64,000 nucleotides of DNA from Flavobacteriales bacterium. GTDB lineage: Bacteria > Bacteroidota > Bacteroidia > Flavobacteriales_D > UBA2798. Position numbers and translations under genes: made by a program. Below the pieces are notes generated by a model. The model worked only from the letters and a program-made list of their open reading frames with translations. It did not search any database and was not told where the DNA came from. Numbering within the stretch: the stretch's first letter is position 1; each line of letters opens with the position of its first letter. The stretch lies in assembly GCA_019694795.1 (NCBI GenBank), contig JAIBBF010000001.1, positions 2,370-66,369 on the forward strand, given 5' to 3'. Positions 1-64,000 of the stretch are shown piece after piece.

Positions 1-785
1 GAACCCGACAAACTATATGTGCTATTGGCAGGATTACATGCCGATGGTGTAGCCGTTACTGAGGTAATGGAACAAGGTAAACATGCAGCAGGAGCAGTGT
101 AATTGGATGTTGCTGTACATGATGTATTAGCAGAGAACGTGGCAGTAACAGTACATGCTGCACCATTTGAAGTAAGACCTGTTAAATTATAATTCAACGG
201 AGAAGTGAATGGTGCGTTAAATGTTTGCGATCCGCCACAGGAACTTGTCACCGTTAAGGTGCCTGTAGTGGGTGGTGAAGAAAATGTAATTTGACCAGCA
301 ACTGAATATTGATTATTTGCAGGATTACAAGCTGAAGGTGTTGAAGTAAGATTTGAAATAACACAACAACTGTTGTTAAGCGAGATTTCTACTGTATAGG
401 AATTAATCCCTGCAATTGGACAAGCATTATCTTCTGCCTGAATAGTTACTGTTTGAAAGGCAGGCGCACCGGTTGGCGGAGTCCAGCAAACTGTTGCTGT
501 GGCAGGATTTGTTCCCGTAAAATTTACGGTTGCACCCGGTAATGCTGTAGTAATATTTGAAGTTAGTGTAATAATATTTCCTGCATTGTTATCACTGAAA
601 ACAACACTAAAACAACCATTGTTTCCATAACACATGGAAACAGCATTGGAACCCGTTTGATTGATGGTGCCCGATAATCCGGATACACCACCTGCAGGAG
701 GTTGCGGAGCCTGATTTGTACAGTTGATTACTTCAACCTGGAATTGCTGCACAACAGTACCAACGACTTGTCCGGATGTATTTGT
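1..785 (-). pseudogene. Stop-free continuation of the adhesin-like ORF 786..1565. It is in the same frame, spans 261 codons and runs off the left window edge.
   Basis: Base-by-base translation of the minus strand after the TAA at 786..788 gives TNTSGQVVGTVVQQFQVEVINCTNQAPQPP...SACNPANNQYSVAGQITF...SACNPANSTYSLSGS. There is no stop down to position 1, no plausible internal start and no signal peptide. Confidence 0.6.
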
Positions 786-1565
786 TTAAGTAATTAAAAC
801 AGCTACAACAAAGTTTCCAATTGTATTTGGAGTGAAGGTTAACACCCCTGCATTATTGTCAATTACAATTCCATTTATTGGTGTTCCACCGGTAAAGCCA
901 GCATTATAGGTAACAGGCGTACCCGCTGCAGATAATGCTGATACCAATTGATATGTTAAAGTGTTTCCATTGGGATCTGATCCTCCCAAAGAATAACTCA
1001 CCGGTTGATTTACGCAAACATATGGAATAGGTGGTGCTGTAATATCTGCTGATGAATTACATGGAGATGTAGCACTGTTTAGTGTTGTAGGAAAATAATA
1101 TCCAGGCTGACCGGATAAATTATTTGTCGTGTTAACGCAACAACTTGAATAGGATAATGTCCATGTATTACATGGTCCGGGCAGTGTAATTGTAGCCTGC
1201 CATTGATGCATCCAGATACCGGGAAGTGTACCTCCAAAACATTCACTTTGATTTACCTGTGAAGGACATAATTGAGAAACGTCCTGCTGGAAAATAGTAT
1301 TGGTCATTGTAAAATTGAGATCAATACCGCCATTTAATCCACAGGTATTCGATGCTACCAATGTCATGGGATCGGTAGCACTCGTAAATGCTGTACCACA
1401 ATCTTCGTACAAGGTTAAGGTTACCAGATATTGATTAGGTCCTACACAATCGTAGGTAATGTTACCACCCGGATTGTGAGAAGCAAAAGCACCGGATGTG
1501 AAAAGAAAAATTGAAACAAATAAAAAACTCAATTTTCCAATTAGAAAATTTCGCATGGCAAGCAA
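786..1565 (-). CDS. Secreted adhesin-like protein, N-terminal portion (signal peptide plus Cys-rich domain), ending at an in-frame TAA.
   Basis: ORF track. The start is TTG at 1565 or, more likely, ATG at 1556 (MRNFLIGKLSFLFVSIFLFTSGAFA signal peptide). The SHNPGGNITYDC motif resembles N-termini of Bacteroidota type-B T9SS cargo. The frame stays open past the stop. Confidence 0.6.
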   Translation of the reverse strand: MLAMRNFLIGKLSFLFVSIFLFTSGAFASHNPGGNITYDCVGPNQYLVTLTLYEDCGTAFTSATDPMTLVASNTCGLNGGIDLNFTMTNTIFQQDVSQLCPSQVNQSECFGGTLPGIWMHQWQATITLPGPCNTWTLSYSSCCVNTTNNLSGQPGYYFPTTLNSATSPCNSSADITAPPIPYVCVNQPVSYSLGGSDPNGNTLTYQLVSALSAAGTPVTYNAGFTGGTPINGIVIDNNAGVLTFTPNTIGNFVVAVLIT

Positions 1566-1614
1566 GTATTATATTATGTATTCTAAAATTTAACGCATCA
1601 ACTATTAAATATGT

Positions 1615-1648
1615 AATCCCGGTTTAAACTTCCATCTAAACCGGGATT
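1615..1648 (-). terminator. Perfect 12-bp stem-loop 7 nt downstream of the giant adhesin stop; possible terminator or attenuator.
   Basis: aatcccggttta (1615..1626) pairs with taaaccgggatt (1637..1648) around a 10-nt loop. The U-run is weak in the minus-strand orientation (acatattt); the T-run is stronger on the plus strand. Confidence 0.45.
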
Positions 1649-1655
1649 GTGTTTT

Positions 1656-4600
1656 TTATCTCAATAAAGTGATATGTCCAATGTAATCATGTTGCACTCC
1701 ACGATGATCGAAGGCTTTCACTTTCCACACATACACATCTTGTTTTGCAGGTTCTCCTTTGTGGGTACCATCCCAACCTGTATTCGGATTATGGGTTTCG
1801 AAAATTAATTCGCCCCAACGGTTAAATACAAGCATTTCATATTCATCCATACTGATTCCAATTCCAACCGGAATAAACACATCGTTTTTACCATCACCAT
1901 TCGGTGTAAATGTATTTGGTGTAAAGAGGATATAATCTCCTTCAACCGTTACCTGATAAGTAATAACATCTGTACATCCATATTGGTTGGTGATAAACAA
2001 TGTAACATCAAATGTTCCTGTATCAGCATAAGTGTGAATCGGATCATCAAATGTGCCGATGGTTAAACCATTGTGTGTATTTGCAGGAACATTTACTCCG
2101 GGAGCACCTGTTAGGGTAAATCCATCTCCAAAATCCCATTGGTAAGTAACAGGTGTTCCTGTAGAAAGATCACCAAAGGTGATGGTAGGACTAAGGATTG
2201 TTGTTGTACCTGGAGTTGTAGAGAAATCAGCAACAGGTACTGGATATACATCCACCATTTCTGTTTGAGAAACTGTAGTAACACAACCCAAAGCAGAAGT
2301 TACTGTAACACATACATCGTAAGTACCCGGATTAGGATAAGTAAATGTTGTATTTGGAGAAGTACCTGAGTAATCCACTACTCCATCGCATTGGAAATCG
2401 TAATCGAAATTGACACCGATATCCGTATTCAGAATAAACTGTGCCGTAAATGGAGCACATCCTGCACTATCCACTACATTAAAGAATACAATCGGTAGAT
2501 CATTTATAGTAACCTGAACTGAATCGAGTGCTACAATTGAACAACCATCATCAACTTTAACCGTGTACCATGTATCCACAGAAGGATTCACAGTAACTGT
2601 AGATTGATTTCCTGATTCAATATCATTTAATGTTGCTCCGTTTTGATCGTACCATGTAAAAGTATATGGTCCGCCATTTCCACCTGAAGCAGATGCTGCT
2701 AATGTGGTAGAATCATTTAAGCAGATGGCAATCGTTGGACTAACATCAACATCTAATGGAGGATTAACCGTAATGGTAATACAATCTTGCGGCGACAAAC
2801 ATCCGTTTGCATCTGTAATATCGAAGCAATAGGTTGTTGTGGTAAGCGGATTAACCATAATTGGTCCAGGCCCACTTAATCCAGGCGTTTGCCAGTTTAC
2901 AGTGTATGGTGTTGTACCGCCGGTTCCACTTGCCCAAAGTTGAGTTGAGTCACCATAACAAATAGTAACATCTAAATCTCCAACAGCGCCAAGTGGATTT
3001 GGTTCAGTAACATCAACACAGTTGGTGGCATTACAGTTATTGTTATCGCTAACAACAACGCAATATAAACCGGTTACCAGATTGGTTGCAGTTTGAGTTG
3101 TTTGTACAGCAGGATCATCCCAAGCATAAGTTAATGGAGCAGTTCCGCCTGTTGTATTAACTGTAGCCGTTCCGTTGCTCTGACCATAACATAATGGCTC
3201 TGTAAATGTAAGTCCGGTAATTACTGGTCCTGCCTGATCGATAATAGTTGCATTGCTTGTTATTACGCATCCATGTGCATCGGTAACTGTAATATCGGTT
3301 ACACCTGCACAAAGTCCTGTGTTGTTTGCAGCATTCATCGCAGCACCGGAAGTCCATGAGTACGCATAAGGCGTTGTACCTCCGGTTACCAATGCAGAAG
3401 ATGCTCCATTACATTGCGAACAAGTAGCATCTGTTACCGAAACTGTAATTGCTAATGCAGCTGGCTCTGTAATGGTATTGCTAACAGTTACCAAACATCC
3501 ATGATTATCCGTTACATCTGTAATGTAATTTCCTGCACAGAGGTTTGTAGCAGTTGAACCTACACTTACGTTATTGGTCCAGGAATAGAAATATGGAGCA
3601 GTGGCACCACTCACTCCCAGGTTTACAATTCCATCACAAACTGCATTACACGAAACGTTTTGCAGACTAGTTGTGTTTACCACTAATTGGGTTGGTTGCG
3701 TAATGGTAGTGTTGGCGGTAAACTGACATCCATTTGCATCCGTTATTACTGCGCTATAATTTCCAGCGCATAATCCTGTATTATTTGCAGATGTTGTGTT
3801 TGCACCACCCGACCATGCAATGGTGTATGGTGTTGTACCACCACTCATGGAAACTGTCGCAGCACCATCACATCCTCCAAAACACAGTGGTGATGTTGTT
3901 GACGTAACCGCCGCATTTAATCCTGTTGGTTCAAAAATAAATTGTGAAGTTGCAACAACACAGTTTGCAGAATCGGTTACCACAATACCATAGGTATCTC
4001 CCGGTAAAGTGGAAACAGTGGTTTGTCCGGTATAAGCAGGAATTACATTGTTGGCGCCATCTAACCATTCAATCACAAGCGGATTTGTTCCTCCTGTTGC
4101 GCTGATTACAATTTCTCCATCTGAAGCACCAAAACATGTTACATCAGAATGTGACGTAACAGCAAGTGTTGGTCCCGGAATATCGCTGATACAAATCAGA
4201 CTATCTTTTACACATCCATTTCCATCTGTAACAGTAAGCGTATAACATCCGGAGAAAAGGTTAAATGCACAAGGAGTGATTTGGCCGGCAGGATCATCAT
4301 ACTGGAAAGTATATGGAGCAACACCACCAATAACACTTGCGCAAATCTGCCCGTTATTCTGTCCGCAGAATGCATTTTCTACAGTAGAAATTGCAAAGCT
4401 CAGAATACTTGGTTGATTCAATGTTACCGTATTTGAAACTGAACATCCGTTGGCATCAGTTACAATTACATCATATGTACCGGCGCATACATTCGAAACA
4501 TTCGCTGTTGTGGCAAAGGATGGATCAAACCATTGAATTGAATATGGTGTTGTACCTCCGGAAACAGCTGCAGCCATTGTACCATCGCAGGCATTGAAGC

Positions 4601-7600
4601 AGGAAATATCTGTTCCGCTCACTGACACTGCAAGAGAACTTGGCTCAATGATATTAACTGTAGCTGTTGCTGTACAACCATTAGCATCGGTAACAGTGAA
4701 GGTATAGGTACCAACGCATAATCCATTATTCATTTGTGTATTTACTCCATTGCTCCATGAATAGGTATAAGGAGCAGTTCCGCCTGATGCAACTCCATTT
4801 GCAAATCCGTCGCAGACTCCTGCACATGATACATTACCACTTAAATCAATCGTGGCAGTTAACAAGGTAGGCTCAGTGATGGAAACATTGTATGAATTGA
4901 AGCAGCCATCCGCATCTGTAAGTGTAACGGAATAATTTCCTGCACAAAGTGATGATGCAGTAGATGTAGTTTGTGCGGCTGGATCATTCCATGAAAAACT
5001 AAATGGCGCTACACCAGAGTTGGCAACCAAAGTAGCTGTTCCATCGCATGACTGAAAGCAGAGATTATTTGTTCCTGAAATCGATCCTGTTACTGCAACA
5101 GGTTCGGTTAATTGATATGGAATAATATTCGTACAACCGTTTGCATCACTTAATATGAGTGTATAATTTCCATCACACAATCCATTAACTGATGATGTTG
5201 TACCAATAGATGCATTAGCGTTATCTCTCCAATCAAAGTTATACGGTGTAACACCACCAGTTACGGCGATAGAAATTACACCATCACAATAGGTGAAACA
5301 AGTAGGATCAATGGCTGTAGGAATATAAACGACTAATGGTGGCTCGGTGATGGTGACATTTGTAGAAGCAGCACAACCGGCAGCATCAGTAACCGTTACA
5401 GAATAAGTTCCGGCTGGTAAATTGCTAGCTGTAGGAGTGGTCTGACTGAATGCAGCTGCATCCCATTGAACAGTAAAGATTCCTGTTCCACCGATCATAT
5501 CAACAGTTGCAGAACCATCATCTAATCCATTACAACTTACATTGGTTTGAGCAATGATCGCTGCAGAAGGACCTGCGATGTCGTTAATTTGAATTACCGC
5601 TGTATCTAAACATTGATTAGCATCTGTAATTTGAACCAAATAGGTTCCGGAGAACAAATTGCTTTCACAGTTATTGGTGCTAGCAACAGATAACCATTGT
5701 AAAGTGTAAGGTGTAATTCCTCCACTTGGCGTTACACAACCTGAACCATCGTTTTGCTGACAGTGTGCATCAACAGCAGTAATTGTATTGGTAAGTTCTG
5801 CAGGTTCTGAAATGGTAGCTGAAGCACTTAATGTACATCCATGGTCATCAGTAACTGTTACTGTATAATTTCCGGGACATAAGAAGAACGCTCCTGATGT
5901 TGTTTGATTCAATGGATCATTCCATGCATAGGTGTAAGGTGTTGTTCCACCAGTTACAGTAGCCGAAGCATTTCCATTACATGCACCAAAACATTTCACA
6001 TCCAAACTCGATAATGAAAGTGAATATGCAGGTGGTTCATTCACAACCACACTGGCAGTAGAGTTACAGCCATTATCATCATTAACAGATACTGTATAAG
6101 TTCCGGCTATTAAACCAGATTGATTGGGCGTGGTTCCTATAACTGTACCGCCGCTATTGGTCCATGTTAAATTATAAGCAGGACTTCCACCGGTAGCAGA
6201 CACAGATACTGAACCGTCACTTCCACCGAAACAGTTTACATCAACTGCGGATGGAGTGGCGACTAATAAAGTTGGTTCTGTTATTGTTACTGAACCTGTA
6301 ATGATACACGAATTGGCATCAGTAACAGATAATGTCCAAACACCAGGTGCAAGGTTAGTGGCGGTTGAAGTTGTTTGCACTGGTGAAGTATTCCAGCTAT
6401 ATGTAAATGGTGCAGCGCCTCCGGTCATAACACCTGATGCAGAACCATCATTCGCTCCAAAACAAAGTACATTGTTCACAACGGACATCGTTAATGTTCC
6501 AGCAGGATTATTACCTACTGTGGCAGCTACTGTAACAGTACAGCCATTTGCATCCGTTACTGTGACATTATACGTGTTGGCTGCTAAGTTATTTTCAGTA
6601 GTTGCTACACCTCCGGAAGACCAGCTATAAGAATATGGTGCAGTTCCACCTGCAGCAGTTACGGTAGCAGATCCATCCGAATTCCCGCAGTTTGCATTTA
6701 CAACTGTTGTACTTGCCGTTAATACGGCAGGTTCAGTTACAACAGCAGTTGACGTTTCTGTACAACCATTTACATCGGCAACAACAAGGCTATACGTTCC
6801 AGCACATAAACCGGATTGAGAAGCTCCGGTCAAGCCACCAGTCCAGGTATATGTTAGAGCTCCTGTACCTCCTGCAGCAGTTGCATTTACTGTTCCATTA
6901 CAAGCTCCATTACACAATGCAGGAGTTGCAGTGGTATTTGAAATAACGATATCTGTAGGTTGCGTTACTGCAACACTTGCTGTAGCCGTATTTCCATTTG
7001 CATCAGTTACCGTAACGGTATAGGTATTTGCACAAACATTGATAATGTTTACTGTGCTGGCACCATTGGACCATGAATAGGTATAAGGAGCAACACCACC
7101 TGCTGCCAATGAATTTACTTGTCCGGTGCAGATATTAAAGCAAGTTAAATTTGTCGGACTTAAAGTTACAGTTAGTGGTGCTGGTTCGGTAATGGTAACA
7201 CATGCTGTAGTTACACAACCGGCAGCATCAGTAATGGTTGCGCAATTATTTCCAGCGCATAAATCATTAGCTGTTGCATTGGTATTCGAATTATCCCAAA
7301 GGATTGTATAAGGAGATGTTCCTCCACTTGGTGTTACTGTTGCAGAACCATTGCATAATCCGGCACCCGTTACGTTACTATTTACCACTGCGGTGGCAGA
7401 AGGTCCTGCAATGGTTCCTACTGTTGCGCTGATGGTGGAAACACATCCGTTTGCATCCGTAGCTGTTACTGTATAGTTACCCGCAGGAATTGCTGTTGCG
7501 CTTGCTGTTGTTTGCACAGGTGATGTATTCCACGAATAAGTAATCGGATTTGTTCCTCCGGTAGCAGTAACTGTTGCAGAACCGTCAGCTTGTCCACAAT

Positions 7601-10600
7601 GCGCATCAACAACTGTTGTAGAAAGTGCTAATGCAGCTGGCTCAGTAATGGTTGCAGTAGCTGTTTGCGTGCAGCCATTAGCATCCGTTACAGTTATGGT
7701 GTAAGTACCAGCATTCATTGAACTGGCATTAGTGGTGTTTTGACCTGCACCAGGTGCTGGACTCCAAGTTTGTGTATATGGTGAAACTCCACCACCAATA
7801 GTTGCTGTTGCTGTTCCATTTGAACCACCATTACAACTTACTGGAGTAACAATTGTACTTACGGTAAGTAAAGTTGGTTCAGTAATGGTAACTGTAGCTG
7901 TTTGCGTACATGCATTTGCATCTGTAATCGTAACTGAATAGGATCCTGCAAGCAAACCAGTTGCAGCAGCTGTTCCTTGTCCTCCACCAGGAACAGGTGA
8001 CCAAGCATAACTATAAGGTGAAACACCTCCTGTGATACTTACACTTGCACTTCCATTATTTCCTCCATTACAACTCACCATTGTTGGCGTACCCATACTT
8101 GCAACTAATGCAGCAGGTTCTGTTATTGTAATATTCGTAGTTGCAGAACAACCATTAGCGTCCGTTACAGTCACAGTATATGACCCTGCAGTTAATCCAC
8201 TTGCATTTGCAGATGATCCTCCAGATGGTGACCATGAAATAGATAATGGATTTGTTCCACCTGCTACCGTTACTGCAGCAACACCATTATTTCCTCCATT
8301 ACATGATACATCAACATGTGAAATCATGTTTTCTACGATGGTTGGAGCAGCATCATTGATAACATTTGCAGTTTGTGAAAATGTACATCCGTTTGCATCG
8401 GTTACTGAAACTGTATATGATCCCGCAGGCAATCCAGTAGCAGTAGAACTAGTTTGAACAGGACTTGTATTCCAACTTATATTATATGGGGTTACACCTC
8501 CGGAAATAGCTGCAGTGGCAGTTCCATTACTTGCACCACAAGTTGCATTCGTTGTAGAAGTGCTTATTGCTAATTGAACCGGTTCTGTTATAGTAACTGT
8601 AGCTGTACTGGTACAGTTGTTTGCATCCGTTACAGTAACAGTATATGAACCTGCAGTCATTGATCCAGCACTTGAAGTTCCTTGTCCACTTCCTGGGGCA
8701 GGACTCCAACTGTATGCATATGGAGTTGTACCTCCTGCTGCTGTAACATTCACACTTCCATTATTTCCTCCATTACAACTCACCATGGTTGGTGTGCCCA
8801 TGGTTGATGTTAAAACTGTAGGTTGTGTAATTGTAACACTTGATGTACTTGTACAACCATTCGCATCTGTGATGGTCACAGTGTATGTACCCGCAGTCAT
8901 TGATCCTGCATTCGCAGTTCCTTGTCCACTACCAGGTGCAGGACTCCAGTTATACGAATAAGCTGTAGTTCCTCCTGCTGCTGTTACACTAACGCTTCCG
9001 TTATTTCCTCCATTACAACTCACCATAGTTGGTGTGCCCATGGCTGAAGTTAAAACTGTAGGTTGTGTAATTGTAACACTTGAGGTACTTGTACATCCAT
9101 TCGCATCTGTGATGGTTACAGTGTATGTACCCGCAGTCAATGATCCTGCATTCGCAGTTCCTTGTCCACTACCAGGTGCAGGACTCCAGTTATATGTATA
9201 TGGTGTTGTTCCACCTGCTACGGTTACACTCACGCTTCCATTATTTCCTCCGTTACAACTCACCATGGTTGGTGTGCCCATGGTTGAAGTTAAAACTGTA
9301 GGTTGTGTAATTGTAACGCTTGATGTACTTGTACAACCATTTGCATCAGTGATGGTAACCGTATAAGCACCTGCTGTCATTGATCCAGCATTTGCAGTTC
9401 CTTGTCCGCTTCCAGGTGCAGGACTCCAGTTATACGTATAAGGTGCAGTTCCACCAGTTGCAGTCACGCTTACACTTCCGTTGTTTCCGCCATTACAACT
9501 TACCATTGTTGGTGTGCCCATAGCAGAAGTAAGGGCAGTTGGTTGTGTAATTGTTGTACTTGCAGTTATTGTGCAAGAGTTAGCATCAGTTACAGTTACG
9601 GTGTATGTACCTGCTGTAAGACCTGAAGCTGTAGATGCAGTTCCTCCTGATGGGGACCACGAATAAGTTAAAGCACCTGTTCCGCCTGCTGCACTTACGC
9701 TCACTGCTCCATTATTTCCTCCATTACATAATACTTGTTGTGTAGTGCTGGCAGTTGCTGTTAATACAGGAGGTTGAGTAATAATAATATTTACAGATGC
9801 CGCACAAAGGTTAGCATCTGTTACTGTTACTGTATAGATACCTGCTGTTAATCCACTTGCAGTTGCAGATGTTCCGCCAGATGGAGACCATGAAATCGAC
9901 AATGGTGCTGTTCCGCCTGATACTGTTACTGCGGCTGCTCCATTATTTCCACCATTACATAATACATCTATATGTGAAGCGATGTTTTCTGTAATTGTAG
10001 GCGCAGCATTGTTATTTACAGAAACCGTTGCAGTAGCCGTACAACCATTTAAATCTGTAACGGTAACTGTATATGTTCCCGCTAATAAATTAGATGCTGT
10101 GGCTGTGGATTGCACAGGAGTAGTGTTCCAACTATAAGTATAAGATCCTGCTCCACCTGTTGCAGTTACAGTTGTTGTTCCAGTTGACGCTCCACAGTTT
10201 GTCGGTGTTGATGCAGTGGTTAAACTAATTGCTGTTGGTTGTGTAATGGCTACAGAAGATGTTGCACTACAACCATTATTATCAGTTATAGTTACTGTAT
10301 AAGAACCTGCCGTTAATGAACCTGCATTGGCAGTTCCTTGTCCACTTCCAGGTGCAGGACTCCAGTTATACGTATAAGGTGCAGTTCCGCCCGCTGCTGT
10401 TACACTCACACTTCCATTATTCCCGCCATTACAACTTACCATTGTTGGCGCACCCATTGTCGCTGTTAATACAGCAGGTTGAGTTATTGTTGCACTAGCA
10501 GTAGTTGTACAGCCAGTATTGTCGGTAATGGTGACTGTGTAAGTTCCAGCAGTTAATGAAGATGCTGCTGCTGTTCCCTGACCCGCTCCGGGAGCTGGAC

Positions 10601-13600
10601 TCCAGTTGTAGGTATAAGGTGCTGATCCGCCTGCTGCTGTTACACTCACACTTCCATTATTTCCTCCATTACAACTCACCATTGTTGGTGTACCCATGGT
10701 TGCAGTTAATGCGGTCGGTTGTGTAATCGTAACACTCGCTGTTGCTGTACAGCCTTTGTTGTCAGTAACAGTTACAGTATATGTTCCTGCGGTAAGTGAT
10801 CCGGCATTGGCAGTTCCTTGTCCGCTTCCAGGAGCAGGACTCCAGTTGTACATATAAGGTGCTGTTCCGCCTGCTGCTGTTACACTCACACTTCCATTGT
10901 TACCTCCATTACAACTCACCATTGTTGGTGTGCCCATGGTGGCAGTTAAAACTGTTGGTTGTGTAATCGTAACACTCGCTGTTGCTGTACAGCCTTTGTT
11001 ATCGGTGATGGTTACTGAATAAGTTCCTGCGGTAAGTGATCCTGCATTGGCAGTTCCTTGTCCACTTCCGGGTGCAGGACTCCAGTTGTAGGTATACGGT
11101 GCTGTTCCGCCCGCTGCTGTTACACTCACACTTCCATTGTTTCCTCCATTACAACTCACCATTGTTGGTGTACCCATGGTGGCGGTTAGTACGGCAGGTT
11201 GTGTTATCGTTACACTCGCTGTTGCTGTACAGCCTTTGTTATCGGTTATTGTTACTGTATAGGTTCCGGCAGTTAATGAAGATGCTGCTGCGGTTCCCTG
11301 ACCTGCTCCAGGAGCAGGACTCCAGTTGTAGGTATAAGGTGCTGTTCCGCCAGCTGCTGTTACACTCACACTTCCATTGTTACCTCCATTACAACTCACC
11401 ATTGTTGGTGTACCCATGGTGGCAGTTAATGCGGTAGGTTGTGTAATCGTAACACTCGCTGTTGCTGTACAGCCTTTGTTATCGGTTATGGTTACAGTAT
11501 ACGTTCCTGCAGTAAGTAATCCTGCATTGGCAGTTCCTTGTCCGCTTCCAGGTGCAGGACTCCAGTTATACGTATACGGTGCTGTTCCGCCCGCTGCTGT
11601 TACACTCACACTTCCATTGTTACCTCCATTACAACTCACCATTGTTGGTGTACCCATGGTTGCAGTTAATGCGGTCGGTTGTGTAATCGTAACACTCGCT
11701 GTTGCCGTACAGCCTTTGTTATCGGTGATGGTTACTGAATAAGTTCCTGCGGTAAGTGATCCTGCATTGGCAGTTCCTTGTCCACTTCCAGGTGCAGGAC
11801 TCCAGTTATACGTATAAGGTGCTGTTCCGCCAGCTGCTGTTACACTCACACTTCCATTGTTACCTCCATTACAACTCACCATGGTTGGTGTGCCCATGGT
11901 GGCAGTTAAAACTGTTGGTTGTGTAATCGTAACACTCGCTGTTGCCGTACAGCCTTTGTTATCGGTGATGGTTACTGAATAAGTTCCTGCGGTAAGTGAT
12001 CCTGCATTGGCAGTTCCTTGTCCACTTCCAGGTGCAGGACTCCAGTTATACGTATACGGAGCTGTTCCGCCCGCTGCTGTTACACTCACACTTCCATTGT
12101 TACCACCATTACAACTCACCATGGTTGGTGTACCCATTGTGGCAGTTAAAACTGTTGGTTGGGTAATTGTAACACTGGCTGTTGCAGTACAGCCTTTGTT
12201 ATCGGTGATGGTTACTGTATAAGTTCCTGCGGTAAGTGATCCTGCATTGGCAGTTCCTTGTCCACTTCCGGGTGCAGGACTCCAGTTATACGTATAAGGT
12301 GCTGTTCCACCAGCTGCTGTTACACTCACACTTCCATTGTTACCTGCATTACAACTCACCATTGTCGGTGTACCCATGGTTGCAGTTAATACAGCAGGTT
12401 GTGTTATTGTAACACTTGCTGTTGCTGTACAGCCTTTGTTATCGGTAATGGTTACTGTATACGTTCCTGCAGTCATCCCTGTGATCGAATAGTTGCCTCC
12501 TGATATTGCAATTTCATTCCCTGCTGGATTTCCACTAGTTGGTCCAGTCCAGCTAACATTATAGGCTGCAGTTCCACCAGTTGCTGTTACACTCACACTT
12601 CCATTATTACCGCCATTACAATTCACCATTGTTGGTGTACCCATGGTTGCAGTTAAAACTGTTGGTTGTGTAATTGTAACACTCGCTGTTGCTGTACAGC
12701 CTTTGTTATCTGTAACAGTTACAGTATATGTTCCTGCGGTAAGTGATCCTGCATTGGCAGTTCCTTGTCCGCTTCCGGGTGCAGGACTCCAGTTATACGT
12801 ATAAGGTGCTGTTCCGCCCGCTGCTGTTACACTCACACTTCCATTGTTACCTCCATTACAATTCACCATTGTTGGTGTGCCCATGGTGGCGGTAAGTTGT
12901 GTAGGTTGGGTCATTGAAGCGGAAGCTGTAGCTGTACAACCAAAATTGTTAGTTACAGTTACGGAATAAGGTCCTCCTACAGGAACAGAAACTGTTTGTG
13001 TTGCTTGTCCCGCAGGTGGATTCCATGCATATCCAAATGAAGAACCTCCGGTTGGATTTGCAGTGATGGTTCCATTTTGCCCAAAACAGTTAGGTGGAGT
13101 AACCGTTAAAGTAACTGCCGGATTTGGATTTACTGTGACGCTTAATGTTTCTGTATTTGTACATGTACCATTCGAAACTGTTAATGTCACCGTATAGGTT
13201 CCTGTTGCTCCGTAAGTGTGAGAAACTGTTGAACCTGTTCCAGTGGTTGCATCACCGAAATTCCAGGAATAACTTGTAATTGATCCTGAAGAAATGGTAG
13301 ATGTTGTTCCTGAAAAATTGAACGAGTTTCCAGTTAAACACTGTGCTGCCACCGGTGTGATATTTGCATCTATCGTAACACCTGGGTTAACCGTAGAACT
13401 TGCTGTTCTGGTACAACCATTAGCATCAGTTACAGTTACTGTATACGTACCTGCAACTAATCCGGTAATGGAATAACTACCTCCAGAAGATGCAATCTCT
13501 GTTCCAACAGGTGCACCACTTGATGGACCAATCCAGCTTACATTGTAACCTGCAGTACCTCCAGAAGCCGTAACGGCTATTGATCCATTATTTCCTCCAA

Positions 13601-15572
13601 CGCAAGCAACCGCTGTTGGTGTTAATGTTGCGGTAATTGCTGTTGGTTGAGTAATGGTTACAGAAGGTATTACACGCGTACAACCATTTGCATCTGTAAC
13701 TGTGATATTATAGGTTCCAGCTCCAAGCGCATTTAAAGTATAAGTTCCACCTGAAGATGCAATTTCATTTCCGGCCGGATTTCCAGTTGTTGTTCCTGTC
13801 CATGAAATATTATATGGAGCAGTACCGCCAGATGCAGTTACTACAATACTTCCTGTAGTTCCTCCATTACATGCAACGTTAGTTTGTGTTGTGGTAGCAG
13901 TTATTGCAGTTGGTTGAGTAATGGTTACACTTTGTGTACATGTTACTCCACCAGAAGCAGTTACTGTTACAGTATAAGTTCCGGCTGATAATCCGGTTAC
14001 GGAAGCTGTTCCTTGTCCACCACCAGGTGCAGGACTCCAACTGTAAGAAAATGGCCCCGTCCCACTTGGGGTTGCAGTCGCTGTTCCATTGTTTCCTCCG
14101 TTACAAGTAACATTGGTTTGGGTAGTGGTAATGGAACAAGGACTTACAATATTACAGTTGGTTGCACCAGTACCACCCGATTGTGAAAATTGGATATACC
14201 CGGCGGATCCATTATAGTTGGTGATTAATAACATGTACCATTGTCCGGCTACTGCATTTGGTATATCAGCAGTTTCGGTATATGATGCGGAATAAGAACA
14301 ATCCACAAGGTTTCCACTTGGATATGTGGTAGGAATTGTTGTTGAAGGTGCAATGTTAGCACAGGCATTTGCCACCGAGGTGAATGGACCCCATAATGCA
14401 AAATCGACATCAATACCGACACCGCCAGTGGTATATTGATTGATATTTATGGATATTGGTCCGGAGGTAGCAATATTTAAATACATCCACATTGGGTTAG
14501 GGGTGGAATACAAACAATTGTATTGACCCATTGATGCAACTCCGGTTGTATTACAATAGTTATAGGCAGTACCCGTACAAAATGGATCTGCAGAATTACA
14601 GTTGGTATTTACGGCACCGGCCAAGCATGGTCCGGTTCCTCCACCAGTTGCTGATTCAGTAACACAAAGACTAAACGAACCAAAATCTGTTCCTCCGTAA
14701 TCCCAAACCATGAGATAAACCGTAGTACCTGGAGTTAACCCGGATAAATTTAATTGAGGCATGGTTGTTCCACCCGCATCATCATTACAAGAAATCAATG
14801 TAAAGGTTCCGGAACAACTTGTGGCAGTATAAGCAGCCATCCCCATGTCCGTTAAAGATCCGGCATAAGTTTGAACATTTACCGCTCCAGAAGCAGGAAC
14901 AGTAAACGAATAAAAAACTTCATTTCCACTGTAGAAAGCACAACCCGGAGCAGGAATAGTTTGCGAGGTGGTAGTAGCTCCTGAATTATTACCTGAGGTA
15001 GTTGTACAACCAGTATTGGAAGGATATACTGTTAATGGCGTTGCACCACACGGGTTATCATTGGATGGAACAGTAGTATTATTTGTACTTGCACATATTG
15101 AGAAATTACCATTGTCATTTCCTCCATAATCCCACAAACGAACGTAAATTGTCGTGCCAGGAGTTAAACCAGAAACAGACAAATATGGCATCAACCCATT
15201 AACGGATCCGTCATCATCACAAGCAATTTGTGTGAAAGTACCTGAACAAGATGTTGCAGTATACCATGCCATTCCCATATCCGTAAGAGTACCTGTATTC
15301 ATGTCGATGGTTAAGTTACCGCTCGCAGGCACGGTAACACTATACCATACGTCATCAGATCCAGCTGGATATGAAGAGCAAGTTGGAGCCGGAATACCTA
15401 CAGTTCCTGTTGAGTTTGCAGGCATACTTCCCGCAACATAGGTACAGGATGTTCCAACTGTTAAAACGGTAGCCCCACAAGGATCATCGTTTGTAGGAGG
15501 TGGCATTGCATTTGCCAGGAATGGCATCAAAATAGCAAATGCCAGAAATAAATTCTTCATCAATTTCATCAT
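1656..15572 (-). CDS. Giant (4,638 aa) SprB-repeat cell-surface adhesin with a C-terminal T9SS type-B (CHU_C / gliding-motility C-terminal) sorting domain.
   Basis: Signal peptide MMKLMKNLFLAFAILMPFLANA. Next come two paralogous ~135-aa N-terminal modules and a Cys-rich domain. Dozens of ~80-aa repeats of the form C-NGG-NG...GG-PY-Y-W...L-AG-Y-V-V-D-NGC follow. PKD-like segments are present (YSWNFGDATTG...). The C-terminus reads FTPNGDGKNDVF...FNRWGELIF...WDGT...DVYVWKV. Confidence 0.9.
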   Translation of the reverse strand: MMKLMKNLFLAFAILMPFLANAMPPPTNDDPCGATVLTVGTSCTYVAGSMPANSTGTVGIPAPTCSSYPAGSDDVWYSVTVPASGNLTIDMNTGTLTDMGMAWYTATSCSGTFTQIACDDDGSVNGLMPYLSVSGLTPGTTIYVRLWDYGGNDNGNFSICASTNNTTVPSNDNPCGATPLTVYPSNTGCTTTSGNNSGATTTSQTIPAPGCAFYSGNEVFYSFTVPASGAVNVQTYAGSLTDMGMAAYTATSCSGTFTLISCNDDAGGTTMPQLNLSGLTPGTTVYLMVWDYGGTDFGSFSLCVTESATGGGTGPCLAGAVNTNCNSADPFCTGTAYNYCNTTGVASMGQYNCLYSTPNPMWMYLNIATSGPISININQYTTGGVGIDVDFALWGPFTSVANACANIAPSTTIPTTYPSGNLVDCSYSASYTETADIPNAVAGQWYMLLITNYNGSAGYIQFSQSGGTGATNCNIVSPCSITTTQTNVTCNGGNNGTATATPSGTGPFSYSWSPAPGGGQGTASVTGLSAGTYTVTVTASGGVTCTQSVTITQPTAITATTTQTNVACNGGTTGSIVVTASGGTAPYNISWTGTTTGNPAGNEIASSGGTYTLNALGAGTYNITVTDANGCTRVIPSVTITQPTAITATLTPTAVACVGGNNGSIAVTASGGTAGYNVSWIGPSSGAPVGTEIASSGGSYSITGLVAGTYTVTVTDANGCTRTASSTVNPGVTIDANITPVAAQCLTGNSFNFSGTTSTISSGSITSYSWNFGDATTGTGSTVSHTYGATGTYTVTLTVSNGTCTNTETLSVTVNPNPAVTLTVTPPNCFGQNGTITANPTGGSSFGYAWNPPAGQATQTVSVPVGGPYSVTVTNNFGCTATASASMTQPTQLTATMGTPTMVNCNGGNNGSVSVTAAGGTAPYTYNWSPAPGSGQGTANAGSLTAGTYTVTVTDNKGCTATASVTITQPTVLTATMGTPTMVNCNGGNNGSVSVTATGGTAAYNVSWTGPTSGNPAGNEIAISGGNYSITGMTAGTYTVTITDNKGCTATASVTITQPAVLTATMGTPTMVSCNAGNNGSVSVTAAGGTAPYTYNWSPAPGSGQGTANAGSLTAGTYTVTITDNKGCTATASVTITQPTVLTATMGTPTMVSCNGGNNGSVSVTAAGGTAPYTYNWSPAPGSGQGTANAGSLTAGTYSVTITDNKGCTATASVTITQPTVLTATMGTPTMVSCNGGNNGSVSVTAAGGTAPYTYNWSPAPGSGQGTANAGSLTAGTYSVTITDNKGCTATASVTITQPTALTATMGTPTMVSCNGGNNGSVSVTAAGGTAPYTYNWSPAPGSGQGTANAGLLTAGTYTVTITDNKGCTATASVTITQPTALTATMGTPTMVSCNGGNNGSVSVTAAGGTAPYTYNWSPAPGAGQGTAAASSLTAGTYTVTITDNKGCTATASVTITQPAVLTATMGTPTMVSCNGGNNGSVSVTAAGGTAPYTYNWSPAPGSGQGTANAGSLTAGTYSVTITDNKGCTATASVTITQPTVLTATMGTPTMVSCNGGNNGSVSVTAAGGTAPYMYNWSPAPGSGQGTANAGSLTAGTYTVTVTDNKGCTATASVTITQPTALTATMGTPTMVSCNGGNNGSVSVTAAGGSAPYTYNWSPAPGAGQGTAAASSLTAGTYTVTITDNTGCTTTASATITQPAVLTATMGAPTMVSCNGGNNGSVSVTAAGGTAPYTYNWSPAPGSGQGTANAGSLTAGSYTVTITDNNGCSATSSVAITQPTAISLTTASTPTNCGASTGTTTVTATGGAGSYTYSWNTTPVQSTATASNLLAGTYTVTVTDLNGCTATATVSVNNNAAPTITENIASHIDVLCNGGNNGAAAVTVSGGTAPLSISWSPSGGTSATASGLTAGIYTVTVTDANLCAASVNIIITQPPVLTATASTTQQVLCNGGNNGAVSVSAAGGTGALTYSWSPSGGTASTASGLTAGTYTVTVTDANSCTITASTTITQPTALTSAMGTPTMVSCNGGNNGSVSVTATGGTAPYTYNWSPAPGSGQGTANAGSMTAGAYTVTITDANGCTSTSSVTITQPTVLTSTMGTPTMVSCNGGNNGSVSVTVAGGTTPYTYNWSPAPGSGQGTANAGSLTAGTYTVTITDANGCTSTSSVTITQPTVLTSAMGTPTMVSCNGGNNGSVSVTAAGGTTAYSYNWSPAPGSGQGTANAGSMTAGTYTVTITDANGCTSTSSVTITQPTVLTSTMGTPTMVSCNGGNNGSVNVTAAGGTTPYAYSWSPAPGSGQGTSSAGSMTAGSYTVTVTDANNCTSTATVTITEPVQLAISTSTTNATCGASNGTATAAISGGVTPYNISWNTSPVQTSSTATGLPAGSYTVSVTDANGCTFSQTANVINDAAPTIVENMISHVDVSCNGGNNGVAAVTVAGGTNPLSISWSPSGGSSANASGLTAGSYTVTVTDANGCSATTNITITEPAALVASMGTPTMVSCNGGNNGSASVSITGGVSPYSYAWSPVPGGGQGTAAATGLLAGSYSVTITDANACTQTATVTITEPTLLTVSTIVTPVSCNGGSNGTATATIGGGVSPYTQTWSPAPGAGQNTTNASSMNAGTYTITVTDANGCTQTATATITEPAALALSTTVVDAHCGQADGSATVTATGGTNPITYSWNTSPVQTTASATAIPAGNYTVTATDANGCVSTISATVGTIAGPSATAVVNSNVTGAGLCNGSATVTPSGGTSPYTILWDNSNTNATANDLCAGNNCATITDAAGCVTTACVTITEPAPLTVTLSPTNLTCFNICTGQVNSLAAGGVAPYTYSWSNGASTVNIINVCANTYTVTVTDANGNTATASVAVTQPTDIVISNTTATPALCNGACNGTVNATAAGGTGALTYTWTGGLTGASQSGLCAGTYSLVVADVNGCTETSTAVVTEPAVLTASTTVVNANCGNSDGSATVTAAGGTAPYSYSWSSGGVATTENNLAANTYNVTVTDANGCTVTVAATVGNNPAGTLTMSVVNNVLCFGANDGSASGVMTGGAAPFTYSWNTSPVQTTSTATNLAPGVWTLSVTDANSCIITGSVTITEPTLLVATPSAVDVNCFGGSDGSVSVSATGGSPAYNLTWTNSGGTVIGTTPNQSGLIAGTYTVSVNDDNGCNSTASVVVNEPPAYSLSLSSLDVKCFGACNGNASATVTGGTTPYTYAWNDPLNQTTSGAFFLCPGNYTVTVTDDHGCTLSASATISEPAELTNTITAVDAHCQQNDGSGCVTPSGGITPYTLQWLSVASTNNCESNLFSGTYLVQITDANQCLDTAVIQINDIAGPSAAIIAQTNVSCNGLDDGSATVDMIGGTGIFTVQWDAAAFSQTTPTASNLPAGTYSVTVTDAAGCAASTNVTITEPPLVVYIPTAIDPTCFTYCDGVISIAVTGGVTPYNFDWRDNANASIGTTSSVNGLCDGNYTLILSDANGCTNIIPYQLTEPVAVTGSISGTNNLCFQSCDGTATLVANSGVAPFSFSWNDPAAQTTSTASSLCAGNYSVTLTDADGCFNSYNVSITEPTLLTATIDLSGNVSCAGVCDGFANGVASGGTAPYTYSWSNGVNTQMNNGLCVGTYTFTVTDANGCTATATVNIIEPSSLAVSVSGTDISCFNACDGTMAAAVSGGTTPYSIQWFDPSFATTANVSNVCAGTYDVIVTDANGCSVSNTVTLNQPSILSFAISTVENAFCGQNNGQICASVIGGVAPYTFQYDDPAGQITPCAFNLFSGCYTLTVTDGNGCVKDSLICISDIPGPTLAVTSHSDVTCFGASDGEIVISATGGTNPLVIEWLDGANNVIPAYTGQTTVSTLPGDTYGIVVTDSANCVVATSQFIFEPTGLNAAVTSTTSPLCFGGCDGAATVSMSGGTTPYTIAWSGGANTTSANNTGLCAGNYSAVITDANGCQFTANTTITQPTQLVVNTTSLQNVSCNAVCDGIVNLGVSGATAPYFYSWTNNVSVGSTATNLCAGNYITDVTDNHGCLVTVSNTITEPAALAITVSVTDATCSQCNGASSALVTGGTTPYAYSWTSGAAMNAANNTGLCAGVTDITVTDAHGCVITSNATIIDQAGPVITGLTFTEPLCYGQSNGTATVNTTGGTAPLTYAWDDPAVQTTQTATNLVTGLYCVVVSDNNNCNATNCVDVTEPNPLGAVGDLDVTICYGDSTQLWASGTGGTTPYTVNWQTPGLSGPGPIMVNPLTTTTYCFDITDANGCLSPQDCITITVNPPLDVDVSPTIAICLNDSTTLAASASGGNGGPYTFTWYDQNGATLNDIESGNQSTVTVNPSVDTWYTVKVDDGCSIVALDSVQVTINDLPIVFFNVVDSAGCAPFTAQFILNTDIGVNFDYDFQCDGVVDYSGTSPNTTFTYPNPGTYDVCVTVTSALGCVTTVSQTEMVDVYPVPVADFSTTPGTTTILSPTITFGDLSTGTPVTYQWDFGDGFTLTGAPGVNVPANTHNGLTIGTFDDPIHTYADTGTFDVTLFITNQYGCTDVITYQVTVEGDYILFTPNTFTPNGDGKNDVFIPVGIGISMDEYEMLVFNRWGELIFETHNPNTGWDGTHKGEPAKQDVYVWKVKAFDHRGVQHDYIGHITLLR
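1659..1930 (-). other. Type-B T9SS sorting domain of the giant adhesin.
   Basis: The last ~90 aa read ILFTPNTFTPNGDGKNDVFIPVG...LVFNRWGELIFE...WDGTHKGEPAKQDVYVWKVKAFD...GHITLLR. Confidence 0.8.
8590..9550 (-). repeat. Tandem array of 4 near-identical 240-bp (80-aa) SprB-repeat units (TDANGCTSTSSVTITQPTVLTS variant).
   Basis: Sequence lines 8761, 9001, 9241 and 9481 are in exact 240-bp register and nearly identical (ttatttcctccattacaactcaccatggttggtgtgcccatgg...). Confidence 0.85.
10260..12930 (-). repeat. Tandem array of 11 near-identical SprB-repeat units (TDNKGCTATASVTITQP variant). Nine consecutive units are in exact 240-bp register; one unit is an 89-aa variant.
   Basis: Lines 10381, 10621, 10861, 11101, 11341, 11581, 11821, 12061 and 12301 align in phase. 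11701..11760 is identical to 11941..12000 (60/60). 10861..10920 vs 11341..11400 differ at 1 of 60 positions. Two adjacent units are identical at the protein level. Confidence 0.9.
14661..15494 (-). other. Duplicated ~135-aa N-terminal module of the giant adhesin (function unassigned).
   Basis: Module A is NDDPCGATVL...SCSGTFTQIACDDDG...LSGLTPGTTIYVRLWDYGGNDNGNFSICA. Module B is NDNPCGATPL...SCSGTFTLISCNDDAG...LSGLTPGTTVYLMVWDYGGTDFGSFSLCV. Confidence 0.6.
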
Positions 15573-15593
15573 CGCAACTTCTTAGAAAAAAAA

Positions 15594-16010
15594 TTATTTT
15601 GAACTCGGATCGAGTGTGTATTTGAAAATATTCGAAATCTGAAATCCGCCGTTAGTAATTGCAGTTTTCAAATCGAGCGAAGAATATTTTCCGGGGACTT
15701 CCAAATGAATCCGGTTTTTCTCATCTACCGAAAATTTCAAAACCGGAATTTGATTTTCGATTAGGGATTTAATCGCATTTAATTTCTCTTTCGACTCCAC
15801 ACCCTGAATGGTGAATTCAAAATAGCGACTTAAACCAAAATAAAAATCACGATTAAATGATTTGTTTGCATCAACAATAGCTTTAACATCTTCGGAGAGA
15901 TTTTCGTAATTATCACCGGCGTTACTACTGTTAGAACTGAATTGCCCGAAAGATGAAGTGGCAACAAAGAATAAAGAAAGAAATAATAATTTCTTAATAG
16001 AATTTTCCAT
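15594..16010 (-). CDS. Small secreted hypothetical protein (138 aa), 21 bp upstream of the giant adhesin.
   Basis: ORF track. Signal peptide MENSIKKLLFLSLFFVATSSFGQ. No recognisable catalytic motif. The short gap suggests co-transcription with 1656..15572. Confidence 0.6.
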   Translation of the reverse strand: MENSIKKLLFLSLFFVATSSFGQFSSNSSNAGDNYENLSEDVKAIVDANKSFNRDFYFGLSRYFEFTIQGVESKEKLNAIKSLIENQIPVLKFSVDEKNRIHLEVPGKYSSLDLKTAITNGGFQISNIFKYTLDPSSK

Positions 16011-16122
16011 CGCAAGCTTGATTTGATTCTGACTTTGAAATTAAGAAAATGGTAGAAATACCGAAGTAAAAAATGCAAAAATCAAAGTGAGTTATCAACA
16101 GGTTTTCATTGGAGAAAATCGC

Positions 16123-16161
16123 AGAAAAAAAAACGCGAATGTGAATTTTACATCCGCGTTT
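16123..16161 (-). terminator. Rho-independent terminator after the sigma/anti-sigma pair.
   Basis: On the minus strand, aaacgcg (plus an inner atgt/acat pairing) ... cgcgttt is followed by T8. It starts 21 nt after the stop at 16183. Confidence 0.6.
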
Positions 16162-16182
16162 ACAAAAATATTTAACAAAAAG

Positions 16183-17604
16183 TTATTTAAGCAATGTCAC
16201 CGATCCACGATACAATTCTTCACCTTTTATTGCAACCGTCCAGATATAAACTCCTTCCGGTGCCGCCTGGTTATCGCTCATGAATTTACCATCCCAGGGA
16301 CGGAAAGCAGAATTGGTTTGATACACTAAACGTCCTTCACGGGTGTGTATGGTCATTACAAACTCAACATCCATTACAGTTAAAGAGAATGGGATAAAGG
16401 TGTTATTGGTATTATCCCCATTTGGTGAGAAGGCATTTGGTGCCAACAGATTGAAGTCCTCTTCTATATGTACAGTCTGAACTGTTTTATTACTGCAACC
16501 ATTTGCAGCAGTAACTCCAAGCATTACCTTATAATCACCTTTGTGACGGAAAAATTTATCGACTTGTGAAGCAGAAGAATTTGTGCCATCGGGGAACAAC
16601 CATTTTGCATTGACAAAATCAGAAGAATTATTTTCGAAATGGACGATGGGTCGGCCATTTACGATTTCCTCATTGAATCTAAAGGATGCTACAGGTGCTG
16701 GTTTTACTAGTATTGATTTTGTAACGGTCGACGTTTTTTCTTTTCCATTGGTGTAATACAATGCAATGGAATAGATACCTGGTTCAGAGAAATAATAACT
16801 GAGTTTTTCGGTCTGAATAGGCAATCCGTTACCATTGATTTCCCAAACACAAGAATAATTTTTTACAGGTTTAGCAGAACTAAATTCAATTTCTTGTCCG
16901 GAACAAAACTCTTCTGCCCCAATGATAATTTCAGGCGAAGGTAAAACCTGGGATGCGGTTGAATGATCCTCAACTTTATCCGTTAAATCAACGGGATTCG
17001 TTTTGTCGTCCTTTTTATCATTCGGATTAACCGTATGCTTATCATTAGGAGAAACATCGGTTAAGTCCTGAGGTCCTTTTTTATTCAGATCTGCATTAAA
17101 ATCATTTGGTGCAGGGTCTTTTGAAACCGACAAATCAACACTGCTAGAATTATTTCCTATGGTGGACTTATTCTGATTATTATCAATGGAATTATCGGCG
17201 TTTACAACTGTATTGTTGTTGTTGACCTCAATTTTATTATCCGATACAGCAATCGTTTTCTCGTGTGTAAGCGGATTCGTTTTTTGTGATTCGTTGGGCG
17301 TTCCGGAAAAATAAATCAGGGAACTTATACCAACAACACCTGCAATTCCGGCGGCAATCCACCAACCATATTTAACAGGGTGCAATGAAGATTCGAGGAG
17401 GGACCATTGACTAGCATCATAGGGAACCTCAACTTGATTGACTTTATTTTGTAATGTATTTTCAAAAGCATCGTGAACAGGAGCTTGTTCGGAAGCATCC
17501 AACCCCGACGCAATTTGCGACCAGGCGGACGGATCAAATGGCATCTCGAAATTCTCGAGCGACTCATTGATCATTTTTTCGAACCCGTTTAACTTGTGCT
17601 CCAT
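16183..17604 (-). CDS. Bitopic anti-sigma-like membrane protein with PKD-like domains and a C-terminal T9SS type-B (CHU_C) sorting domain.
   Basis: The start lies 1 nt after the sigma gene stop. The ~80-aa N-terminal region has an internal repeat (FEMPFDPSAWSQIASGL / VEVPYDASQWSLLESSL). There is one TM helix, WWIAAGIAGVVGISSLIYF. An N/D/K/P-rich linker and two Ig/PKD-like segments follow. The C-terminus reads APNAFSPNGDNTNNTFIPF...WDGKF...GVYIWTVAIKG...VTLLK. Confidence 0.7.
   Translation of the reverse strand: MEHKLNGFEKMINESLENFEMPFDPSAWSQIASGLDASEQAPVHDAFENTLQNKVNQVEVPYDASQWSLLESSLHPVKYGWWIAAGIAGVVGISSLIYFSGTPNESQKTNPLTHEKTIAVSDNKIEVNNNNTVVNADNSIDNNQNKSTIGNNSSSVDLSVSKDPAPNDFNADLNKKGPQDLTDVSPNDKHTVNPNDKKDDKTNPVDLTDKVEDHSTASQVLPSPEIIIGAEEFCSGQEIEFSSAKPVKNYSCVWEINGNGLPIQTEKLSYYFSEPGIYSIALYYTNGKEKTSTVTKSILVKPAPVASFRFNEEIVNGRPIVHFENNSSDFVNAKWLFPDGTNSSASQVDKFFRHKGDYKVMLGVTAANGCSNKTVQTVHIEEDFNLLAPNAFSPNGDNTNNTFIPFSLTVMDVEFVMTIHTREGRLVYQTNSAFRPWDGKFMSDNQAAPEGVYIWTVAIKGEELYRGSVTLLK
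16186..16452 (-). other. Type-B T9SS sorting domain at the C-terminus of the anti-sigma-like protein.
   Basis: It shares the pattern NAFSPNGD-N--F ... WDG ... GVY-W ... G-V-L-K/R with the C-termini of the 1656..15572 and 43058..48157 proteins. Confidence 0.65.
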
Positions 17605-17605
17605 T

Positions 17606-18184
17606 TTATTTATAAGTCAAATGCTTATTCAGCAATCCTTTTAATTTCAATTTTGCCTTTGAAAGATTGGATTTGGAGGTACCTATACTAATATTTAAAG
17701 TATCCGCAATTTCCTTGTGTGAGTAATTTTCGAAAACATATAAGTTGAACACGGTTTGATAAGCAGGACTCAATTTTTGCATTGCCTCCAATACCATTTC
17801 CGGTTTAATGCTTTCGTAAATGGATAAGTCTTCTTCTTCGCTTAAATCGCCTGGGGAATCACCTTCCTCATCCGCAATTCCTGCCTCATCTTCCAGCATC
17901 AGTAAATTTTTATTTTTCCTGAAGTGGTCAATGGCAGTATTGACAACAATTCTTCGCAACCAACCTTCAAACGAACCTGAAAAATTAAAATCCTTCAATT
18001 TTTCAAACGCTTTAATAAAGGCATCCTGAAGCATATCCTGCGCAGTATCCCGATCACGGGTATATCGCATGCACACAGCCATCATCTTTCCAAAGAACAT
18101 CCGAAAGATTTGTTCCTGCGCCCTGCGATCACCTGCAACGCAGCCTTTGAGGGCAGATTCCAGTTGATCAGAGTTTAGTTTCAT
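17606..18184 (-). CDS. ECF-type RNA polymerase sigma-70 family factor.
   Basis: Region 2 reads DAFIKAFEKLKDF...FEGWLRRIVVNTAIDHFRK. Region 4 reads YQTVFNLYVFENYSHKEIADTLNISIGTSKSNLSKAKLKLK. The protein is 192 aa. Confidence 0.9.
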   Translation of the reverse strand: MKLNSDQLESALKGCVAGDRRAQEQIFRMFFGKMMAVCMRYTRDRDTAQDMLQDAFIKAFEKLKDFNFSGSFEGWLRRIVVNTAIDHFRKNKNLLMLEDEAGIADEEGDSPGDLSEEEDLSIYESIKPEMVLEAMQKLSPAYQTVFNLYVFENYSHKEIADTLNISIGTSKSNLSKAKLKLKGLLNKHLTYK

Positions 18185-18200
18185 TAGCTTTCGTGTTCGT

Positions 18201-18228
18201 TAGACGTGAAGGTCCGGCAGGGGTTGCC
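18201..18228 (-). promoter_or_regulatory. Candidate ECF-type promoter (GGCAAC-N16-CGTCTA) upstream of the sigma gene.
   Basis: The minus strand reads caGGCAACccctgccggaccttcaCGTCTAa, ending 16 nt before the ATG at 18184. It only approximates the generic GGAAC-N16/17-CGTC ECF pattern. Confidence 0.3.
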
Positions 18229-18464
18229 TGATTTAAGGGTAAAACAATCGAAATAGCTCAAATGTTACAGAAAATCAGCAGGTTCCCCGAAAAAAATCCC
18301 AAAACCTGACCTTAAAAATAGGGCTTCGCCTGAATAATTGGGGAAAAAATTAAAACGAATTTGATCAAATCGACCGAAAGAAGAGCTCAGGAAAAACGGC
18401 ATTGAACTGAAAACTCTTAATTTAGAGGCCGATTAAATCAATTGAACCCTATAAAAATAAAATC

Positions 18465-19400
18465 ATGAAAATTACAGTAGTTGGAGCAGGTGCAGTTGGG
18501 GCAACATGTGCCGACAACATTGCTCGCAGAGAACTCGCAGAAGAAGTGGTACTTCTCGACATTAAAGAAGGATTTGCAGAAGGAAAAGCACTCGACATGC
18601 TTCAAACTGCTTCACTTTTGGAATTCGACACACGCATTAGCGGTAGCACTAACGATTACAGCAAAACAGCAGGATCTGACGTTGTGGTTATCACCTCCGG
18701 TGTGCCGCGCAAGCCAGGTATGACCCGCGAAGAATTAATCGGTATTAATGCAGGGATTGTAAAAAATGTAACAGAAAACATTTTGAAGCACTCACCCAAT
18801 GCCATTATCATCGTTATTTCGAATCCAATGGATACGATGACTTATCTCGCACTTAAAAGCGCAGGCGTTCCTAAAAACAGAATTATCGGAATGGGTGGTA
18901 TTCTTGATTCGGCCCGTTTTAAATGTTATATGAGTGCAGCATTAAATTGCTCACCAAACGATCTTCACGGAGTGGTAATTGGTGGACATGGCGACACCAC
19001 TATGATTCCATTGATTCGTCAGGCAAGCTTAAATGGTACTCCTGTTACCAATATGCTTTCTGAAGATCAGCAAAAACAAATTGTTGCAGATACCATGGTA
19101 GGTGGAGCAACCTTAACTAAATTGATCGGAACATCTGCATGGTACGCACCAGGAGCAGCAGGAGCTTTATTGGTAGAAAGCATTGTTCGCGACCAGAAAA
19201 AAGTTTTCCCATGCTGCGTTTACCTTGAAGGTGAGTACGGACAAAAAGACATCTGTCTTGGAGTACCTGTAGTAATCGGAAGAAACGGTTGGGAAAAAAT
19301 CATCGATTACAAATTGAACGCTGATGAACAAGCTGCATTCGATAAGAGCGCTGAAGCTGTTCGTAATATGAATAGCGTTTTGGATACATTGACTGTTTAA
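18465..19400 (+). CDS. mdh: Malate dehydrogenase (LDH-like MDH family).
   Basis: MKITVVGAGAVGATCA Rossmann motif, then ITSGVPRKPGMTREELI and GGHGDTMIPL-type motifs. The protein is 311 aa. Confidence 0.9.
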   Translation: MKITVVGAGAVGATCADNIARRELAEEVVLLDIKEGFAEGKALDMLQTASLLEFDTRISGSTNDYSKTAGSDVVVITSGVPRKPGMTREELIGINAGIVKNVTENILKHSPNAIIIVISNPMDTMTYLALKSAGVPKNRIIGMGGILDSARFKCYMSAALNCSPNDLHGVVIGGHGDTTMIPLIRQASLNGTPVTNMLSEDQQKQIVADTMVGGATLTKLIGTSAWYAPGAAGALLVESIVRDQKKVFPCCVYLEGEYGQKDICLGVPVVIGRNGWEKIIDYKLNADEQAAFDKSAEAVRNMNSVLDTLTV

Positions 19401-19422
19401 TCACATCATTTCAATTCTAAAA

Positions 19423-19452
19423 GGGAACTGATCATTTCAGTTCCCTTTTTTT
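19423..19452 (+). terminator. Rho-independent terminator after mdh.
   Basis: Stem gggaactga / tcagttccc, loop tcatt, then T7. Confidence 0.75.
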
Positions 19453-19464
19453 ATCTATCTCGAA

Positions 19465-20880
19465 ATGCAATTTTATTCAATTGCTTTTTTATTCTTTATA
19501 AGCCTAACTACGGTTATCTTCTACATTCTTCCCCAAAAATGGAGGTGGATACTACTATTAACTGCCAGTTGTGTTTTTTATTCCTATTTTATTCCAATAT
19601 ACCTATTGATTCTTTTTCTGATTATTGGAATTGATTATTATGCTGGATTACAAATTTTTAAAGTAGAAACTAAAAAAAAGAAACGATGGCTAATCCTTTC
19701 CATTGTAAGTAACCTATCAATTCTTGCCTTATTTAAATACTATAATTTTGGACTCGAACAGATCAATTCAATTTTAAGAATATCCGGATTTGAACATCAA
19801 CTTCCACTATGGAATTTAATATTACCTATCGGACTTTCATTTCACACTTTTCAATCGATCAGCTATACCATTGAAATTTATAGGGGCAATGTTTGTCCTG
19901 AACGACATCTAGGAATATATGCTGTTTATGTTTTATTTTTTCCACAGCTGGTTGCAGGACCGATTGAACGACCGCAGAATATAATTCCTCAATTCAGAAA
20001 AAAAATCGATTTTAACCACGAACGATTCATCACTGGTATTCACCGGATTTTGTGGGGACTTTTCAAAAAAGCAGTGGTTGCAGATCTACTTGGCAAATAC
20101 GTTAATTCCATTTACGACTTTTATGGTGTTAACAATGGAGCAACATTTTGGGTTGCAAGCTGGGCGTTCGGATTCCAAATTTACTGCGACTTTTCCGGCT
20201 ATTCAGACATTGCTCTGGGTAGTGCCCGTATTCTGGGTTTCGATTTAATGGAAAATTTTAATCTACCCTTTTTCGCAAAAAGCATTTCAGAATTTTGGAG
20301 AAGATGGCACATTTCTCTTTCAACCTGGCTGAGGGATTATTTATATATTCCATTAGGTGGAAATAAAAAAAGTAAAATTTTCACTTACCGGAATTTATTT
20401 ATTACAATGACCATTGCAGGTTTATGGCATGGTGCAGCATGGAACTATGTTTTATGGGGGATAAGTATTGGATTATTATTAATATCAGAACGAATTTTAA
20501 AATCCTTCATTAAAAAAGAATACAACAATTCCATTGCAAAACCGATACAAGTTTTTATTGTTTTTCAAATTATCACATTAACATGGGTTTTATTCAGAAG
20601 TGAAACCTGGGACCAAATTCTTTATATCTACCATAAAATGCTAAGTCAGCCGATAGTTGGAGGCATCAGTATTAAAGACACCTCCATATTCGTTTCAATG
20701 ATTCTTATGACAGGCATTATGGTAATGTTCGAATTTTTCTTTTTGAGAAAACGGAGCATTTATTCATTAAACCCGATAAAACATCCCGTGCAATCACTAT
20801 CCTTCATTGTAACATTTACAATGCTTTTAATTTGGTTTAGCGTTTCCGATGGCGATCAATTTATATATTTTCAGTTTTAA
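19465..20880 (+). CDS. MBOAT family O-acyltransferase (AlgI/DltB-like), copy 1.
   Basis: Multi-TM protein with motifs FPQLVAGPIERP, FWRRWHISLSTWLRDYLYIPLGGNKK and GLWHGAAWNYVLWG. The C-terminus is FIYFQF. Confidence 0.85.
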   Translation: MQFYSIAFLFFISLTTVIFYILPQKWRWILLLTASCVFYSYFIPIYLLILFLIIGIDYYAGLQIFKVETKKKKRWLILSIVSNLSILALFKYYNFGLEQINSILRISGFEHQLPLWNLILPIGLSFHTFQSISYTIEIYRGNVCPERHLGIYAVYVLFFPQLVAGPIERPQNIIPQFRKKIDFNHERFITGIHRILWGLFKKAVVADLLGKYVNSIYDFYGVNNGATFWVASWAFGFQIYCDFSGYSDIALGSARILGFDLMENFNLPFFAKSISEFWRRWHISLSTWLRDYLYIPLGGNKKSKIFTYRNLFITMTIAGLWHGAAWNYVLWGISIGLLLISERILKSFIKKEYNNSIAKPIQVFIVFQIITLTWVLFRSETWDQILYIYHKMLSQPIVGGISIKDTSIFVSMILMTGIMVMFEFFFLRKRSIYSLNPIKHPVQSLSFIVTFTMLLIWFSVSDGDQFIYFQF

Positions 20881-21821
20881 TGAAGAAATCAATAATTCAT
20901 ATCACAATAGCGCTTTTTTTGATTGTAATCGTTGATAAAATCAGTAGTATTATTTTTGATTCATTTTACCAAAAACAACTAAGTGGACAATCGGGAGGGA
21001 AAATAAACGCCTACTTAAAAAGTGAAATTAACCCTGAACTTTTAATTTTAGGCGATTCAAGAGCATTATATCAGGTGATACCTGACAGTTTAAATCCGGA
21101 AGCATTTAATCTTTCACACGCGGGAATGGGATTATCCTTTCAATCCGCATTATTACATATATTAATATCGAACCACAAAAAGCCAAAAAACATTCTTATT
21201 CATTTAGATCCTGATCAATTTCTGATTCAAAAAAACACATTTGGTGACAGAAGTGTTTTACAACTGCGCTATTATTATAATTCAGATGCATTTGTAAAAA
21301 AATACATCGATGAACTGGGTTTTGAAGAAAAATTTAAATTCTTATTTAGTTCATACCGCCACAATGGAAAACTATTCAGCGAAATAAAAAACGGCATTTT
21401 CCCATTAAGGTTAAAGTCCAGCCTAAACGGTTATGAACCATCCTTGCCGGAGGCACAAGACAGTTCCAATGTGATGTATATGGCACAAAAAGAAAAAGAG
21501 CCTAAGAATCCGGCCTTTAACATTCATTATTTCCATTATGTAACCGACATTATTTTACAGTGCAAAAAAAACAGAATCGGAATTTACTTTTTTACTGCAC
21601 CTACATTCGTTTATCTGAACTTTCAAAAAAAATTTAGCAGGGAAATAAGTGATTACCTGAAGGAAAATAAAACGCCCTACTTCAATTCCAACGAATTCAA
21701 CGAAAGTTGGAAAAATAATGCATCGAATTGGAAAGATGCGCGACATTTAAATCACAATGGTGCACAATTATTTAGTCGTGAAATAGGAAACTGGTATAAG
21801 CTATTACAAAAATCGCGATAA
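20880..21821 (+). CDS. Membrane-anchored hypothetical protein translationally coupled to MBOAT copy 1; possible acyl-transfer partner.
   Basis: TAATG stop/start overlap at 20880. N-terminal TM helix. LILGDSRALYQ is a GDS-like motif. The functional guess is weak. Confidence 0.5.
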   Translation: MKKSIIHITIALFLIVIVDKISSIIFDSFYQKQLSGQSGGKINAYLKSEINPELLILGDSRALYQVIPDSLNPEAFNLSHAGMGLSFQSALLHILISNHKKPKNILIHLDPDQFLIQKNTFGDRSVLQLRYYYNSDAFVKKYIDELGFEEKFKFLFSSYRHNGKLFSEIKNGIFPLRLKSSLNGYEPSLPEAQDSSNVMYMAQKEKEPKNPAFNIHYFHYVTDIILQCKKNRIGIYFFTAPTFVYLNFQKKFSREISDYLKENKTPYFNSNEFNESWKNNASNWKDARHLNHNGAQLFSREIGNWYKLLQKSR

Positions 21822-22208
21822 AAGATTTTTTTCCGGAATCATACAGGAATCTCTCTTCCCATACCACTTATAGCGATTCTTACCTACATAATCATAAACC
21901 GCATTTCGAATAAATCCGGGAACCAGAAGAAATGGATACAACAAAGGGTATGGAAATTTCAATTTTCCGGCAATACGTAATACCGCGCCAGATTTCGAAT
22001 AAACTTTTTCACCATTAAAATATAAAATGGTGTTTAACTTTTGAGGATCAACTCCAAATTCAGCAAGGAAGTTTTTTGCATAATCACCTTGGAGCGGAGC
22101 GAAGAAAAAAATTGATTTTTTATCGTTACGAATAATCCGCTGCACACTTGAGTTGCACAGATTACATTCACCATCAAAAAAAACAATATGTTTTGATTCC
22201 ACAGGCAT
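21804..22208 (-). CDS. Thiol-disulfide oxidoreductase, DCC family (DUF393).
   Basis: FFDGECNLCNSSVQRIIRND motif near the N-terminus. The protein is 134 aa. Confidence 0.75.
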   Translation of the reverse strand: MPVESKHIVFFDGECNLCNSSVQRIIRNDKKSIFFFAPLQGDYAKNFLAEFGVDPQKLNTILYFNGEKVYSKSGAVLRIAGKLKFPYPLLYPFLLVPGFIRNAVYDYVGKNRYKWYGKRDSCMIPEKNLLSRFL

Positions 22209-22591
22209 TAAAAGGGATCCGCCTCGCTAAAATCGACCACCACATGCGTTTCTCCCGGCTTATTGTTTATCAACACATGAGCACCACCTTCTAATGCAAC
22301 ATTTCCGGTTGAATCAGTGGTATATGCGTAAACATAATAATCGCCTCGTTTTAAATTATCGAAGGTGTAGTCACCCGTATAATCGCAAGTTGCGTTTTCA
22401 TCGTAGGAAACATTCTGACCCGGATACGAACTTGCTCCGTATTTTATTTTTAATTGAGCGTACGGCATGTTGGATAGGCCATTGATGCAGGTGACATTAA
22501 TCTTTGCTTTTCCTCCTTTACCGGGACCCTTTTCGCAGGAATAAACAAAAACAGAAATGATGAAAAGAAAGAGAATACTAACGCGATTCAT
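22208..22591 (-). CDS. Small lipoprotein, hypothetical.
   Basis: The signal peptide ends in a lipobox-like VFVYSC. The gene overlaps both neighbours, giving an operon with 22578..24863 and 21804..22208. Confidence 0.55.
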   Translation of the reverse strand: MNRVSILFLFIISVFVYSCEKGPGKGGKAKINVTCINGLSNMPYAQLKIKYGASSYPGQNVSYDENATCDYTGDYTFDNLKRGDYYVYAYTTDSTGNVALEGGAHVLINNKPGETHVVVDFSEADPF

Positions 22592-24863
22592 TTTTTACCA
22601 GTTTTAAAGTTTGAGTTTTCCCTTCGGAAATTATTTGAACCAGATAGATACCGTTCGACCACGACTCAATATTTAAATCAATCCTTGAGCTAGTCATTCG
22701 CACAAATTGAATTTTATTTCCTACCATGTCGTAAATGTGAACATCGGCATTTACACCAAATTTATCCGCATTCAGGGTTACCTGTTGGTTTGCAGGATTG
22801 GGATAAAGCATAAATTTTACCTGCTGCATGATTTCATTTAATCCGGAGGTACCATTGTAATCCCCATTGTAATAGGAGATACCGCCACGGTAATTCCCAA
22901 GCAACATATCCATTTGACCATCATTATTTAAATCGGCCACAGCAGGAGATGTACGGAGTCCATCTAAAACTTCAAAAACGGTTGTATCTACTCGGGTAAA
23001 TGCGCCACTTAAATTTCCATCAATATTATTGTAATGATGCACCCAGCCGGCTTTTGAACCAATGAATAACTGATATTCTCCGTTATCATCGTAAATCGAA
23101 GGAACTGAATAACCACTGGCATCCCACCATTCCTTTACGTTTAATTGTCCGAAATAATCGGTGATGTATTTAAATAAAGGAGTAGTAACTGTTCCTGTGT
23201 TTTGGTAATAGGTAATTTTTCCTGATTTATTTCCAACCAGCAAATCCAAATCATTATCTCTGTCGATATCGATTAAAAGTGGAGCAGAAAATTGTCCCAC
23301 ATCAATAATATTCCCCACATCGTCGGTCATTCCTGCCTGTGTTAATTGATGATCATACGGATTTCCGGCGCCGGCGATATTGGTAAAGAGTGAAAGAATA
23401 CCTAATTCATTTCCAACAATCATTTCATCATCGCCATCATTATCCAAATCACCAAAGGTGGGATAATAGCTTCTGCGGTTGATCAGAACATCAAGCGATT
23501 CGTAATTTTCAGTGACCAATTCAAATGAAGGCACGGTAGCTGTGCCAATGTTTTTATAGAGACTGATCTGAGAAAATACAGAGTCGTTAACCGGATTGTA
23601 AAAGCCATATGAAGCTACAAACAAATCGAGCAACCCATCTTCATTATAATCTGCTAAAACCGGATATGCACCTTCTCCTTTTTCGATCATTTCATCTTGA
23701 AGAAAATCGCGTTTTACAAAACTGAAATTAGGGACAGCATCCGTATTTGAATTCAGATAGTACAATACACTTTTTTGATTTTCGGATGAGCCGGTCGATT
23801 GCGGTGTTACAACTAAATCCCGCTTTCCATCGTTATTGACATCCAAAAAGAATGAACAAGGAAAAAGCTCCAGCTTAATTGGGGTATCATATACCGGAAA
23901 CAAGGTATCGAGTGAGGTCATGCATTGGTGAGCATTTGGAACTGTTGCTCCGTTTACTACTAAAACCTCATTGGGAAAAGAAACATCGCCCATTAGCAGG
24001 TCCTTCATGTTATCTCCATTTACATCCAATACGCACGTACATGAACCGGAATGACGCATTACACTTCTGTTATCGGGATCATCGCGATAATTTTTATCAC
24101 GCTCGGTGGCCTCTTCTATTAGTTCGGCTAATTGCGGATTAGGAATTCCCGTATTCGCGCACGTGTCGTTTAAATAAACTGAATTGTTGGTTTGATTTTC
24201 GGTAAAACAACCCCAGCATTGATTCATTAATGTGTAATCCAAACTATCGCAACCAAATCCGTTTTCTACCGAGTAATTCCGATGATATTCCAATGATGTA
24301 CCAAACACGCCAAAAGTTAATACATCCATATCGCCATCACCATCTATATCTTCAATTCCGGCAAGGTCGACGGAGCTCACGTATAAATTGACATAATTAC
24401 CCAATTGCCAGGATCGGATTAAATCTTTAACCAAAACAAAACTCAACACGCCTCCGCTGCTTGTATTCTTATACAGACGAATACCCCCGGGTGTGTAGGT
24501 CCACAAATCTTCCAGTCCATCACAATTATAATCTTTCAAAATCGCCCAGTTCATCATAGTGGGAAACTGCATCTCGTATTCCGGCGCATAACGATATTCA
24601 ATATTATTTGCACCTGGCTGGTGAAGAAAACACAAGGGTTTATTTCCGGTTCGATCGAACAACAACAAGTCTTTCACCCCATCCCCATTTAAATCAATGG
24701 TGTTAAACTGAGCATAATTGATTCCACCGGCCCAGGCCAAACGAAGAGTATCGGTTCCGGAACGTACAGCCACTGAATCATATCGGGTAAATAAATAAGG
24801 CGTTTGTGCACTTAGGCTCCCCGCCAGTACCATTATCCAACCCAAAAACAAATATTTCCGCAT
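22578..24863 (-). CDS. FG-GAP/VCBS-repeat protein with a T9SS type-A (Por_Secre_tail) C-terminal sorting domain.
   Basis: Signal peptide. Repeated D-N-DG--D-L calcium-binding-like loops (DLNGDGVKDLL, DIDGDGDMDVL, DVNNDGKRDLV, DLDNDGDDEMI, DLNNDGQMDML). The C-terminus reads LYPNPANQQVTLN...IYDMVGNKI...NGIYLVQIISEGKTQTLKLVK. Confidence 0.8.
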   Translation of the reverse strand: MRKYLFLGWIMVLAGSLSAQTPYLFTRYDSVAVRSGTDTLRLAWAGGINYAQFNTIDLNGDGVKDLLLFDRTGNKPLCFLHQPGANNIEYRYAPEYEMQFPTMMNWAILKDYNCDGLEDLWTYTPGGIRLYKNTSSGGVLSFVLVKDLIRSWQLGNYVNLYVSSVDLAGIEDIDGDGDMDVLTFGVFGTSLEYHRNYSVENGFGCDSLDYTLMNQCWGCFTENQTNNSVYLNDTCANTGIPNPQLAELIEEATERDKNYRDDPDNRSVMRHSGSCTCVLDVNGDNMKDLLMGDVSFPNEVLVVNGATVPNAHQCMTSLDTLFPVYDTPIKLELFPCSFFLDVNNDGKRDLVVTPQSTGSSENQKSVLYYLNSNTDAVPNFSFVKRDFLQDEMIEKGEGAYPVLADYNEDGLLDLFVASYGFYNPVNDSVFSQISLYKNIGTATVPSFELVTENYESLDVLINRRSYYPTFGDLDNDGDDEMIVGNELGILSLFTNIAGAGNPYDHQLTQAGMTDDVGNIIDVGQFSAPLLIDIDRDNDLDLLVGNKSGKITYYQNTGTVTTPLFKYITDYFGQLNVKEWWDASGYSVPSIYDDNGEYQLFIGSKAGWVHHYNNIDGNLSGAFTRVDTTVFEVLDGLRTSPAVADLNNDGQMDMLLGNYRGGISYYNGDYNGTSGLNEIMQQVKFMLYPNPANQQVTLNADKFGVNADVHIYDMVGNKIQFVRMTSSRIDLNIESWSNGIYLVQIISEGKTQTLKLVKNESR

Positions 24864-25031
24864 ATCACCCGGTGATTTCTTACAAAAGACGTCTATTTTG
24901 CCACATGTGATGCAACAAAGCCTTCAAATTTAAGGAAAAGGGTCCAAATGCGGGTGAACGGTAAAACCCTTGCTGAAAACCAAATACTTACGCTTTATCA
25001 ACATTGAATTGGTAAATAAGCCCACAAATTC

Positions 25032-25039
25032 TATATTTG
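25032..25039 (+). promoter_or_regulatory. Bacteroidota -7 promoter box (TATATTTG) upstream of secDF.
   Basis: Exact match to TAnnTTTG, 36 nt upstream of the ATG at 25075. It lies inside the longer TTG-initiated ORF. Confidence 0.4.
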
Positions 25040-25074
25040 CACCCCAATTTTATCTAACCGAAAAACTGTTTTCA

Positions 25075-28000
25075 ATGCAAAACAAGAGTGCTATCTGGAC
25101 TTTCACCATTCTTCTGACACTTGCGTGTCTGTTCCAGATTTCCTATTCCTGGGTTACCAACAGCGTGGAAAAGGAAGCCGCAGAAGAAGCTGACCGTCAG
25201 CTGGATTCTATCATTCAGACCAAACAACAAATGGTTGTTTACGGATCTGACAAATTCGACATGCAAAAAGAAATCGACCAGGAAAATCTCCGCAGTCGGT
25301 TAACGGAAGACTACCTGAAGAAGGTAGCACACGAGCCTGCATATCCTATTTTGGGAGAATCGTATCAGGATTGTAAAAAACGTGAGTTAAGTCTTGGTCT
25401 TGACCTTAAAGGCGGTATGTCCGTAACCATTGAGGTATCAATTCCTGACCTGATCAACAATCTTGCAGGTAAAACCAAAACACCGGCATTCCGCAAACCA
25501 TACGAAGCTGCACTGGCTAAATGGAGCAAAAATCCGAGCGAAGATTTTATTAATGTATTCGTAACAGAATTTACGTTGAACAACCCTGAAGGTCGTTTAG
25601 CTACTGTATTCTCTGCAGCGAACAAGGATAAGTTCCAAAGTAAAATGACCAACGATGAAGTGGTTGCTAAACTTCGTGATGAACGAGAAGTAGCGATGGC
25701 GAACATCGAGCAGATCATGAACAACCGCGTAAATAAGTTTGGTGTAAGCAATGCCACACTTCAACGTTTAGGTTCGTCCGGTCGTATTCAAATTGAACTT
25801 CCGGGTGTAAAAGATAAAGTGCGTGTTCGTGCTTTAATTCAAGCTACTGCTAATCTTGAGTTCTGGGAAACCTACAACAACTATGAAGTTGCCCCTTCAC
25901 TTGAAATGGCCAACAACCTACTGAGCCGCGAATTGTACCCTGAATTGTACACCGGTGATGAAGTAGCTGCAACTGTTCCTGATACAACTCTGCCTACGCC
26001 TCCGGACACTTTGAAAACAGCTGGAGATTCTTCAAAAATTGCCGCGGTTAATCCTGATTCAGGTGCTGCTAAAGAAAAAGCAGATACCAATCTTACCGAC
26101 CTTGAAAAAAGAAAAAAATATCCGATTTACGCTTATTTAAATCTGGCTATTCGTCAGGTTGAAGGTGGCGGTTATTCCTGGGAAGAAAAATCATGCCGCA
26201 TCGGTACTTGTTCTATTGCCGATACTGCACGTTTAAATTCATTATTGTTTCATCCAATCGTTGCCAATATCTGGCCGGAAGGATTAACCTTCTTATGGGA
26301 TGCAAAACCACTTCGTATTGACGGAAATGAAACCAATCAGATTTCGTTATACTGTATTAAGAAAAACAAAAAAGGTGTTCCACTGTTAGATGGTGGATCA
26401 GTGACCGAAGCACGTTACGATTTCTCTCAGTATTCGAATAAAGTAGAAGTTGTAATGCAGATGAATGCCAAAGGATCTGAAACCTGGGCTATCATGACCG
26501 ACCGCGCTAAAGGTAAATCCTGTATTGCGATTGTAATGGACGATTATGTGTATTCTGCTCCCTGGGTTAATGACAAAATCACCGGCGGACGTTCTTCCAT
26601 TTCCGGTAGCTTTACTCCTGATGAAGCTAATGACTTAGCCAACGTATTGAAATCAGGTACCCTCCCTGCGAAAGCTCAAATTATTGACTCCGTAGAGGTA
26701 GGTCCTTCACTTGGTCAAGCCAACATTAATTCCGGTTTAAATTCCTTCCTGATTGCATTGTTGATTGTATTGATCTACATGTACATCTATTATAAAAAGG
26801 CAGGACTTATTGCCAACGTTGCGCTTCTTGCCAACTTATTCTTCCTGATTGGTTCACTCGCTTCCATTCAAGCTTCATTAACACTTCCCGGTATTGCCGG
26901 TATCGTTCTTACCATTGGTATGGCGGTAGATGCTAACGTACTTATCTACGAACGTATCCGTGAAGAACTGAGATTAGGCAAATCATTGAAAATGGCGGTA
27001 AATGACGGATTCAAACGCGCATTATCGTCGATCATTGACGGAAACTTAACTACCCTTTTAACTGCAGTGGTACTTGCAGCATTTGGATCAGGTCCGATCT
27101 TAGGATTCGCTACCACACTTATCATTGGTATTTTCACATCCTTATTCTCTGCCATCTTTATTTCGCGATTAATTATTCATGAATTACTCGATCGTAAAAA
27201 GGACATCTCCTTCTCTACTAAATTCTCTGAGAATTTATTGGTTGGCTCTAAATTCCAATTTATGAAGCGTCGTAAATTATACTACGGAATTTCATCGCTT
27301 ATTATTATTGGAGGTATTGCTTCCTTATTTGTGAGAGGATTAGATTATGGCGTAGAATTTACCGGTGGATACGCGTTTGAAGTTCGTTTTGACGAAGCTG
27401 CTGATTACGATAAAATCAGAACAACACTTGCGGATGCATTTGTAGAGGATGGTCAAAAACTTACTCCTGAGGTAAAACGTATTGAAAACAAATTCAAAGC
27501 GAAAATCACGACGAAGTATTTATTCAACGATCAAACACCTGAAGCAGAAACAAAGGTGGAAGATAAACTGAAAGAAGGTCTTGATAAAATCTATAATGGA
27601 AAATATACCGTTGAAAGTAAACGTAAAGTAGGAGCCGTAATTTCTGAAGAACTCATCGGATCTTCGATCTCTTCAATTTTATTCTCTCTTTTAATCATCT
27701 TCGGTTACATTGTAATTCGCTTCTCTAAATGGCAATTTGGACTTGCAGCCGTATTGGCCTTGTTCCATGATGCCTTAATTGTATTGGGAATCTTCTCCAT
27801 CTTCTACGGAATCCTTCCGTTCTCGATGGAAATTGACCAAGCCTTTATTGCAGCGATCCTTACCGTAGTTGGTTATTCTATCAACGATACCGTGGTTGTA
27901 TTCGACCGTATTCGTGAATATATTCATGAGCATAAACGAATGGAATCTTCTTCCATGATTGATACGGCATTAAACACCACCTTAAGCCGTACCATCAATA

Positions 28001-28191
28001 CATCTATGACCACCTTTATCGTATTGCTCACCATCTTTATTTTCGGTGGGGAATCGGTGAAAGGATTTACATTCGCTCTTCTTGTAGGAGTTGCAGTAGG
28101 TACATATTCATCCTTGTTTATCGCATCACCTCTGGTGTACGATTTTACAGGAAAAGACTTATCGCAAGCAGCTACTAAAAAACCTGAATAA
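25075..28191 (+). CDS. secDF: Protein translocase subunit SecDF (fused).
   Basis: N-terminal TM helix, a large periplasmic domain and two 6-TM blocks. Motifs include LTLPGIAGIVLTIGMAVDANVLIYERIREE and GYSINDTVVVFDRIRE. I prefer the ATG at 25075 (MQNKSAIWTF...) over the TTG at 24970. Confidence 0.9.
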   Translation: MQNKSAIWTFTILLTLACLFQISYSWVTNSVEKEAAEEADRQLDSIIQTKQQMVVYGSDKFDMQKEIDQENLRSRLTEDYLKKVAHEPAYPILGESYQDCKKRELSLGLDLKGGMSVTIEVSIPDLINNLAGKTKTPAFRKPYEAALAKWSKNPSEDFINVFVTEFTLNNPEGRLATVFSAANKDKFQSKMTNDEVVAKLRDEREVAMANIEQIMNNRVNKFGVSNATLQRLGSSGRIQIELPGVKDKVRVRALIQATANLEFWETYNNYEVAPSLEMANNLLSRELYPELYTGDEVAATVPDTTLPTPPDTLKTAGDSSKIAAVNPDSGAAKEKADTNLTDLEKRKKYPIYAYLNLAIRQVEGGGYSWEEKSCRIGTCSIADTARLNSLLFHPIVANIWPEGLTFLWDAKPLRIDGNETNQISLYCIKKNKKGVPLLDGGSVTEARYDFSQYSNKVEVVMQMNAKGSETWAIMTDRAKGKSCIAIVMDDYVYSAPWVNDKITGGRSSISGSFTPDEANDLANVLKSGTLPAKAQIIDSVEVGPSLGQANINSGLNSFLIALLIVLIYMYIYYKKAGLIANVALLANLFFLIGSLASIQASLTLPGIAGIVLTIGMAVDANVLIYERIREELRLGKSLKMAVNDGFKRALSSIIDGNLTTLLTAVVLAAFGSGPILGFATTLIIGIFTSLFSAIFISRLIIHELLDRKKDISFSTKFSENLLVGSKFQFMKRRKLYYGISSLIIIGGIASLFVRGLDYGVEFTGGYAFEVRFDEAADYDKIRTTLADAFVEDGQKLTPEVKRIENKFKAKITTKYLFNDQTPEAETKVEDKLKEGLDKIYNGKYTVESKRKVGAVISEELIGSSISSILFSLLIIFGYIVIRFSKWQFGLAAVLALFHDALIVLGIFSIFYGILPFSMEIDQAFIAAILTVVGYSINDTVVVFDRIREYIHEHKRMESSSMIDTALNTTLSRTINTSMTTFIVLLTIFIFGGESVKGFTFALLVGVAVGTYSSLFIASPLVYDFTGKDLSQAATKKPE

Positions 28192-28195
28192 TCAG

Positions 28196-28224
28196 AAAAG
28201 CCTCCTTCGGGAGGCTTTTTTTTT
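28196..28224 (+). terminator. Rho-independent terminator after secDF.
   Basis: Stem aagcctcc / ggaggctt, loop ttcg, then T9. Confidence 0.8.
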
Positions 28225-28255
28225 GAAATATATGTTGGCACTATCCTTCCTTCCT

Positions 28256-28263
28256 TAACTTTG
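28256..28263 (+). promoter_or_regulatory. -7 promoter box (TAACTTTG) immediately upstream of tatA.
   Basis: Exact TAnnTTTG match ending 5 nt before the ATG at 28269. Confidence 0.35.
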
Positions 28264-28268
28264 CAAGC

Positions 28269-28553
28269 ATGCTATTGTTCCTCAATATCTCAGGTGGTGA
28301 AGTGGTGGTTATTTTCCTAATCATCCTTATTTTATTTGGACCGCAAAGCATTCCAACCATTGCCAAGACCCTTGGAAGAGGAATCAGGACCATTAAAGAT
28401 GCTACTCAGGAAATCCAAAACGAAATCCGCAACTCTGCCGAACAAGCCACTAAACAATCCGGGGCAATGAATTCCAGCCTTGACATCAGTAAGGAGCTGG
28501 ATATCAGTAAAGAAATTGATATTGATAAGGATTTAGAGAATCCAATACGATAA
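28269..28553 (+). CDS. tatA: Twin-arginine translocase TatA/E family protein.
   Basis: A single N-terminal TM helix (VVVIFLIILILFGPQSIP) is followed by an amphipathic segment (TIAKTLGRGIRTIKDA). The protein is 94 aa. Confidence 0.75.
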   Translation: MLLFLNISGGEVVVIFLIILILFGPQSIPTIAKTLGRGIRTIKDATQEIQNEIRNSAEQATKQSGAMNSSLDISKELDISKEIDIDKDLENPIR

Positions 28554-28555
28554 TG

Positions 28556-28582
28556 AAAGAGGTCCACAAGGACCTTTTTTTA
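28556..28582 (+). terminator. Rho-independent terminator after tatA.
   Basis: Stem aggtcc / ggacct, loop acaa, then T7. Confidence 0.7.
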
Positions 28583-28688
28583 TATCCTTTTGCTGAAAAA
28601 CCTACAATTTTCTAGCCTACCCCCCAATTTTTCGACACCTGTTTATATTTTTTTTGACTTTTTTTGACGACACCCCCCTTTTTTCGCA

Positions 28689-28696
28689 TAGATTTG
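28689..28696 (+). promoter_or_regulatory. -7 promoter box (TAGATTTG) upstream of the GSIII gene.
   Basis: Exact TAnnTTTG match 19 nt before the ATG at 28716. A TTTG at 28663..28666 sits at roughly -33 spacing. Confidence 0.4.
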
Positions 28697-28715
28697 TCAA
28701 AAAACAGGAAAATTT

Positions 28716-30908
28716 ATGTCAACCATCCGATTTAAGGCCTTAGACGAAGTATTTAATCGTCAACCCAACCATTCCGGCGGCTCCAACGAGCGAATTTCTT
28801 CCTTCTTTGGAGAAAATGTTTTTGGAGATATCGCCATGCGCCAGTTTCTTTCCGAAGGTGTTTACGAAAAAGTAAAAGAAGCCATCGTTGAAGGAAATCA
28901 GCTGGATCGATCGATTGCCGACCAGGTAGCGGTAGGGATGAAAGATTGGGCTATATCGAAAGGTGCCACACATTATACACACTGGTTCCAACCTTTAACA
29001 GGAACAACTGCAGAAAAACACGACTCATTTTTTGAACCTATTATCGGAGGTGAAGGTCGCTCCATTGAAAAATTTTCAGGAAGCATGCTGGTACAACAAG
29101 AACCGGATGCCTCCAGTTTTCCGAATGGCGGAATCAGAAATACATTCGAAGCTCGTGGTTATACTGCTTGGGATCCATCTTCACCTGCATTTATCATAGG
29201 GAAAACACTTTGTATCCCAACAATTTTTATTTCGTATACCGGTGAGTCGCTCGACTACAAAATGCCTTTATTGAAAGCACTTCATGCATTGGATAAAGCA
29301 GCAACAGATGTTTGCCAGTATTTCGATAAAAACATAACAAAAGTTCATTCTACACTTGGATGGGAACAAGAATATTTCCTGGTTGATTCAGCATTATTTA
29401 ATGCTCGTCCGGATTTAATGATGACAGGTCGCGCTTTGTTCGGTCACGCACCGGCTAAAGGTCAGCAATTGGAAGACCACTATTTCGGTTCAATTCCTGA
29501 TCGCGTTTATGCTTACATGCGCGAATTTGAAACGGAAGCCCTGAAACTTGGAATTCCTGTGAAGACTCGTCACAATGAAGTTGCTCCCAATCAATTTGAG
29601 TGTGCTCCCATTTTCGAAGAGGCGAATGTTGCGAATGACCACAACCAATTGTTAATGGACCTGATGGAAAAAATTGCACGCAAGCATCACTTCCGTGTAT
29701 TATTCCATGAAAAACCCTTCTCAGGAATTAATGGTAGCGGAAAACATAACAACTGGTCGATGGGAACCAATACCGGGAAAAATTTATTGAGTCCGGGAAA
29801 AACGCCTAAGGCAAATTTGATGTTCCTTACGTTTTTCATCAACACCATTAAAGCGATTCACGACAATGCAGATTTACTTCGTGCATCCATTGCAACCGCA
29901 TCTAATGATCACCGTTTAGGTGCAAATGAGGCGCCTCCTGCGATTATTTCGACCTTTATCGGTGCTTCACTTTCGCGCGTGTTGGATGAGTTAGAGAAAA
30001 ACGTGAAGAGTGGGAAAATGAGTGCTGAAGAAAAAACAGAACTCAAACTGAATATCGGTCGCATTCCGCAAATTATGCTCGATAATACAGACCGCAACAG
30101 AACTTCTCCATTTGCATTTACAGGAAATAAATTTGAATTCCGTGCAGTAGGATCTTCTGCAAATTGTGGAAATGCAATGATGGTATTAAATACCATTATG
30201 GCGAATCAGTTGAAAAAATTCAAAAAAGAAATTGATACAGCCATCAACAAAGGTGGAGATAAAGATGAAGTGATTCTTCAAACGTTGCGCAAATACATCG
30301 TTGATTCGAAAAAAATCCGTTTCGAAGGAAATGGTTATGGCGAAGAATGGGTGAAAGAAGCAGCGAAAAGAGGTCTTTCGAATGTAAAAGATACGCCTCG
30401 CGCTTTGGATGTTTGGGCAAGAAAAGAAATTGCGAAATTATTTGAAGAAGAAGGTGTATTAACGCATCGCGAAATTGAGGCGCGTCATGAAATTGAATTG
30501 GATCAATACACATTGAAAATTCAGATTGAATCGCGTTTGGTGGGCGATATTGCCATGACCCGGATTGTTCCGGCTGCGATTAAATATCAAAATCAGTTGA
30601 TGGATAATCTGGCAAAACAAAAAGACATTTTAGGCACAAACGCTAAAAAAATGACTGAAGGTTTACAGAATCTCATTATCGAAATCAGTGAACATGTAAA
30701 TACCATTATCACTAAAGTGGATGATATGATTGAAGAACGCAAAAAAGCAAACAACATCTCCGATTCACGCGAGCGAGCGATTGCTTATTGCGATCATGTA
30801 AAACCATTCTTTGACAAAATCCGTTACCATGCCGACAAACTGGAAATTGTGATTGATGACGAATTGTGGAGCATGCCAAAATTCAGAGAATTACTCTTTA
30901 CCAAATAA
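28716..30908 (+). CDS. Glutamine synthetase, type III.
   Basis: 730 aa. The GSIII-type N-terminus reads FGENVF...MRQFLSEGVY. Catalytic-region motifs include NEVAPNQFECAPIFE and HEKPFSGINGSGKHNNWS. Confidence 0.9.
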   Translation: MSTIRFKALDEVFNRQPNHSGGSNERISSFFGENVFGDIAMRQFLSEGVYEKVKEAIVEGNQLDRSIADQVAVGMKDWAISKGATHYTHWFQPLTGTTAEKHDSFFEPIIGGEGRSIEKFSGSMLVQQEPDASSFPNGGIRNTFEARGYTAWDPSSPAFIIGKTLCIPTIFISYTGESLDYKMPLLKALHALDKAATDVCQYFDKNITKVHSTLGWEQEYFLVDSALFNARPDLMMTGRALFGHAPAKGQQLEDHYFGSIPDRVYAYMREFETEALKLGIPVKTRHNEVAPNQFECAPIFEEANVANDHNQLLMDLMEKIARKHHFRVLFHEKPFSGINGSGKHNNWSMGTNTGKNLLSPGKTPKANLMFLTFFINTIKAIHDNADLLRASIATASNDHRLGANEAPPAIISTFIGASLSRVLDELEKNVKSGKMSAEEKTELKLNIGRIPQIMLDNTDRNRTSPFAFTGNKFEFRAVGSSANCGNAMMVLNTIMANQLKKFKKEIDTAINKGGDKDEVILQTLRKYIVDSKKIRFEGNGYGEEWVKEAAKRGLSNVKDTPRALDVWARKEIAKLFEEEGVLTHREIEARHEIELDQYTLKIQIESRLVGDIAMTRIVPAAIKYQNQLMDNLAKQKDILGTNAKKMTEGLQNLIIEISEHVNTIITKVDDMIEERKKANNISDSRERAIAYCDHVKPFFDKIRYHADKLEIVIDDELWSMPKFRELLFTK

Positions 30909-30910
30909 GA

Positions 30911-30940
30911 AAAAAAATCCCGCTCCGTGCGGGATTTTTT
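30911..30940. terminator. Bidirectional terminator between convergent genes.
   Basis: Stem aaaaatcccgc / gcgggattttt, loop tccgt, flanked by an A-run and a T-run. The T-run overlaps the stop of the minus-strand gene at 30939. Confidence 0.75.
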
Positions 30941-31907
30941 ATGGCATTTTATTAATTATTTCAATGGAAACGATTCGGTCATTTTCAAAACTAAAACGCA
31001 TGGCTTTAGAATTTCCATCCGTAATTAAGAGTATCCGGGGATAAACATGTCCATCGAAATTAATCAATTTAAAAAAATCAAATTGCGTCATACCACACAC
31101 CAAACCTCCGCAAATATCTATTTCCTTGTTTCGTAAAATTGCCTGATCCAATACTAAATTACTCTCAGCTCTCCCACTAAATTTAAATTCGGAATTCATG
31201 CAATTGAACTCGGCGAAGAAATATTTATCGCCGCCTCCAGTTGTTTTGAAATAATTTTTGCTGTTTAATACAGGATTGCAAATAAATTCAGCCTCCCGTT
31301 TTAAACGGGAATACTCTACTGGTGGAAAGTATTTTTGGATGAACGACGAATCAAACATGTTATATTCTTTTGGAACTTCAACCGTGAGCAATTCATACTC
31401 TTCTGCCGTTTTAAATACGGGCACATGAGCTTCTAAAACCAAGGCTTTTAAATCTTCCAATTGTTTGATGGCACGTTGCTCCGTTTTTGAGGAATAACTG
31501 GTTTTCCTGATTGGACGTTTTGGTCCATAGAAATATACTCCCTGACAGAGAAAGCAAACCGACATTCTTCCAACCAGGGAATCTTTCTCATTGTATAAAA
31601 AAAGTGCATGATGAGGAATATAGCATTTCGACAAGCCCTCCTGAAGTAAACTTAAATCTTGCTTTAACCATTTTTTAAATGCGGTTATCTGCGATGCATT
31701 AAATTCGAAACCCTCCTTGCGCACTGAGGGAATAATTTCTCCGTTTTGAACGGGATCGTGCTTACCGTGCAATTCGCTGTTTAGGTTATAAAGACAGATC
31801 TTTACCCGACTGAATTCAGTATATGGCCAAATGGCACTCGCCTGCGATGGAAGAATTGCAGCAGAGATGAAGCCAATAATCAGTAAAATTTTAACTATCC
31901 AATTCAT
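30939..31907 (-). CDS. Secreted hypothetical protein (322 aa).
   Basis: ORF track. Signal peptide MNWIVKILLIIGFISAAILPSQASA. No family recognised. Confidence 0.6.
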   Translation of the reverse strand: MNWIVKILLIIGFISAAILPSQASAIWPYTEFSRVKICLYNLNSELHGKHDPVQNGEIIPSVRKEGFEFNASQITAFKKWLKQDLSLLQEGLSKCYIPHHALFLYNEKDSLVGRMSVCFLCQGVYFYGPKRPIRKTSYSSKTEQRAIKQLEDLKALVLEAHVPVFKTAEEYELLTVEVPKEYNMFDSSFIQKYFPPVEYSRLKREAEFICNPVLNSKNYFKTTGGGDKYFFAEFNCMNSEFKFSGRAESNLVLDQAILRNKEIDICGGLVCGMTQFDFFKLINFDGHVYPRILLITDGNSKAMRFSFENDRIVSIEIINKMP

Positions 31908-31951
31908 ATCTGAATATAGTCATTTTCTTTTTCTTATGGCCTTCTTTCGAT

Positions 31952-31959
31952 TATATTTG
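31952..31959 (+). promoter_or_regulatory. -7 promoter box (TATATTTG) upstream of the LytTR regulator.
   Basis: Exact TAnnTTTG match 16 nt before the ATG at 31976. Confidence 0.4.
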
Positions 31960-31975
31960 TTGATATTCCATTTTT

Positions 31976-32719
31976 ATGATTACGGCTGTAATAATCGACG
32001 ACAATGCGGAAGCCCGCACTAATCTGAAATCTGATTTGGCGGATTCTTTTCCGGACCTGCAAATTATTGGAGAAGGTGAAAGTGTGGTAAGCGGCACTAA
32101 ATTATTAAAGCAGGTAAAACCTCAAATTGTATTTCTGGATATTCAGCTTGGTGACGGAAGCGGATTTGATTTACTTGAAATTTTGGGTGACGTAAACTTT
32201 AATGTCATTTTTACCACCGCTTCTGATGAATATGCGGTTAAAGCCTTCAGGTTTTCTGCCATTGATTATTTATTAAAACCCATTGATCCGGATCAATTAA
32301 AAAGTGCCGTTGAAAAGGCCGTCAATAATGGAAAGACCAGTAAAGAATCGCTGGATCTTTTAATGGAACATTCGAAAAACAACAATAAACCTCACAAACG
32401 TCTTGCCCTGAATACACTTGATAAAATTCATATTGTAAACATAACCGATATTGTGCGGTGCGAAGCGGATGTAAATTATACCACGTTTTATTTTACGGAT
32501 AAAAGCAAATTATTAGTAACCCGTACACTTAAAGAATTTGAAGATCTGCTGAAGGATCATTCATTTTTACGCGTACATCAGAGTCACCTCGTTAACACCA
32601 ACCTCGTAAAAGAATTTGTAAAAGGCGATGGAGGTTATCTGGTGATGAACGACGCTTCGAATGTTCCGGTTTCCACCCGAAAAAGAAACGCTGTTGTTGA
32701 AGCTTTGAACTCATTGTAA
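31976..32719 (+). CDS. Two-component response regulator, LytTR DNA-binding family.
   Basis: The REC domain reads VIIDDN...VFLDIQLGDGSGFDLL...LLKP. The C-terminal LytTR-like segment reads IVRCEADVNYTTFYF...FLRVHQSHLVN. Confidence 0.85.
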   Translation: MITAVIIDDNAEARTNLKSDLADSFPDLQIIGEGESVVSGTKLLKQVKPQIVFLDIQLGDGSGFDLLEILGDVNFNVIFTTASDEYAVKAFRFSAIDYLLKPIDPDQLKSAVEKAVNNGKTSKESLDLLMEHSKNNNKPHKRLALNTLDKIHIVNITDIVRCEADVNYTTFYFTDKSKLLVTRTLKEFEDLLKDHSFLRVHQSHLVNTNLVKEFVKGDGGYLVMNDASNVPVSTRKRNAVVEALNSL

Positions 32720-33991
32720 ATGCAACCACTCGCAGAACGAATGCGACCCAAGTCGCTCGAAGAATATATTGGTCAGGAACATCTGGTAGGTTCAAACGCA
32801 GTTTTATTCCGAACCATTGAAACGGGGAATATTCCTTCCATGATTTTATGGGGTCCACCCGGTGTAGGAAAAACCACACTTGCCCAATTAATTTCTACTA
32901 AACTTCAACGTCCGTTTTACACCTTAAGCGCCATTAACAGTGGTGTAAAAGATATCCGGGAAGTGATTGAAAAAGTCAAAAACCAGGGCATGTTTGGCGG
33001 AAGCAATGCTGTTTTGTTTATTGATGAGATTCACCGCTTCAGTAAATCGCAACAGGATTCACTTTTAGGCGCCGTAGAACGAGGAATCATCACCCTGGTG
33101 GGTGCAACTACAGAAAACCCTTCTTTCGAGGTAATTCCCGCACTGTTATCGCGTTGTCAGGTTTATGTTTTAAGGCACCTCGAAAAATCGGATCTGGAGA
33201 AAATTTTACGCCAGGCCATAACAAAGGATGAACTATTAAAAAATAAATCTATTTCACTTGAAGAAACCGAAGCGTTAATGATGATTTCAGGTGGAGATGC
33301 CCGCAAATTATTAAATGCATTGGAGGTTGTTGTACAGGCGCAAAACAAAAAAGAGATTGTAATTACCAATGAACTGGTGCGGACGGTAATTCAGGAAAAT
33401 CTTGCTTTGTATGATAAAAGTGGTGAGCAGCATTACGATATTATTTCAGCATTTATAAAATCGATACGGGGAAGTGACCCTAATGCTGCCGTGTATTATC
33501 TGGCACGAATGGCAGAAGGTGGAGAAGATCCGCTTTTTATTGCGCGCCGCATGTTGATTTTAGCTTCTGAGGATATAGGAAACGCGAACCCCACCGCATT
33601 GGTAATTGCCAATACCACCTTTCAAGCCGTGAATGTAATTGGATGGCCGGAGTCGAGAATTATTTTATCGCAATGCGCAATTTATCTTGCAACCTCGCCT
33701 AAAAGCAATGCATCGTATGAAGCCATTAACCAGGCGCAAATGGAAGTGAAACAAAGCGGACATTTACCCGTGCCTTTGCATTTAAGAAATGCACCTACCA
33801 AATTAATGAAGGAATTGGGTTATGGCGATGACTATAAATACGCTCATAGTTATCAGGGGAATTTTGCAGATCAGGAATTTCTGCCTTCCGATATCGCAGG
33901 AAAAAAATTCTATGAGCCCGGTAAGAATAAACGTGAAGAAGAAATCCGTAATCTATTGCGACAACTCTGGAAAGCGAAATACGGTTATTGA
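32720..33991 (+). CDS. rarA: Replication-associated recombination protein A (AAA+ ATPase).
   Basis: Walker [12 protein letters not shown], Walker [10 protein letters not shown], and a MgsA C-terminal region ([26 protein letters not shown]). Confidence 0.9.
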
Positions 33992-33992
33992 T

Positions 33993-36419
33993 TTAAATTT
34001 TCACTTGCAAAGCCACATAAAAATTTCTTCCGTCGGCAGGTAATATTCCGGGACCAGGATAGGCGGTTGCTCTTCTGGTAAAATACATTTGATTCATCAT
34101 ATTATTTACTCCACTTTCCAATCTCCAGCGTTTATAATTCAACGACATTGAAAAATCCCAGACCCAATATGCAGGTACAATTCCACTTACTGCATTGGGA
34201 GAATAAGTTGCATTGGTTGCATCTGAATACTGTTCGGCTGTGTACGAATATTGCAAGGTTGCACTTATAAATTTGCTTTTAAATGAAGTTCCGGTTCTAA
34301 GTGTTTGCCTGGGGACCAATTCAACATATTTCCCGCTTACTGCAGCGTTTGAACTTTTTAAATAACGTGAATCAATAAAAGAATAATTAACGAAAATGGT
34401 CCAGCTATTTTTAAGCGAATCATTCCACCATTTCAACAAATCAGTTTCTACAAACGATTCCACTCCCATGTTGTAGGAATTTCCCACATTGGTACGGTAA
34501 CGATAAACCTGTAAAGTTTGCGGATCACTTTCCAGGACTTCTCCAATACGATTTTTATAGTTGATATAAAATACAGAAACATCGTAGGTCAATTTTCGCT
34601 TCCAGTTCCCTCTCCAGCCTGCATCGGTGGTATAACCATACTCATCGCTTATGGATGGATCAACTTTGTAATTGGGATTTGAAATTTGAAGATCAGAAAA
34701 ATTAATGGCGCGATAATTTTGAGAAATATTTCCATAAACCTCACCCGCATTTTTTGTTTTATAAGCGAGACCAATTCCCGATAAAAACACCCAACGTTCC
34801 CGTTCTGTTTGACTATTTATATTTTGCTCAAAAATGATATTCCCAGCTAAATCAGTAGCGATTTGCTTATAATAACCTTTCGATTTTGTATTGATGTACT
34901 CCAGTCGAACACCGGGTGTGATGGTAAAGTTTTGAGATATATAAAATATATTTTCAGAAAACAGTGCCATGTTTCTACTTGGAAAGGTATAATCTGAACC
35001 TTCTAAATCATCCGCATGGTTAAATGAAAAATTGGCATTAGAAAGACTATCGGATTGACCTTGCTGATTGATGGTTTGTCCTGCATACACCCGAATTCCC
35101 GATAGAAAAACACCTATATTTTTCCCTAATGCATAGCGATGAAGGAAACGGGTTTCACTTCCGATATTATGGAATTGACCAATTATTAAATCGCGATTCC
35201 CGCCCGGATCAATTCGGGTGATAGAACCTAAAAACCCGACCGATTTACGATCGGCGAGTAAACCGAAATTACGGATGTTGAGTTGCGATTTGGAACTTAA
35301 ATTGATGTTTGCACTAAATGAAAATAAATTCCAGTTTACATTGAACCAATTTCTGTTTCGAATAGATTGTTTTGGATCCTGACGAAACATGGCATCGGTT
35401 AGTCCGCCCGGTTGTTGAGCCAGATAACTCATGTGGGTATAATCTGCATTCAGCAGAATGTGTTCCCTTACTTTAAAGCTTAATGATACAAATCCATTCT
35501 TCTGATTAAAACCGGCGTTATTTCTCCAACCCTCTCCTTGCTTATATTGAAATCCCGCAAAATAATTGAACCTTTTTTTGGTGCCCCCTACTGTTATGGA
35601 ACTATTCACCAATGCAAATGACCCGAGCGATTGACGAAATGTAATTTCGAAGGGTTTTAATTTTGTGCCTTGCTTCATTACAAAATTGACCACACCTCCA
35701 AATTGAGTCCCGTACTGCAAAGAAGATGCACCGCGTACAACTTCAATACGATCTAAAAATTCGGTAGCAGGTGTATAATAACTTTCCGGATAACCCAATG
35801 CATCGGCACTGATATCATAACCGTTTTGTCGGGTATTAAAATTAGATGTGCGGTTGGGCGACAATCCTCTTCCGCCTATACCTAATTGGAGTCCTGCCCC
35901 ATCACTTTCCCAAATATTTAATCCCGCAATTTTCGCATAAACCTGTCGCGAATTATTGGTGGCTTTGTTAACATCCATTTTATCCAACACAACCACTTCA
36001 TTTTTTTTACCGGCATAAATTGCAGTTCCTTCTACCGGATTTAAACGTGTGATTGAAAAATTCTGATCCTCTGCGCCAGTCACCTCAACCGGATCCAGTT
36101 CATATCCTACCGGCTTCAAATAAACTGAAATCAGGGTGTCCTTTTGGATTTCGATATTGACTCGCAATACATCATATCCATATTGAAAAAAAACAAACTC
36201 CAGGGGAAATTTGCTTTTACTGGTATAAATAAAAAATCCGTTTTGATTGGTGGTGACTGCATTATTTTCCTGTTCGCAAATAACACGTACTCCTTGAATT
36301 TGCTTTTTAGTTTCCGCATCGAAAACCGTTCCGGAAATGGTCTGTCCCAGTACTTCCACTCCACCTGATAATATCAGAATGAACGAAAGCAGAAAATGAT
36401 ATGAAAAACAAATTCTCAT
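33993..36419 (-). CDS. TonB-dependent receptor with an N-terminal carboxypeptidase-regulatory-like domain.
   Basis: Signal peptide. ISGTVFDAETKKQIQGVRV domain. Plug region (DPVEVTG..., IEVVRGASSLQYG). Long beta-barrel portion. The protein is 808 aa. Confidence 0.85.
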   Translation of the reverse strand: MRICFSYHFLLSFILILSGGVEVLGQTISGTVFDAETKKQIQGVRVICEQENNAVTTNQNGFFIYTSKSKFPLEFVFFQYGYDVLRVNIEIQKDTLISVYLKPVGYELDPVEVTGAEDQNFSITRLNPVEGTAIYAGKKNEVVVLDKMDVNKATNNSRQVYAKIAGLNIWESDGAGLQLGIGGRGLSPNRTSNFNTRQNGYDISADALGYPESYYTPATEFLDRIEVVRGASSLQYGTQFGGVVNFVMKQGTKLKPFEITFRQSLGSFALVNSSITVGGTKKRFNYFAGFQYKQGEGWRNNAGFNQKNGFVSLSFKVREHILLNADYTHMSYLAQQPGGLTDAMFRQDPKQSIRNRNWFNVNWNLFSFSANINLSSKSQLNIRNFGLLADRKSVGFLGSITRIDPGGNRDLIIGQFHNIGSETRFLHRYALGKNIGVFLSGIRVYAGQTINQQGQSDSLSNANFSFNHADDLEGSDYTFPSRNMALFSENIFYISQNFTITPGVRLEYINTKSKGYYKQIATDLAGNIIFEQNINSQTERERWVFLSGIGLAYKTKNAGEVYGNISQNYRAINFSDLQISNPNYKVDPSISDEYGYTTDAGWRGNWKRKLTYDVSVFYINYKNRIGEVLESDPQTLQVYRYRTNVGNSYNMGVESFVETDLLKWWNDSLKNSWTIFVNYSFIDSRYLKSSNAAVSGKYVELVPRQTLRTGTSFKSKFISATLQYSYTAEQYSDATNATYSPNAVSGIVPAYWVWDFSMSLNYKRWRLESGVNNMMNQMYFTRRATAYPGPGILPADGRNFYVALQVKI

Positions 36420-37777
36420 TCGAAATCAAGCACCCATTTACGATGTTTAAGATTGTATTCTTCTTTTGCAAGATCTACTTCCGGATCAATAAAAGGTTGA
36501 CTTCCGCTTCCATTTAATGAGACGTAAGATTTCACTTTAACAATTGGCTCCGTAAATGTAAACGTAGTATCGCGAATCGTAATGGATTTTCCTGTATAAC
36601 GATCCCGCAGAAAATGGGCAAATTGCAAAATCATATCCGGTTGGGTGGACATCATCTTTTCCTGCACCGGGGTGAGGTATTTTCGATTATTTATTTCAAT
36701 CGTCCCGGGAAAGGTCGGATCGCCAACCGTAAATACAGCAGTTCCTCCCTTTTCCATCAGCATAACCCGCCAGGAAAAACGAAAACCTTCTTCTGTCCAA
36801 AATAATTTTCCGGGATACAAAACATACCTGAACGGAACCAATATTTGTACAACAAAAAATAAAAGAAATAAGCCTGCCATTAATTTCCCCTTGGCAGGAT
36901 AAATAGTTTTAGGGAAACTCATTTCTCTCATAGAGATTCCTTTCCTGATTTTCCGAATCCATTTCTCGTGCCATTCTGAAGGGAAAAACACGAGCGTACT
37001 TAAAATCATGATATATGGAAACATTCCAATATTAAAAAGTAATCCGGTTAAAACATGAAATAGAATGACCGCCATGTAGGCCCAAATTCTTGTTTTTTTC
37101 ATGAGCAGAAAAAAGGGAATGGTCAAATCATAGATACAACCAAACCAACTAAAAAAATAAGCTAACCATACTTTATCAAGCACTGGTCCGATGAAGGGTA
37201 AATGTGCTTTAGCCGGCAGCCAAATACGCAAGGGTTGTGCTTCAAATAACCAATCGGGATTAATCTTTGCTATACCTGCAAAAAAATAAACGATTCCCAA
37301 CTGAAGGCGAATACTTCCCACCATCCAACGCGGAACCATGTCGAGTTTGATGGATTGATTAAACATCACATCCACAGAAAAAAACCGGTGAGCAGGAAGA
37401 AAAATCAATAAGAATGAAACAAGACTTACAAAATAATAATGATTCAGATAATTGGTCTTATCGATTAGCTCTACATAGGTAAATAAAATGAAAAACGTAA
37501 TGGCTGATATGCGGTAGAACAATCCGATCATGATTCCGAAAGCTGCCAGAGCCATGATCATAAACAGCATGTGCATTCCTGTTTCACCGAGTGGCTTCAC
37601 CCATTCGAATCCATAATATGTAAAATAATAAACCGGCTTTACATATAAATCGTTGATCCAACCTTTATAGGCGAAACGAATAATTCCCAATAACATCATG
37701 AATCCGAATATCAACCGGAACATTGCAAGGGGAGCAATGCTAACGGGAGCATTCAGGTAAGCAATGGACTTCTTCAT
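36416..37777 (-). CDS. HTTM-domain (vitamin-K-dependent gamma-carboxylase-like) integral membrane protein.
   Basis: Polytopic N-terminal half plus a soluble C-terminal half. It shows the typical context with imelysin/DUF4856/TonB-receptor genes. A 4-nt overlap links it to the receptor gene. Confidence 0.65.
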   Translation of the reverse strand: MKKSIAYLNAPVSIAPLAMFRLIFGFMMLLGIIRFAYKGWINDLYVKPVYYFTYYGFEWVKPLGETGMHMLFMIMALAAFGIMIGLFYRISAITFFILFTYVELIDKTNYLNHYYFVSLVSFLLIFLPAHRFFSVDVMFNQSIKLDMVPRWMVGSIRLQLGIVYFFAGIAKINPDWLFEAQPLRIWLPAKAHLPFIGPVLDKVWLAYFFSWFGCIYDLTIPFFLLMKKTRIWAYMAVILFHVLTGLLFNIGMFPYIMILSTLVFFPSEWHEKWIRKIRKGISMREMSFPKTIYPAKGKLMAGLFLLFFVVQILVPFRYVLYPGKLFWTEEGFRFSWRVMLMEKGGTAVFTVGDPTFPGTIEINNRKYLTPVQEKMMSTQPDMILQFAHFLRDRYTGKSITIRDTTFTFTEPIVKVKSYVSLNGSGSQPFIDPEVDLAKEEYNLKHRKWVLDFE

Positions 37778-37780
37778 GCA

Positions 37781-38893
37781 CTAATCCCCATCCGTATCCT
37801 GGTAGGTTATGAGAATGCCTATTGCTCCGGGGACATCCGTTTTAAGGAGAATAAGTGCTTCCAGCAATTTGGTATAAACTACATTCATTCCGCTGACCTC
37901 ATTCACCACTGCATCACTCAAAATTCCATTGATGGCTTGCATGGAAACAATGATGTCGTTTAATTTATTTTTCACGGCCACCGATAAAGCAGATCCGTTA
38001 GAAGTTGCGCCAAGGTAATCCACATAATCATCCAAACCGGAACCGTCTATTCCGGTCCTTGATTTTCCGCAAAACACATTATTAATGGCCGAAATATGTT
38101 CTATCGCCAATTCCATAGAAAAACCTGCAAAATAGGCTTCACATTTTTCGGGAAGCGGAACATCGAGGGTTTGTTTTCCCAATGGAATACCAATGCGCGG
38201 ATTTTTGGTGATTTCATAATCATAATTCAATTGGTTGACTAAAAATCCAAGTGAACTTCCCACATCTGTTCCTAAAGAATTTACGAAGGTTGAGTAATAA
38301 TTAGAACCGGCGGGCGACCAGCCATTAACTACTGCATCAATTTTTGATTTCATTTCCAGCACCACTGCAACTAAATAATTTTTTCTTGCTGCAGCATTGG
38401 CATCAATCGTAAACGAATTCATCACCAGTGCATCATTTCCATCTCTGCGGTTCAATAAATAATCGACAGAAGGAAATCCAATGGCGTCGATATTTGCAGC
38501 TAAATTAAAATCCCAGGTTCCGGCAATTATATTGTTTTTTATTTGCACGGTATCGGTTGGAAAGGTGTTTAAATTTTGGCGAATCATCACATCAGCTGCG
38601 GGTCCAAATTCGAACATGGAACAATGCATCCAATCTTTGTAACATACTTTCCATTGATCCCGCATGGATTCGAGTCCCATTAATCCCGGAGAATTCACAA
38701 AGCTGTTGGTTAATTGAACCAGGGAATCAAGTGAAAATTGAAGCTGATTATAATTTGGAACAATAACATTTGAAGCCAGGTTATTTAACAAACCCGAACG
38801 ATCGAAATTATCCTGAAACTCATCGGTGTCGTTATTCTTTTTGCAGGAATAAAGAAGGAGAGACAGCGATGCAATGAAAAATAATTGTTTCAT
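37781..38893 (-). CDS. Imelysin (peptidase M75-like) family lipoprotein.
   Basis: Lipobox SLLLYSCKK. The size and all-helical sequence character fit. The position between DUF4856-like and HTTM genes is typical of this conserved Bacteroidota cluster. Confidence 0.6.
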   Translation of the reverse strand: MKQLFFIASLSLLLYSCKKNNDTDEFQDNFDRSGLLNNLASNVIVPNYNQLQFSLDSLVQLTNSFVNSPGLMGLESMRDQWKVCYKDWMHCSMFEFGPAADVMIRQNLNTFPTDTVQIKNNIIAGTWDFNLAANIDAIGFPSVDYLLNRRDGNDALVMNSFTIDANAAARKNYLVAVVLEMKSKIDAVVNGWSPAGSNYYSTFVNSLGTDVGSSLGFLVNQLNYDYEITKNPRIGIPLGKQTLDVPLPEKCEAYFAGFSMELAIEHISAINNVFCGKSRTGIDGSGLDDYVDYLGATSNGSALSVAVKNKLNDIIVSMQAINGILSDAVVNEVSGMNVVYTKLLEALILLKTDVPGAIGILITYQDTDGD

Positions 38894-38894
38894 T

Positions 38895-39983
38895 TTATAA
38901 TATGGTTTTGATATCGTCTAATTGGTAAATCGTGGAAATTTCATCCCTTGCACTCAACAAATCATTCATGGTAACAGCATACAAATTGCCGCCGATATAA
39001 CCCAAAATGGAAGATCGTTGTTGTGAAGTCATGGTAGCATGTGCACTGTATTTTGTTGCGTTTACAAATCCAACAAATTCCGACAGGGTATGATTTCTAA
39101 GCGCATCATCGGCGAAATAAGTCATTGCCTCATTAATTTCATGAATCGCCGCTGCAGCAATAATTTTTTCCCACCAATAAATGATCGAGGAAATTTTTTG
39201 ATCGCGTGTGGAATAATCCTGATTACTGATGGCTGCTCTTGCATGTAAAAACAAATTCATAATGGTCGCATTCGAATTTAATACCGCATCCAGATCATTG
39301 CAATATTCACCCCAGAATAAAACATCAGCGGTATTCGTTGGAAAATCAACCGGCACTCCAAAATATCCGAAGGCCTCATCGAAATGATGTTCCATAGCTG
39401 TGCCTTGTCCGGGAGTAACGGTGGAATTATCGTCGGAAGAAATATTATCTAAATAGGTATTGATAGCCTGATAATAAAACACAGCGCCCATTAATGATTT
39501 TTCAACCATTTCTGCATAATCGTAACCATTAGCTGCCAGACAATATTTTTTTAATGGATTTACATTACTGGTTACAATTCCTGCAACGCCATTGGAACCA
39601 CTCACGGATGATTGCGAAGCGATGGCCATACTATCCATATAGGATTCTACCAAGGGCTGATCGGGTAAAAAGAATTTATCCTTTAACTGCTTACCGCAAT
39701 TATTCAAAACGGTATCCGAAAAAGGAGAAGCCGTGTTGGAAAACATATTTTTCATCACCTGTGCATCCACCACTGTTCCAGCATTGGCCGAACTTTTCAT
39801 GTAGGTCACCAATTCATCCGCCATCGCCAGGCGATAGGTTTGACCGGAATAATTGACATTATTAAACGTGTATTGTGTGGGGACCGAATAACCTGAATCG
39901 GGCAGGGAATCCGGGTCCTTTTTACAGGAAACAAAGGCAAAAACGATTGCCAAACAACTGTATTTGAATATATTGTATCTCAT
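38895..39983 (-). CDS. DUF4856-like lipoprotein.
   Basis: Lipobox FAFVSCKK. It is the first gene of the tightly packed four-gene operon. The assignment comes from context and sequence character, not from a search. Confidence 0.5.
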   Translation of the reverse strand: MRYNIFKYSCLAIVFAFVSCKKDPDSLPDSGYSVPTQYTFNNVNYSGQTYRLAMADELVTYMKSSANAGTVVDAQVMKNMFSNTASPFSDTVLNNCGKQLKDKFFLPDQPLVESYMDSMAIASQSSVSGSNGVAGIVTSNVNPLKKYCLAANGYDYAEMVEKSLMGAVFYYQAINTYLDNISSDDNSTVTPGQGTAMEHHFDEAFGYFGVPVDFPTNTADVLFWGEYCNDLDAVLNSNATIMNLFLHARAAISNQDYSTRDQKISSIIYWWEKIIAAAAIHEINEAMTYFADDALRNHTLSEFVGFVNATKYSAHATMTSQQRSSILGYIGGNLYAVTMNDLLSARDEISTIYQLDDIKTIL

Positions 39984-40016
39984 GATGATTTATTTAGACT
40001 TATTTTAAATTAGGGT

Positions 40017-40024
40017 CAAAAATA
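40017..40024 (-). promoter_or_regulatory. -7 promoter box (TATTTTTG on the minus strand) for the DUF4856-imelysin-HTTM-TonB operon.
   Basis: Exact TAnnTTTG match 33 nt upstream of the start at 39983. Confidence 0.35.
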
Positions 40025-40078
40025 AGCGCCGTCTCTACATCATGAAATACCTAAAACAGGGTATTTTAGAAAGTAAAG

Positions 40079-40086
40079 TACATTTG
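40079..40086 (+). promoter_or_regulatory. -7 promoter box (TACATTTG) upstream of the nitroreductase gene.
   Basis: Exact TAnnTTTG match 17 nt before the ATG at 40104. Confidence 0.4.
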
Positions 40087-40103
40087 CACAAAAAACAGCA
40101 ACC

Positions 40104-40697
40104 ATGCGCTACAATTTAAGTGAGATCACCGCCGTAATTCAGGATAGAAGAACCATTGCGCCTGAGTTTTTTTCTGATAGAAAAGTACCACGCGAAATCA
40201 TAGAAAAGGTATTAAACAATGCCATTTGGGCCCCTAATCATGGCATGACCCAACCCTGGAGATTCAAAGTAATGCGAGGATCGGCCATTGATTCTTTTGC
40301 TGCATTTCAGGCTGATCACTACCGTGAAATTACACCCGAAAGCGAATTCGATCAGGGTAAATACGATAAATTGCGGAGTCGTCCATTGTTATCGTCGGTG
40401 ATTATTGCCATCTGCATGAAACGAAACGAGGCAGGGAAAGTCCCCGAAATTGAAGAAGTAGAAGCAGTGGCATGTGCCGTACAAAACATGTATTTAACCT
40501 GTACAGCATATGGATTAGGTGCTTATTGGGGAAGTGGAGGAGTTACCTATACAGAGGGGATGAAATCGTTTTTGGGATTAAGTGAAAAGGATAAATGCCT
40601 TGGCTTTTTTTATATCGGATATCCAAAAGTGGAATGGCCAAAAGGACAGCGCAGACCCATTGAGTATGTTACCGAATGGCAAGGTGAAGAAGATTAA
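40104..40697 (+). CDS. Nitroreductase family protein.
   Basis: The sequence contains RRTIAPEFF...NAIWAPNHGMTQPWRFKV...AVQNMYLTCTAYGLG. The protein is 197 aa. Confidence 0.8.
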   Translation: MRYNLSEITAVIQDRRTIAPEFFSDRKVPREIIEKVLNNAIWAPNHGMTQPWRFKVMRGSAIDSFAAFQADHYREITPESEFDQGKYDKLRSRPLLSSVIIAICMKRNEAGKVPEIEEVEAVACAVQNMYLTCTAYGLGAYWGSGGVTYTEGMKSFLGLSEKDKCLGFFYIGYPKVEWPKGQRRPIEYVTEWQGEED

Positions 40698-40699
40698 TC

Positions 40700-41044
40700 A
40701 TGGAAGATATTTTCAGAATTACCAATTATTATGATCATCCTTCGGATGAAAACTATATTGTTGTTCACTATTTAAAAGAAGAACAATCGAAGCTATTTAA
40801 GTCCTACCTGGAAGAAGAAAAAATTAGCTTCGAAGATTTTGTGGATACCGATGGTGCAAATCCGATTTATCTTTTTGCCATTCACAGAAGGCACAGAAGA
40901 AAAATTGAACATTTAAATTTTCTCACCCTCGGAAAAACAAGGTCGCCATTTGTCCCCAACAAAACATTCCGCTGGTTTTTAATCCTGTTGTTTTTCCTCA
41001 TCATTATTTTATCCCTTATTGGTTATTATTCCAAAGTGGGATGA
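40700..41044 (+). CDS. Hypothetical tail-anchored membrane protein (114 aa).
   Basis: ORF track. C-terminal TM helix FRWFLILLFFLIIILSLIGYY. Confidence 0.5.
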   Translation: MEDIFRITNYYDHPSDENYIVVHYLKEEQSKLFKSYLEEEKISFEDFVDTDGANPIYLFAIHRRHRRKIEHLNFLTLGKTRSPFVPNKTFRWFLILLFFLIIILSLIGYYSKVG

Positions 41045-41066
41045 ATTTCTTATCTTGTACACTCTC

Positions 41067-42206
41067 ATGTTGCGGATAAGTCTTTTTTTAATCTTCTGTC
41101 TAAGTTTTCTGTTTTCGTTTAAAACAGACGAATTACCTTTTTATCTTCCGGGGCAGAATGATACATTAATGGCCACCGTTAGTTACGGTGATGATTATTT
41201 ACTAAACGGCCGGGCCGACCTCAGCGAAGAGGAATTGAATCATCTAATCGATTCTTTAAAGTCAATTCCCACCCAGGTGAAAACGGTAAGTGATTTATTG
41301 TTTTTTAAATCGGTGCGAAAAAAATCGCCGGAGGAAATTGAAATCACTCTGGATTCATTGTTTAAACTCGATACTATTCCATATGGTTTAATCAATGAAC
41401 TCAATTTATGGCTGGTCAATTATTCACCTCCTGCCTTACCTGAAAAAATTCTGACCATCCATCCTTCCAAAGAAAAATCCAAGCACCCTTCGGGTGAAAC
41501 CTATGCCGGTGAGTGGAATATTCATCATCCCTTTAATTATTCGAACGATTTACTGCTGAACGACTCCACCTTTTACATTCCTCTAACTGAAAACTGCTCT
41601 TTTCATCACCCGGTGAGCCGGCAAAGCATAGAAAAATACGGAGGTAAAATCGGATCGCCATTTGGGTGGAGGGATGGTAAAAATCACAATGGTGTAGATG
41701 TGGAATTAGACCAATGGGATACCGTACAAAATGCTTTCGACGGCACAGTTCGTTTTGCAAAAATGTATAGTGGTTACGGAAAAGTGGTAGTGGTGCGTCA
41801 CCCTAACGGTTTAGAAACGCTTTATGCCCACTTGGCGCGCATCAATGTGAAGAGTGGTCAGCATATTAAAGCTGGCGATGTAATTGGCCTTGGAGGAAGT
41901 ACCGGAAATTCCACCGGCAGTCATTTGCATTTCGAAATCCGTTACAAAGGTGTTCCATTGAATCCTGCCAATGTAATCGACTTCAACGAAAAAAAATTAT
42001 TGAGTGATACCTTACTGATACGCAAAATGAAAAATGCATTGGTTTGCATTCCTGTTGGTGTAAATTATCACACGGTGGAACGAGGAGATTACCTGAGAAA
42101 AATTGCTCAACGGTATGGCATATCGGTAAATGAATTATGTTTGATGAACAATATTTCATCCGGAACACGGTTAAGAATAGGACAAAAACTGAGAGTGAGT
42201 AATTAA
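41067..42206 (+). CDS. M23 family metallopeptidase with a C-terminal LysM domain.
   Basis: M23 motifs HNGVDV and GSTGNSTGSHLHFEIRYKGVPLNP. LysM segment YHTVERGDYLRKIAQRYGISVNELCLMNNI. I prefer the ATG at 41067 over the TTG at 41019. Confidence 0.85.
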   Translation: MLRISLFLIFCLSFLFSFKTDELPFYLPGQNDTLMATVSYGDDYLLNGRADLSEEELNHLIDSLKSIPTQVKTVSDLLFFKSVRKKSPEEIEITLDSLFKLDTIPYGLINELNLWLVNYSPPALPEKILTIHPSKEKSKHPSGETYAGEWNIHHPFNYSNDLLLNDSTFYIPLTENCSFHHPVSRQSIEKYGGKIGSPFGWRDGKNHNGVDVELDQWDTVQNAFDGTVRFAKMYSGYGKVVVVRHPNGLETLYAHLARINVKSGQHIKAGDVIGLGGSTGNSTGSHLHFEIRYKGVPLNPANVIDFNEKKLLSDTLLIRKMKNALVCIPVGVNYHTVERGDYLRKIAQRYGISVNELCLMNNISSGTRLRIGQKLRVSN

Positions 42207-42937
42207 TGATTCGGCGTGCTGCATTTTTCTTATTTCTTTTAGCGCAATTCCACGGATTTGCACAGGAGCAGCTCATTACTGTTGGTATGCAGTATAAACC
42301 CATATTTGCCAGTAAATTTTTTGGAGCTGGTGAGGTAAGCGCGAGTGATTCGAATTTTACCGTAAGTGTAAAACCGACATGGGGACATAGCTATGGCATG
42401 ATTATCCGCAGAGGATTTACCAAAACCATTTCGCTTGAAACCGGTATTAATTATGTGCGCCGCCGCTATGGAATGAGCTGTACCGACACCGATTCGGGCT
42501 TTACGGATAAATCGGATTTCTCGATTATTTCCTATGAAATTCCAACTCAAATGTTGATTTATGTTCGTCTCGGCGAACGGTTCTACATGAACAATGCCTT
42601 TGGACTTTCACTCACCGCTTTCGCCAGTGATGTTGAGTCGCATGGTACGGACCAGCGTTTTTTCCAGTATTCACGAATGACCACCAACTTTTTAAGTGCT
42701 GCATTAATTGCCAATGTGGGTTTTGAATACCGAAGCAAAAAAGCCGGATTTTATTATTTGGGCGCCTCTTTTCATAAACCCGTAAAAAACATAGCCAATT
42801 CCTACGCCACCTATAATCAGGACCCATTCCGCAGCCACACTGCATTTTTCGACCTCACGGGAACTTATTTAACGGTCGATTTGCGCTATTTCTTCCATGA
42901 AGCGCCCGTAAAACCTAAAAAGAAAAAGAAAAGCTGA
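42206..42937 (+). CDS. Hypothetical outer-membrane beta-barrel-like protein with a Lys-rich tail.
   Basis: TAATG overlap with the M23 gene. Signal peptide MIRRAAFFLFLLAQFHGFAQ. Alternating beta-strand-like pattern. It ends in KPKKKKKS. Confidence 0.5.
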   Translation: MIRRAAFFLFLLAQFHGFAQEQLITVGMQYKPIFASKFFGAGEVSASDSNFTVSVKPTWGHSYGMIIRRGFTKTISLETGINYVRRRYGMSCTDTDSGFTDKSDFSIISYEIPTQMLIYVRLGERFYMNNAFGLSLTAFASDVESHGTDQRFFQYSRMTTNFLSAALIANVGFEYRSKKAGFYYLGASFHKPVKNIANSYATYNQDPFRSHTAFFDLTGTYLTVDLRYFFHEAPVKPKKKKKS

Positions 42938-43057
42938 CGAAAATCTGTCCTTTTCCCTCTCATTTTCATCATCTAAAGCATGGAATCTGACCAATTTTGG
43001 TGTTCTTTGTTTTATATTTATCGTCTTAATTCCTGAATCTCTAAAGGATAAGAATTT

Positions 43058-46000
43058 ATGCTGAATAGAATTTCCATTTTACTGGCCGGCTTTTGTTTCA
43101 TTTTTATACAAAACCTTAAAGCTGCCGACTTGTATGTTACCAATACCAACGACGCCGGTGCGGGCTCATTGCGGGCTCAAATTGCTGCAGCTGCTGCGGG
43201 CGATCGGGTAATCATTGATATTAAGGGGACGATTAATTTATTGTCGCCTATTACCATTACCACTACGGTGATGGTTCATGGTCCCTTCCCTGCGCATTGC
43301 AATATTAATTCCTCCAGCATTGGTATTACCAACCATGCTTTCATTGTACAAAGCGGAACCTTAATGTTACGTGGAGTAGCCGTTACCAATACGGCATCAA
43401 GTTCTGATGTAGGAGGAATTTATGTGATGGCAGGTGCAGGTTTACAAATCGACGATTGTGTAATTGAAGGTCAAACCAGCTTTGTTGGAGCGGGAATTAA
43501 ATCACTAGGTTCTGTACTAGCAAACAATGTTTCATTCGTGAATAACATTACCGGCAACGATGGTGGCGGTATTTGGTTTAATACTGCTTCTGCATCCGGT
43601 ACATTGGTGAATTGTACTTTTTCAGGCAACGGATCAACAGGTGGTCACGGCGGTGGCGTGTATGCAGGGAATGGTGCGAATATTACCATCCGCAATTGCA
43701 CGTTCAAAGGAAACAGCGTGGCCGGAGTTGGAGATGATCTGGCTTATGGGTCTGCCGGTACCACAGTAAAACTTCATAATTGTATTTTCGATAGCAACCT
43801 TGCCAATTCTATTTCCAATTCAGGAGGACCCAACATTACATCACTCGGTGGAAATGTTTTTGGTATAAACAACCCGGGATTTATCACTACCGCCGCTAAT
43901 GATATTTTTTCTGCAACACTTCTTAGTTTAGCTCCGCTCAAAACCGATGGATACGGATTAAAATACCATTTAATTACTTCACAATTGTCGCCAGCGGTTG
44001 ACAATGGTACAACGGGTTCTTTACCACTTACAGATTGCCGAAGAGCTCCGAGAACCTTGTATGGTGACAGCGGTTTAAATCCGGATGCAGGTGCTGTTGA
44101 ATTCACACCTTTTTCTGTAATAAATGCCTTTGCTACAGGTGCAGGATCGTTTACAGATGCTGTAACCAGCATAAACATAACTTCCTTTCCTCCGCCCTAC
44201 TTTATTGATTTCCGAATCTCGCTTACACCAACTATCAATTTGGGTGTTCCCATTTCATTGAGTAAACAAATGATTATTGATGGTTATTCTCAGGAAGGAT
44301 CTTTAATTGGCGGACCCGGTACAACACCGAATACGTTGGTTACGCTTACGCCATCTGTTACACTCGACGGAGGTGGAAGTACTGCTGTAGGTTTAGTGGT
44401 GAGTAATGGCGCCTCCGGAAGTAAAATCATGGGATTGAAAGTCCAGAATTTCTCTCAACAGGGAATTTTATTATCCAGCAATAACGGAACGCAGGTATTG
44501 GGATGTATGTTAATTGATAACGACATCCGCGGTATTGAAATCAATGCAGGAAGTGCGAATATGGTTGGCGATAGTGCTTATCATTTTACCAATATGATTT
44601 CGGGTAACACTTCAAGCGGAGTTATGATTTTTAATTCCCCCAACAATATGGTGCGCAACAATTTGATTGGAACCAATGCCAATGGAACTGCTGCCTATGG
44701 AAATCAATTGTCGGGTGTAGAAATTTTTGGAAATACGGCCACGGGAAATATGATTGGTGGTCAACATAAAAAAGATCATTTCAACATCATCAGCGGGAGC
44801 ACAAGCAATCAAGTCCTCATTAACTCGGCAGCCAACAACAATTATGTTCTTGGTAACCATATTGGAACTACATACAGTGGAATTAATTCAATCGCTGGAG
44901 GCTCTAATGGCATAATGGTAACAGCAGGTGCAGGATTTAATTTTTTAGGAGGCGGCAGCTCTGAAGATTACAATGTAATTTGTGCACAAACCAATGCGGG
45001 AATATTTTTAGATAACTCTTCCGGTAATGTCATCATCAACAATTACATTGGATACTCCCCTTTTCCATCACCTGCACAGATTTCCAATAACTCGGGTATT
45101 ATTCTGGAAGGAACAGGAAGTGTAAACAACACCATCGGAACTGCGGCTAAGCGGAATTATGTTTGCGGCAATACAGGCTCAGGGATGAAACTGAATAATG
45201 GTGCCAATGGAAATTCATTTACCAATAATTTTATTGGCATCAACCATTTAAATGCCATTATGGGGAATAGCGGAGAAGGAATTCTGATTCAGAATAATTC
45301 TCCTGGTAATTCCATCGGAACTGCCAACGGCGGAAATTTTATTGGCGGAAATGGTTCAACAGGTATCTCCTTATTTGGATCACGTTCCAACAACGTCATC
45401 AATAATACGATCGGGATGGACTCCACCAGAACGCTTGCACGAGCAAATAATCTGGATGGAATTTCATTAAATTCGGTGAGTAACAACAATACCATCAACG
45501 GAAATTTTATGAGTTTCAATCTCGATCAGGGAATTGAAATTAACTCCGATTCTTGTCTCGTTTTAAACAACATCATTGGTACAGATATTTCCGGTACACT
45601 TTCTATGGGTAATGGTGGCGGAGGAATTGTGATCTCCGGTAATGCCAACCGTATTGGCGACGGAGCCGTTGGCGACAATACCATTGCATTCAATACCGGA
45701 GCAGGAGTAGTTGTTTCTTCCGGAATTTCGAATTCCATTATCAAAAACAAAATCTATTCGAATACACAATTAGGAATTGATTTAAATGGTAACGGCGTAA
45801 CAGCCAATGACCCGACCGATTCAGACAATGGTCCGAATAATTTATTAAATTTCCCTGATGCCTTAATTGCCGTTCAATGTGGTGCGGGAGTAAATATTGC
45901 CGGATCATTTTACGGAAATGCCGGAATTACCTACCGAATCGATTTTTACCAATTAAACGCCAGTGATCCGAGTGGATATGGAGAAGGTGATTTATGGTTA

Positions 46001-48157
46001 AATTCTATTTTAGTTACTCCAAGTGTTACCGGAACAAATACATTTACCTATGCGCATGCAGCAACATTGCCATTGGGCACATTAATTTCCGCGACACTTT
46101 CAGAACAAGTTGGTGCAGGTGGTTATTATCACACTTCCGAGTTTTCTGCGGTGGTCACTGTTGAACCCGGTATGTCTGGCAGCACTGCTACAGCAACCAA
46201 CATCTCTTGTTTTGGAGCTAACGATGGTGAAGCGATTGCTGTTGCTAATGGGGGATTAGGTCCTTACACTTTCGATTGGTACAATTCCTCTAATACATCT
46301 ATTGGAGTGTTTAATGATACAGCTTCAAATCTTGCTTCTGATACCTATTTGTGTATTATCATTGATGCAACTGGTTGTGCAGATACAACCAATACCGTTA
46401 CCATTACAGAACCAGCTGCATTAACTGCAGTGCCCACTTCTACCAATCCGGTTTGTAACGGCGATTGCAACGGGACCATCACCATTGCTGCGGCTGGAGG
46501 AACTGCACCCATTCAATATTCCATTGATGGAGGAAGTACTTATTTTACCAGTTCCCTTTTCAACTCCTTGTGCGCCGGAAATTACAATCAAATACAAGTA
46601 ATCGATGCCAATGGCTGTACACAATTGGCAACGGCAATTAGCCTTGTTGATCCACCTGCTCTTGTAGTGAGTTTTACCACGAGTGATGAAAGTTGTTCCA
46701 ATGCATGTGATGGATCAATTACCATGACTGTCACATCAGGTGTAACACCCTATCTTTACAGTATAGATGGCGGGTCCACCTTCTTTGGAACGTCAACCTT
46801 CAATGCATTATGTGCAGGAGTATATTCCTGTGTTGTTACAGATGGAGGAGGTTGTTCTGCTACTTCTTCCGAAACGATTTCTACCGGTTTAATCATCACC
46901 GCGAATGCAGGTGCCGACGCATCCGTATGCCCGGGTGCAAGTTATACGCTTGATGGTAGTGCAAGTGTAAATGGTATGACCTATTCCTGGTTTGATGTGA
47001 GTGCCGGATCGATGATTGGTAGTACAGCAACAACCAATATTAGTCCTACAGCAACCGGAAATTATGCTTTGGTTATTTCCAATGGCGGATGCAGTGATAT
47101 GGATACCGTTTTAATTACGCTCTTAACCGCAGAGAATCCGGATGTACAATATGCATTTATTGTTAACGACACCGTAGTATCCTGCGAATCTGGTCCTGCT
47201 TTTAATCCTACGAGTATTGCTACACCGGGAGGAACGTTTACAGTAAGCGGATTATCCATCAATCCTTCTACGGGAAATGTTACCGTTAGCGGTGCACCTT
47301 ACAACCAGTATAACATTATTTACACTACGCCAACTTGTGCGCAAACTGACACCATTTATTTATTCGTTTTACCGGATCCAACTCCACCTGTTTCTACACA
47401 ATATGATTATATCATTTGCCAGGGAGATCCGGTGCCTACTTTAACTACAGATCCAACCGGTGTAGTAGGCGCAATGGTTTGGTATAACAACGCTAATCTG
47501 AATATTCCCGTTCAATTCGGATATAACTATACTCCTGCGAATGTAGTTTCAGGTTATAACGATTATTTTGCTGCTATTTCCTACGCAAACTGCAAAAGTA
47601 CCGGAACACAATTTTCAATTTCCATGGTAGATGCATCGCTTATCAATGATGGAGGTCCATATACAACTTGTCCCGATCAACCGGTGCAGATTTCATTAAG
47701 TGCCATTGCCGGAACAATCGGATCCATTTTATGGACACCAAGTGCAGGTTTGTCGGACAGCACCATTACCAATCCCATTGCTGTTTTAAACCAGACACAA
47801 ACATTTTACTTTACAACAGATATTGGTGGCTGTTCAATCACCGATTCCGTTACTGTACAAGTGAATTCAGATCCGAGTTGCATATTCGACGAAATGTATA
47901 ATGCATTTAGTCCGGACGATGATGGGGTAAACGACACCTGGATTATTCCAGCCGTAGTTCAAAATCCGAATAACAAAGTAATCATCTTTAACCGCTGGGG
48001 GAATGAATTGGTATCCTTCGACAATTACGATAATGTGAGCGTAGTTTGGGATGGAACATATAAAAATGAAAAATTACCAAGCGGCACCTATTTCTATGTG
48101 ATAAAATATATTGATGTGGATCGTCAATATTCCGGATGGGTACAATTAACGCGATAA
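43058..48157 (+). CDS. Large (1,699 aa) parallel beta-helix repeat / SprB-repeat adhesin with a T9SS type-B (CHU_C) sorting domain.
   Basis: Signal peptide. About 900 aa of N-G-I / G-N-I-G beta-helix-type repeats. SprB-type repeats occur around 46190..46930 (NISCFGANDGEA...GGLGPYTFDW). The C-terminus reads YNAFSPDDDGVNDTWIIP...FNRWGNELV...WDGTYKNEKLPSGTYFYVIKY. Confidence 0.85.
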   Translation: MLNRISILLAGFCFIFIQNLKAADLYVTNTNDAGAGSLRAQIAAAAAGDRVIIDIKGTINLLSPITITTTVMVHGPFPAHCNINSSSIGITNHAFIVQSGTLMLRGVAVTNTASSSDVGGIYVMAGAGLQIDDCVIEGQTSFVGAGIKSLGSVLANNVSFVNNITGNDGGGIWFNTASASGTLVNCTFSGNGSTGGHGGGVYAGNGANITIRNCTFKGNSVAGVGDDLAYGSAGTTVKLHNCIFDSNLANSISNSGGPNITSLGGNVFGINNPGFITTAANDIFSATLLSLAPLKTDGYGLKYHLITSQLSPAVDNGTTGSLPLTDCRRAPRTLYGDSGLNPDAGAVEFTPFSVINAFATGAGSFTDAVTSINITSFPPPYFIDFRISLTPTINLGVPISLSKQMIIDGYSQEGSLIGGPGTTPNTLVTLTPSVTLDGGGSTAVGLVVSNGASGSKIMGLKVQNFSQQGILLSSNNGTQVLGCMLIDNDIRGIEINAGSANMVGDSAYHFTNMISGNTSSGVMIFNSPNNMVRNNLIGTNANGTAAYGNQLSGVEIFGNTATGNMIGGQHKKDHFNIISGSTSNQVLINSAANNNYVLGNHIGTTYSGINSIAGGSNGIMVTAGAGFNFLGGGSSEDYNVICAQTNAGIFLDNSSGNVIINNYIGYSPFPSPAQISNNSGIILEGTGSVNNTIGTAAKRNYVCGNTGSGMKLNNGANGNSFTNNFIGINHLNAIMGNSGEGILIQNNSPGNSIGTANGGNFIGGNGSTGISLFGSRSNNVINNTIGMDSTRTLARANNLDGISLNSVSNNNTINGNFMSFNLDQGIEINSDSCLVLNNIIGTDISGTLSMGNGGGGIVISGNANRIGDGAVGDNTIAFNTGAGVVVSSGISNSIIKNKIYSNTQLGIDLNGNGVTANDPTDSDNGPNNLLNFPDALIAVQCGAGVNIAGSFYGNAGITYRIDFYQLNASDPSGYGEGDLWLNSILVTPSVTGTNTFTYAHAATLPLGTLISATLSEQVGAGGYYHTSEFSAVVTVEPGMSGSTATATNISCFGANDGEAIAVANGGLGPYTFDWYNSSNTSIGVFNDTASNLASDTYLCIIIDATGCADTTNTVTITEPAALTAVPTSTNPVCNGDCNGTITIAAAGGTAPIQYSIDGGSTYFTSSLFNSLCAGNYNQIQVIDANGCTQLATAISLVDPPALVVSFTTSDESCSNACDGSITMTVTSGVTPYLYSIDGGSTFFGTSTFNALCAGVYSCVVTDGGGCSATSSETISTGLIITANAGADASVCPGASYTLDGSASVNGMTYSWFDVSAGSMIGSTATTNISPTATGNYALVISNGGCSDMDTVLITLLTAENPDVQYAFIVNDTVVSCESGPAFNPTSIATPGGTFTVSGLSINPSTGNVTVSGAPYNQYNIIYTTPTCAQTDTIYLFVLPDPTPPVSTQYDYIICQGDPVPTLTTDPTGVVGAMVWYNNANLNIPVQFGYNYTPANVVSGYNDYFAAISYANCKSTGTQFSISMVDASLINDGGPYTTCPDQPVQISLSAIAGTIGSILWTPSAGLSDSTITNPIAVLNQTQTFYFTTDIGGCSITDSVTVQVNSDPSCIFDEMYNAFSPDDDGVNDTWIIPAVVQNPNNKVIIFNRWGNELVSFDNYDNVSVVWDGTYKNEKLPSGTYFYVIKYIDVDRQYSGWVQLTR
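47890..48154 (+). other. Type-B T9SS sorting domain of the beta-helix adhesin.
   Basis: See the C-terminal motif quoted above. Confidence 0.75.
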
Positions 48158-48173
48158 AAAACAGTAATCATCA

Positions 48174-49106
48174 ATGAAAATGATGACGATGAAAAAATAT
48201 TTATTTGTTTGGGCAGTACTGCTTTCACCTTTATTGGTGAATGCTCAGCAGGATGCCATCTACTCGCAATACATGTTTAATCCTTTTGCGATTAACCCCG
48301 CCTATGCCGGAAGTCGTGATGCATTGAGCGGCGTATTGTTAATGCGTGAGCAATGGAGAGGTATTGAGGGCGCACCTTCAACTCAAACGTTCAGTTTGCA
48401 TTCCCCGATTGGCGGTAATAAAATGGCTCTGGGATTAAATTTATTTAACGACGGAGTGGGTCCCACAAAAAACACCGGAGCACTGGCTTCTTATGCTTAT
48501 CACTTACGCTTAGGTAAATTAAAATTATCCTTCGGAATTCGTGGGGGGATTTTTAATTCACGGTTGGACCGTTCTAAATTAAACTATCAAAATCAGGCAG
48601 ACCGTTTTAACAATACTGGAACCGTAAATACCATTGTCCCCACATTTGATTTCGGATCTTATCTCTATTCAAAACGATTTTTTGCCGGGCTTTCTGTCTC
48701 TCATTTACTGGAAAACCAAATCAACTATCCCAACTTTCCGAGCGATGCTTATGTCGTTATGCGCAGGCACTTCATGTTCACTTCAGGAGCCGCTCTTCCA
48801 TTGGGGAAAAACACAGTTATTAAGCCTTCCATCCTGGTTAAATACGTTGAAAATGCTCCTGTAAATTTCGATATCAACACGAGTTTTCTTTTCAATAAAG
48901 TGTTTTGGCTAGGTGCAAGTTACCGCAGTGGAAATGGAATAGTACTGATTACCGAATATAACATTACCGATTTTATTCGCATTGGTTATTCGTACGATAT
49001 TGTTATGAATCCATTGAAGCAATTCACAACCGGAACACATGAAATCATGGCCGGTTTTGATTTAAACCTCAAAAAAACCAAATCAGTTTCTCCACGATAT
49101 CTATAA
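48174..49106 (+). CDS. PorP/SprF family type IX secretion system membrane protein.
   Basis: A signal peptide is followed by the hallmark AQQDAIYSQYMFNPFAINPAYAGSRD. The protein is 310 aa and beta-barrel-like. The gene lies immediately downstream of a type-B cargo gene. Confidence 0.85.
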   Translation: MKMMTMKKYLFVWAVLLSPLLVNAQQDAIYSQYMFNPFAINPAYAGSRDALSGVLLMREQWRGIEGAPSTQTFSLHSPIGGNKMALGLNLFNDGVGPTKNTGALASYAYHLRLGKLKLSFGIRGGIFNSRLDRSKLNYQNQADRFNNTGTVNTIVPTFDFGSYLYSKRFFAGLSVSHLLENQINYPNFPSDAYVVMRRHFMFTSGAALPLGKNTVIKPSILVKYVENAPVNFDINTSFLFNKVFWLGASYRSGNGIVLITEYNITDFIRIGYSYDIVMNPLKQFTTGTHEIMAGFDLNLKKTKSVSPRYL

Positions 49107-51451
49107 TGGAAATTCAGATAAAAATGTTAAAACACCTCCTGCATATATTTTTCTTCAGTATTATCTGTTCTAATGCTATTGCACAACATGAAGCAATTCT
49201 GAACACCACTGTAGAAACGCATTACACCGTTAAAAAAATTAATGGATTGAATTCTACCTACAGCGAATTTAGTCCTGTGGTATATGGCGACATTTTACTC
49301 TTTACTTCCGATCGCGATTTTGATTACCTGAATTGGGGAGAAAACCGTTGGAAGAAAAGAAAATTTTTAAATGTATTCAGCGCCAAAATAAAATCACTCG
49401 AATCCGACAGTGCAATTGTTAGTCCTGCCTTTTTATATTCCAAGGAGCTCGAAAATTTTAATCATACAGGTCCTGTTGCCATTTCTCCGGATGGAAATTT
49501 GTTGGTTTTTACGCAAGTAGCAAGGGAAAAACATAAATTGAACAAGCCGCAACTTTATTACATGGAAAAATCGAATGGCAAATGGGGAAATAAACAACTG
49601 TTCTCCTTTTGTGATCCAGAATTTTCGTTTGGTCACCCTGCTTTCAGCGCCGATGGAAAACGTCTTTTTTTCTCATCCGATATGAAAGGAAGTATGGGCG
49701 GAAAGGATGTTTTCTATGTGGAAAAAACAACTGAAAACTGGAGCGCTCCTGTTAATCCGGGATCAATGATCAATAGCAGCGGCGATGAAGTTTTTCCATA
49801 CGTTCACCAAAATGCATTGTATTTTTCTTCCTCATCACAAGGTGGTGAAGGTGGTTTGGATTTGTTTAAATCTTATTTCAGGGATTCCCTTTTTACCAAG
49901 GCAGAAAATCTGGGAAATGAAATCAACAGTAAAGGTGATGATTTTGGATTTTTTATTCTCCCCAATAGAAAAGGAGGATTTTTCTCTTCTAACCGTGAAG
50001 GTGGAAAAGGTGACGATGATATTTATTACGTAAAAATTGAAGAAACCGCAGTGGTTGGCTCTAAAGATATCGTGGGCCGGTTTAGCTACCGCACCCTCAA
50101 TTCGGGAACGGAAGGTCTGGATGTTTTGCTGATTGACGATAATGGTGAAATTGTTATGCGAACCAAAACCGATAACAAAGGAGAATTTGCATTCCGTAAT
50201 TTACCTGCCAATGAAAATTACTCGATTCGCGTAATAAATCCGGATCCTGATCTGAAACTGGAAATTATCGACCGTGACGGTGTTGCCGTTGCCGTTTTAA
50301 GAAGTGATCAGAATGGAACCTTTGTGTACAAGAAACTGGATCCTGCTCTCAGTGGTACGCTTTCCCTTATGGAAATTGAAGAAACTGAACTGGGGAAAAA
50401 ATCGGGTCGACTCTCGGGTCAGTTTATTTTCGAAAAATTACCCGGCGTATATCCCGATGGATTAAATGTATATCTGGTCGACGATCAGGGCAATGTTGTT
50501 CACAGATCTAAAACCGATAACTATGGTAATTTCACGTTCCGCGAATTAGATCTTGGTAAAAATTACATTTTAAAAACAGATAGCACAGGTGAAGATGTCA
50601 TTCTTCTGATCTATAACAAATCTGAAAATGTAACTGCAGAATTAAGAAGGAATTCAAACGGTGAATATGTCTTCCGCAAACTTACACCTGAAGCGGCGGG
50701 ATTGCGGTTCATGGAAATATCCGATGATACCAGCATGCTGGCCAAACCAACGGTATCGCTGGCCGGGCAATTCCGGTATAGAAATTTAGATGGAAGTCCT
50801 TCCAACATGAACTTTGTGATTATCGACGACAAGGGCAACGTTCTATACAAGGGAAGCACGGACGAAAAAGGATTTTTCCGTGTAAGAAATCTGAAAATTG
50901 CAGAAGAATACATTTTCCAGATTGATCCGAATGATCCGAATTTTGAGAAAAAATTAATTCTCGATTTATACAATCGCACCGGAAGGTCGCTGGCGATGCT
51001 GGAAAACGATAAAACCGGAAGATTTACTTATAAACGCCTCAAGCAGGAGTTTTCCTATTTGCAGGAAATTTCCACCACCGACATGGAGTTTCTGGAGAAG
51101 GTCCCCAATATCTATTTCGAGAAAAACCATTCCGATTTAAGTGCCGACTCCAAAAAAACGCTGGACAAAGTGTTCCTGATTATGACCAAGCATAAAAAAC
51201 TGAAACTCCAGATTAGCGGATATGCAGATTCGAGGTATAATGAGGACTTTAACCTGGCTCTTTCTGCCCAACGCGCAAAAGCCGCAAAAGCCTATTTGGT
51301 TTCCAAGGGTATTTCAGCTTCACGTATCAATGTTCAATCTTACGGAGAATCCCGCCTGGTTAATGGCTGTAGCGATGGGGTTGATTGCGAGGAAGAGCAA
51401 CACCGGATGAACCGCAGATGCGAATTCCGACTGGAACAATCGTCCAAATAA
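49106..51451 (+). CDS. OmpA family protein with TolB-like (PD40) repeats and three ~125-aa internal repeats.
   Basis: PD40-like segments include EFSPVVYGDILLFTSDRD and HPAFSADGKRLFFSSD. Three paralogous modules are present (GRFSYRTLN..., GQFIFEKLP..., GQFRYRNLD...). The C-terminal OmpA domain reads LQISGYADSRYNEDFNLALSAQRAKAAKAYLVSKGI. TAATG overlap with the PorP/SprF gene. Confidence 0.8.
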   Translation: MEIQIKMLKHLLHIFFFSIICSNAIAQHEAILNTTVETHYTVKKINGLNSTYSEFSPVVYGDILLFTSDRDFDYLNWGENRWKKRKFLNVFSAKIKSLESDSAIVSPAFLYSKELENFNHTGPVAISPDGNLLVFTQVAREKHKLNKPQLYYMEKSNGKWGNKQLFSFCDPEFSFGHPAFSADGKRLFFSSDMKGSMGGKDVFYVEKTTENWSAPVNPGSMINSSGDEVFPYVHQNALYFSSSSQGGEGGLDLFKSYFRDSLFTKAENLGNEINSKGDDFGFFILPNRKGGFFSSNREGGKGDDDIYYVKIEETAVVGSKDIVGRFSYRTLNSGTEGLDVLLIDDNGEIVMRTKTDNKGEFAFRNLPANENYSIRVINPDPDLKLEIIDRDGVAVAVLRSDQNGTFVYKKLDPALSGTLSLMEIEETELGKKSGRLSGQFIFEKLPGVYPDGLNVYLVDDQGNVVHRSKTDNYGNFTFRELDLGKNYILKTDSTGEDVILLIYNKSENVTAELRRNSNGEYVFRKLTPEAAGLRFMEISDDTSMLAKPTVSLAGQFRYRNLDGSPSNMNFVIIDDKGNVLYKGSTDEKGFFRVRNLKIAEEYIFQIDPNDPNFEKKLILDLYNRTGRSLAMLENDKTGRFTYKRLKQEFSYLQEISTTDMEFLEKVPNIYFEKNHSDLSADSKKTLDKVFLIMTKHKKLKLQISGYADSRYNEDFNLALSAQRAKAAKAYLVSKGISASRINVQSYGESRLVNGCSDGVDCEEEQHRMNRRCEFRLEQSSK

Positions 51452-51515
51452 TTGTTAATACCATTGTAAAAAATTATTTCACCCTTCGGGTGAAGGCTTC
51501 GCTTTCTTACTAATT

Positions 51516-53036
51516 TTGAGTATTGCAAGTCCAAACCCGGTGGAGAATTATAGTCCTTCCAAAGTCTTATTATTTATCCTCATAACCCTTTCCTCGTTAT
51601 TGGGTTTAATGTTTGTTTTCCCTAAAGAAGGAATCAGTCTCGGAAATGATTATGCCCTAAAATATCCAAGTTGGGATAAGTTCATCCACACGAAAAAAAA
51701 GGAAAAGAAAAAGATCGATAACATCCTTAATCGTCTCGACACTTCCTTAATGGCCAGGGAACCCGTAGATACTTTTATTCGTCACGATAACAACATCGGC
51801 TCTGAATTGGGCGCTCCCACCGATACGGCAGAGGTAACGCTTAACGCGGGGGGGATAGCGCGTTTGGAATTCGGGAAGAATAGTCCGTCTATTTTAAATC
51901 CCATTTTTGAAAAACTAAATCAGGTAAGCGCCAATAAAAAAACGGTACGCATCATTCACTACGGCGATTCACAAATTGAAGGCGACCGTATAACAGGGTA
52001 TTTCCGTCAGAAATTACAAGCCAAATTCGGAGGTTATGGTCCTGGAATGATACCTGCATTTAATCAATACCATACCCTTTCTTTTGTTCAAACCGTATCT
52101 CCCAATTTTAAGCGCTTCACCATTTTTGGTGAGGTGAGTAAATCTGTAAAACATAAAAAATACGGATCTATGGGCTCCTTTGCACGATTTACAAAAATTG
52201 TAGAGGATTCGCTCATTTCCTTGCAGGAAGTACAAGAGGGCTGGATTGAAATTGGTTTTCATAAACAAGCCTATGGCAACTCCAGAACTTTTAATTCGGT
52301 TCGACTTTTTTACGGCAATTGCAAATCGCATACCGACATGCAAGTGTTTAACAATGGAGAACTGATTCATGAAGACACCTTGAATCCTGATCAAAACTAT
52401 CATGTTATTGAACTGAAATTCGATCAAACACCTGAGAAATTAAAATACGTGTTCAAAGGAAAAGACTCGCCCGATTTTTATGGTTTTTCATTGGATGGTT
52501 CCTATGGGGTAGCAGTCGACAATGTGGCTATGCGAGGTGGTTCAGGAACATTTTTTGGAAAGGTTGATCAATCTTTAATGAGCAGAATGTATGCGGATCT
52601 TGATGTGGAAATGTTCATCATGCAGTTTGGAGGTAATTCCATGCCTTATCTAAAAGATGCTGCTGCCTCGAAACAATATGCCAATTATTTTAAATCGAAT
52701 TTATACACCCTTAAAAAATTAAAACCGAACGCCGTTATCATCGTAATTGGACCATCGGATATGTCGACCAAAATTGATGGCGAATACCAAAGCTATCCTT
52801 TGCTTACTACACTCATTGCCGATATGAAACAAGCCTCCTTTGACGCCGGAGCTGCCTACTGGGATATTTACTCGGCCATGGGAGGAGAAAATTCGATGTT
52901 GACCTGGGTTGAAAAAGACCTAGCTGGTCCTGACTACACGCACTTCACACCTTCTGGCGCAAGATTTGTTGCTGAAATGTTTTACGAAGCATTTTTATTC
53001 GAATACCAGCAATATCAGAAAGGAGTGAAACCGTGA
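51516..53036 (+). CDS. SGNH/GDSL-like hydrolase or acyltransferase, membrane-anchored.
   Basis: TTG start. TM helix VLLFILITLSSLLGLMFVF. Block I is IIHYGDSQIEGD. Block V is DYTHFTPSGARF. Confidence 0.7.
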   Translation: MSIASPNPVENYSPSKVLLFILITLSSLLGLMFVFPKEGISLGNDYALKYPSWDKFIHTKKKEKKKIDNILNRLDTSLMAREPVDTFIRHDNNIGSELGAPTDTAEVTLNAGGIARLEFGKNSPSILNPIFEKLNQVSANKKTVRIIHYGDSQIEGDRITGYFRQKLQAKFGGYGPGMIPAFNQYHTLSFVQTVSPNFKRFTIFGEVSKSVKHKKYGSMGSFARFTKIVEDSLISLQEVQEGWIEIGFHKQAYGNSRTFNSVRLFYGNCKSHTDMQVFNNGELIHEDTLNPDQNYHVIELKFDQTPEKLKYVFKGKDSPDFYGFSLDGSYGVAVDNVAMRGGSGTFFGKVDQSLMSRMYADLDVEMFIMQFGGNSMPYLKDAAASKQYANYFKSNLYTLKKLKPNAVIIVIGPSDMSTKIDGEYQSYPLLTTLIADMKQASFDAGAAYWDIYSAMGGENSMLTWVEKDLAGPDYTHFTPSGARFVAEMFYEAFLFEYQQYQKGVKP

Positions 53037-54331
53037 GGAAGATTTTTTTCGTTTTTAGTTTGTTATTTGTTTCAATCACAAGTGAAGCGCAATACGATGA
53101 TGATATGGATGCAGATACCCTGATGGGTATTATTGACACTTCAATTATCAATAAATACAAGTTCATTCACTACGCACATAATAAATTTTATTTTCCATCG
53201 GAGGAGAGTCCCAACTTCGAATACTTCTACTCAAAATTCGACAGTCTGATTAACCGCAGAAAAGGTCAAGTTGTGGTTTATCACATGGGAGGAAGCCATA
53301 TTCAGGCCGATGTTTACTCCAATAAAATGCGCACCTGGATGAACAGTTACTGGCCCGGATTAAAAGGTGCAAGAGGACTCGTTTTCCCTTATACCATTGC
53401 AGGGACAAACAATCCTTACAATTACAAATCGGAAGGGACCGGCGAATGGACATCCCTTCGTTGTGTGCAGCGAAAAGATACAAGTCGTTTAGGTATTGAA
53501 GGAATTTCAATTAGTTGCAAAGACACCATTTCTTCGATTAAAATTTATTACCGCGAAAAAGAACCCATGCCTTACCGGCACGACCGATTCAGGATTTACC
53601 ACAATATGAATCCATCGTTTATGGTTGAGTTTGGATATCCCTCCATTGTGAAATCGGTAACGAAAGACAGCTTAAGAGGATTTACGGAATTTAATCTGAG
53701 CATGGAATTTGATACCGCATTTTTTGTGATCACCAGAGTGAAATCAGATACTTCCTCCTTTACCTGCTACGGCGTAGAAATGATGAATAAACAACCCGGT
53801 GTAATCTACAATTCAATCGGAGTAAACGGAGCAGCCTTGCCCAATTATTTGCGTTGTCAGGATTGGGAAATGCAATTAAAAAATTTGCCACCCGATTTAT
53901 TTATTCTTAGTGTGGGTACCAATGATGCAAATGTGCCCGATGGAGAATTTGATACGCTTGCTTATTTTAGAAATTACGAAGAGATTACAAAAAAAATATT
54001 GAGGGCAAATCCCAATTGCGCTATTTTATATACTGTTCCCAATGATGCTTATTATTATAAAAAACACCCCAACAGAAATGTTGCATTAACCCGTAATGTA
54101 ATTATTGACCTGAGTAAAAAATACAATATGGGATTTTGGGATGTATATGGAATGATGGGTGGGCTCGGCTCTTCGAATACCTGGTACAAGGCAGACCTTA
54201 TGCATAAAGACCGCATTCACTTTACATGGGATGGCTACTTGTTAAAGGGAGATTTATTTTTTGAAGCCTTTCTAAAGTACCTCGATGAATACGAGTACAA
54301 GCGATTGGTAAAACTTACAAACGAAAAGTAA
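53033..54331 (+). CDS. SGNH/GDSL-like hydrolase paralogue (variant block I).
   Basis: 4-nt overlap with the upstream gene. Signal peptide. Motifs VVVYHMGGSHIQADV, ILSVGTNDA and DRIHFTWDGY. Confidence 0.65.
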   Translation: MRKIFFVFSLLFVSITSEAQYDDDMDADTLMGIIDTSIINKYKFIHYAHNKFYFPSEESPNFEYFYSKFDSLINRRKGQVVVYHMGGSHIQADVYSNKMRTWMNSYWPGLKGARGLVFPYTIAGTNNPYNYKSEGTGEWTSLRCVQRKDTSRLGIEGISISCKDTISSIKIYYREKEPMPYRHDRFRIYHNMNPSFMVEFGYPSIVKSVTKDSLRGFTEFNLSMEFDTAFFVITRVKSDTSSFTCYGVEMMNKQPGVIYNSIGVNGAALPNYLRCQDWEMQLKNLPPDLFILSVGTNDANVPDGEFDTLAYFRNYEEITKKILRANPNCAILYTVPNDAYYYKKHPNRNVALTRNVIIDLSKKYNMGFWDVYGMMGGLGSSNTWYKADLMHKDRIHFTWDGYLLKGDLFFEAFLKYLDEYEYKRLVKLTNEK

Positions 54332-56106
54332 TGGAACGTCTGGAAGAATTATTTACCGCATTTCCGAGCTTCACATGTGAAGAACTGGGAAAACAGGCGA
54401 ATGATTTTTCGAAAGTCCAAACCGCACCCATTACTTTTACCCAGGCCAATTTCTGGATTTTCTTTTTATTGGTTTATGGTGTTTTCACCCTCGTGTACAA
54501 ACGAAACCAACTCAGAACATTATTTCTGCTTCTGGTGAGTTGCTTCTTTTATGTTAAAACCAGCGGACTCTTTTTAATTATCCTCGTTTTCTCTACCCTA
54601 CTCGATTACAACGTTGGGAATGCCATATTTAAAAGTGATAATCAACGAAAACGAAAGACCTTGCTATTTATCAGCATGTTTTTGAATTTGTTTGTTCTCG
54701 CATACTTTAAATACGCCTTTTTTTTCACGGAATCGTTCAACTCACTTTTTTCCACTCAATACGAATTCTTTAATCATTTCTCCTATTGGACCAATAGTTT
54801 CTGGGGAAGTGAATTATTGTGCGTAGATAAAATTATTTTACCGGTTGGAATTTCATTTTATACATTCCAAACGATGAGTTACACCATCGATATATATCGA
54901 AGGGAACTGCATCCGGTAAAAAACATTATTGATTTTGGATTCTTTGTAAGTTTCTTTCCGCAATTGGTGGCAGGACCTATTGTACGTGCCAAGGATTTTA
55001 TTCCTCAAATGTACGAGCCCTTTAAATTAACAAAGCATGAATTTGGATGGTCCTTGTTTCAGATTTTAAAAGGTCTCACAAAAAAAATAGTTGTAGCCGA
55101 TTTTTTAGGTGGCAATTTTATCGATCACACCTTTCAAAATCCTGATAATTTTCCGGGATTTGTTTTGGTAGTAGCCATGTGGGCCTATTCCATGCAAATC
55201 TATGGCGACTTCAGCGGTTATACCGATATCGCCATTGGTATTTCCAAACTACTCGGGTTCCAGCTGAATATCAATTTTAATTCACCCTACAAAGCAGTTA
55301 GTGTTGCCGATTTTTGGCGCAGATGGCATATTTCATTATCAAGTTTTTTACGCGATTATCTATATATTCCATTGGGAGGAAATAAAAAAGCGAGTTTTAT
55401 ATCTTATTTGTTTGTCCCGCTGATCGTATTCTTTTTAAGCGGACTCATCAACTATTACTGGTCGCCCGGAATTACCATCGGCGAAACATTTTACGCTCTC
55501 GATTTTTGGGTGTTGAGTTTATTATTATTACTGGCCATATTGTCGCTGATGCTCATTGAATCTGTCAGAAATTTTATGAATACCGACATCAATTTACTCA
55601 TTACGATGCTGCTTGGCGGATTATGGCATGGAGCGAGTATGAAGTTTATTATATGGGGAGGATTAAACGGATTAGCATTGGTGATTTACAAATACTGGAA
55701 GCGCGTTTCTCCCTATGAAAAATCGAATTTCTTCCTGGTTCATTTCTGGAAAATATTTTTCACGTTTAATTTTATCACCTTCACCCGGATATTTTTCCGT
55801 GCAACCGACATGGATAATGCCAACTTTTACCTGAACAGGATCTGGAATAATTTCGGATTATTTACTGCAGAAGGATTTAACTCCGCAGCATGGAATCTGA
55901 TGGTGACAAGCTATTGGGCGGTATTAATAATTATGATTATTGCTTATATCATTCACTGGTTATCGGGTTCGTTCAAGGAAAAGGTATTGGAGAAATTCGT
56001 TAACCTTTCCATGGCGGCACAAATTATTATAACCTTTATTTCATCGGTACTAATTTATCAGATCGCTTCTTCGAACAATTCTGTTTTCATTTATTTTCAA
56101 TTTTAA
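54331..56106 (+). CDS. MBOAT family O-acyltransferase (AlgI/PatA-like), copy 2.
   Basis: TAATG overlap with the upstream gene. Motifs FPQLVAGPIVRA, FWRRWHISLSSFLRDYLYIPLGGNKK and GLWHGASMKFIIWG. The C-terminus is FIYFQF. Confidence 0.85.
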   Translation: MERLEELFTAFPSFTCEELGKQANDFSKVQTAPITFTQANFWIFFLLVYGVFTLVYKRNQLRTLFLLLVSCFFYVKTSGLFLIILVFSTLLDYNVGNAIFKSDNQRKRKTLLFISMFLNLFVLAYFKYAFFFTESFNSLFSTQYEFFNHFSYWTNSFWGSELLCVDKIILPVGISFYTFQTMSYTIDIYRRELHPVKNIIDFGFFVSFFPQLVAGPIVRAKDFIPQMYEPFKLTKHEFGWSLFQILKGLTKKIVVADFLGGNFIDHTFQNPDNFPGFVLVVAMWAYSMQIYGDFSGYTDIAIGISKLLGFQLNINFNSPYKAVSVADFWRRWHISLSSFLRDYLYIPLGGNKKASFISYLFVPLIVFFLSGLINYYWSPGITIGETFYALDFWVLSLLLLLAILSLMLIESVRNFMNTDINLLITMLLGGLWHGASMKFIIWGGLNGLALVIYKYWKRVSPYEKSNFFLVHFWKIFFTFNFITFTRIFFRATDMDNANFYLNRIWNNFGLFTAEGFNSAAWNLMVTSYWAVLIIMIIAYIIHWLSGSFKEKVLEKFVNLSMAAQIIITFISSVLIYQIASSNNSVFIYFQF

Positions 56107-56109
56107 TCC

Positions 56110-56343
56110 ATGTTGCTTCACGAACAAAGCTGCAGTTCACAGGACGATTGCGATGCATTAATTGCCATGCTCCGCAACTTGAGAACCAATAATCAGATTA
56201 AAATTCTGGAAGGCTCGTTTGATCCGGATGCCTCATCCATTGTTGAATTATTATTCATCGAAAACGACTCGAAACAAAAATGGATTCTGGAAGGCGTTTA
56301 CGATCTCCGGGGAGGTTTAACGCTGCGGAAAGCCGATTTATAA
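56110..56343 (+). CDS. Small hypothetical protein (77 aa), 3 nt after MBOAT copy 2.
   Basis: ORF track. No motif recognised. Confidence 0.4.
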   Translation: MLLHEQSCSSQDDCDALIAMLRNLRTNNQIKILEGSFDPDASSIVELLFIENDSKQKWILEGVYDLRGGLTLRKADL

Positions 56344-57015
56344 TTCATACCCTAAATCCGACATCAAGGCATAGATTTCTCTTGGTGAAAAATAAAATTT
56401 CTCTTTTTTCTTTTTGTACGCCTCAGGCACACCTGCGTTGTTTTGCAATTGCGTTGCGAAATCATAACACTGCCAACCTAAGCCTCTCACAACGGTTATA
56501 CTGTCGGTGTAACGTTCATACTTCATTTTAAAATTTTCCTTTTTGTATCGGAAAGCATCCCCCAATAAGCTTCCGGCTTTTTGAACACGGTATTTCAACA
56601 AATGAGCTAATTCGTGTCCCAATACCCCTATTTGTGCATTGAACGTGAACTCATGAAATTGCGGGGAGGCGTGACTGCTGTCGCTATTGACATAAATAAC
56701 GTAACGCCGCTTTGATTTGGAACGAAACAAACTGGAAATTACCGTTGGACGAGCAGCCATTGTGCTGTTCAATTTTTTTTCCCGGATAGAAATTCGCAAT
56801 GAAATTAATTCCGGATACCGGCTCAGTGCATAATAAAACGCCAAACGGTATTTTGCAGGCACTTGTTTATTAGAACCATAAACCCGTTCCAGCGAATCAG
56901 CCATAAATCCCGCTTCAGTCTTGCTTACATTCATCGGTGCATTCCCCTGTTTCCCTTCACTTTGTGAATAAAACAACAACATACATAGGCTTATTGCTAG
57001 AAACTGTGCTTTCAT
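56338..57015 (-). CDS. Secreted hypothetical protein with an HExxH motif; putative zinc metallopeptidase.
   Basis: Signal peptide MKAQFLAISLCMLLFYSQS. The motif is GVLGHELAHLLKY. Confidence 0.5.
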   Translation of the reverse strand: MKAQFLAISLCMLLFYSQSEGKQGNAPMNVSKTEAGFMADSLERVYGSNKQVPAKYRLAFYYALSRYPELISLRISIREKKLNSTMAARPTVISSLFRSKSKRRYVIYVNSDSSHASPQFHEFTFNAQIGVLGHELAHLLKYRVQKAGSLLGDAFRYKKENFKMKYERYTDSITVVRGLGWQCYDFATQLQNNAGVPEAYKKKKEKFYFSPREIYALMSDLGYEL

Positions 57016-57044
57016 TTTTTAAATTTAAGGCAATAAAAACCAGA

Positions 57045-58448
57045 ATGAAAAAACTATTCCTGTTTATTGCCATACTTTTTACGGCTACGGTTTCCCACTC
57101 TGCCGATCCGGATTCGGTGCTTATCCGAAAAATTTACGATGCTGAATTGACCAATGGAGAATGTTATCAGAATTTAAAAGTTCTCTGCAAAAGTATCGGT
57201 CATCGACTCAGCGGATCTCCGCAAGCGGAACAAGCGGTGTATTGGGGAAAAAAAATAATGGAAAAAGCCGGATTCGATAAAGTTTATCTGCAGGAAGTAA
57301 TGGTTCCTCATTGGGTAAGAGGAAAAAACGAAAGTGGAATGCTCATTCTTTCTAATTATCCAAAAAGAAAAGACGGAACACCGGTTAGCAGTTCCATTAA
57401 AATCACCGCACTCGGTGGTTCTGTGGGTACAAACGGAAAATTAACTGCAGAAGTGATTGAGGTTAACGATTTTGAAGAATTAAAACGACTGGGGCCGGAA
57501 AACATCAAAGGTAAAATCGTATTGTTTAATCGTCCCTTCGATCCTACATACATTCACACGTTTAATTCGTACGGACATTGTGTAGACCAACGTGTACATG
57601 GTGCTAAGGAAGCAGCCCAATACGGTGCTAAAGCTGTTGTTATTCGCAGTATGACGCATGGAGAAGGTGATCATCCGCATACCGGTGCAATGAAATACGA
57701 TGACTCCATTCCTAAAATTCCTGCTGTTGCAGTAAGTACCGTGGTTGCCGATGAAATTTCGAAAGAATTAAAAGCGGGTCGTCCCGTAAAAATGACGTTG
57801 AATTTAGATTGCCAATGGTTACCTGATGTAAAATCATACAACGTAATTGGAGAAATCACCGGTAAAGAATTTCCCGACGAAATCATTTCAGTGGGTGGTC
57901 ACCTCGACAGCTGGGATATCGGCGAAGGCGCTCACGATGATGGAGCGGGATGTGTTCAAAGTATGGAAGCTCTTCGTTTATTTAAAGTGTTAGGCATTCA
58001 ACCGAAGCATACTTTAAGAGCTGTATTGTTTATGAATGAAGAAAACGGATTAAGAGGCGGAAAAAAATATGCGGAGCAAGCCCATGAAAAAAATGAAAAA
58101 CATATCGCTGCATTAGAAAGTGATCGCGGTGGATTTGTTCCCCGTGGTTTTGCCATTGAGGGTAATCAAAAAGAAATTGACTGGTTGCAATCACTTGCCC
58201 CATTGTTTAAAGCATACGACCTCCACTATTTTGAACCCGGAGGATCCGGAGCAGATATTGGTCCCCTTAAAAAATACTTCCCCGATATTGTGTTGTTCGG
58301 ATTTGTTCCCGACTCCCAACGTTATTTTGATCATCACCATGCAGAAACCGATGTGTTTGAAAATGTAAACAGACGGGAACTCGAATTAGGATCTGCCGCA
58401 ATGGCTGCATTTCTCTATGTGTTGGACATCCATTTGGCAAATCATTAA
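57045..58448 (+). CDS. M28 family aminopeptidase with a PA domain.
   Basis: Signal peptide MKKLFLFIAILFTATVSHS. Motifs GGHLDSWDIGEGAHDDGAGCV and FMNEENGLRGG. The start at 57045 avoids overlap with the opposite-strand gene. Confidence 0.85.
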   Translation: MKKLFLFIAILFTATVSHSADPDSVLIRKIYDAELTNGECYQNLKVLCKSIGHRLSGSPQAEQAVYWGKKIMEKAGFDKVYLQEVMVPHWVRGKNESGMLILSNYPKRKDGTPVSSSIKITALGGSVGTNGKLTAEVIEVNDFEELKRLGPENIKGKIVLFNRPFDPTYIHTFNSYGHCVDQRVHGAKEAAQYGAKAVVIRSMTHGEGDHPHTGAMKYDDSIPKIPAVAVSTVVADEISKELKAGRPVKMTLNLDCQWLPDVKSYNVIGEITGKEFPDEIISVGGHLDSWDIGEGAHDDGAGCVQSMEALRLFKVLGIQPKHTLRAVLFMNEENGLRGGKKYAEQAHEKNEKHIAALESDRGGFVPRGFAIEGNQKEIDWLQSLAPLFKAYDLHYFEPGGSGADIGPLKKYFPDIVLFGFVPDSQRYFDHHHAETDVFENVNRRELELGSAAMAAFLYVLDIHLANH

Positions 58449-58469
58449 TTAGAGCGAAGGAGAATTACA

Positions 58470-58889
58470 GTGACCCCGATTGATTTTAAACCCACAGAAC
58501 AAACCCAAACTGCACACATTCATATTGTCGACGGAATCATTCACGTCACTTATCTGAAAGATGCAGAAATAACGGTTGAAGTTAAAAAAGAACACCATCG
58601 ATTTTATAAGGAGATTACCGTTTTTGGTCCCATGCCTATGTTGCTGAAAATGGAAGATGGGGTAAGCATTACCCGCGACGCCAGAGTGTATTCCCGAAAG
58701 ATTGAGGACAAACAACCTTTTACCGCCACTGCAGTTTTGGTCAATAATCTTGCCTATAAAATCCTGGCCAACTTCTACGCCAATTTTTATCGCCCAAAAA
58801 AACCATTCAAGGTTTTCGATAATGAAGAAAAAGCCATTCAATGGTTGCAGCAATTTAAAAACGAAACGAAGCATCCGGAATCAGAATGA
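58470..58889 (+). CDS. Hypothetical protein (139 aa), translationally coupled to the CPBP protease gene.
   Basis: GTG start. 4-nt overlap (ATGA) with 58886..59509. No motif recognised. Confidence 0.5.
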   Translation: MTPIDFKPTEQTQTAHIHIVDGIIHVTYLKDAEITVEVKKEHHRFYKEITVFGPMPMLLKMEDGVSITRDARVYSRKIEDKQPFTATAVLVNNLAYKILANFYANFYRPKKPFKVFDNEEKAIQWLQQFKNETKHPESE

Positions 58890-59509
58890 GTAACCGAACT
58901 ACCATTCTATTGCTGGCAACCTTTACCCTCACCATTTTTCCATTGGTAGGTTGGCTTATCTTTAAAATTATTTCTGAAGAAAACTGGACCGCTGTTTTTT
59001 TTGAAGGACATTCCATCATTCTACAAATCTGTTTCGGATCTGTATTCGGATTTCTTTCTGCATTAGGTGCATGGTATCTGATTCGTTCTCCATTTTTATT
59101 ACCCGTAATAGAAAAATACGGCGGATTGATAAAATCACTCCACTTAAAACCCATCGATATCATTTACATATCCCTCTGTGCAGGTATTGGGGAAGAGTTA
59201 TTATTCAGAGCCTCCATTCAACCTTTTTTAGGAATATGGATCACCTCCATCCTCTTTGTTGCGCTCCATGGATATTTAAATCCCTTCGACTGGCGGGTTT
59301 CGGTTTATGGCATTTACATGACTGCCGTAATTATTATCATAGCTTACGAGCTCAGCTATTTAGGTATTTACGCCTCCATTGCTTCACATGTGGTGATTGA
59401 TATAGTTTTGCTTTTTCTGTTGAGTAAATTGAACGATCAGGAAGCAATTCCCAAGGATGACTTCCCAATATTTCTTAATTCGGAGGAAGAAGAAGGAGAG
59501 ATTTCCTAA
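58886..59509 (+). CDS. CPBP (CAAX protease / Abi) family intramembrane glutamic endopeptidase.
   Basis: Multi-TM protein. Motif 1 is GIGEELLFRASIQ. Motif 2 is FVALHGYLN. Motif 3 is ASHVVIDIV. Confidence 0.8.
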   Translation: MSNRTTILLLATFTLTIFPLVGWLIFKIISEENWTAVFFEGHSIILQICFGSVFGFLSALGAWYLIRSPFLLPVIEKYGGLIKSLHLKPIDIIYISLCAGIGEELLFRASIQPFLGIWITSILFVALHGYLNPFDWRVSVYGIYMTAVIIIIAYELSYLGIYASIASHVVIDIVLLFLLSKLNDQEAIPKDDFPIFLNSEEEEGEIS

Positions 59510-59572
59510 TTTTTGTAAATAGGATGTAACCAGTTGGATTATTCACCTTATGTTGGTCGAAATCTAATTTTA

Positions 59573-60808
59573 ATGAGGACATCTGCTCTACTCTTGTTTT
59601 TTCTAATCGCTCTCCAATCTATTGCTCAACCTGCTCAGGAAGAAAATAATCTGGCCCCAAAAGTGTTTGTTGATTGCGAATCGTGCGACATTGAAAATCT
59701 TCGTCAGGATTTTTATTTTCTTCACTATGTGAGAGACCGTCTCTTATGTGATGTGCATGTTTTAGTAACTACACGTCCCACCGGTGCAGGCGGAACGGAA
59801 TTTACCTTAAGCTTTTTCGGCAGAAATAAATTCGAGGGCATGAATGACACCTTGGTAAGTTCCATCCCACCCAACTCAACGCCTGATGAAATCAGAGATC
59901 ATCTCAACAACAATATTCAGCTTGGATTGATCCGTTATATTATGAAAACTCCGTTATGTGAACATATTTCTATTACCTACGACCAGGAAGCACCTGCCAA
60001 TGATACCATCAAGGACAAGTGGAATTTCTGGGTATTTAAGGCTGCTGCCGGTGGATGGTTTAATGGAGAATCGCTGGTTTCGTCGCTCAGTTTAAACGGA
60101 TCGTTAACGGCCAATAGAATTACCAACGAAAGCAAAACCCGAATGGAGGGATCCACCTATTACAATAAAAATACATTCCATATCGACGACACCACCGAAA
60201 TCGTGAGTTTGTTTAGAAATTATTACGCCAATATTAATCAGGTTTGGAGCATCAGTAAACATTGGAGCGCAGGAACCGAAATCAATTATTATTCGAGTAT
60301 TTATGAAAATATTAAATCTTCCTATTATGCAGGAGCTTCACTTGAATATGATATTTTCCCTTACAACGAATCCTCCACCCGGATGCTGTATTTCTCCTAT
60401 ACACTCGCTCCACTGTATAGAAAATATAATTCCACCACCATTTTATTTCGCGACGAACAATACCTGATGCGTCAATCACTTTCGTTTACCAGTAAATTCA
60501 TTAGTAAATGGGGACAGTTCAATTCCACGGTATCCTGGAATAATTTCCTGCACGATTTCAGTCTAAATTCCTTGGCACTTTATGTATATGCCCAATTCCG
60601 GCTTTTTAAAGGTTTTTCACTTGAATTATCAGGCTATTATGCCCGCATCCGGAACCGGATTAATTTGCCCTTAGAGTCTGCAAGTCAGGAAGAAATATTA
60701 CTTGGTCAGGTCCAGCTCCCTACCAGCTTAAGTTATTGGGGCAGTGTGGGTATCTCCTATACCTTCGGATCAATCTATAATAACATTGTAAATCCGAGGT
60801 TGGAATAA
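59573..60808 (+). CDS. Hypothetical outer-membrane/secreted protein.
   Basis: I prefer the ATG at 59573 (signal peptide MRTSALLLFFLIALQSIAQP) over the TTG at 59534. The C-terminal two-thirds has a beta-rich Y/S/N pattern. Confidence 0.55.
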   Translation: MRTSALLLFFLIALQSIAQPAQEENNLAPKVFVDCESCDIENLRQDFYFLHYVRDRLLCDVHVLVTTRPTGAGGTEFTLSFFGRNKFEGMNDTLVSSIPPNSTPDEIRDHLNNNIQLGLIRYIMKTPLCEHISITYDQEAPANDTIKDKWNFWVFKAAAGGWFNGESLVSSLSLNGSLTANRITNESKTRMEGSTYYNKNTFHIDDTTEIVSLFRNYYANINQVWSISKHWSAGTEINYYSSIYENIKSSYYAGASLEYDIFPYNESSTRMLYFSYTLAPLYRKYNSTTILFRDEQYLMRQSLSFTSKFISKWGQFNSTVSWNNFLHDFSLNSLALYVYAQFRLFKGFSLELSGYYARIRNRINLPLESASQEEILLGQVQLPTSLSYWGSVGISYTFGSIYNNIVNPRLE

Positions 60809-60867
60809 CTTTTTTGCATTCGGATATTTTCGTATTTTCGAGGCAGATAAATTCCAAAATAGTCATT

Positions 60868-61254
60868 ATGAGCAGTTTCGTACTTGAGGGGAGTCCTAAA
60901 ACCCCAACCGTGAATCTGAATGCGGAAAAAGGTGTTCTTGAATTAAAAGGACGTTCCATTCCGGAAAATTCCATTGAATTTTACAAACCGATTTTTGATT
61001 GGGTTGAAAATTACGGTTCAAATCCGAAATCCGATACTCAGGTAAATGTTGTGTTGGAATATTTCAATACCTCTTCTTCGAAATGTATTCTTGATTTCTT
61101 TAAGAAACTTGAAAACCTGAACAATGGCGGGAAAACAAAAGTGACCATTAACTGGCATTATGAAGAAGATGACGAAGATATGCTGGAAGCCGGAGAAGAC
61201 TATCAGGCGATTATCTCTGTTCCATTTAAAATGGTAGCCATCGAAGAAATTTAA
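60868..61254 (+). CDS. DUF1987 (SiaC-like) family protein.
   Basis: MSSFVLEGSPKTPTVNLNAEKGVLELKGRSIPENSIEFYKPIFDWVENY...LEYFNTSSSKCILDFFKKLE matches my memory of the DUF1987 pattern. I prefer the ATG at 60868. Confidence 0.65.
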   Translation: MSSFVLEGSPKTPTVNLNAEKGVLELKGRSIPENSIEFYKPIFDWVENYGSNPKSDTQVNVVLEYFNTSSSKCILDFFKKLENLNNGGKTKVTINWHYEEDDEDMLEAGEDYQAIISVPFKMVAIEEI

Positions 61255-61274
61255 TGGTTCAACAACCAATATTC

Positions 61275-61300
61275 AATCCCGCTTTATGCGGGATTTTTTG
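61275..61300 (+). terminator. Rho-independent terminator after the DUF1987 gene.
   Basis: Stem aatcccgc / gcgggatt, loop tttat, then T6. Confidence 0.75.
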
Positions 61301-61479
61301 TTTTATATCATCCTTAAAACACGAAGATTCATCCAAAATGAGCATCCGTTGAGCGAAATGTAGCGTTGATTTAGTATGCATACATAACATTTTTTGGAAC
61401 TGCCCGTTTAACTATACAGAAACCAGAACCAAATGGAGCAAGGCTACTTAACGGAATGTTTAACTTAAATTGTATAGCC

Positions 61480-61566
61480 ATGAGAGACCGTTCTAACCTG
61501 TATGTGGGATTGGTACTGGCCGTTGTATCGCTCACCACTTACCTTCTCTTTTCATTCCTGGGATAA
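61480..61566 (+). CDS. Candidate 28-aa hydrophobic small protein.
   Basis: The ATG..TAA ORF encodes MRDRSNLYVGLVLAVVSLTTYLLFSFLG (one TM-like helix). Its own terminator follows 15 nt later. It falls below the ORF-track length cutoff. Confidence 0.3.
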   Translation: MRDRSNLYVGLVLAVVSLTTYLLFSFLG

Positions 61567-61581
61567 GAGAAGTTCACTAAA

Positions 61582-61613
61582 AGCGCCCATTGCTACCTCC
61601 GGGCGCTTTTTTA
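61582..61613 (+). terminator. Rho-independent terminator after the small ORF.
   Basis: Stem agcgccc / gggcgct, 12-nt loop, then T6. Confidence 0.65.
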
Positions 61614-61666
61614 TTGCTTTTATTTTTTCTGATTTATTCCTATATTAAGAGGAAAATCAGCAGGCA

Positions 61667-62848
61667 ATGAAAGCAGAATATCTATTTGAGTTATTGCAGG
61701 AAAATAAGACAGTTATTCTTCCCGGAATCGGCGCATTCGTTCAGAATGATTCCACTACTCAACCTTATATTTTTAATCCCTACCTCAAGTTTAACGACGG
61801 AATGCTGGTTGCCTACATTGCCAAAAAAGAAAATCTCGGCATGGAGGAAGCAGGTAAAAAACTGGAAGTTTTCTCCGCCGGAATTCAATCTTTGCTGGAA
61901 TCGGGACGAGATGTTGTGATTCAACGCCTGGGGAAAATAAAATCAGATGCATCGGGAAAAATTGAATTCACCCATGATCCATCCCTAACCGAAAATCAGC
62001 AAGAAAAAATAATTGTCCCTGAAATAAAAACGGAGACTCCAAAAACTGAGGTGCCAAAAGTTGAAACGCCAAAAATTGAAACACCAAAAGTTGAAACACC
62101 AAAAGTTGAAACACCGAAAGTTGAATTACCAAAACCTGAACTACCGAAAGAGGAAAAGGAAAATTCCATTCCTCCGGTAAGTATCCAGGAAGAGAAAATC
62201 ACAAAGCCGGAAATTGCTGCAGAAAAAAAGATTGAAAAAGAAATAAAAAAATCTCCGGTTGAGAAAAAAAAGAAGGAGCGAAAAAAAAGAAAATTATTGA
62301 TTCCCCTCTTGCTTCTTCTCCTACTCGGTGGAGGTGGAACAGCAGGCTATTTATTCCGCAATGAAATCATGCATTTATTTTCGGGACAAACAGAAAGTAA
62401 GGCAGATGAAAAAAAGGAAACAAAAAAAGAATCACCAAAGCAAGAACAACCAGCATCACCGGGTGATAGCACTTCGGTGGAAGAGATGGATAGTAGTCTC
62501 ACCGAATCGCCTATTGCTGAAACTGAAAATCCTGAACTCATAACTGAAGAAAGTCCGGTGAAAGAAGAAGTGGCGCCGAAACAAAATCATGCGGTGACCA
62601 CCACACCTTCAGCTCCGGCACAAAGTGGTAATTATTATGTGATCATTGGCTGCTATTCCAACGAAAGCAATATTTCAGCGATTAGTCAGAAAGCTTCAGA
62701 AAAAGGACATACTGCCAGCGATATTGGGGTGTATGGGGGCTTGCATCATATTTCGGTTTATTCCACTTCCGATTTATCGGATGCTGCGGCCAAGGCTTCC
62801 TCCTTACGATCCGATTTTCCAAATGCCTGGGTAATGCAGGTCCGTTAA
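61667..62848 (+). CDS. SPOR-domain membrane protein with an HU-like N-terminal domain and a PK-rich repeat linker.
   Basis: The N-terminus reads LLQENKTVILPGIGAFV. It contains ETPKV pentapeptide repeats, a KKKKERKKRK stop-transfer segment and the TM helix LLIPLLLLLLLGGGG. The C-terminal SPOR-like segment reads GNYYVIIGCYSNESNISAISQKASEKGHTASDI...SDFPNAWVMQ. Confidence 0.75.
   Translation: MKAEYLFELLQENKTVILPGIGAFVQNDSTTQPYIFNPYLKFNDGMLVAYIAKKENLGMEEAGKKLEVFSAGIQSLLESGRDVVIQRLGKIKSDASGKIEFTHDPSLTENQQEKIIVPEIKTETPKTEVPKVETPKIETPKVETPKVETPKVELPKPELPKEEKENSIPPVSIQEEKITKPEIAAEKKIEKEIKKSPVEKKKKERKKRKLLIPLLLLLLLGGGGTAGYLFRNEIMHLFSGQTESKADEKKETKKESPKQEQPASPGDSTSVEEMDSSLTESPIAETENPELITEESPVKEEVAPKQNHAVTTTPSAPAQSGNYYVIIGCYSNESNISAISQKASEKGHTASDIGVYGGLHHISVYSTSDLSDAAAKASSLRSDFPNAWVMQVR
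62034..62153 (+). repeat. Eight tandem 15-bp coding repeats (E-x-P-K-x pentapeptides).
   Basis: The unit gaaacaccaaaagtt and its variants are read consecutively. Units 4 and 5 are identical. Confidence 0.85.
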
Positions 62849-62886
62849 ATACCACTAAGCATTATCTTTGTCAAAAATCAATCACA

Positions 62887-63747
62887 TTGAAAAGTATTCG
62901 AATTTGCGGCGTAAATGAGCATTTTAATTTTCCCTGGAGATATGCCATTGAAAAGGGATTATTCCAACAAGCGGGAATAGATTTGGTGTGGACAGAAAGC
63001 AAGGGCGGAACGGGCGAAATGACGCGTTTACTCGCGAACAACGGAACAGACCTTGCTGTTTTACTCACCGAAGGAATGTTTGTTGAAGCCATCAGAAATC
63101 GCACAGCAAAAATTATTCAGTTGCACGTCACATCGCCACTCCACTGGGGAGCGCATGTGAAAAAAAATTCCGCCATCCATTCAACCAACGATTTAAAACA
63201 AAAACGATTTGCCATTAGCCGATATGGCAGCGGTTCACATCTGATGGCGCTCGTTCATGCAAAAAATATGGGCTGGGAAAAATCGGATGTTTCATTTGTA
63301 GTTGTGAACTCACTGGAGGGTGGACTCCAATCGCTGGCCAATGGAGAAAGCGATGTGTTTTTATGGGAGAAATACACCACAGCGCCTTTTCTGGAAGAAT
63401 TTGGATTACGATATGTTGGGGATGTGGTTACTCCATGGCCAAGTTTTTTACTGGCAGGTTCCAATGAATTCTGTGCAGAAGATCAGGAAGCGGTAAAGAC
63501 CATTGCCCGTATCATTGCTTCTGCAAATGCCGAATTGAAAAAAAATCCGGAAACCGTCAAATGGATTTCACAACGTCAGCATCTCAATGAAAAACAGGTT
63601 AGCCAATGGTTTAGTGAAATGACATGGAATGAGGCTCCCGGTATAAAAGAAAGCGACTACGCGCATATTTTGCACAGTCTTTGCAATGCAGATTTAATCA
63701 CACCGGAAGAACGTGATAATTCCAACGATATTCGATTTGTATGGTAA
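62887..63747 (+). CDS. Periplasmic-binding-fold (NMT1/SsuA-like) domain protein lacking a signal peptide.
   Basis: TTG start. The sequence resembles type-II substrate-binding proteins (GIDLVWTESKGGTGEMTRLLANNGTDLAVLLTEG, RFAISRYGSGSHLM). The assignment is tentative. Confidence 0.45.
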   Translation: MKSIRICGVNEHFNFPWRYAIEKGLFQQAGIDLVWTESKGGTGEMTRLLANNGTDLAVLLTEGMFVEAIRNRTAKIIQLHVTSPLHWGAHVKKNSAIHSTNDLKQKRFAISRYGSGSHLMALVHAKNMGWEKSDVSFVVVNSLEGGLQSLANGESDVFLWEKYTTAPFLEEFGLRYVGDVVTPWPSFLLAGSNEFCAEDQEAVKTIARIIASANAELKKNPETVKWISQRQHLNEKQVSQWFSEMTWNEAPGIKESDYAHILHSLCNADLITPEERDNSNDIRFVW

Positions 63748-64000
63748 ACAAAACAGCGCTGCTATTTATTCTTTTTGCATGGTCGGAAATTCAGGCACAG
63801 CAACTGGAACCGGATAGTACCTATAGTATACCCGATAACCTGAAGGAGACTTCCGGATTAGCTCATTTTGGTCCTCATTTCATTTCGATTAACGACAGCG
63901 GTAATCCGAATCTGGTTATTGAAATGGATCATCAGGGGAAATTTGTGAAAACATACACCATAGAAAAATCGAAAAACAGCGACTGGGAAGATATTTGTAC
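63741..64000 (+). CDS. Partial CDS (runs off the right edge): secreted SdiA-regulated/phytase-like beta-propeller family protein.
   Basis: The ATG at 63741 overlaps the previous gene by 7 nt. Signal peptide MVNKTALLFILFAWSEIQAQ. Motifs LKETSGLA, INDSGN and DWEDI. Confidence 0.5.
   Translation, partial: MVNKTALLFILFAWSEIQAQQLEPDSTYSIPDNLKETSGLAHFGPHFISINDSGNPNLVIEMDHQGKFVKTYTIEKSKNSDWEDIC

Follow-up and report, generated by a model that had tools for sequence, protein, structure and literature searches.

At one end of the window, the 64-kb stretch of DNA that was analysed as a whole, lies a minus-strand open reading frame that begins at a TTG at 1565 or an ATG at 1556 and ends at a TAA at 786..788. 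NCBI places the start at the ATG, and the resulting 256-aa product is called by both NCBI and Logan. Past the TAA, the same frame continues from 785 to 3 on the minus strand for 261 codons without a stop and is still open at the window edge. At the base composition of the window, about 1 stop per 16 codons is expected, and a run of 261 codons without one has a probability of 4.6e-8. More than half of the visible protein is encoded after the TAA, as is everything that lies outside the window. The features of the locus, read in the direction of transcription, are as follows.

1656..15572, minus strand: upstream neighbour of 4638 aa with SprB repeats, PKD and CHU_C (a T9SS type B sorting domain), ending in TAA
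1615..1648, minus strand: hairpin with a 15-bp stem directly after the stop of the giant gene, -21.4 kcal/mol, z = -4.6
1482..1556, minus strand: start ATG (1554..1556) and Sec-type signal peptide, residues 1-25, with likely cleavage between AFA and SH
789..1556, minus strand: upstream part, codons 1-256, with the signal peptide, a Cys-rich N-terminal β domain and most of an Ig/cadherin-like domain
1197..1199, minus strand: codon 120, CAG (Gln) in the window and TAG, a premature stop of its own, in the contig L082 described below
approximately 726..1031, minus strand: Ig/cadherin-like β-sandwich cut by the stop, delimited from the P0012 model described below and a weak Cadherin_5 match
786..788, minus strand: premature TAA at codon 257, ancestrally GAA (Glu), a coding-strand G>T change at window position 788
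3..785, minus strand: downstream part, 261 stop-free codons, with the last Ig-like strand, a third conserved domain and 97-aa repeat modules
1..341, minus strand: 97-aa (291-nt) repeat modules, one full unit at 51..341 and the start of a second at 1..50

A preliminary description of this DNA had ended the ORF 786..1565 at the TAA and had found no stop leftward from 785 in the same frame, and both statements are borne out on the minus strand. It had also placed a signal peptide at the N-terminus. The n-, h- and c-regions of a Sec-type signal peptide can indeed be read there (MRNFLIGKLSFLFVSIFLFTSGAFA, followed by SH after the cleavage site; a reading of the sequence without a dedicated predictor), and this peptide aligns with those of homologous proteins. 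The motifs quoted for the downstream part are present as well: VVGTVVQQFQVEVINC starts 7 residues past the TAA, and SACNPAN..YS..G occurs twice as a direct repeat with a spacing of 291 nt (97 aa), as part of a module with the pattern SACNPAN..YS..G...TGTLTV..CGG.QTFNAPFTSP. The downstream part was further said to possess neither a start codon nor a signal peptide of its own. The second half of this claim stands; the first does not, as there are in-frame starts at 752 (GTG, 12 codons past the TAA) and 635 (ATG, 51 codons past it).

The upstream half, the downstream half and the joined protein were scanned against Pfam and NCBIfam, and nothing significant was found; the cut domain gives a weak match to Cadherin_5 that is below threshold (Pfam E = 0.16). 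A search of a large protein collection identified 123 homologues. The full-length homologues are single proteins of about 800-900 aa from uncultured Bacteroidota, and the relatives come from Flavobacteriales and Chitinophagales MAGs. Many of the full-length proteins contain PKD and SprB repeats and a C-terminal PF13585 (CHU_C) domain, and a few end in PF18962. In the type IX secretion system (T9SS), PF13585 serves as the type B sorting domain and PF18962 as the type A sorting domain. The 97-aa module is found in tandem in P0001, P0004, P0008 and P0011, the last three of which also contain PF13585. Judging from these relatives, the interrupted copy would carry its C-terminal sorting domain beyond the window; an exact 31-mer scan of JGI metagenomes for a leftward extension of the gene gave no match.

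The most fitting description is that of an adhesin-like T9SS cargo protein from a family that has yet to be described. A T9SS in the host is suggested indirectly by the CHU_C domain at the end of the neighbouring giant protein and by the Flavobacteriales and Chitinophagales origin of the relatives. With the T9SS type B cargo adhesins of the SprB/RemA type (PF13585 CHU_C, TIGR04131) the protein has in common a signal peptide of the Sec type and a series of tandem Ig/cadherin-like β domains and repeats. Relatives with an intact gene, 800-1400 aa in length, end in PF13585, often together with PKD and SprB repeats, and the gene adjoins the 4638-aa SprB-repeat/CHU_C protein, an adjacency that is not conserved in relatives. 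In contrast to these adhesins, the visible part of the protein has no SprB repeat and its sorting domain is outside the window, and the N-terminal Cys-rich domain and the next conserved region match no Pfam or NCBIfam model.

Insight into the fold comes from an AlphaFold2 model of P0012, an intact protein and the closest short homologue (53% identical), which was modelled in place of the interrupted protein itself. The model (pLDDT 88.4, pTM 0.81) begins with an N-terminal helix at residues 3-23 that corresponds to the signal peptide, followed by domains that are all β. Glu258 of P0012, which is equivalent to the stop position, is located at the end of the strand formed by residues 248-259, and the last strand is formed by residues 265-278. 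The stop is found at the end of the next-to-last strand of the sandwich, ahead of the sequence for its final strand of 14 residues (VVGTVVQQFQVEVI). The cut domain, which has the motif ...D.DGD.L.Y.L......G..ID..TG...FTP...G...V.V.V.E.D..G, is a β-sandwich like the dystroglycan-type and bacterial cadherin-like Ig domains (SraP modules, He_PIG/Cadherin_5). A Foldseek search of the PDB with the P0012 model returned only weak matches to Ig- and cadherin-like sandwiches, such as dystroglycan and modules of the SraP adhesin (E >= 2e-3), and a profile search of PDB sequences returned nothing significant. As all matches to the cadherin-like Ig families are below significance, they indicate a resemblance of fold and not membership in a family.

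The hairpin between the two genes is likely a terminator; none of 200 shuffled sequences folds as well. The giant gene is directly upstream in 0 of 89 related loci. An operon with the giant adhesin gene was considered and rejected on account of the strong hairpin between the genes and the lack of conserved adjacency, and for the same reasons the interrupted gene is probably a transcription unit of its own. The 90-nt upstream region contains no Bacteroidota -7 promoter motif (TAnnTTTG), and the exact protein encoded by the giant neighbour is not on record.

At the DNA level, the codon at the stop position was compared across 123 loci that gave 130 alignments; species-representative genomes contributed 79 of the loci (84 alignments) and metagenomes the other 44 (46 alignments). 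All 130 alignments read through this position. The residue found there is Glu in 96 alignments (GAA in 68, GAG in 28), Asp in 12, Ser in 11, Thr in 8 and Ile in 3, and a stop in none. The Glu that the preliminary description had given for related proteins is therefore the prevailing residue, and the protein alignment likewise has Glu here in almost all homologues, within the motif ..GN.VVAVL..E[YF]D.NG.LVG.V.QDFQFEVINC. Family members have 0 internal stops within the aligned region, and their complete ORFs are single frames of 478-2574 codons. An alignment of orthologues had been proposed as a means of revealing two separate genes at this position; the relatives all have a single frame.

A closely related sequence was identified through the 90% cluster of the 256-aa protein, in which the only other entry is a 119-aa protein from run SRR1025216. 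The corresponding Logan contig from this run, L082 (1085 nt), aligns to window positions 1576..492 without gaps and with 12 mismatches (99% identity). At the position of the window TAA, L082 has GAA. The change from GAA to TAA, a one-base step that had been suggested from the window sequence alone, is thus shown directly by comparison with a 99%-identical sequence. L082 has a premature stop of its own at codon 120, where several relatives have Gln, like the window. The 12 differences between the window and L082 comprise 10 synonymous changes, 0 missense changes and 2 nonsense changes, one stop in each lineage. At each of the two positions, a sense codon is present in the other strain and across the wider family; both stops are thus derived, and they therefore arose independently. 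Given the 10 synonymous changes, neutrality predicts 22-30 missense changes, and 0 are observed (P <= 2e-10). Stops make up 4-5% of random non-synonymous changes, and the probability that both non-synonymous differences would be stops is 0.002-0.003.

The upstream context of L082 amounts to 20 nt, so that in formal terms this contig could still represent a very recent paralogue instead of a sister strain; the 64-kb window contains no paralogue of the interrupted gene. Diversification by a diversity-generating retroelement was rejected, as the differences between the strains are not adenine-specific and, the two stops aside, are all silent. Scans of genomes and metagenomes returned relatives at <=63% identity only, and a second, word-indexed protein search for strain variants, conducted with the non-repeat region, returned distant relatives only. 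The protein collection contains neither a second fragment of L082 nor downstream partial proteins of the interrupted gene from internal starts, and a literature search found no papers on the sequencing runs or the locus tag.

It is likely that a single adhesin-like T9SS cargo gene has been broken here by a real and very recent change of GAA (Glu257) to TAA, which would make this copy a loss-of-function allele and a young pseudogene. This reading corresponds to the first of the three options raised in the preliminary description (a recent nonsense mutation, a sequencing error or stop-codon readthrough), and it is clearly the best of them. Translation from the ATG at 1556 would halt after 256 residues. 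The product would retain its signal peptide and would lose the last strand of the Ig/cadherin-like domain, everything after it and the predicted sorting domain, and translation restarted downstream would yield a product without a signal peptide. Proteins that follow the Sec-plus-T9SS route need both a signal peptide and a C-terminal sorting domain to reach the cell surface. Neither fragment would reach the surface by this route, and the most likely result is a loss of function.

The downstream part suggests that the disruption is young. It contains no further stops or frameshifts and has kept the nearly invariant residues of the family, and the ratio of downstream to upstream identity to relatives is 0.81, compared with 0.83 among intact homologues, so that no decay is visible. 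Because all other differences between the strains are synonymous, the gene appears to have served a function and to have been under constraint until a short time ago, and an interval of relaxed selection could span at most about a tenth of the divergence between the strains. The most economical account of the sequences is a gene that was under constraint until recently and that each lineage then lost through a disruption of its own.

This pattern bears on the possibility that the gene had already become dispensable and that the stops are random hits under relaxed selection. Bacteroidota possess large, redundant families of surface adhesins, and pseudogenes are common in MAGs. Two paralogues are present within 20 kb at several of the related loci, and the comparison involves only two strains. 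Neutral decay is nevertheless unlikely, as roughly 18 missense changes are expected for each nonsense change and the entire expected complement of missense changes is missing. Furthermore, a neutral period limited to about a tenth of the divergence would leave fewer than about 0.2 nonsense hits expected.

A second possibility is that the TAA is an error of sequencing or assembly, that the true codon is GAA and that the gene is intact. The stop is one base away from the codon of a 99%-identical strain, the downstream frame is perfectly preserved and MAG consensus sequences are known to contain errors. NCBI lists the exact 256-aa product as MBX7093074.1 (locus tag K1X56_00010, from a Flavobacteriales MAG), and the Logan contig L001 (SRR23459705), which corresponds to window positions 718..8077, is 100% identical over 7360 nt and has the same TAA. 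The same base is therefore reported by two assemblies made with different pipelines, the NCBI MAG and the Cuttlefish/Minia assembly of Logan. As there are 0 differences between them, the MAG and L001 may share a sample or culture of origin, in which case L001 would be an independent assembly and not an independent observation. L001 ends 68 nt past the stop, and this end could mark a branch in the assembly graph that was caused by a variant. Logan drops k-mers that are seen once, so that each 31-mer needs >=2 occurrences (PMC12424806); by this rule, at least two reads stand behind each of the two stops, TAA in L001 and TAG in L082, which makes a random sequencing error an unlikely source of the TAA. 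The change is also a G>T substitution and not a homopolymer indel.

The remainder of the window also speaks to the quality of the consensus. Three other pairs of frames separated by a single in-frame stop are complete, unrelated neighbours (LytTR regulator/MgsA, M28 peptidase/DUF7793 and imelysin/HTTM), and a fourth single stop between long in-frame stretches is on the strand opposite the giant gene. The adhesin-like gene is the only gene in the window that is interrupted within a domain. The absence of any comparable interruption elsewhere in the 64 kb argues against poor consensus quality, and equally against a general suppression of stop codons. On this evidence, an error at the TAA is considered very unlikely.

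A third explanation holds that the stop is tolerated, through readthrough or a suppressor tRNA, and that a full-length functional protein is made. The 261 downstream codons without decay and the 0 missense changes between strains in spite of two stops would fit with such a mechanism, and they recall programmed readthrough, suppressor tRNAs and codon reassignment, in which an in-frame stop is likewise followed by a long, intact and conserved frame. An ochre suppressor can in principle read both UAA and UAG, so that one such suppressor could cover both the UAA of the window and the UAG of L082. However, each stop is confined to one strain and is an ordinary sense codon in the other, and the absence of a stop from all of the family alignments and, at the window position, from L082 indicates that the site is not conserved in the manner of a recoding signal; no such signal was found. 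Of the 52 open frames in the window that span >=120 codons, 37 (71%) end in TAA, among them the adjoining giant gene. An efficient ochre suppressor would consequently be very costly, and an alternative genetic code with reassigned TAA was rejected because TAA is the dominant terminator. UAA is also the least leaky stop in the bacteria that have been studied. Additionally, internal stops are absent from all other genes in the window, the 64-kb window contains no tRNA gene, and a recent mutation accounts for the lack of decay equally well. A strain-specific stop of the main terminator type makes programmed readthrough unlikely, and a tolerated stop of any kind is regarded as extremely improbable.

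It is scarcely credible that the locus comprises a pair of functional genes, one for a short secreted protein made from the N-terminal part and one for a downstream protein translated from the GTG at 752 or the ATG at 635: in-frame starts do exist past the stop and gene callers do annotate the 256-aa product as a gene, but the two-gene architecture was rejected because every relative is a single ORF, the break falls inside a β-sandwich domain, the downstream product would lack a signal peptide and the codon at this position in the sister strain is a sense codon.

With a recent nonsense mutation as the preferred reading, the cause of the loss can be considered. The sign of parallel loss comes from two strains in different sequencing runs. 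It is tentatively proposed, with somewhat more doubt than confidence, that in natural or engineered communities the loss of this T9SS cargo protein has been favoured by positive selection. Such selection could, for example, reflect escape from a phage or a grazer that uses the surface protein as a receptor, and the gene would then encode a naturally occurring on/off surface antigen that is visible directly in metagenomes. Drift in small or bottlenecked populations is also possible.

Laboratory studies of Flavobacterium provide a parallel for the proposed selection. Under phage selection, the mutations recovered in genes for gliding and the T9SS are mostly nonsense and frameshift mutations (PMC9804748; bioRxiv 10.1101/2020.10.02.323337), G:C>T:A transversions are the main class of substitution in the selected mutants (PMC9804748) and SprB, RemA and similar T9SS adhesins are presumed to act as receptors for phages (PMC9804748). 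The alleles described here are likewise nonsense mutations in a surface or secretion gene of Flavobacteriia, and the change from GAA to TAA belongs to the G:C>T:A class. The two cases differ in that the phage-selected mutations hit genes of the machinery (gldK/L/M/J, sprA), whereas the gene affected here encodes a cargo protein. Furthermore, the selected mutants were obtained in the laboratory and the alleles here come from environmental metagenome assemblies, and a role for phage would be conjectural.

Taken alone, the interrupted gene is in kind an ordinary young pseudogene, and its practical meaning is that the 256-aa hypothetical protein call represents a disrupted gene whose two halves belong together. 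What is new over the first observation is the independent second stop in a 99%-identical strain with otherwise purely synonymous change, which is a modest sign of parallel loss. The gene belongs to a family of more than 120 members with N-terminal domains for which there is no Pfam model or other curated model. Where it benefits cells to lose a surface protein, as in phage-receptor escape, strong purifying selection followed by two different stops is the pattern one would expect, and the parallel stops hint that loss of this surface protein is advantageous. This pattern is seen in uncultured Flavobacteriales without laboratory selection. If the interpretation is true, this protein family would be a candidate receptor or target, and the locus would be a case in which strain-resolved metagenomes reveal adaptive gene loss.

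The minus-strand adhesin-like gene carries different premature stops in two strains. Comparison of the window with L082, a contig of run SRR1025216 from a 99%-identical strain, revealed that codon 120 is TAG in L082 (positions 378-380) and CAG in the window (1197..1199), whereas the codon that forms the premature TAA in the window (786..788, codon 257) is GAA in L082. All 10 synonymous differences between the window and L082 fall within 876..1374, and the flanks on either side (492..875, 384 nt; 1375..1576, 202 nt) are free of differences except for the stop at 788. This clustering could reflect a recombination tract or chance.

The residue directly following the stop in the window (codon 258, ACA at 783..785) is Thr in both strains. 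Most relatives carry one of the aromatic amino acids Tyr, Phe and Trp at this position, and some carry Ile. The Thr is a change specific to this lineage, at a site that is otherwise conserved, and it is older than both stops. A further contig, L001 (run SRR23459705), is identical to the window and terminates at 718, just 68 nt beyond the stop; this end could be due to a strain variant causing a branch in the assembly graph, or to low coverage. At its other end, L001 breaks at 8077, inside the first of the following genes:

1656..15572, minus strand: SprB-repeat/PKD/CHU_C protein of 4638 aa with many near-identical tandem repeats
36416..38917, minus strand: imelysin (Peptidase_M75) gene followed by an HTTM / vitamin-K-dependent gamma-carboxylase-like gene, in the same frame and immediately adjoining

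The repeat of the 4638-aa protein is about 98 aa per copy (TMGTPTMVSCNGGNNGSVSVTAAGGTAPYTYNWSPAPGSGQGTANAGSLTAGTYTVTITDNKGCTATASVTITQPT), and the exact product of this gene has no record elsewhere. The imelysin and HTTM genes are two separate complete genes, and this in-frame pair served solely as a control for the analysis of the interrupted gene.

The interrupted gene also encodes a domain that is conserved in its homologues (P0002-P0029):

1062..1478, minus strand: Cys-rich N-terminal beta domain, about residues 27-165

This domain has the pattern SHVPGGNITY.C.G.NQY..TLTLYEDCG..., is conserved across more than 120 proteins, and yields a confident structure model. None of the Pfam and NCBIfam models matches the domain, the PDB contains no significant match to it, and it appears to represent an undescribed domain family. 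Several related genomes (loci L006, L073, L077, L078 and L079) contain paralogue pairs of the interrupted gene's family within one 20-kb locus, suggesting local duplication and, possibly, redundancy in this family.

Follow-up and report, generated by a model that had tools for sequence, protein, structure and literature searches.

An ECF sigma factor and its putative membrane-anchored anti-sigma partner with a type B T9SS sorting domain in Flavobacteriales

The sigma factor gene and its partner

The window, meaning the whole stretch of 64,000 nucleotides of Flavobacteriales DNA that was analyzed, carries an ECF sigma factor gene followed by the gene of a 473-amino acid anti-sigma-like protein (Table 1). 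The TAA stop codon of the sigma gene is separated by a single base from the ATG of the partner, and both open reading frames lie where the initial annotation had placed them. The identity proposed there for the first product is borne out by profile searches. These matched Sigma70_r2 at residues 33-92 (57 bits) and Sigma70_r4_2 at residues 130-181 (57.7 bits) in Pfam, and TIGR02937 in NCBIfam (100.9 bits against a cut-off of 42.9). With only regions 2 and 4 in about 190 amino acids, the protein is a sigma factor of the ECF (group 4) type. The best NCBIfam subfamily scores are 101 bits for TIGR02985 (cut-off 126) and 82 bits for NF058625 (cut-off 130).

Table 1. Features of the sigma/anti-sigma-like locus, with positions in the window
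Feature	Position	Strand	Basis
ECF-type promoter GCAACC-N16-CGTCTAA, 43 nt upstream of the sigma start	18200..18227	-	Conserved position, PWM
ECF (group 4) sigma factor, 192 aa	17606..18184	-	Regions 2 and 4, without region 3
Anti-sigma-like protein, 473 aa (entire gene, stop included)	16183..17604	-	ORF call
N-terminal repeat 1, aa 6-36 (helix, xPFD loop, helix)	17497..17589	-	Profile; AlphaFold helices 6-17 and 25-36
N-terminal repeat 2, aa 45-73, invariant W67	17386..17472	-	Family alignment, profile
Single TM segment, aa ~81-101, N-in/C-out signal anchor	17302..17364	-	Hydropathy, charge bias
Low-complexity disordered tether, aa ~102-224	16933..17301	-	pLDDT, family alignment
Two Ig/PKD-like beta-sandwich domains, aa ~225-301 and 303-380	16465..16932	-	PKD_4, AlphaFold, Foldseek
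CHU_C / type B T9SS C-terminal domain, aa 385-473	16186..16452	-	PF13585, family alignment, adhesin CTD alignment
Intrinsic-terminator-like hairpin (12 bp stem, 5 G-C pairs) with T-run	16121..16161	-	About 20 nt past the anti-sigma stop

The N-terminus of the partner protein had been described as carrying a duplicated motif. A profile built from homologues recovers both copies, as domains at residues 10-43 (i-E 2.5e-11) and 49-111 (i-E 2.5e-22), and finds no further match among the remaining ORFs of the window. The alignment shows that the second repeat is the copy present in every family member. AlphaFold predicts four short helices in this region (residues 6-17, 25-36, 45-55 and 64-73), with a low confidence (pLDDT 55-66). 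Residues 1-110 gave no Pfam or NCBIfam match even at E-values up to 5, and no ASD, zf-HC2, RskA or FecR domain was found in them.

The sole hydrophobic segment of the protein begins at residue ~81-83. From residue 83 it has a mean Kyte-Doolittle hydropathy of 1.74 over 19 amino acids, with a family mean of 1.9. AlphaFold does not model this segment as a helix (pLDDT below 50). A hydrophobic segment within the first 12 residues is found in none of the 88 family members, in agreement with the earlier view that the segment lies too far from the N-terminus to belong to a cleavable Sec signal peptide. Lysine and arginine residues average 2.57 before the TM segment and 0.97 after it in these 88 proteins; the bias is positive-inside in 67 of them, and 14 are ties. 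As the excess of K/R precedes the TM segment across the 88 members, the C-terminal part is placed outside the cytoplasm, as had been supposed. A downstream start that would yield a normal signal peptide was considered and rejected, as there is no in-frame ATG or GTG just before the TM segment and V78 is encoded by GTT. The TTG at L74 is a possible start codon; what speaks against it is that the sequence ahead of it is conserved at the protein level.

Past the membrane segment, the low-complexity linker and the two PKD-like domains that had been read from the sequence are reproduced by structure prediction as a disordered region (residues 75-217, pLDDT below 50) and two beta-sandwiches. The tether is rich in N, E, T and S, and its sequence is unconserved and cannot be aligned, whereas its length is conserved (median 124 amino acids, range 60-150). 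Pfam recognizes one of the sandwiches, with PKD_4 at residues 303-378 (57.3 bits); the domain at residues 225-301 rests on structure prediction, with no Pfam match. Both sandwiches and the C-terminal domain (CTD) are modelled with a pLDDT of around 90. A Foldseek search against the PDB retrieved nothing beyond generic tandem Ig arrays, the best match being the T9SS cargo GhpA.

The CTD matches CHU_C/PF13585 at residues 388-470 with 44.3 bits (cut-off 27) and scores 33.2 bits with TIGR04131, marginally under the cut-off of 35. It is 36% and 31% identical to its counterparts in the window's two adhesins, with which the initial annotation had grouped it as a type B module. Among homologues that are 25-45% identical, it is the most conserved region of the family and holds 13 of the 19 invariant columns. 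Five conserved CTD blocks are all kept in the family alignment and probably correspond to the published motifs A-E.

Members of the Dma (dual membrane-spanning anti-sigma) family possess a short cytoplasmic N-terminus, one TM segment, a disordered tether and an outer membrane barrel (PMC10927553; preprint 10.1101/2025.09.27.678952). In Dma1 the first 40 amino acids suffice for sigma binding (PMC10927553). By extension from Dma1, the two N-terminal helix-loop-helix repeats of ~30 amino acids in the window protein form a putative sigma-binding region. A beta-barrel (OMP_b-brl_2) is absent from the 473-amino acid protein by both Pfam and AlphaFold, the order of domains being PKD, PKD and CHU_C instead. 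The protein is therefore not a canonical Dma member but a probable variant.

Conservation of the pair, its promoter and its surroundings

The pair, with the sigma gene directly upstream, is found in 56 species-level Flavobacteriales genomes, which represent at least 56 species; two of them belong to cultured strains, Crocinitomix catalasitica ATCC 23190 and Putridiphycobacter roseus. The sigma gene is 5′-adjacent in every one of the 56 loci that hold a full-length homologue and upstream DNA, and the orthologous sigma factors match with E-values of 1e-49 to 1e-100. Family members are 417-479 amino acids in length and share an identical architecture. A divergent mdh gene lies upstream of the pair in 43 loci, so the pair is taken to be vertically inherited. 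No alternative conserved anti-sigma candidate was found in the locus.

A motif of the form GCAACC-N15/16-CGT(C/T) occupies the equivalent position in 51 of the 56 homologous loci, with a GCATCC variant in 5 more. The sigma-gene promoter is the best PWM site of the window (22 bits), and the motif is highly specific, with only 3 further sites scoring 17 bits or more across 1.49 Mb of loci. The sigma promoter is presumed to be autoregulatory. A second match to the promoter pattern, at 29892, was rejected as a target: it lies inside a glutamine synthetase III gene and is at chance level, given that 0.67 matches are expected by chance and two or more occurred in 14 of 100 shuffles.

The initial annotation had placed the pair directly upstream of the giant adhesin operon, but a functional link between the two is weak and finds no support. 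A strong terminator-like hairpin follows the anti-sigma gene. Pattern and PWM scans found no sigma-type promoter before the giant adhesin, nor any in the window besides that of the pair itself. Across genomes, a CHU_C protein lies directly downstream of the pair in only about a quarter of the loci with enough sequence (10 of 39). Co-transcription of the adhesin with the pair was rejected on account of the terminator, the absent sigma-type promoter and the weak synteny. No PorP/SprF gene adjoins the pair; the sole PorP_SprF gene of the window, at 48174-49106, lies beside an SprB-like adhesin. The ORF at 786-1565 was considered as the PorP/SprF protein of the giant adhesin and rejected, as it encodes the Cys-rich N-terminal part of a different secreted protein and has no family match.

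Beyond this family, an exhaustive search of representatives found the N-terminal module in 2,764 protein clusters. The count is taken from that search; a 64-amino acid N-terminal profile run against an index of 5.8 billion proteins returned just 4 fragments. The module is present in 1 to 8 or more copies per protein and is fused to OMP_b-brl_2, to PorP_SprF, or to PKD and CHU_C domains, with a sigma gene adjoining the module protein in every architecture checked. Besides the window protein, 38 of 51 plus 3 of 60 relatives score above the Pfam threshold for CHU_C. In the PorP_SprF architecture, all five loci with downstream DNA consist of a triad of sigma factor, module-PorP_SprF protein and small CHU_C lipoprotein, and a metagenome scan for such relatives with three query sequences identified 3 loci. 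The sigma factors of the three architectures are mutually 39-53% identical; that of the window is 53% identical to those of PorP/SprF-type partners and 39-45% identical to those of beta-barrel (Dma-type) partners. The ~30-amino acid repeat is a putative anti-sigma module, uncurated and widespread in Bacteroidota (about 2,800 clusters).

A proposed route from the secretion system to the sigma factor

The reading toward which we lean is that the pair constitutes a self-promoted, two-gene, Dma-type ECF sigma/anti-sigma operon in which a PKD-PKD-CHU_C type B cargo module replaces the outer membrane beta-barrel, and which is coupled to the T9SS. The coupling itself is a proposal with comparative support. 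The initial annotation had suggested that the T9SS or a PorP/SprF partner engages the periplasmic part, and the fusion of the same module to a PorP/SprF barrel beside a CHU_C lipoprotein is consistent with such contact.

In this scheme, the single-nucleotide gap would allow translational coupling of the sigma and anti-sigma genes. The anti-sigma factor would then be inserted into the inner membrane as an N-in signal anchor, as the charge bias suggests, and its cytoplasmic helix-loop-helix repeats may keep the sigma factor at the membrane in the manner of Dma1. The disordered tether of ~125 amino acids could allow the PKD-PKD-CTD head to contact the outer membrane. There the CTD may be recognized at the T9SS translocon by a PorP/SprF-type shuttle, as the conservation of the CTD and the sister operons of module-PorP/SprF and CHU_C lipoprotein suggest. 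Published work indicates that type B CTDs require PorP/SprF shuttles and that orphan type B cargo, without an adjacent shuttle gene, exists in F. johnsoniae (PMC12618676). Engagement by the T9SS, attempted export, or its failure would alter the tension on the tether or access to it. To judge from Dma1 fragments and RseA-type systems, the tether might be cut and the membrane stub cleared by intramembrane proteolysis. The released sigma factor would transcribe from GCAACC-N16-CGTY promoters, its own included, and transcription would thus reflect the condition of the outer membrane or of the T9SS type B branch. Points against the scheme are the marginal TIGR04131 score, the low AlphaFold confidence at the N-terminus and the TM segment not being modelled as a helix, the lack of an adjoining PorP/SprF gene, the sigma gene's own promoter being the sole target in the window, and the physical difficulty for a chain tethered to the inner membrane to dock at or pass the T9SS.

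It is unlikely, but deserves consideration, that the CTD of a Dma-type anti-sigma factor merely docks the head on a PorP/SprF-like barrel from the periplasm, so that envelope or outer membrane damage or membrane spacing is sensed with T9SS transport uninvolved. Canonical Dma proteins are thought to sense outer membrane perturbation through a permanently inserted barrel (PMC10927553), the PorP/SprF-fused relatives would be permanently anchored in the outer membrane, and T9SS export would be hard to finish for a tethered chain. However, all five CTD blocks are retained, and in SprB each such motif is required for secretion; moreover, shuttles have been published as engaging their cargo post-translocation (PMC12618676). 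This alternative departs from the T9SS-coupled operon solely in the nature of the signal.

Decidedly less probable is a conventional anti-sigma factor acting at a single membrane, in which the PKD domains sense a ligand in the periplasm and the CHU_C-like beta-sandwich, vestigial or re-purposed, is unrelated to the T9SS. Periplasmic sensor domains are indeed common among ECF anti-sigma factors, the TIGR04131 score is marginally low and the pair has no neighboring PorP/SprF gene. Yet the CTD outranks every other part of the protein in conservation and exceeds the CHU_C cut-off both here and in the relatives counted above, the same N-terminal module is elsewhere fused to T9SS PorP/SprF barrels, and a membrane-proximal sensor needs no long disordered tether of conserved length.

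It is very improbable that the protein is no anti-sigma factor but an ordinary T9SS-secreted PKD protein, co-transcribed with the sigma factor and perhaps regulated by it, whose long N-terminus is a cleaved extended signal peptide or anchor: a TM segment followed by a polar stretch might serve as an export signal, and a start at the TTG of L74 would resemble the beginning of a signal peptide, but the N-terminal motif shows protein-level conservation and an invariant Trp, is present in 1 to 8 or more copies and recurs in proteins whose C-termini are unrelated and which all adjoin a sigma gene, no family member has an early hydrophobic segment, the locus offers no other conserved anti-sigma candidate, and the N-terminus of Dma1 binds its sigma factor (PMC10927553).

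A bolder extension of the T9SS-coupled operon, which we regard as possible though doubtful, is that the T9SS serves as the input device of an ECF sigma pathway, with the tethered type B anti-sigma factor destroyed upon capture, pulling or export by the translocon and PorP/SprF shuttle. If true, sigma activity would constitute a secretion-competence checkpoint, the equivalent in Bacteroidota of FlgM/sigma-28. The PorP/SprF-fused paralogues with their CHU_C lipoprotein would then be the mirror image, with the shuttle tethered and the cargo free.

To our knowledge, how the state of the T9SS or outer membrane is sensed in Bacteroidota is largely unknown outside the PorXY-SigP system of Porphyromonas, as is the signal sensed by Dma-type anti-sigma factors. 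The Dma architecture is already known; new here is a conserved family with a type B T9SS sorting domain in place of the barrel, at the sensing end, together with a sister family that has a PorP/SprF shuttle there and a CHU_C lipoprotein next door. Taken together, both families offer a concrete, testable hypothesis for the sensing of T9SS or outer membrane state and for the Dma signal. Both are also a challenge to the textbook rule, by which a T9SS substrate is a soluble intermediate in the periplasm and has its signal peptide cleaved off.

Relation to known systems

The closest counterpart is Dma1/Das1. In both cases an ECF sigma gene is adjacent to and co-oriented with the gene of its partner, the partner has a short cytoplasmic N-terminus, one TM segment, a long disordered periplasmic tether and an outer membrane-directed end module, and the system is confined to Bacteroidota. 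Sigma-adjacent OMP_b-brl_2 proteins of the exact Dma layout share the N-terminal motif of the window protein, and it is through them that the probable link to Dma1 of B. thetaiotaomicron (BT_4721) is drawn. The topology had been called odd. A membrane-anchored sigma partner with a type B CTD is indeed what is found, but the layout is not unprecedented, given the published Dma1/Das1. The difference is that the window protein has two PKD domains and a type B sorting domain in place of the 8-stranded beta-barrel, and would reach the outer membrane through the T9SS or PorP/SprF and not by barrel insertion.

With the type B cargo of the SprB/SprF and Fjoh_3952/3951 systems (PMC12618676, PMC9143113) the protein shares a CHU_C/TIGR04131-type CTD with conserved blocks and PKD/Ig domains ahead of it, as in the adhesins of the same window. 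Unlike such cargo, it is anchored in the inner membrane, has no cleavable signal peptide, and is encoded with a sigma factor and not with a PorP/SprF gene.

FlgM, the anti-sigma factor of sigma-28, is a soluble cytoplasmic protein that is exported whole by the flagellar secretion machine. The proposed logic would be alike, with an anti-sigma factor as secretion substrate and sigma activity reporting a working machine. In contrast to FlgM, the window protein is membrane-anchored, just its periplasmic head could be taken, and the two are not homologous.

FecA/FecR/FecI signaling, including the SusC-linked anti-sigma factors of Bacteroidota (PMC10927553), is a trans-envelope relay like the one proposed here: an outer membrane protein signals to an ECF sigma factor by way of the periplasmic portion of a bitopic anti-sigma factor. 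The window system differs from it in having neither a FecR domain nor a TonB-dependent transducer, the proposed contact being a T9SS sorting domain. In the PorA/PorXY/SigP system of Porphyromonas gingivalis, a CTD-bearing T9SS protein informs an ECF sigma factor that controls T9SS-related genes (PMC7712824), and the window protein would resemble it in this. PorA, however, is a surface protein in its own right, carries a type A CTD and acts through a two-component system, whereas in the window protein the CTD and the anti-sigma-like region are parts of one polypeptide.

The sigma factor and its partner protein

The initial annotation had proposed an ECF sigma gene followed by a 473-aa anti-sigma-like partner, and both open reading frames were borne out at their positions. 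The TAA stop of the sigma gene is separated by 1 base from the ATG of the partner. The sigma is typical of ECF factors, matching Sigma70_r2 (57 bits), Sigma70_r4_2 (57.7 bits) and TIGR02937 (100.9 bits). In the partner, residues 303-378 match PKD_4 and residues 388-470 match CHU_C (PF13585) at 44.3 bits against a cut-off of 27, with TIGR04131, the “T9SS type B sorting domain”, reaching 33.2 bits, slightly below its cut-off of 35. CHU_C is also present on both adhesins of the window (4,638 aa and 1,699 aa), whose C-termini are 36% and 31% identical, respectively, to the last ~95 residues of the partner.

An AlphaFold model, using a 33-sequence alignment as input, has four short helices (6-17, 25-36, 45-55 and 64-73), disorder at 75-217 and, from 225 to 473, three beta-sandwich domains modelled with confidence. 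A hydrophobic segment lies at ~81-101 (mean hydropathy 1.74). In the model, this clearly hydrophobic TM segment forms no helix (pLDDT < 50), and the conserved N-terminal repeats reach a pLDDT of merely 55-66. Across the ORFs, Pfam/NCBIfam matches, CTD (C-terminal domain) alignment, AlphaFold and hydropathy, all descriptive points of the initial annotation on this pair hold.

Topology and tether statistics were drawn from 88 family members. On average there are 2.57 K/R residues among the 15 positions preceding the hydrophobic segment and 0.97 following it; for D/E the averages are 0.69 and 2.64. The segment falls inside the first 12 residues in 0/88, and between the TM and the first domain lie 124 aa at the median (range 60-150). 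Charge bias, segment position and tether length thus support a predicted N-in signal anchor whose tether length is conserved.

Conservation of the pair and its N-terminal module

The whole architecture is common to ~37 proteins of 417-479 aa with 25-46% identity; their linker cannot be aligned. One genome per species was scanned, giving 62 loci, and 56 of these had a full-length homologue and upstream DNA. An orthologous ECF sigma gene abuts or overlaps the homologue start on the same strand in all 56 (E 1e-49 to 1e-100), among them Crocinitomix catalasitica ATCC 23190 and Putridiphycobacter roseus SM1701. As a malate dehydrogenase gene lies divergently upstream in 43 loci, the pair belongs to the vertically inherited core of a Flavobacteriales clade comprising Crocinitomicaceae, Luteibaculaceae, Salibacteraceae and relatives. 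In the window, the feature is genuine and conserved.

The motif F(E/D)xxIKxxLxN(F/Y)ExPYDxxxWxxLxxxL occurs once at the very N-terminus of most family members and twice in a small number, the window protein among them. No model for it was found in Pfam or NCBIfam. A motif plus TM profile matched 2,764 clusters at E <= 1e-3 among 1.84 billion representatives, with one to eight or more motif copies per protein. A Pfam scan of 111 of the best matches separated three architectures: PKD+CHU_C (41 proteins), an OMP_b-brl_2/OMP_b-brl beta-barrel (~33) and PorP_SprF (6). An ECF sigma lies immediately upstream in every motif-bearing example with readable context, including the barrel-type loci L063, L064 and L065 and the PorP/SprF-type examples read; these sigmas are 39-45% (barrel) and 53% (PorP/SprF) identical to the window sigma. 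Judged from its sequence, the N-terminus of the window protein is a widespread sigma-linked module, and the anti-sigma reading appears well supported. In the barrel-type proteins P0110, P0107 and P0118, the ~30-aa cytoplasmic motif occurs in up to 7-10 tandem copies. Many copies per anti-sigma could hold several sigmas per chain or provide avidity.

Among the PorP/SprF-fused relatives, a unit of three genes is conserved, present in 5/5 loci with downstream DNA. The sigma gene comes first. The second gene codes for a PorP_SprF barrel preceded by three or four repeats, a TM and a disordered tether; the third abuts it, and its product of 214-220 aa has a signal peptide of lipoprotein type and CHU_C (27.5-28.6 bits). 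PorP/SprF-like shuttles recognise type B CTDs, in which each conserved motif is required for secretion (PMC12618676). Evolution may therefore have tethered the anti-sigma module either to a receptor (PorP/SprF, with cargo next door) or to a ligand (CHU_C, in the window). This receptor/ligand complementarity is the strongest argument that the CTD of the window protein may act via the T9SS type-B branch.

Promoter and neighbouring genes

In 51/56 loci, the sequence GCAACC-N15/16-CGT(C/T) precedes the sigma start by 31-48 nt, with GCATCC replacing GCAACC in the other five. When 1.49 Mb of loci were searched with a matrix made from these sites, just three additional ones reached 17 bits or more; each is located closely downstream of the anti-sigma gene and ahead of a small secreted ORF. 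Small, fast-evolving secreted proteins (131-151 aa) occupy this position in several genomes. The only other strict match in the window, inside the glutamine synthetase III gene, is compatible with chance.

Behind the anti-sigma stop in the window stands a 12-bp-stem hairpin with a T-run, followed by a 138-aa secreted protein, kept in only 2-3 loci, and then the giant adhesin. Neither a family match nor a GCAACC-type promoter was found for the 138-aa ORF. A ~1,250-aa CHU_C protein lies directly downstream of the pair in 10 of the 39 loci with enough downstream sequence (gap only 22-23 nt in L037 and L046), so the association with type-B cargo is recurrent, not universal. With this frequency and the intervening terminator-like hairpin, the earlier link to a giant adhesin operon is weak, and co-transcription of pair and adhesin is unlikely. 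In Crocinitomix-like genomes (L006-L011, L014, L016, L028, L034), a 126-129-aa ORF without signal peptide (MSLEIKATLKTP...) is conserved ~150-250 nt downstream of the anti-sigma gene, often followed by a ~1,250-aa secreted protein.

Elsewhere in the window, the 4,638-aa adhesin looks like orphan type-B cargo, since no PorP/SprF gene adjoins it. The Por_Secre_tail of an FG-GAP protein, whose orthologue is syntenic in 10 loci, means that both CTD classes are present.

Features of the window and of related loci (L0xx)
Feature	Position	Strand	Remarks
259-aa ORF	786-1565	-	TTG start, signal peptide, many Cys; no family match; resembles the N-terminal portion of a further large secreted protein, or a gene fragment
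4,638-aa adhesin	1656-15572	-	dozens of near-identical ~75-aa SprB-type repeats, PKD domains, CHU_C
138-aa ORF	15594-16010	-	signal peptide
473-aa partner	16183-17604	-	
ECF sigma	17606-18184	-	
ECF-type promoter motif of sigma	18200-18227		
FG-GAP repeat protein	22578-24863	-	type A CTD (Por_Secre_tail)
Gene cluster	33993-39983	-	TonB-dependent receptor, HTTM/vitamin-K-carboxylase-like membrane protein, imelysin (Peptidase_M75), DUF4856 protein; looks like metal-uptake locus
Classic type-B cassette	43058-51451	+	1,699-aa SprB-repeat/Ig_7/CHU_C adhesin, PorP/SprF gene (270 bits), 781-aa PorE/CHU_0125-like OmpA-family protein
Sister three-gene operon	L066:2715-5695		outside window
Sister three-gene operon	L067:4439-7513		outside window
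Sister three-gene operon	L068:62-2761		outside window
Sister three-gene operon	L071:2412-5471		outside window
Small secreted ORF	L045:10028-10480		behind one of the only other strong GCAACC-N16-CGTC sites (1.49 Mb)
Small secreted ORF	L055:9613-10017		as L045
Small secreted ORF	L057:9215-9610		as L045

Proposed mechanism and relation to known systems

The somewhat favoured explanation is that the window protein is an anti-sigma of the Dma type (anti-sigma factors that span both membranes) with a T9SS type-B cargo module at its outer-membrane end, and that contact controls sigma release. The cytoplasmic repeats would hold the sigma, the tether would span the periplasm, and a PorP/SprF shuttle or the translocon would engage the CTD. 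This contact, a pull or failed contact could then control tether proteolysis and release of the sigma, which would drive its own promoter and a further regulon. Its weak points are the physical problem of T9SS handling an inner-membrane-tethered chain, the low AlphaFold confidence predicted for the N-terminus and TM, and the lack of a PorP/SprF shuttle gene adjoining the pair in the window.

That the protein is a static anchor sensing the general envelope state is unlikely. A conventional PKD sensor in the periplasm, its CTD vestigial, is less probable again: the CTD is the best-kept region of the family, holding 13/19 invariant columns. That the protein is no anti-sigma at all is the most improbable reading. 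The pair is of good interest because it offers a connection of T9SS function to ECF signalling that can be tested directly.

The barrel-type architecture corresponds to the Dma family, described in 2024 and found in Bacteroidota only. Dma1 (BT_4721), annotated OMP_b-brl_2, shares an operon with the ECF21 sigma Das1; its N-terminal region and TM helix are followed by a long disordered tether and then a barrel in the outer membrane. Its N-terminal 40 aa pull down Das1; membranes hold the full-length protein and outer-membrane vesicles C-terminal fragments (PMC10927553; preprint 10.1101/2025.09.27.678952). The likeness of Dma1 to the window protein is drawn via motif-sharing proteins that fit the published Dma definition. 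The feature called topologically odd in the initial annotation therefore has a precedent, as Dma anti-sigmas are built to reach the outer membrane. A literature search found no paper tying a Dma-type or other anti-sigma to a T9SS sorting domain; the nearest concept is the PorA to PorXY-SigP pathway (PMC7712824). The Dma kind is already known, but its T9SS-CTD variant and the PorP/SprF-fused sister of that variant seem not to have been described.
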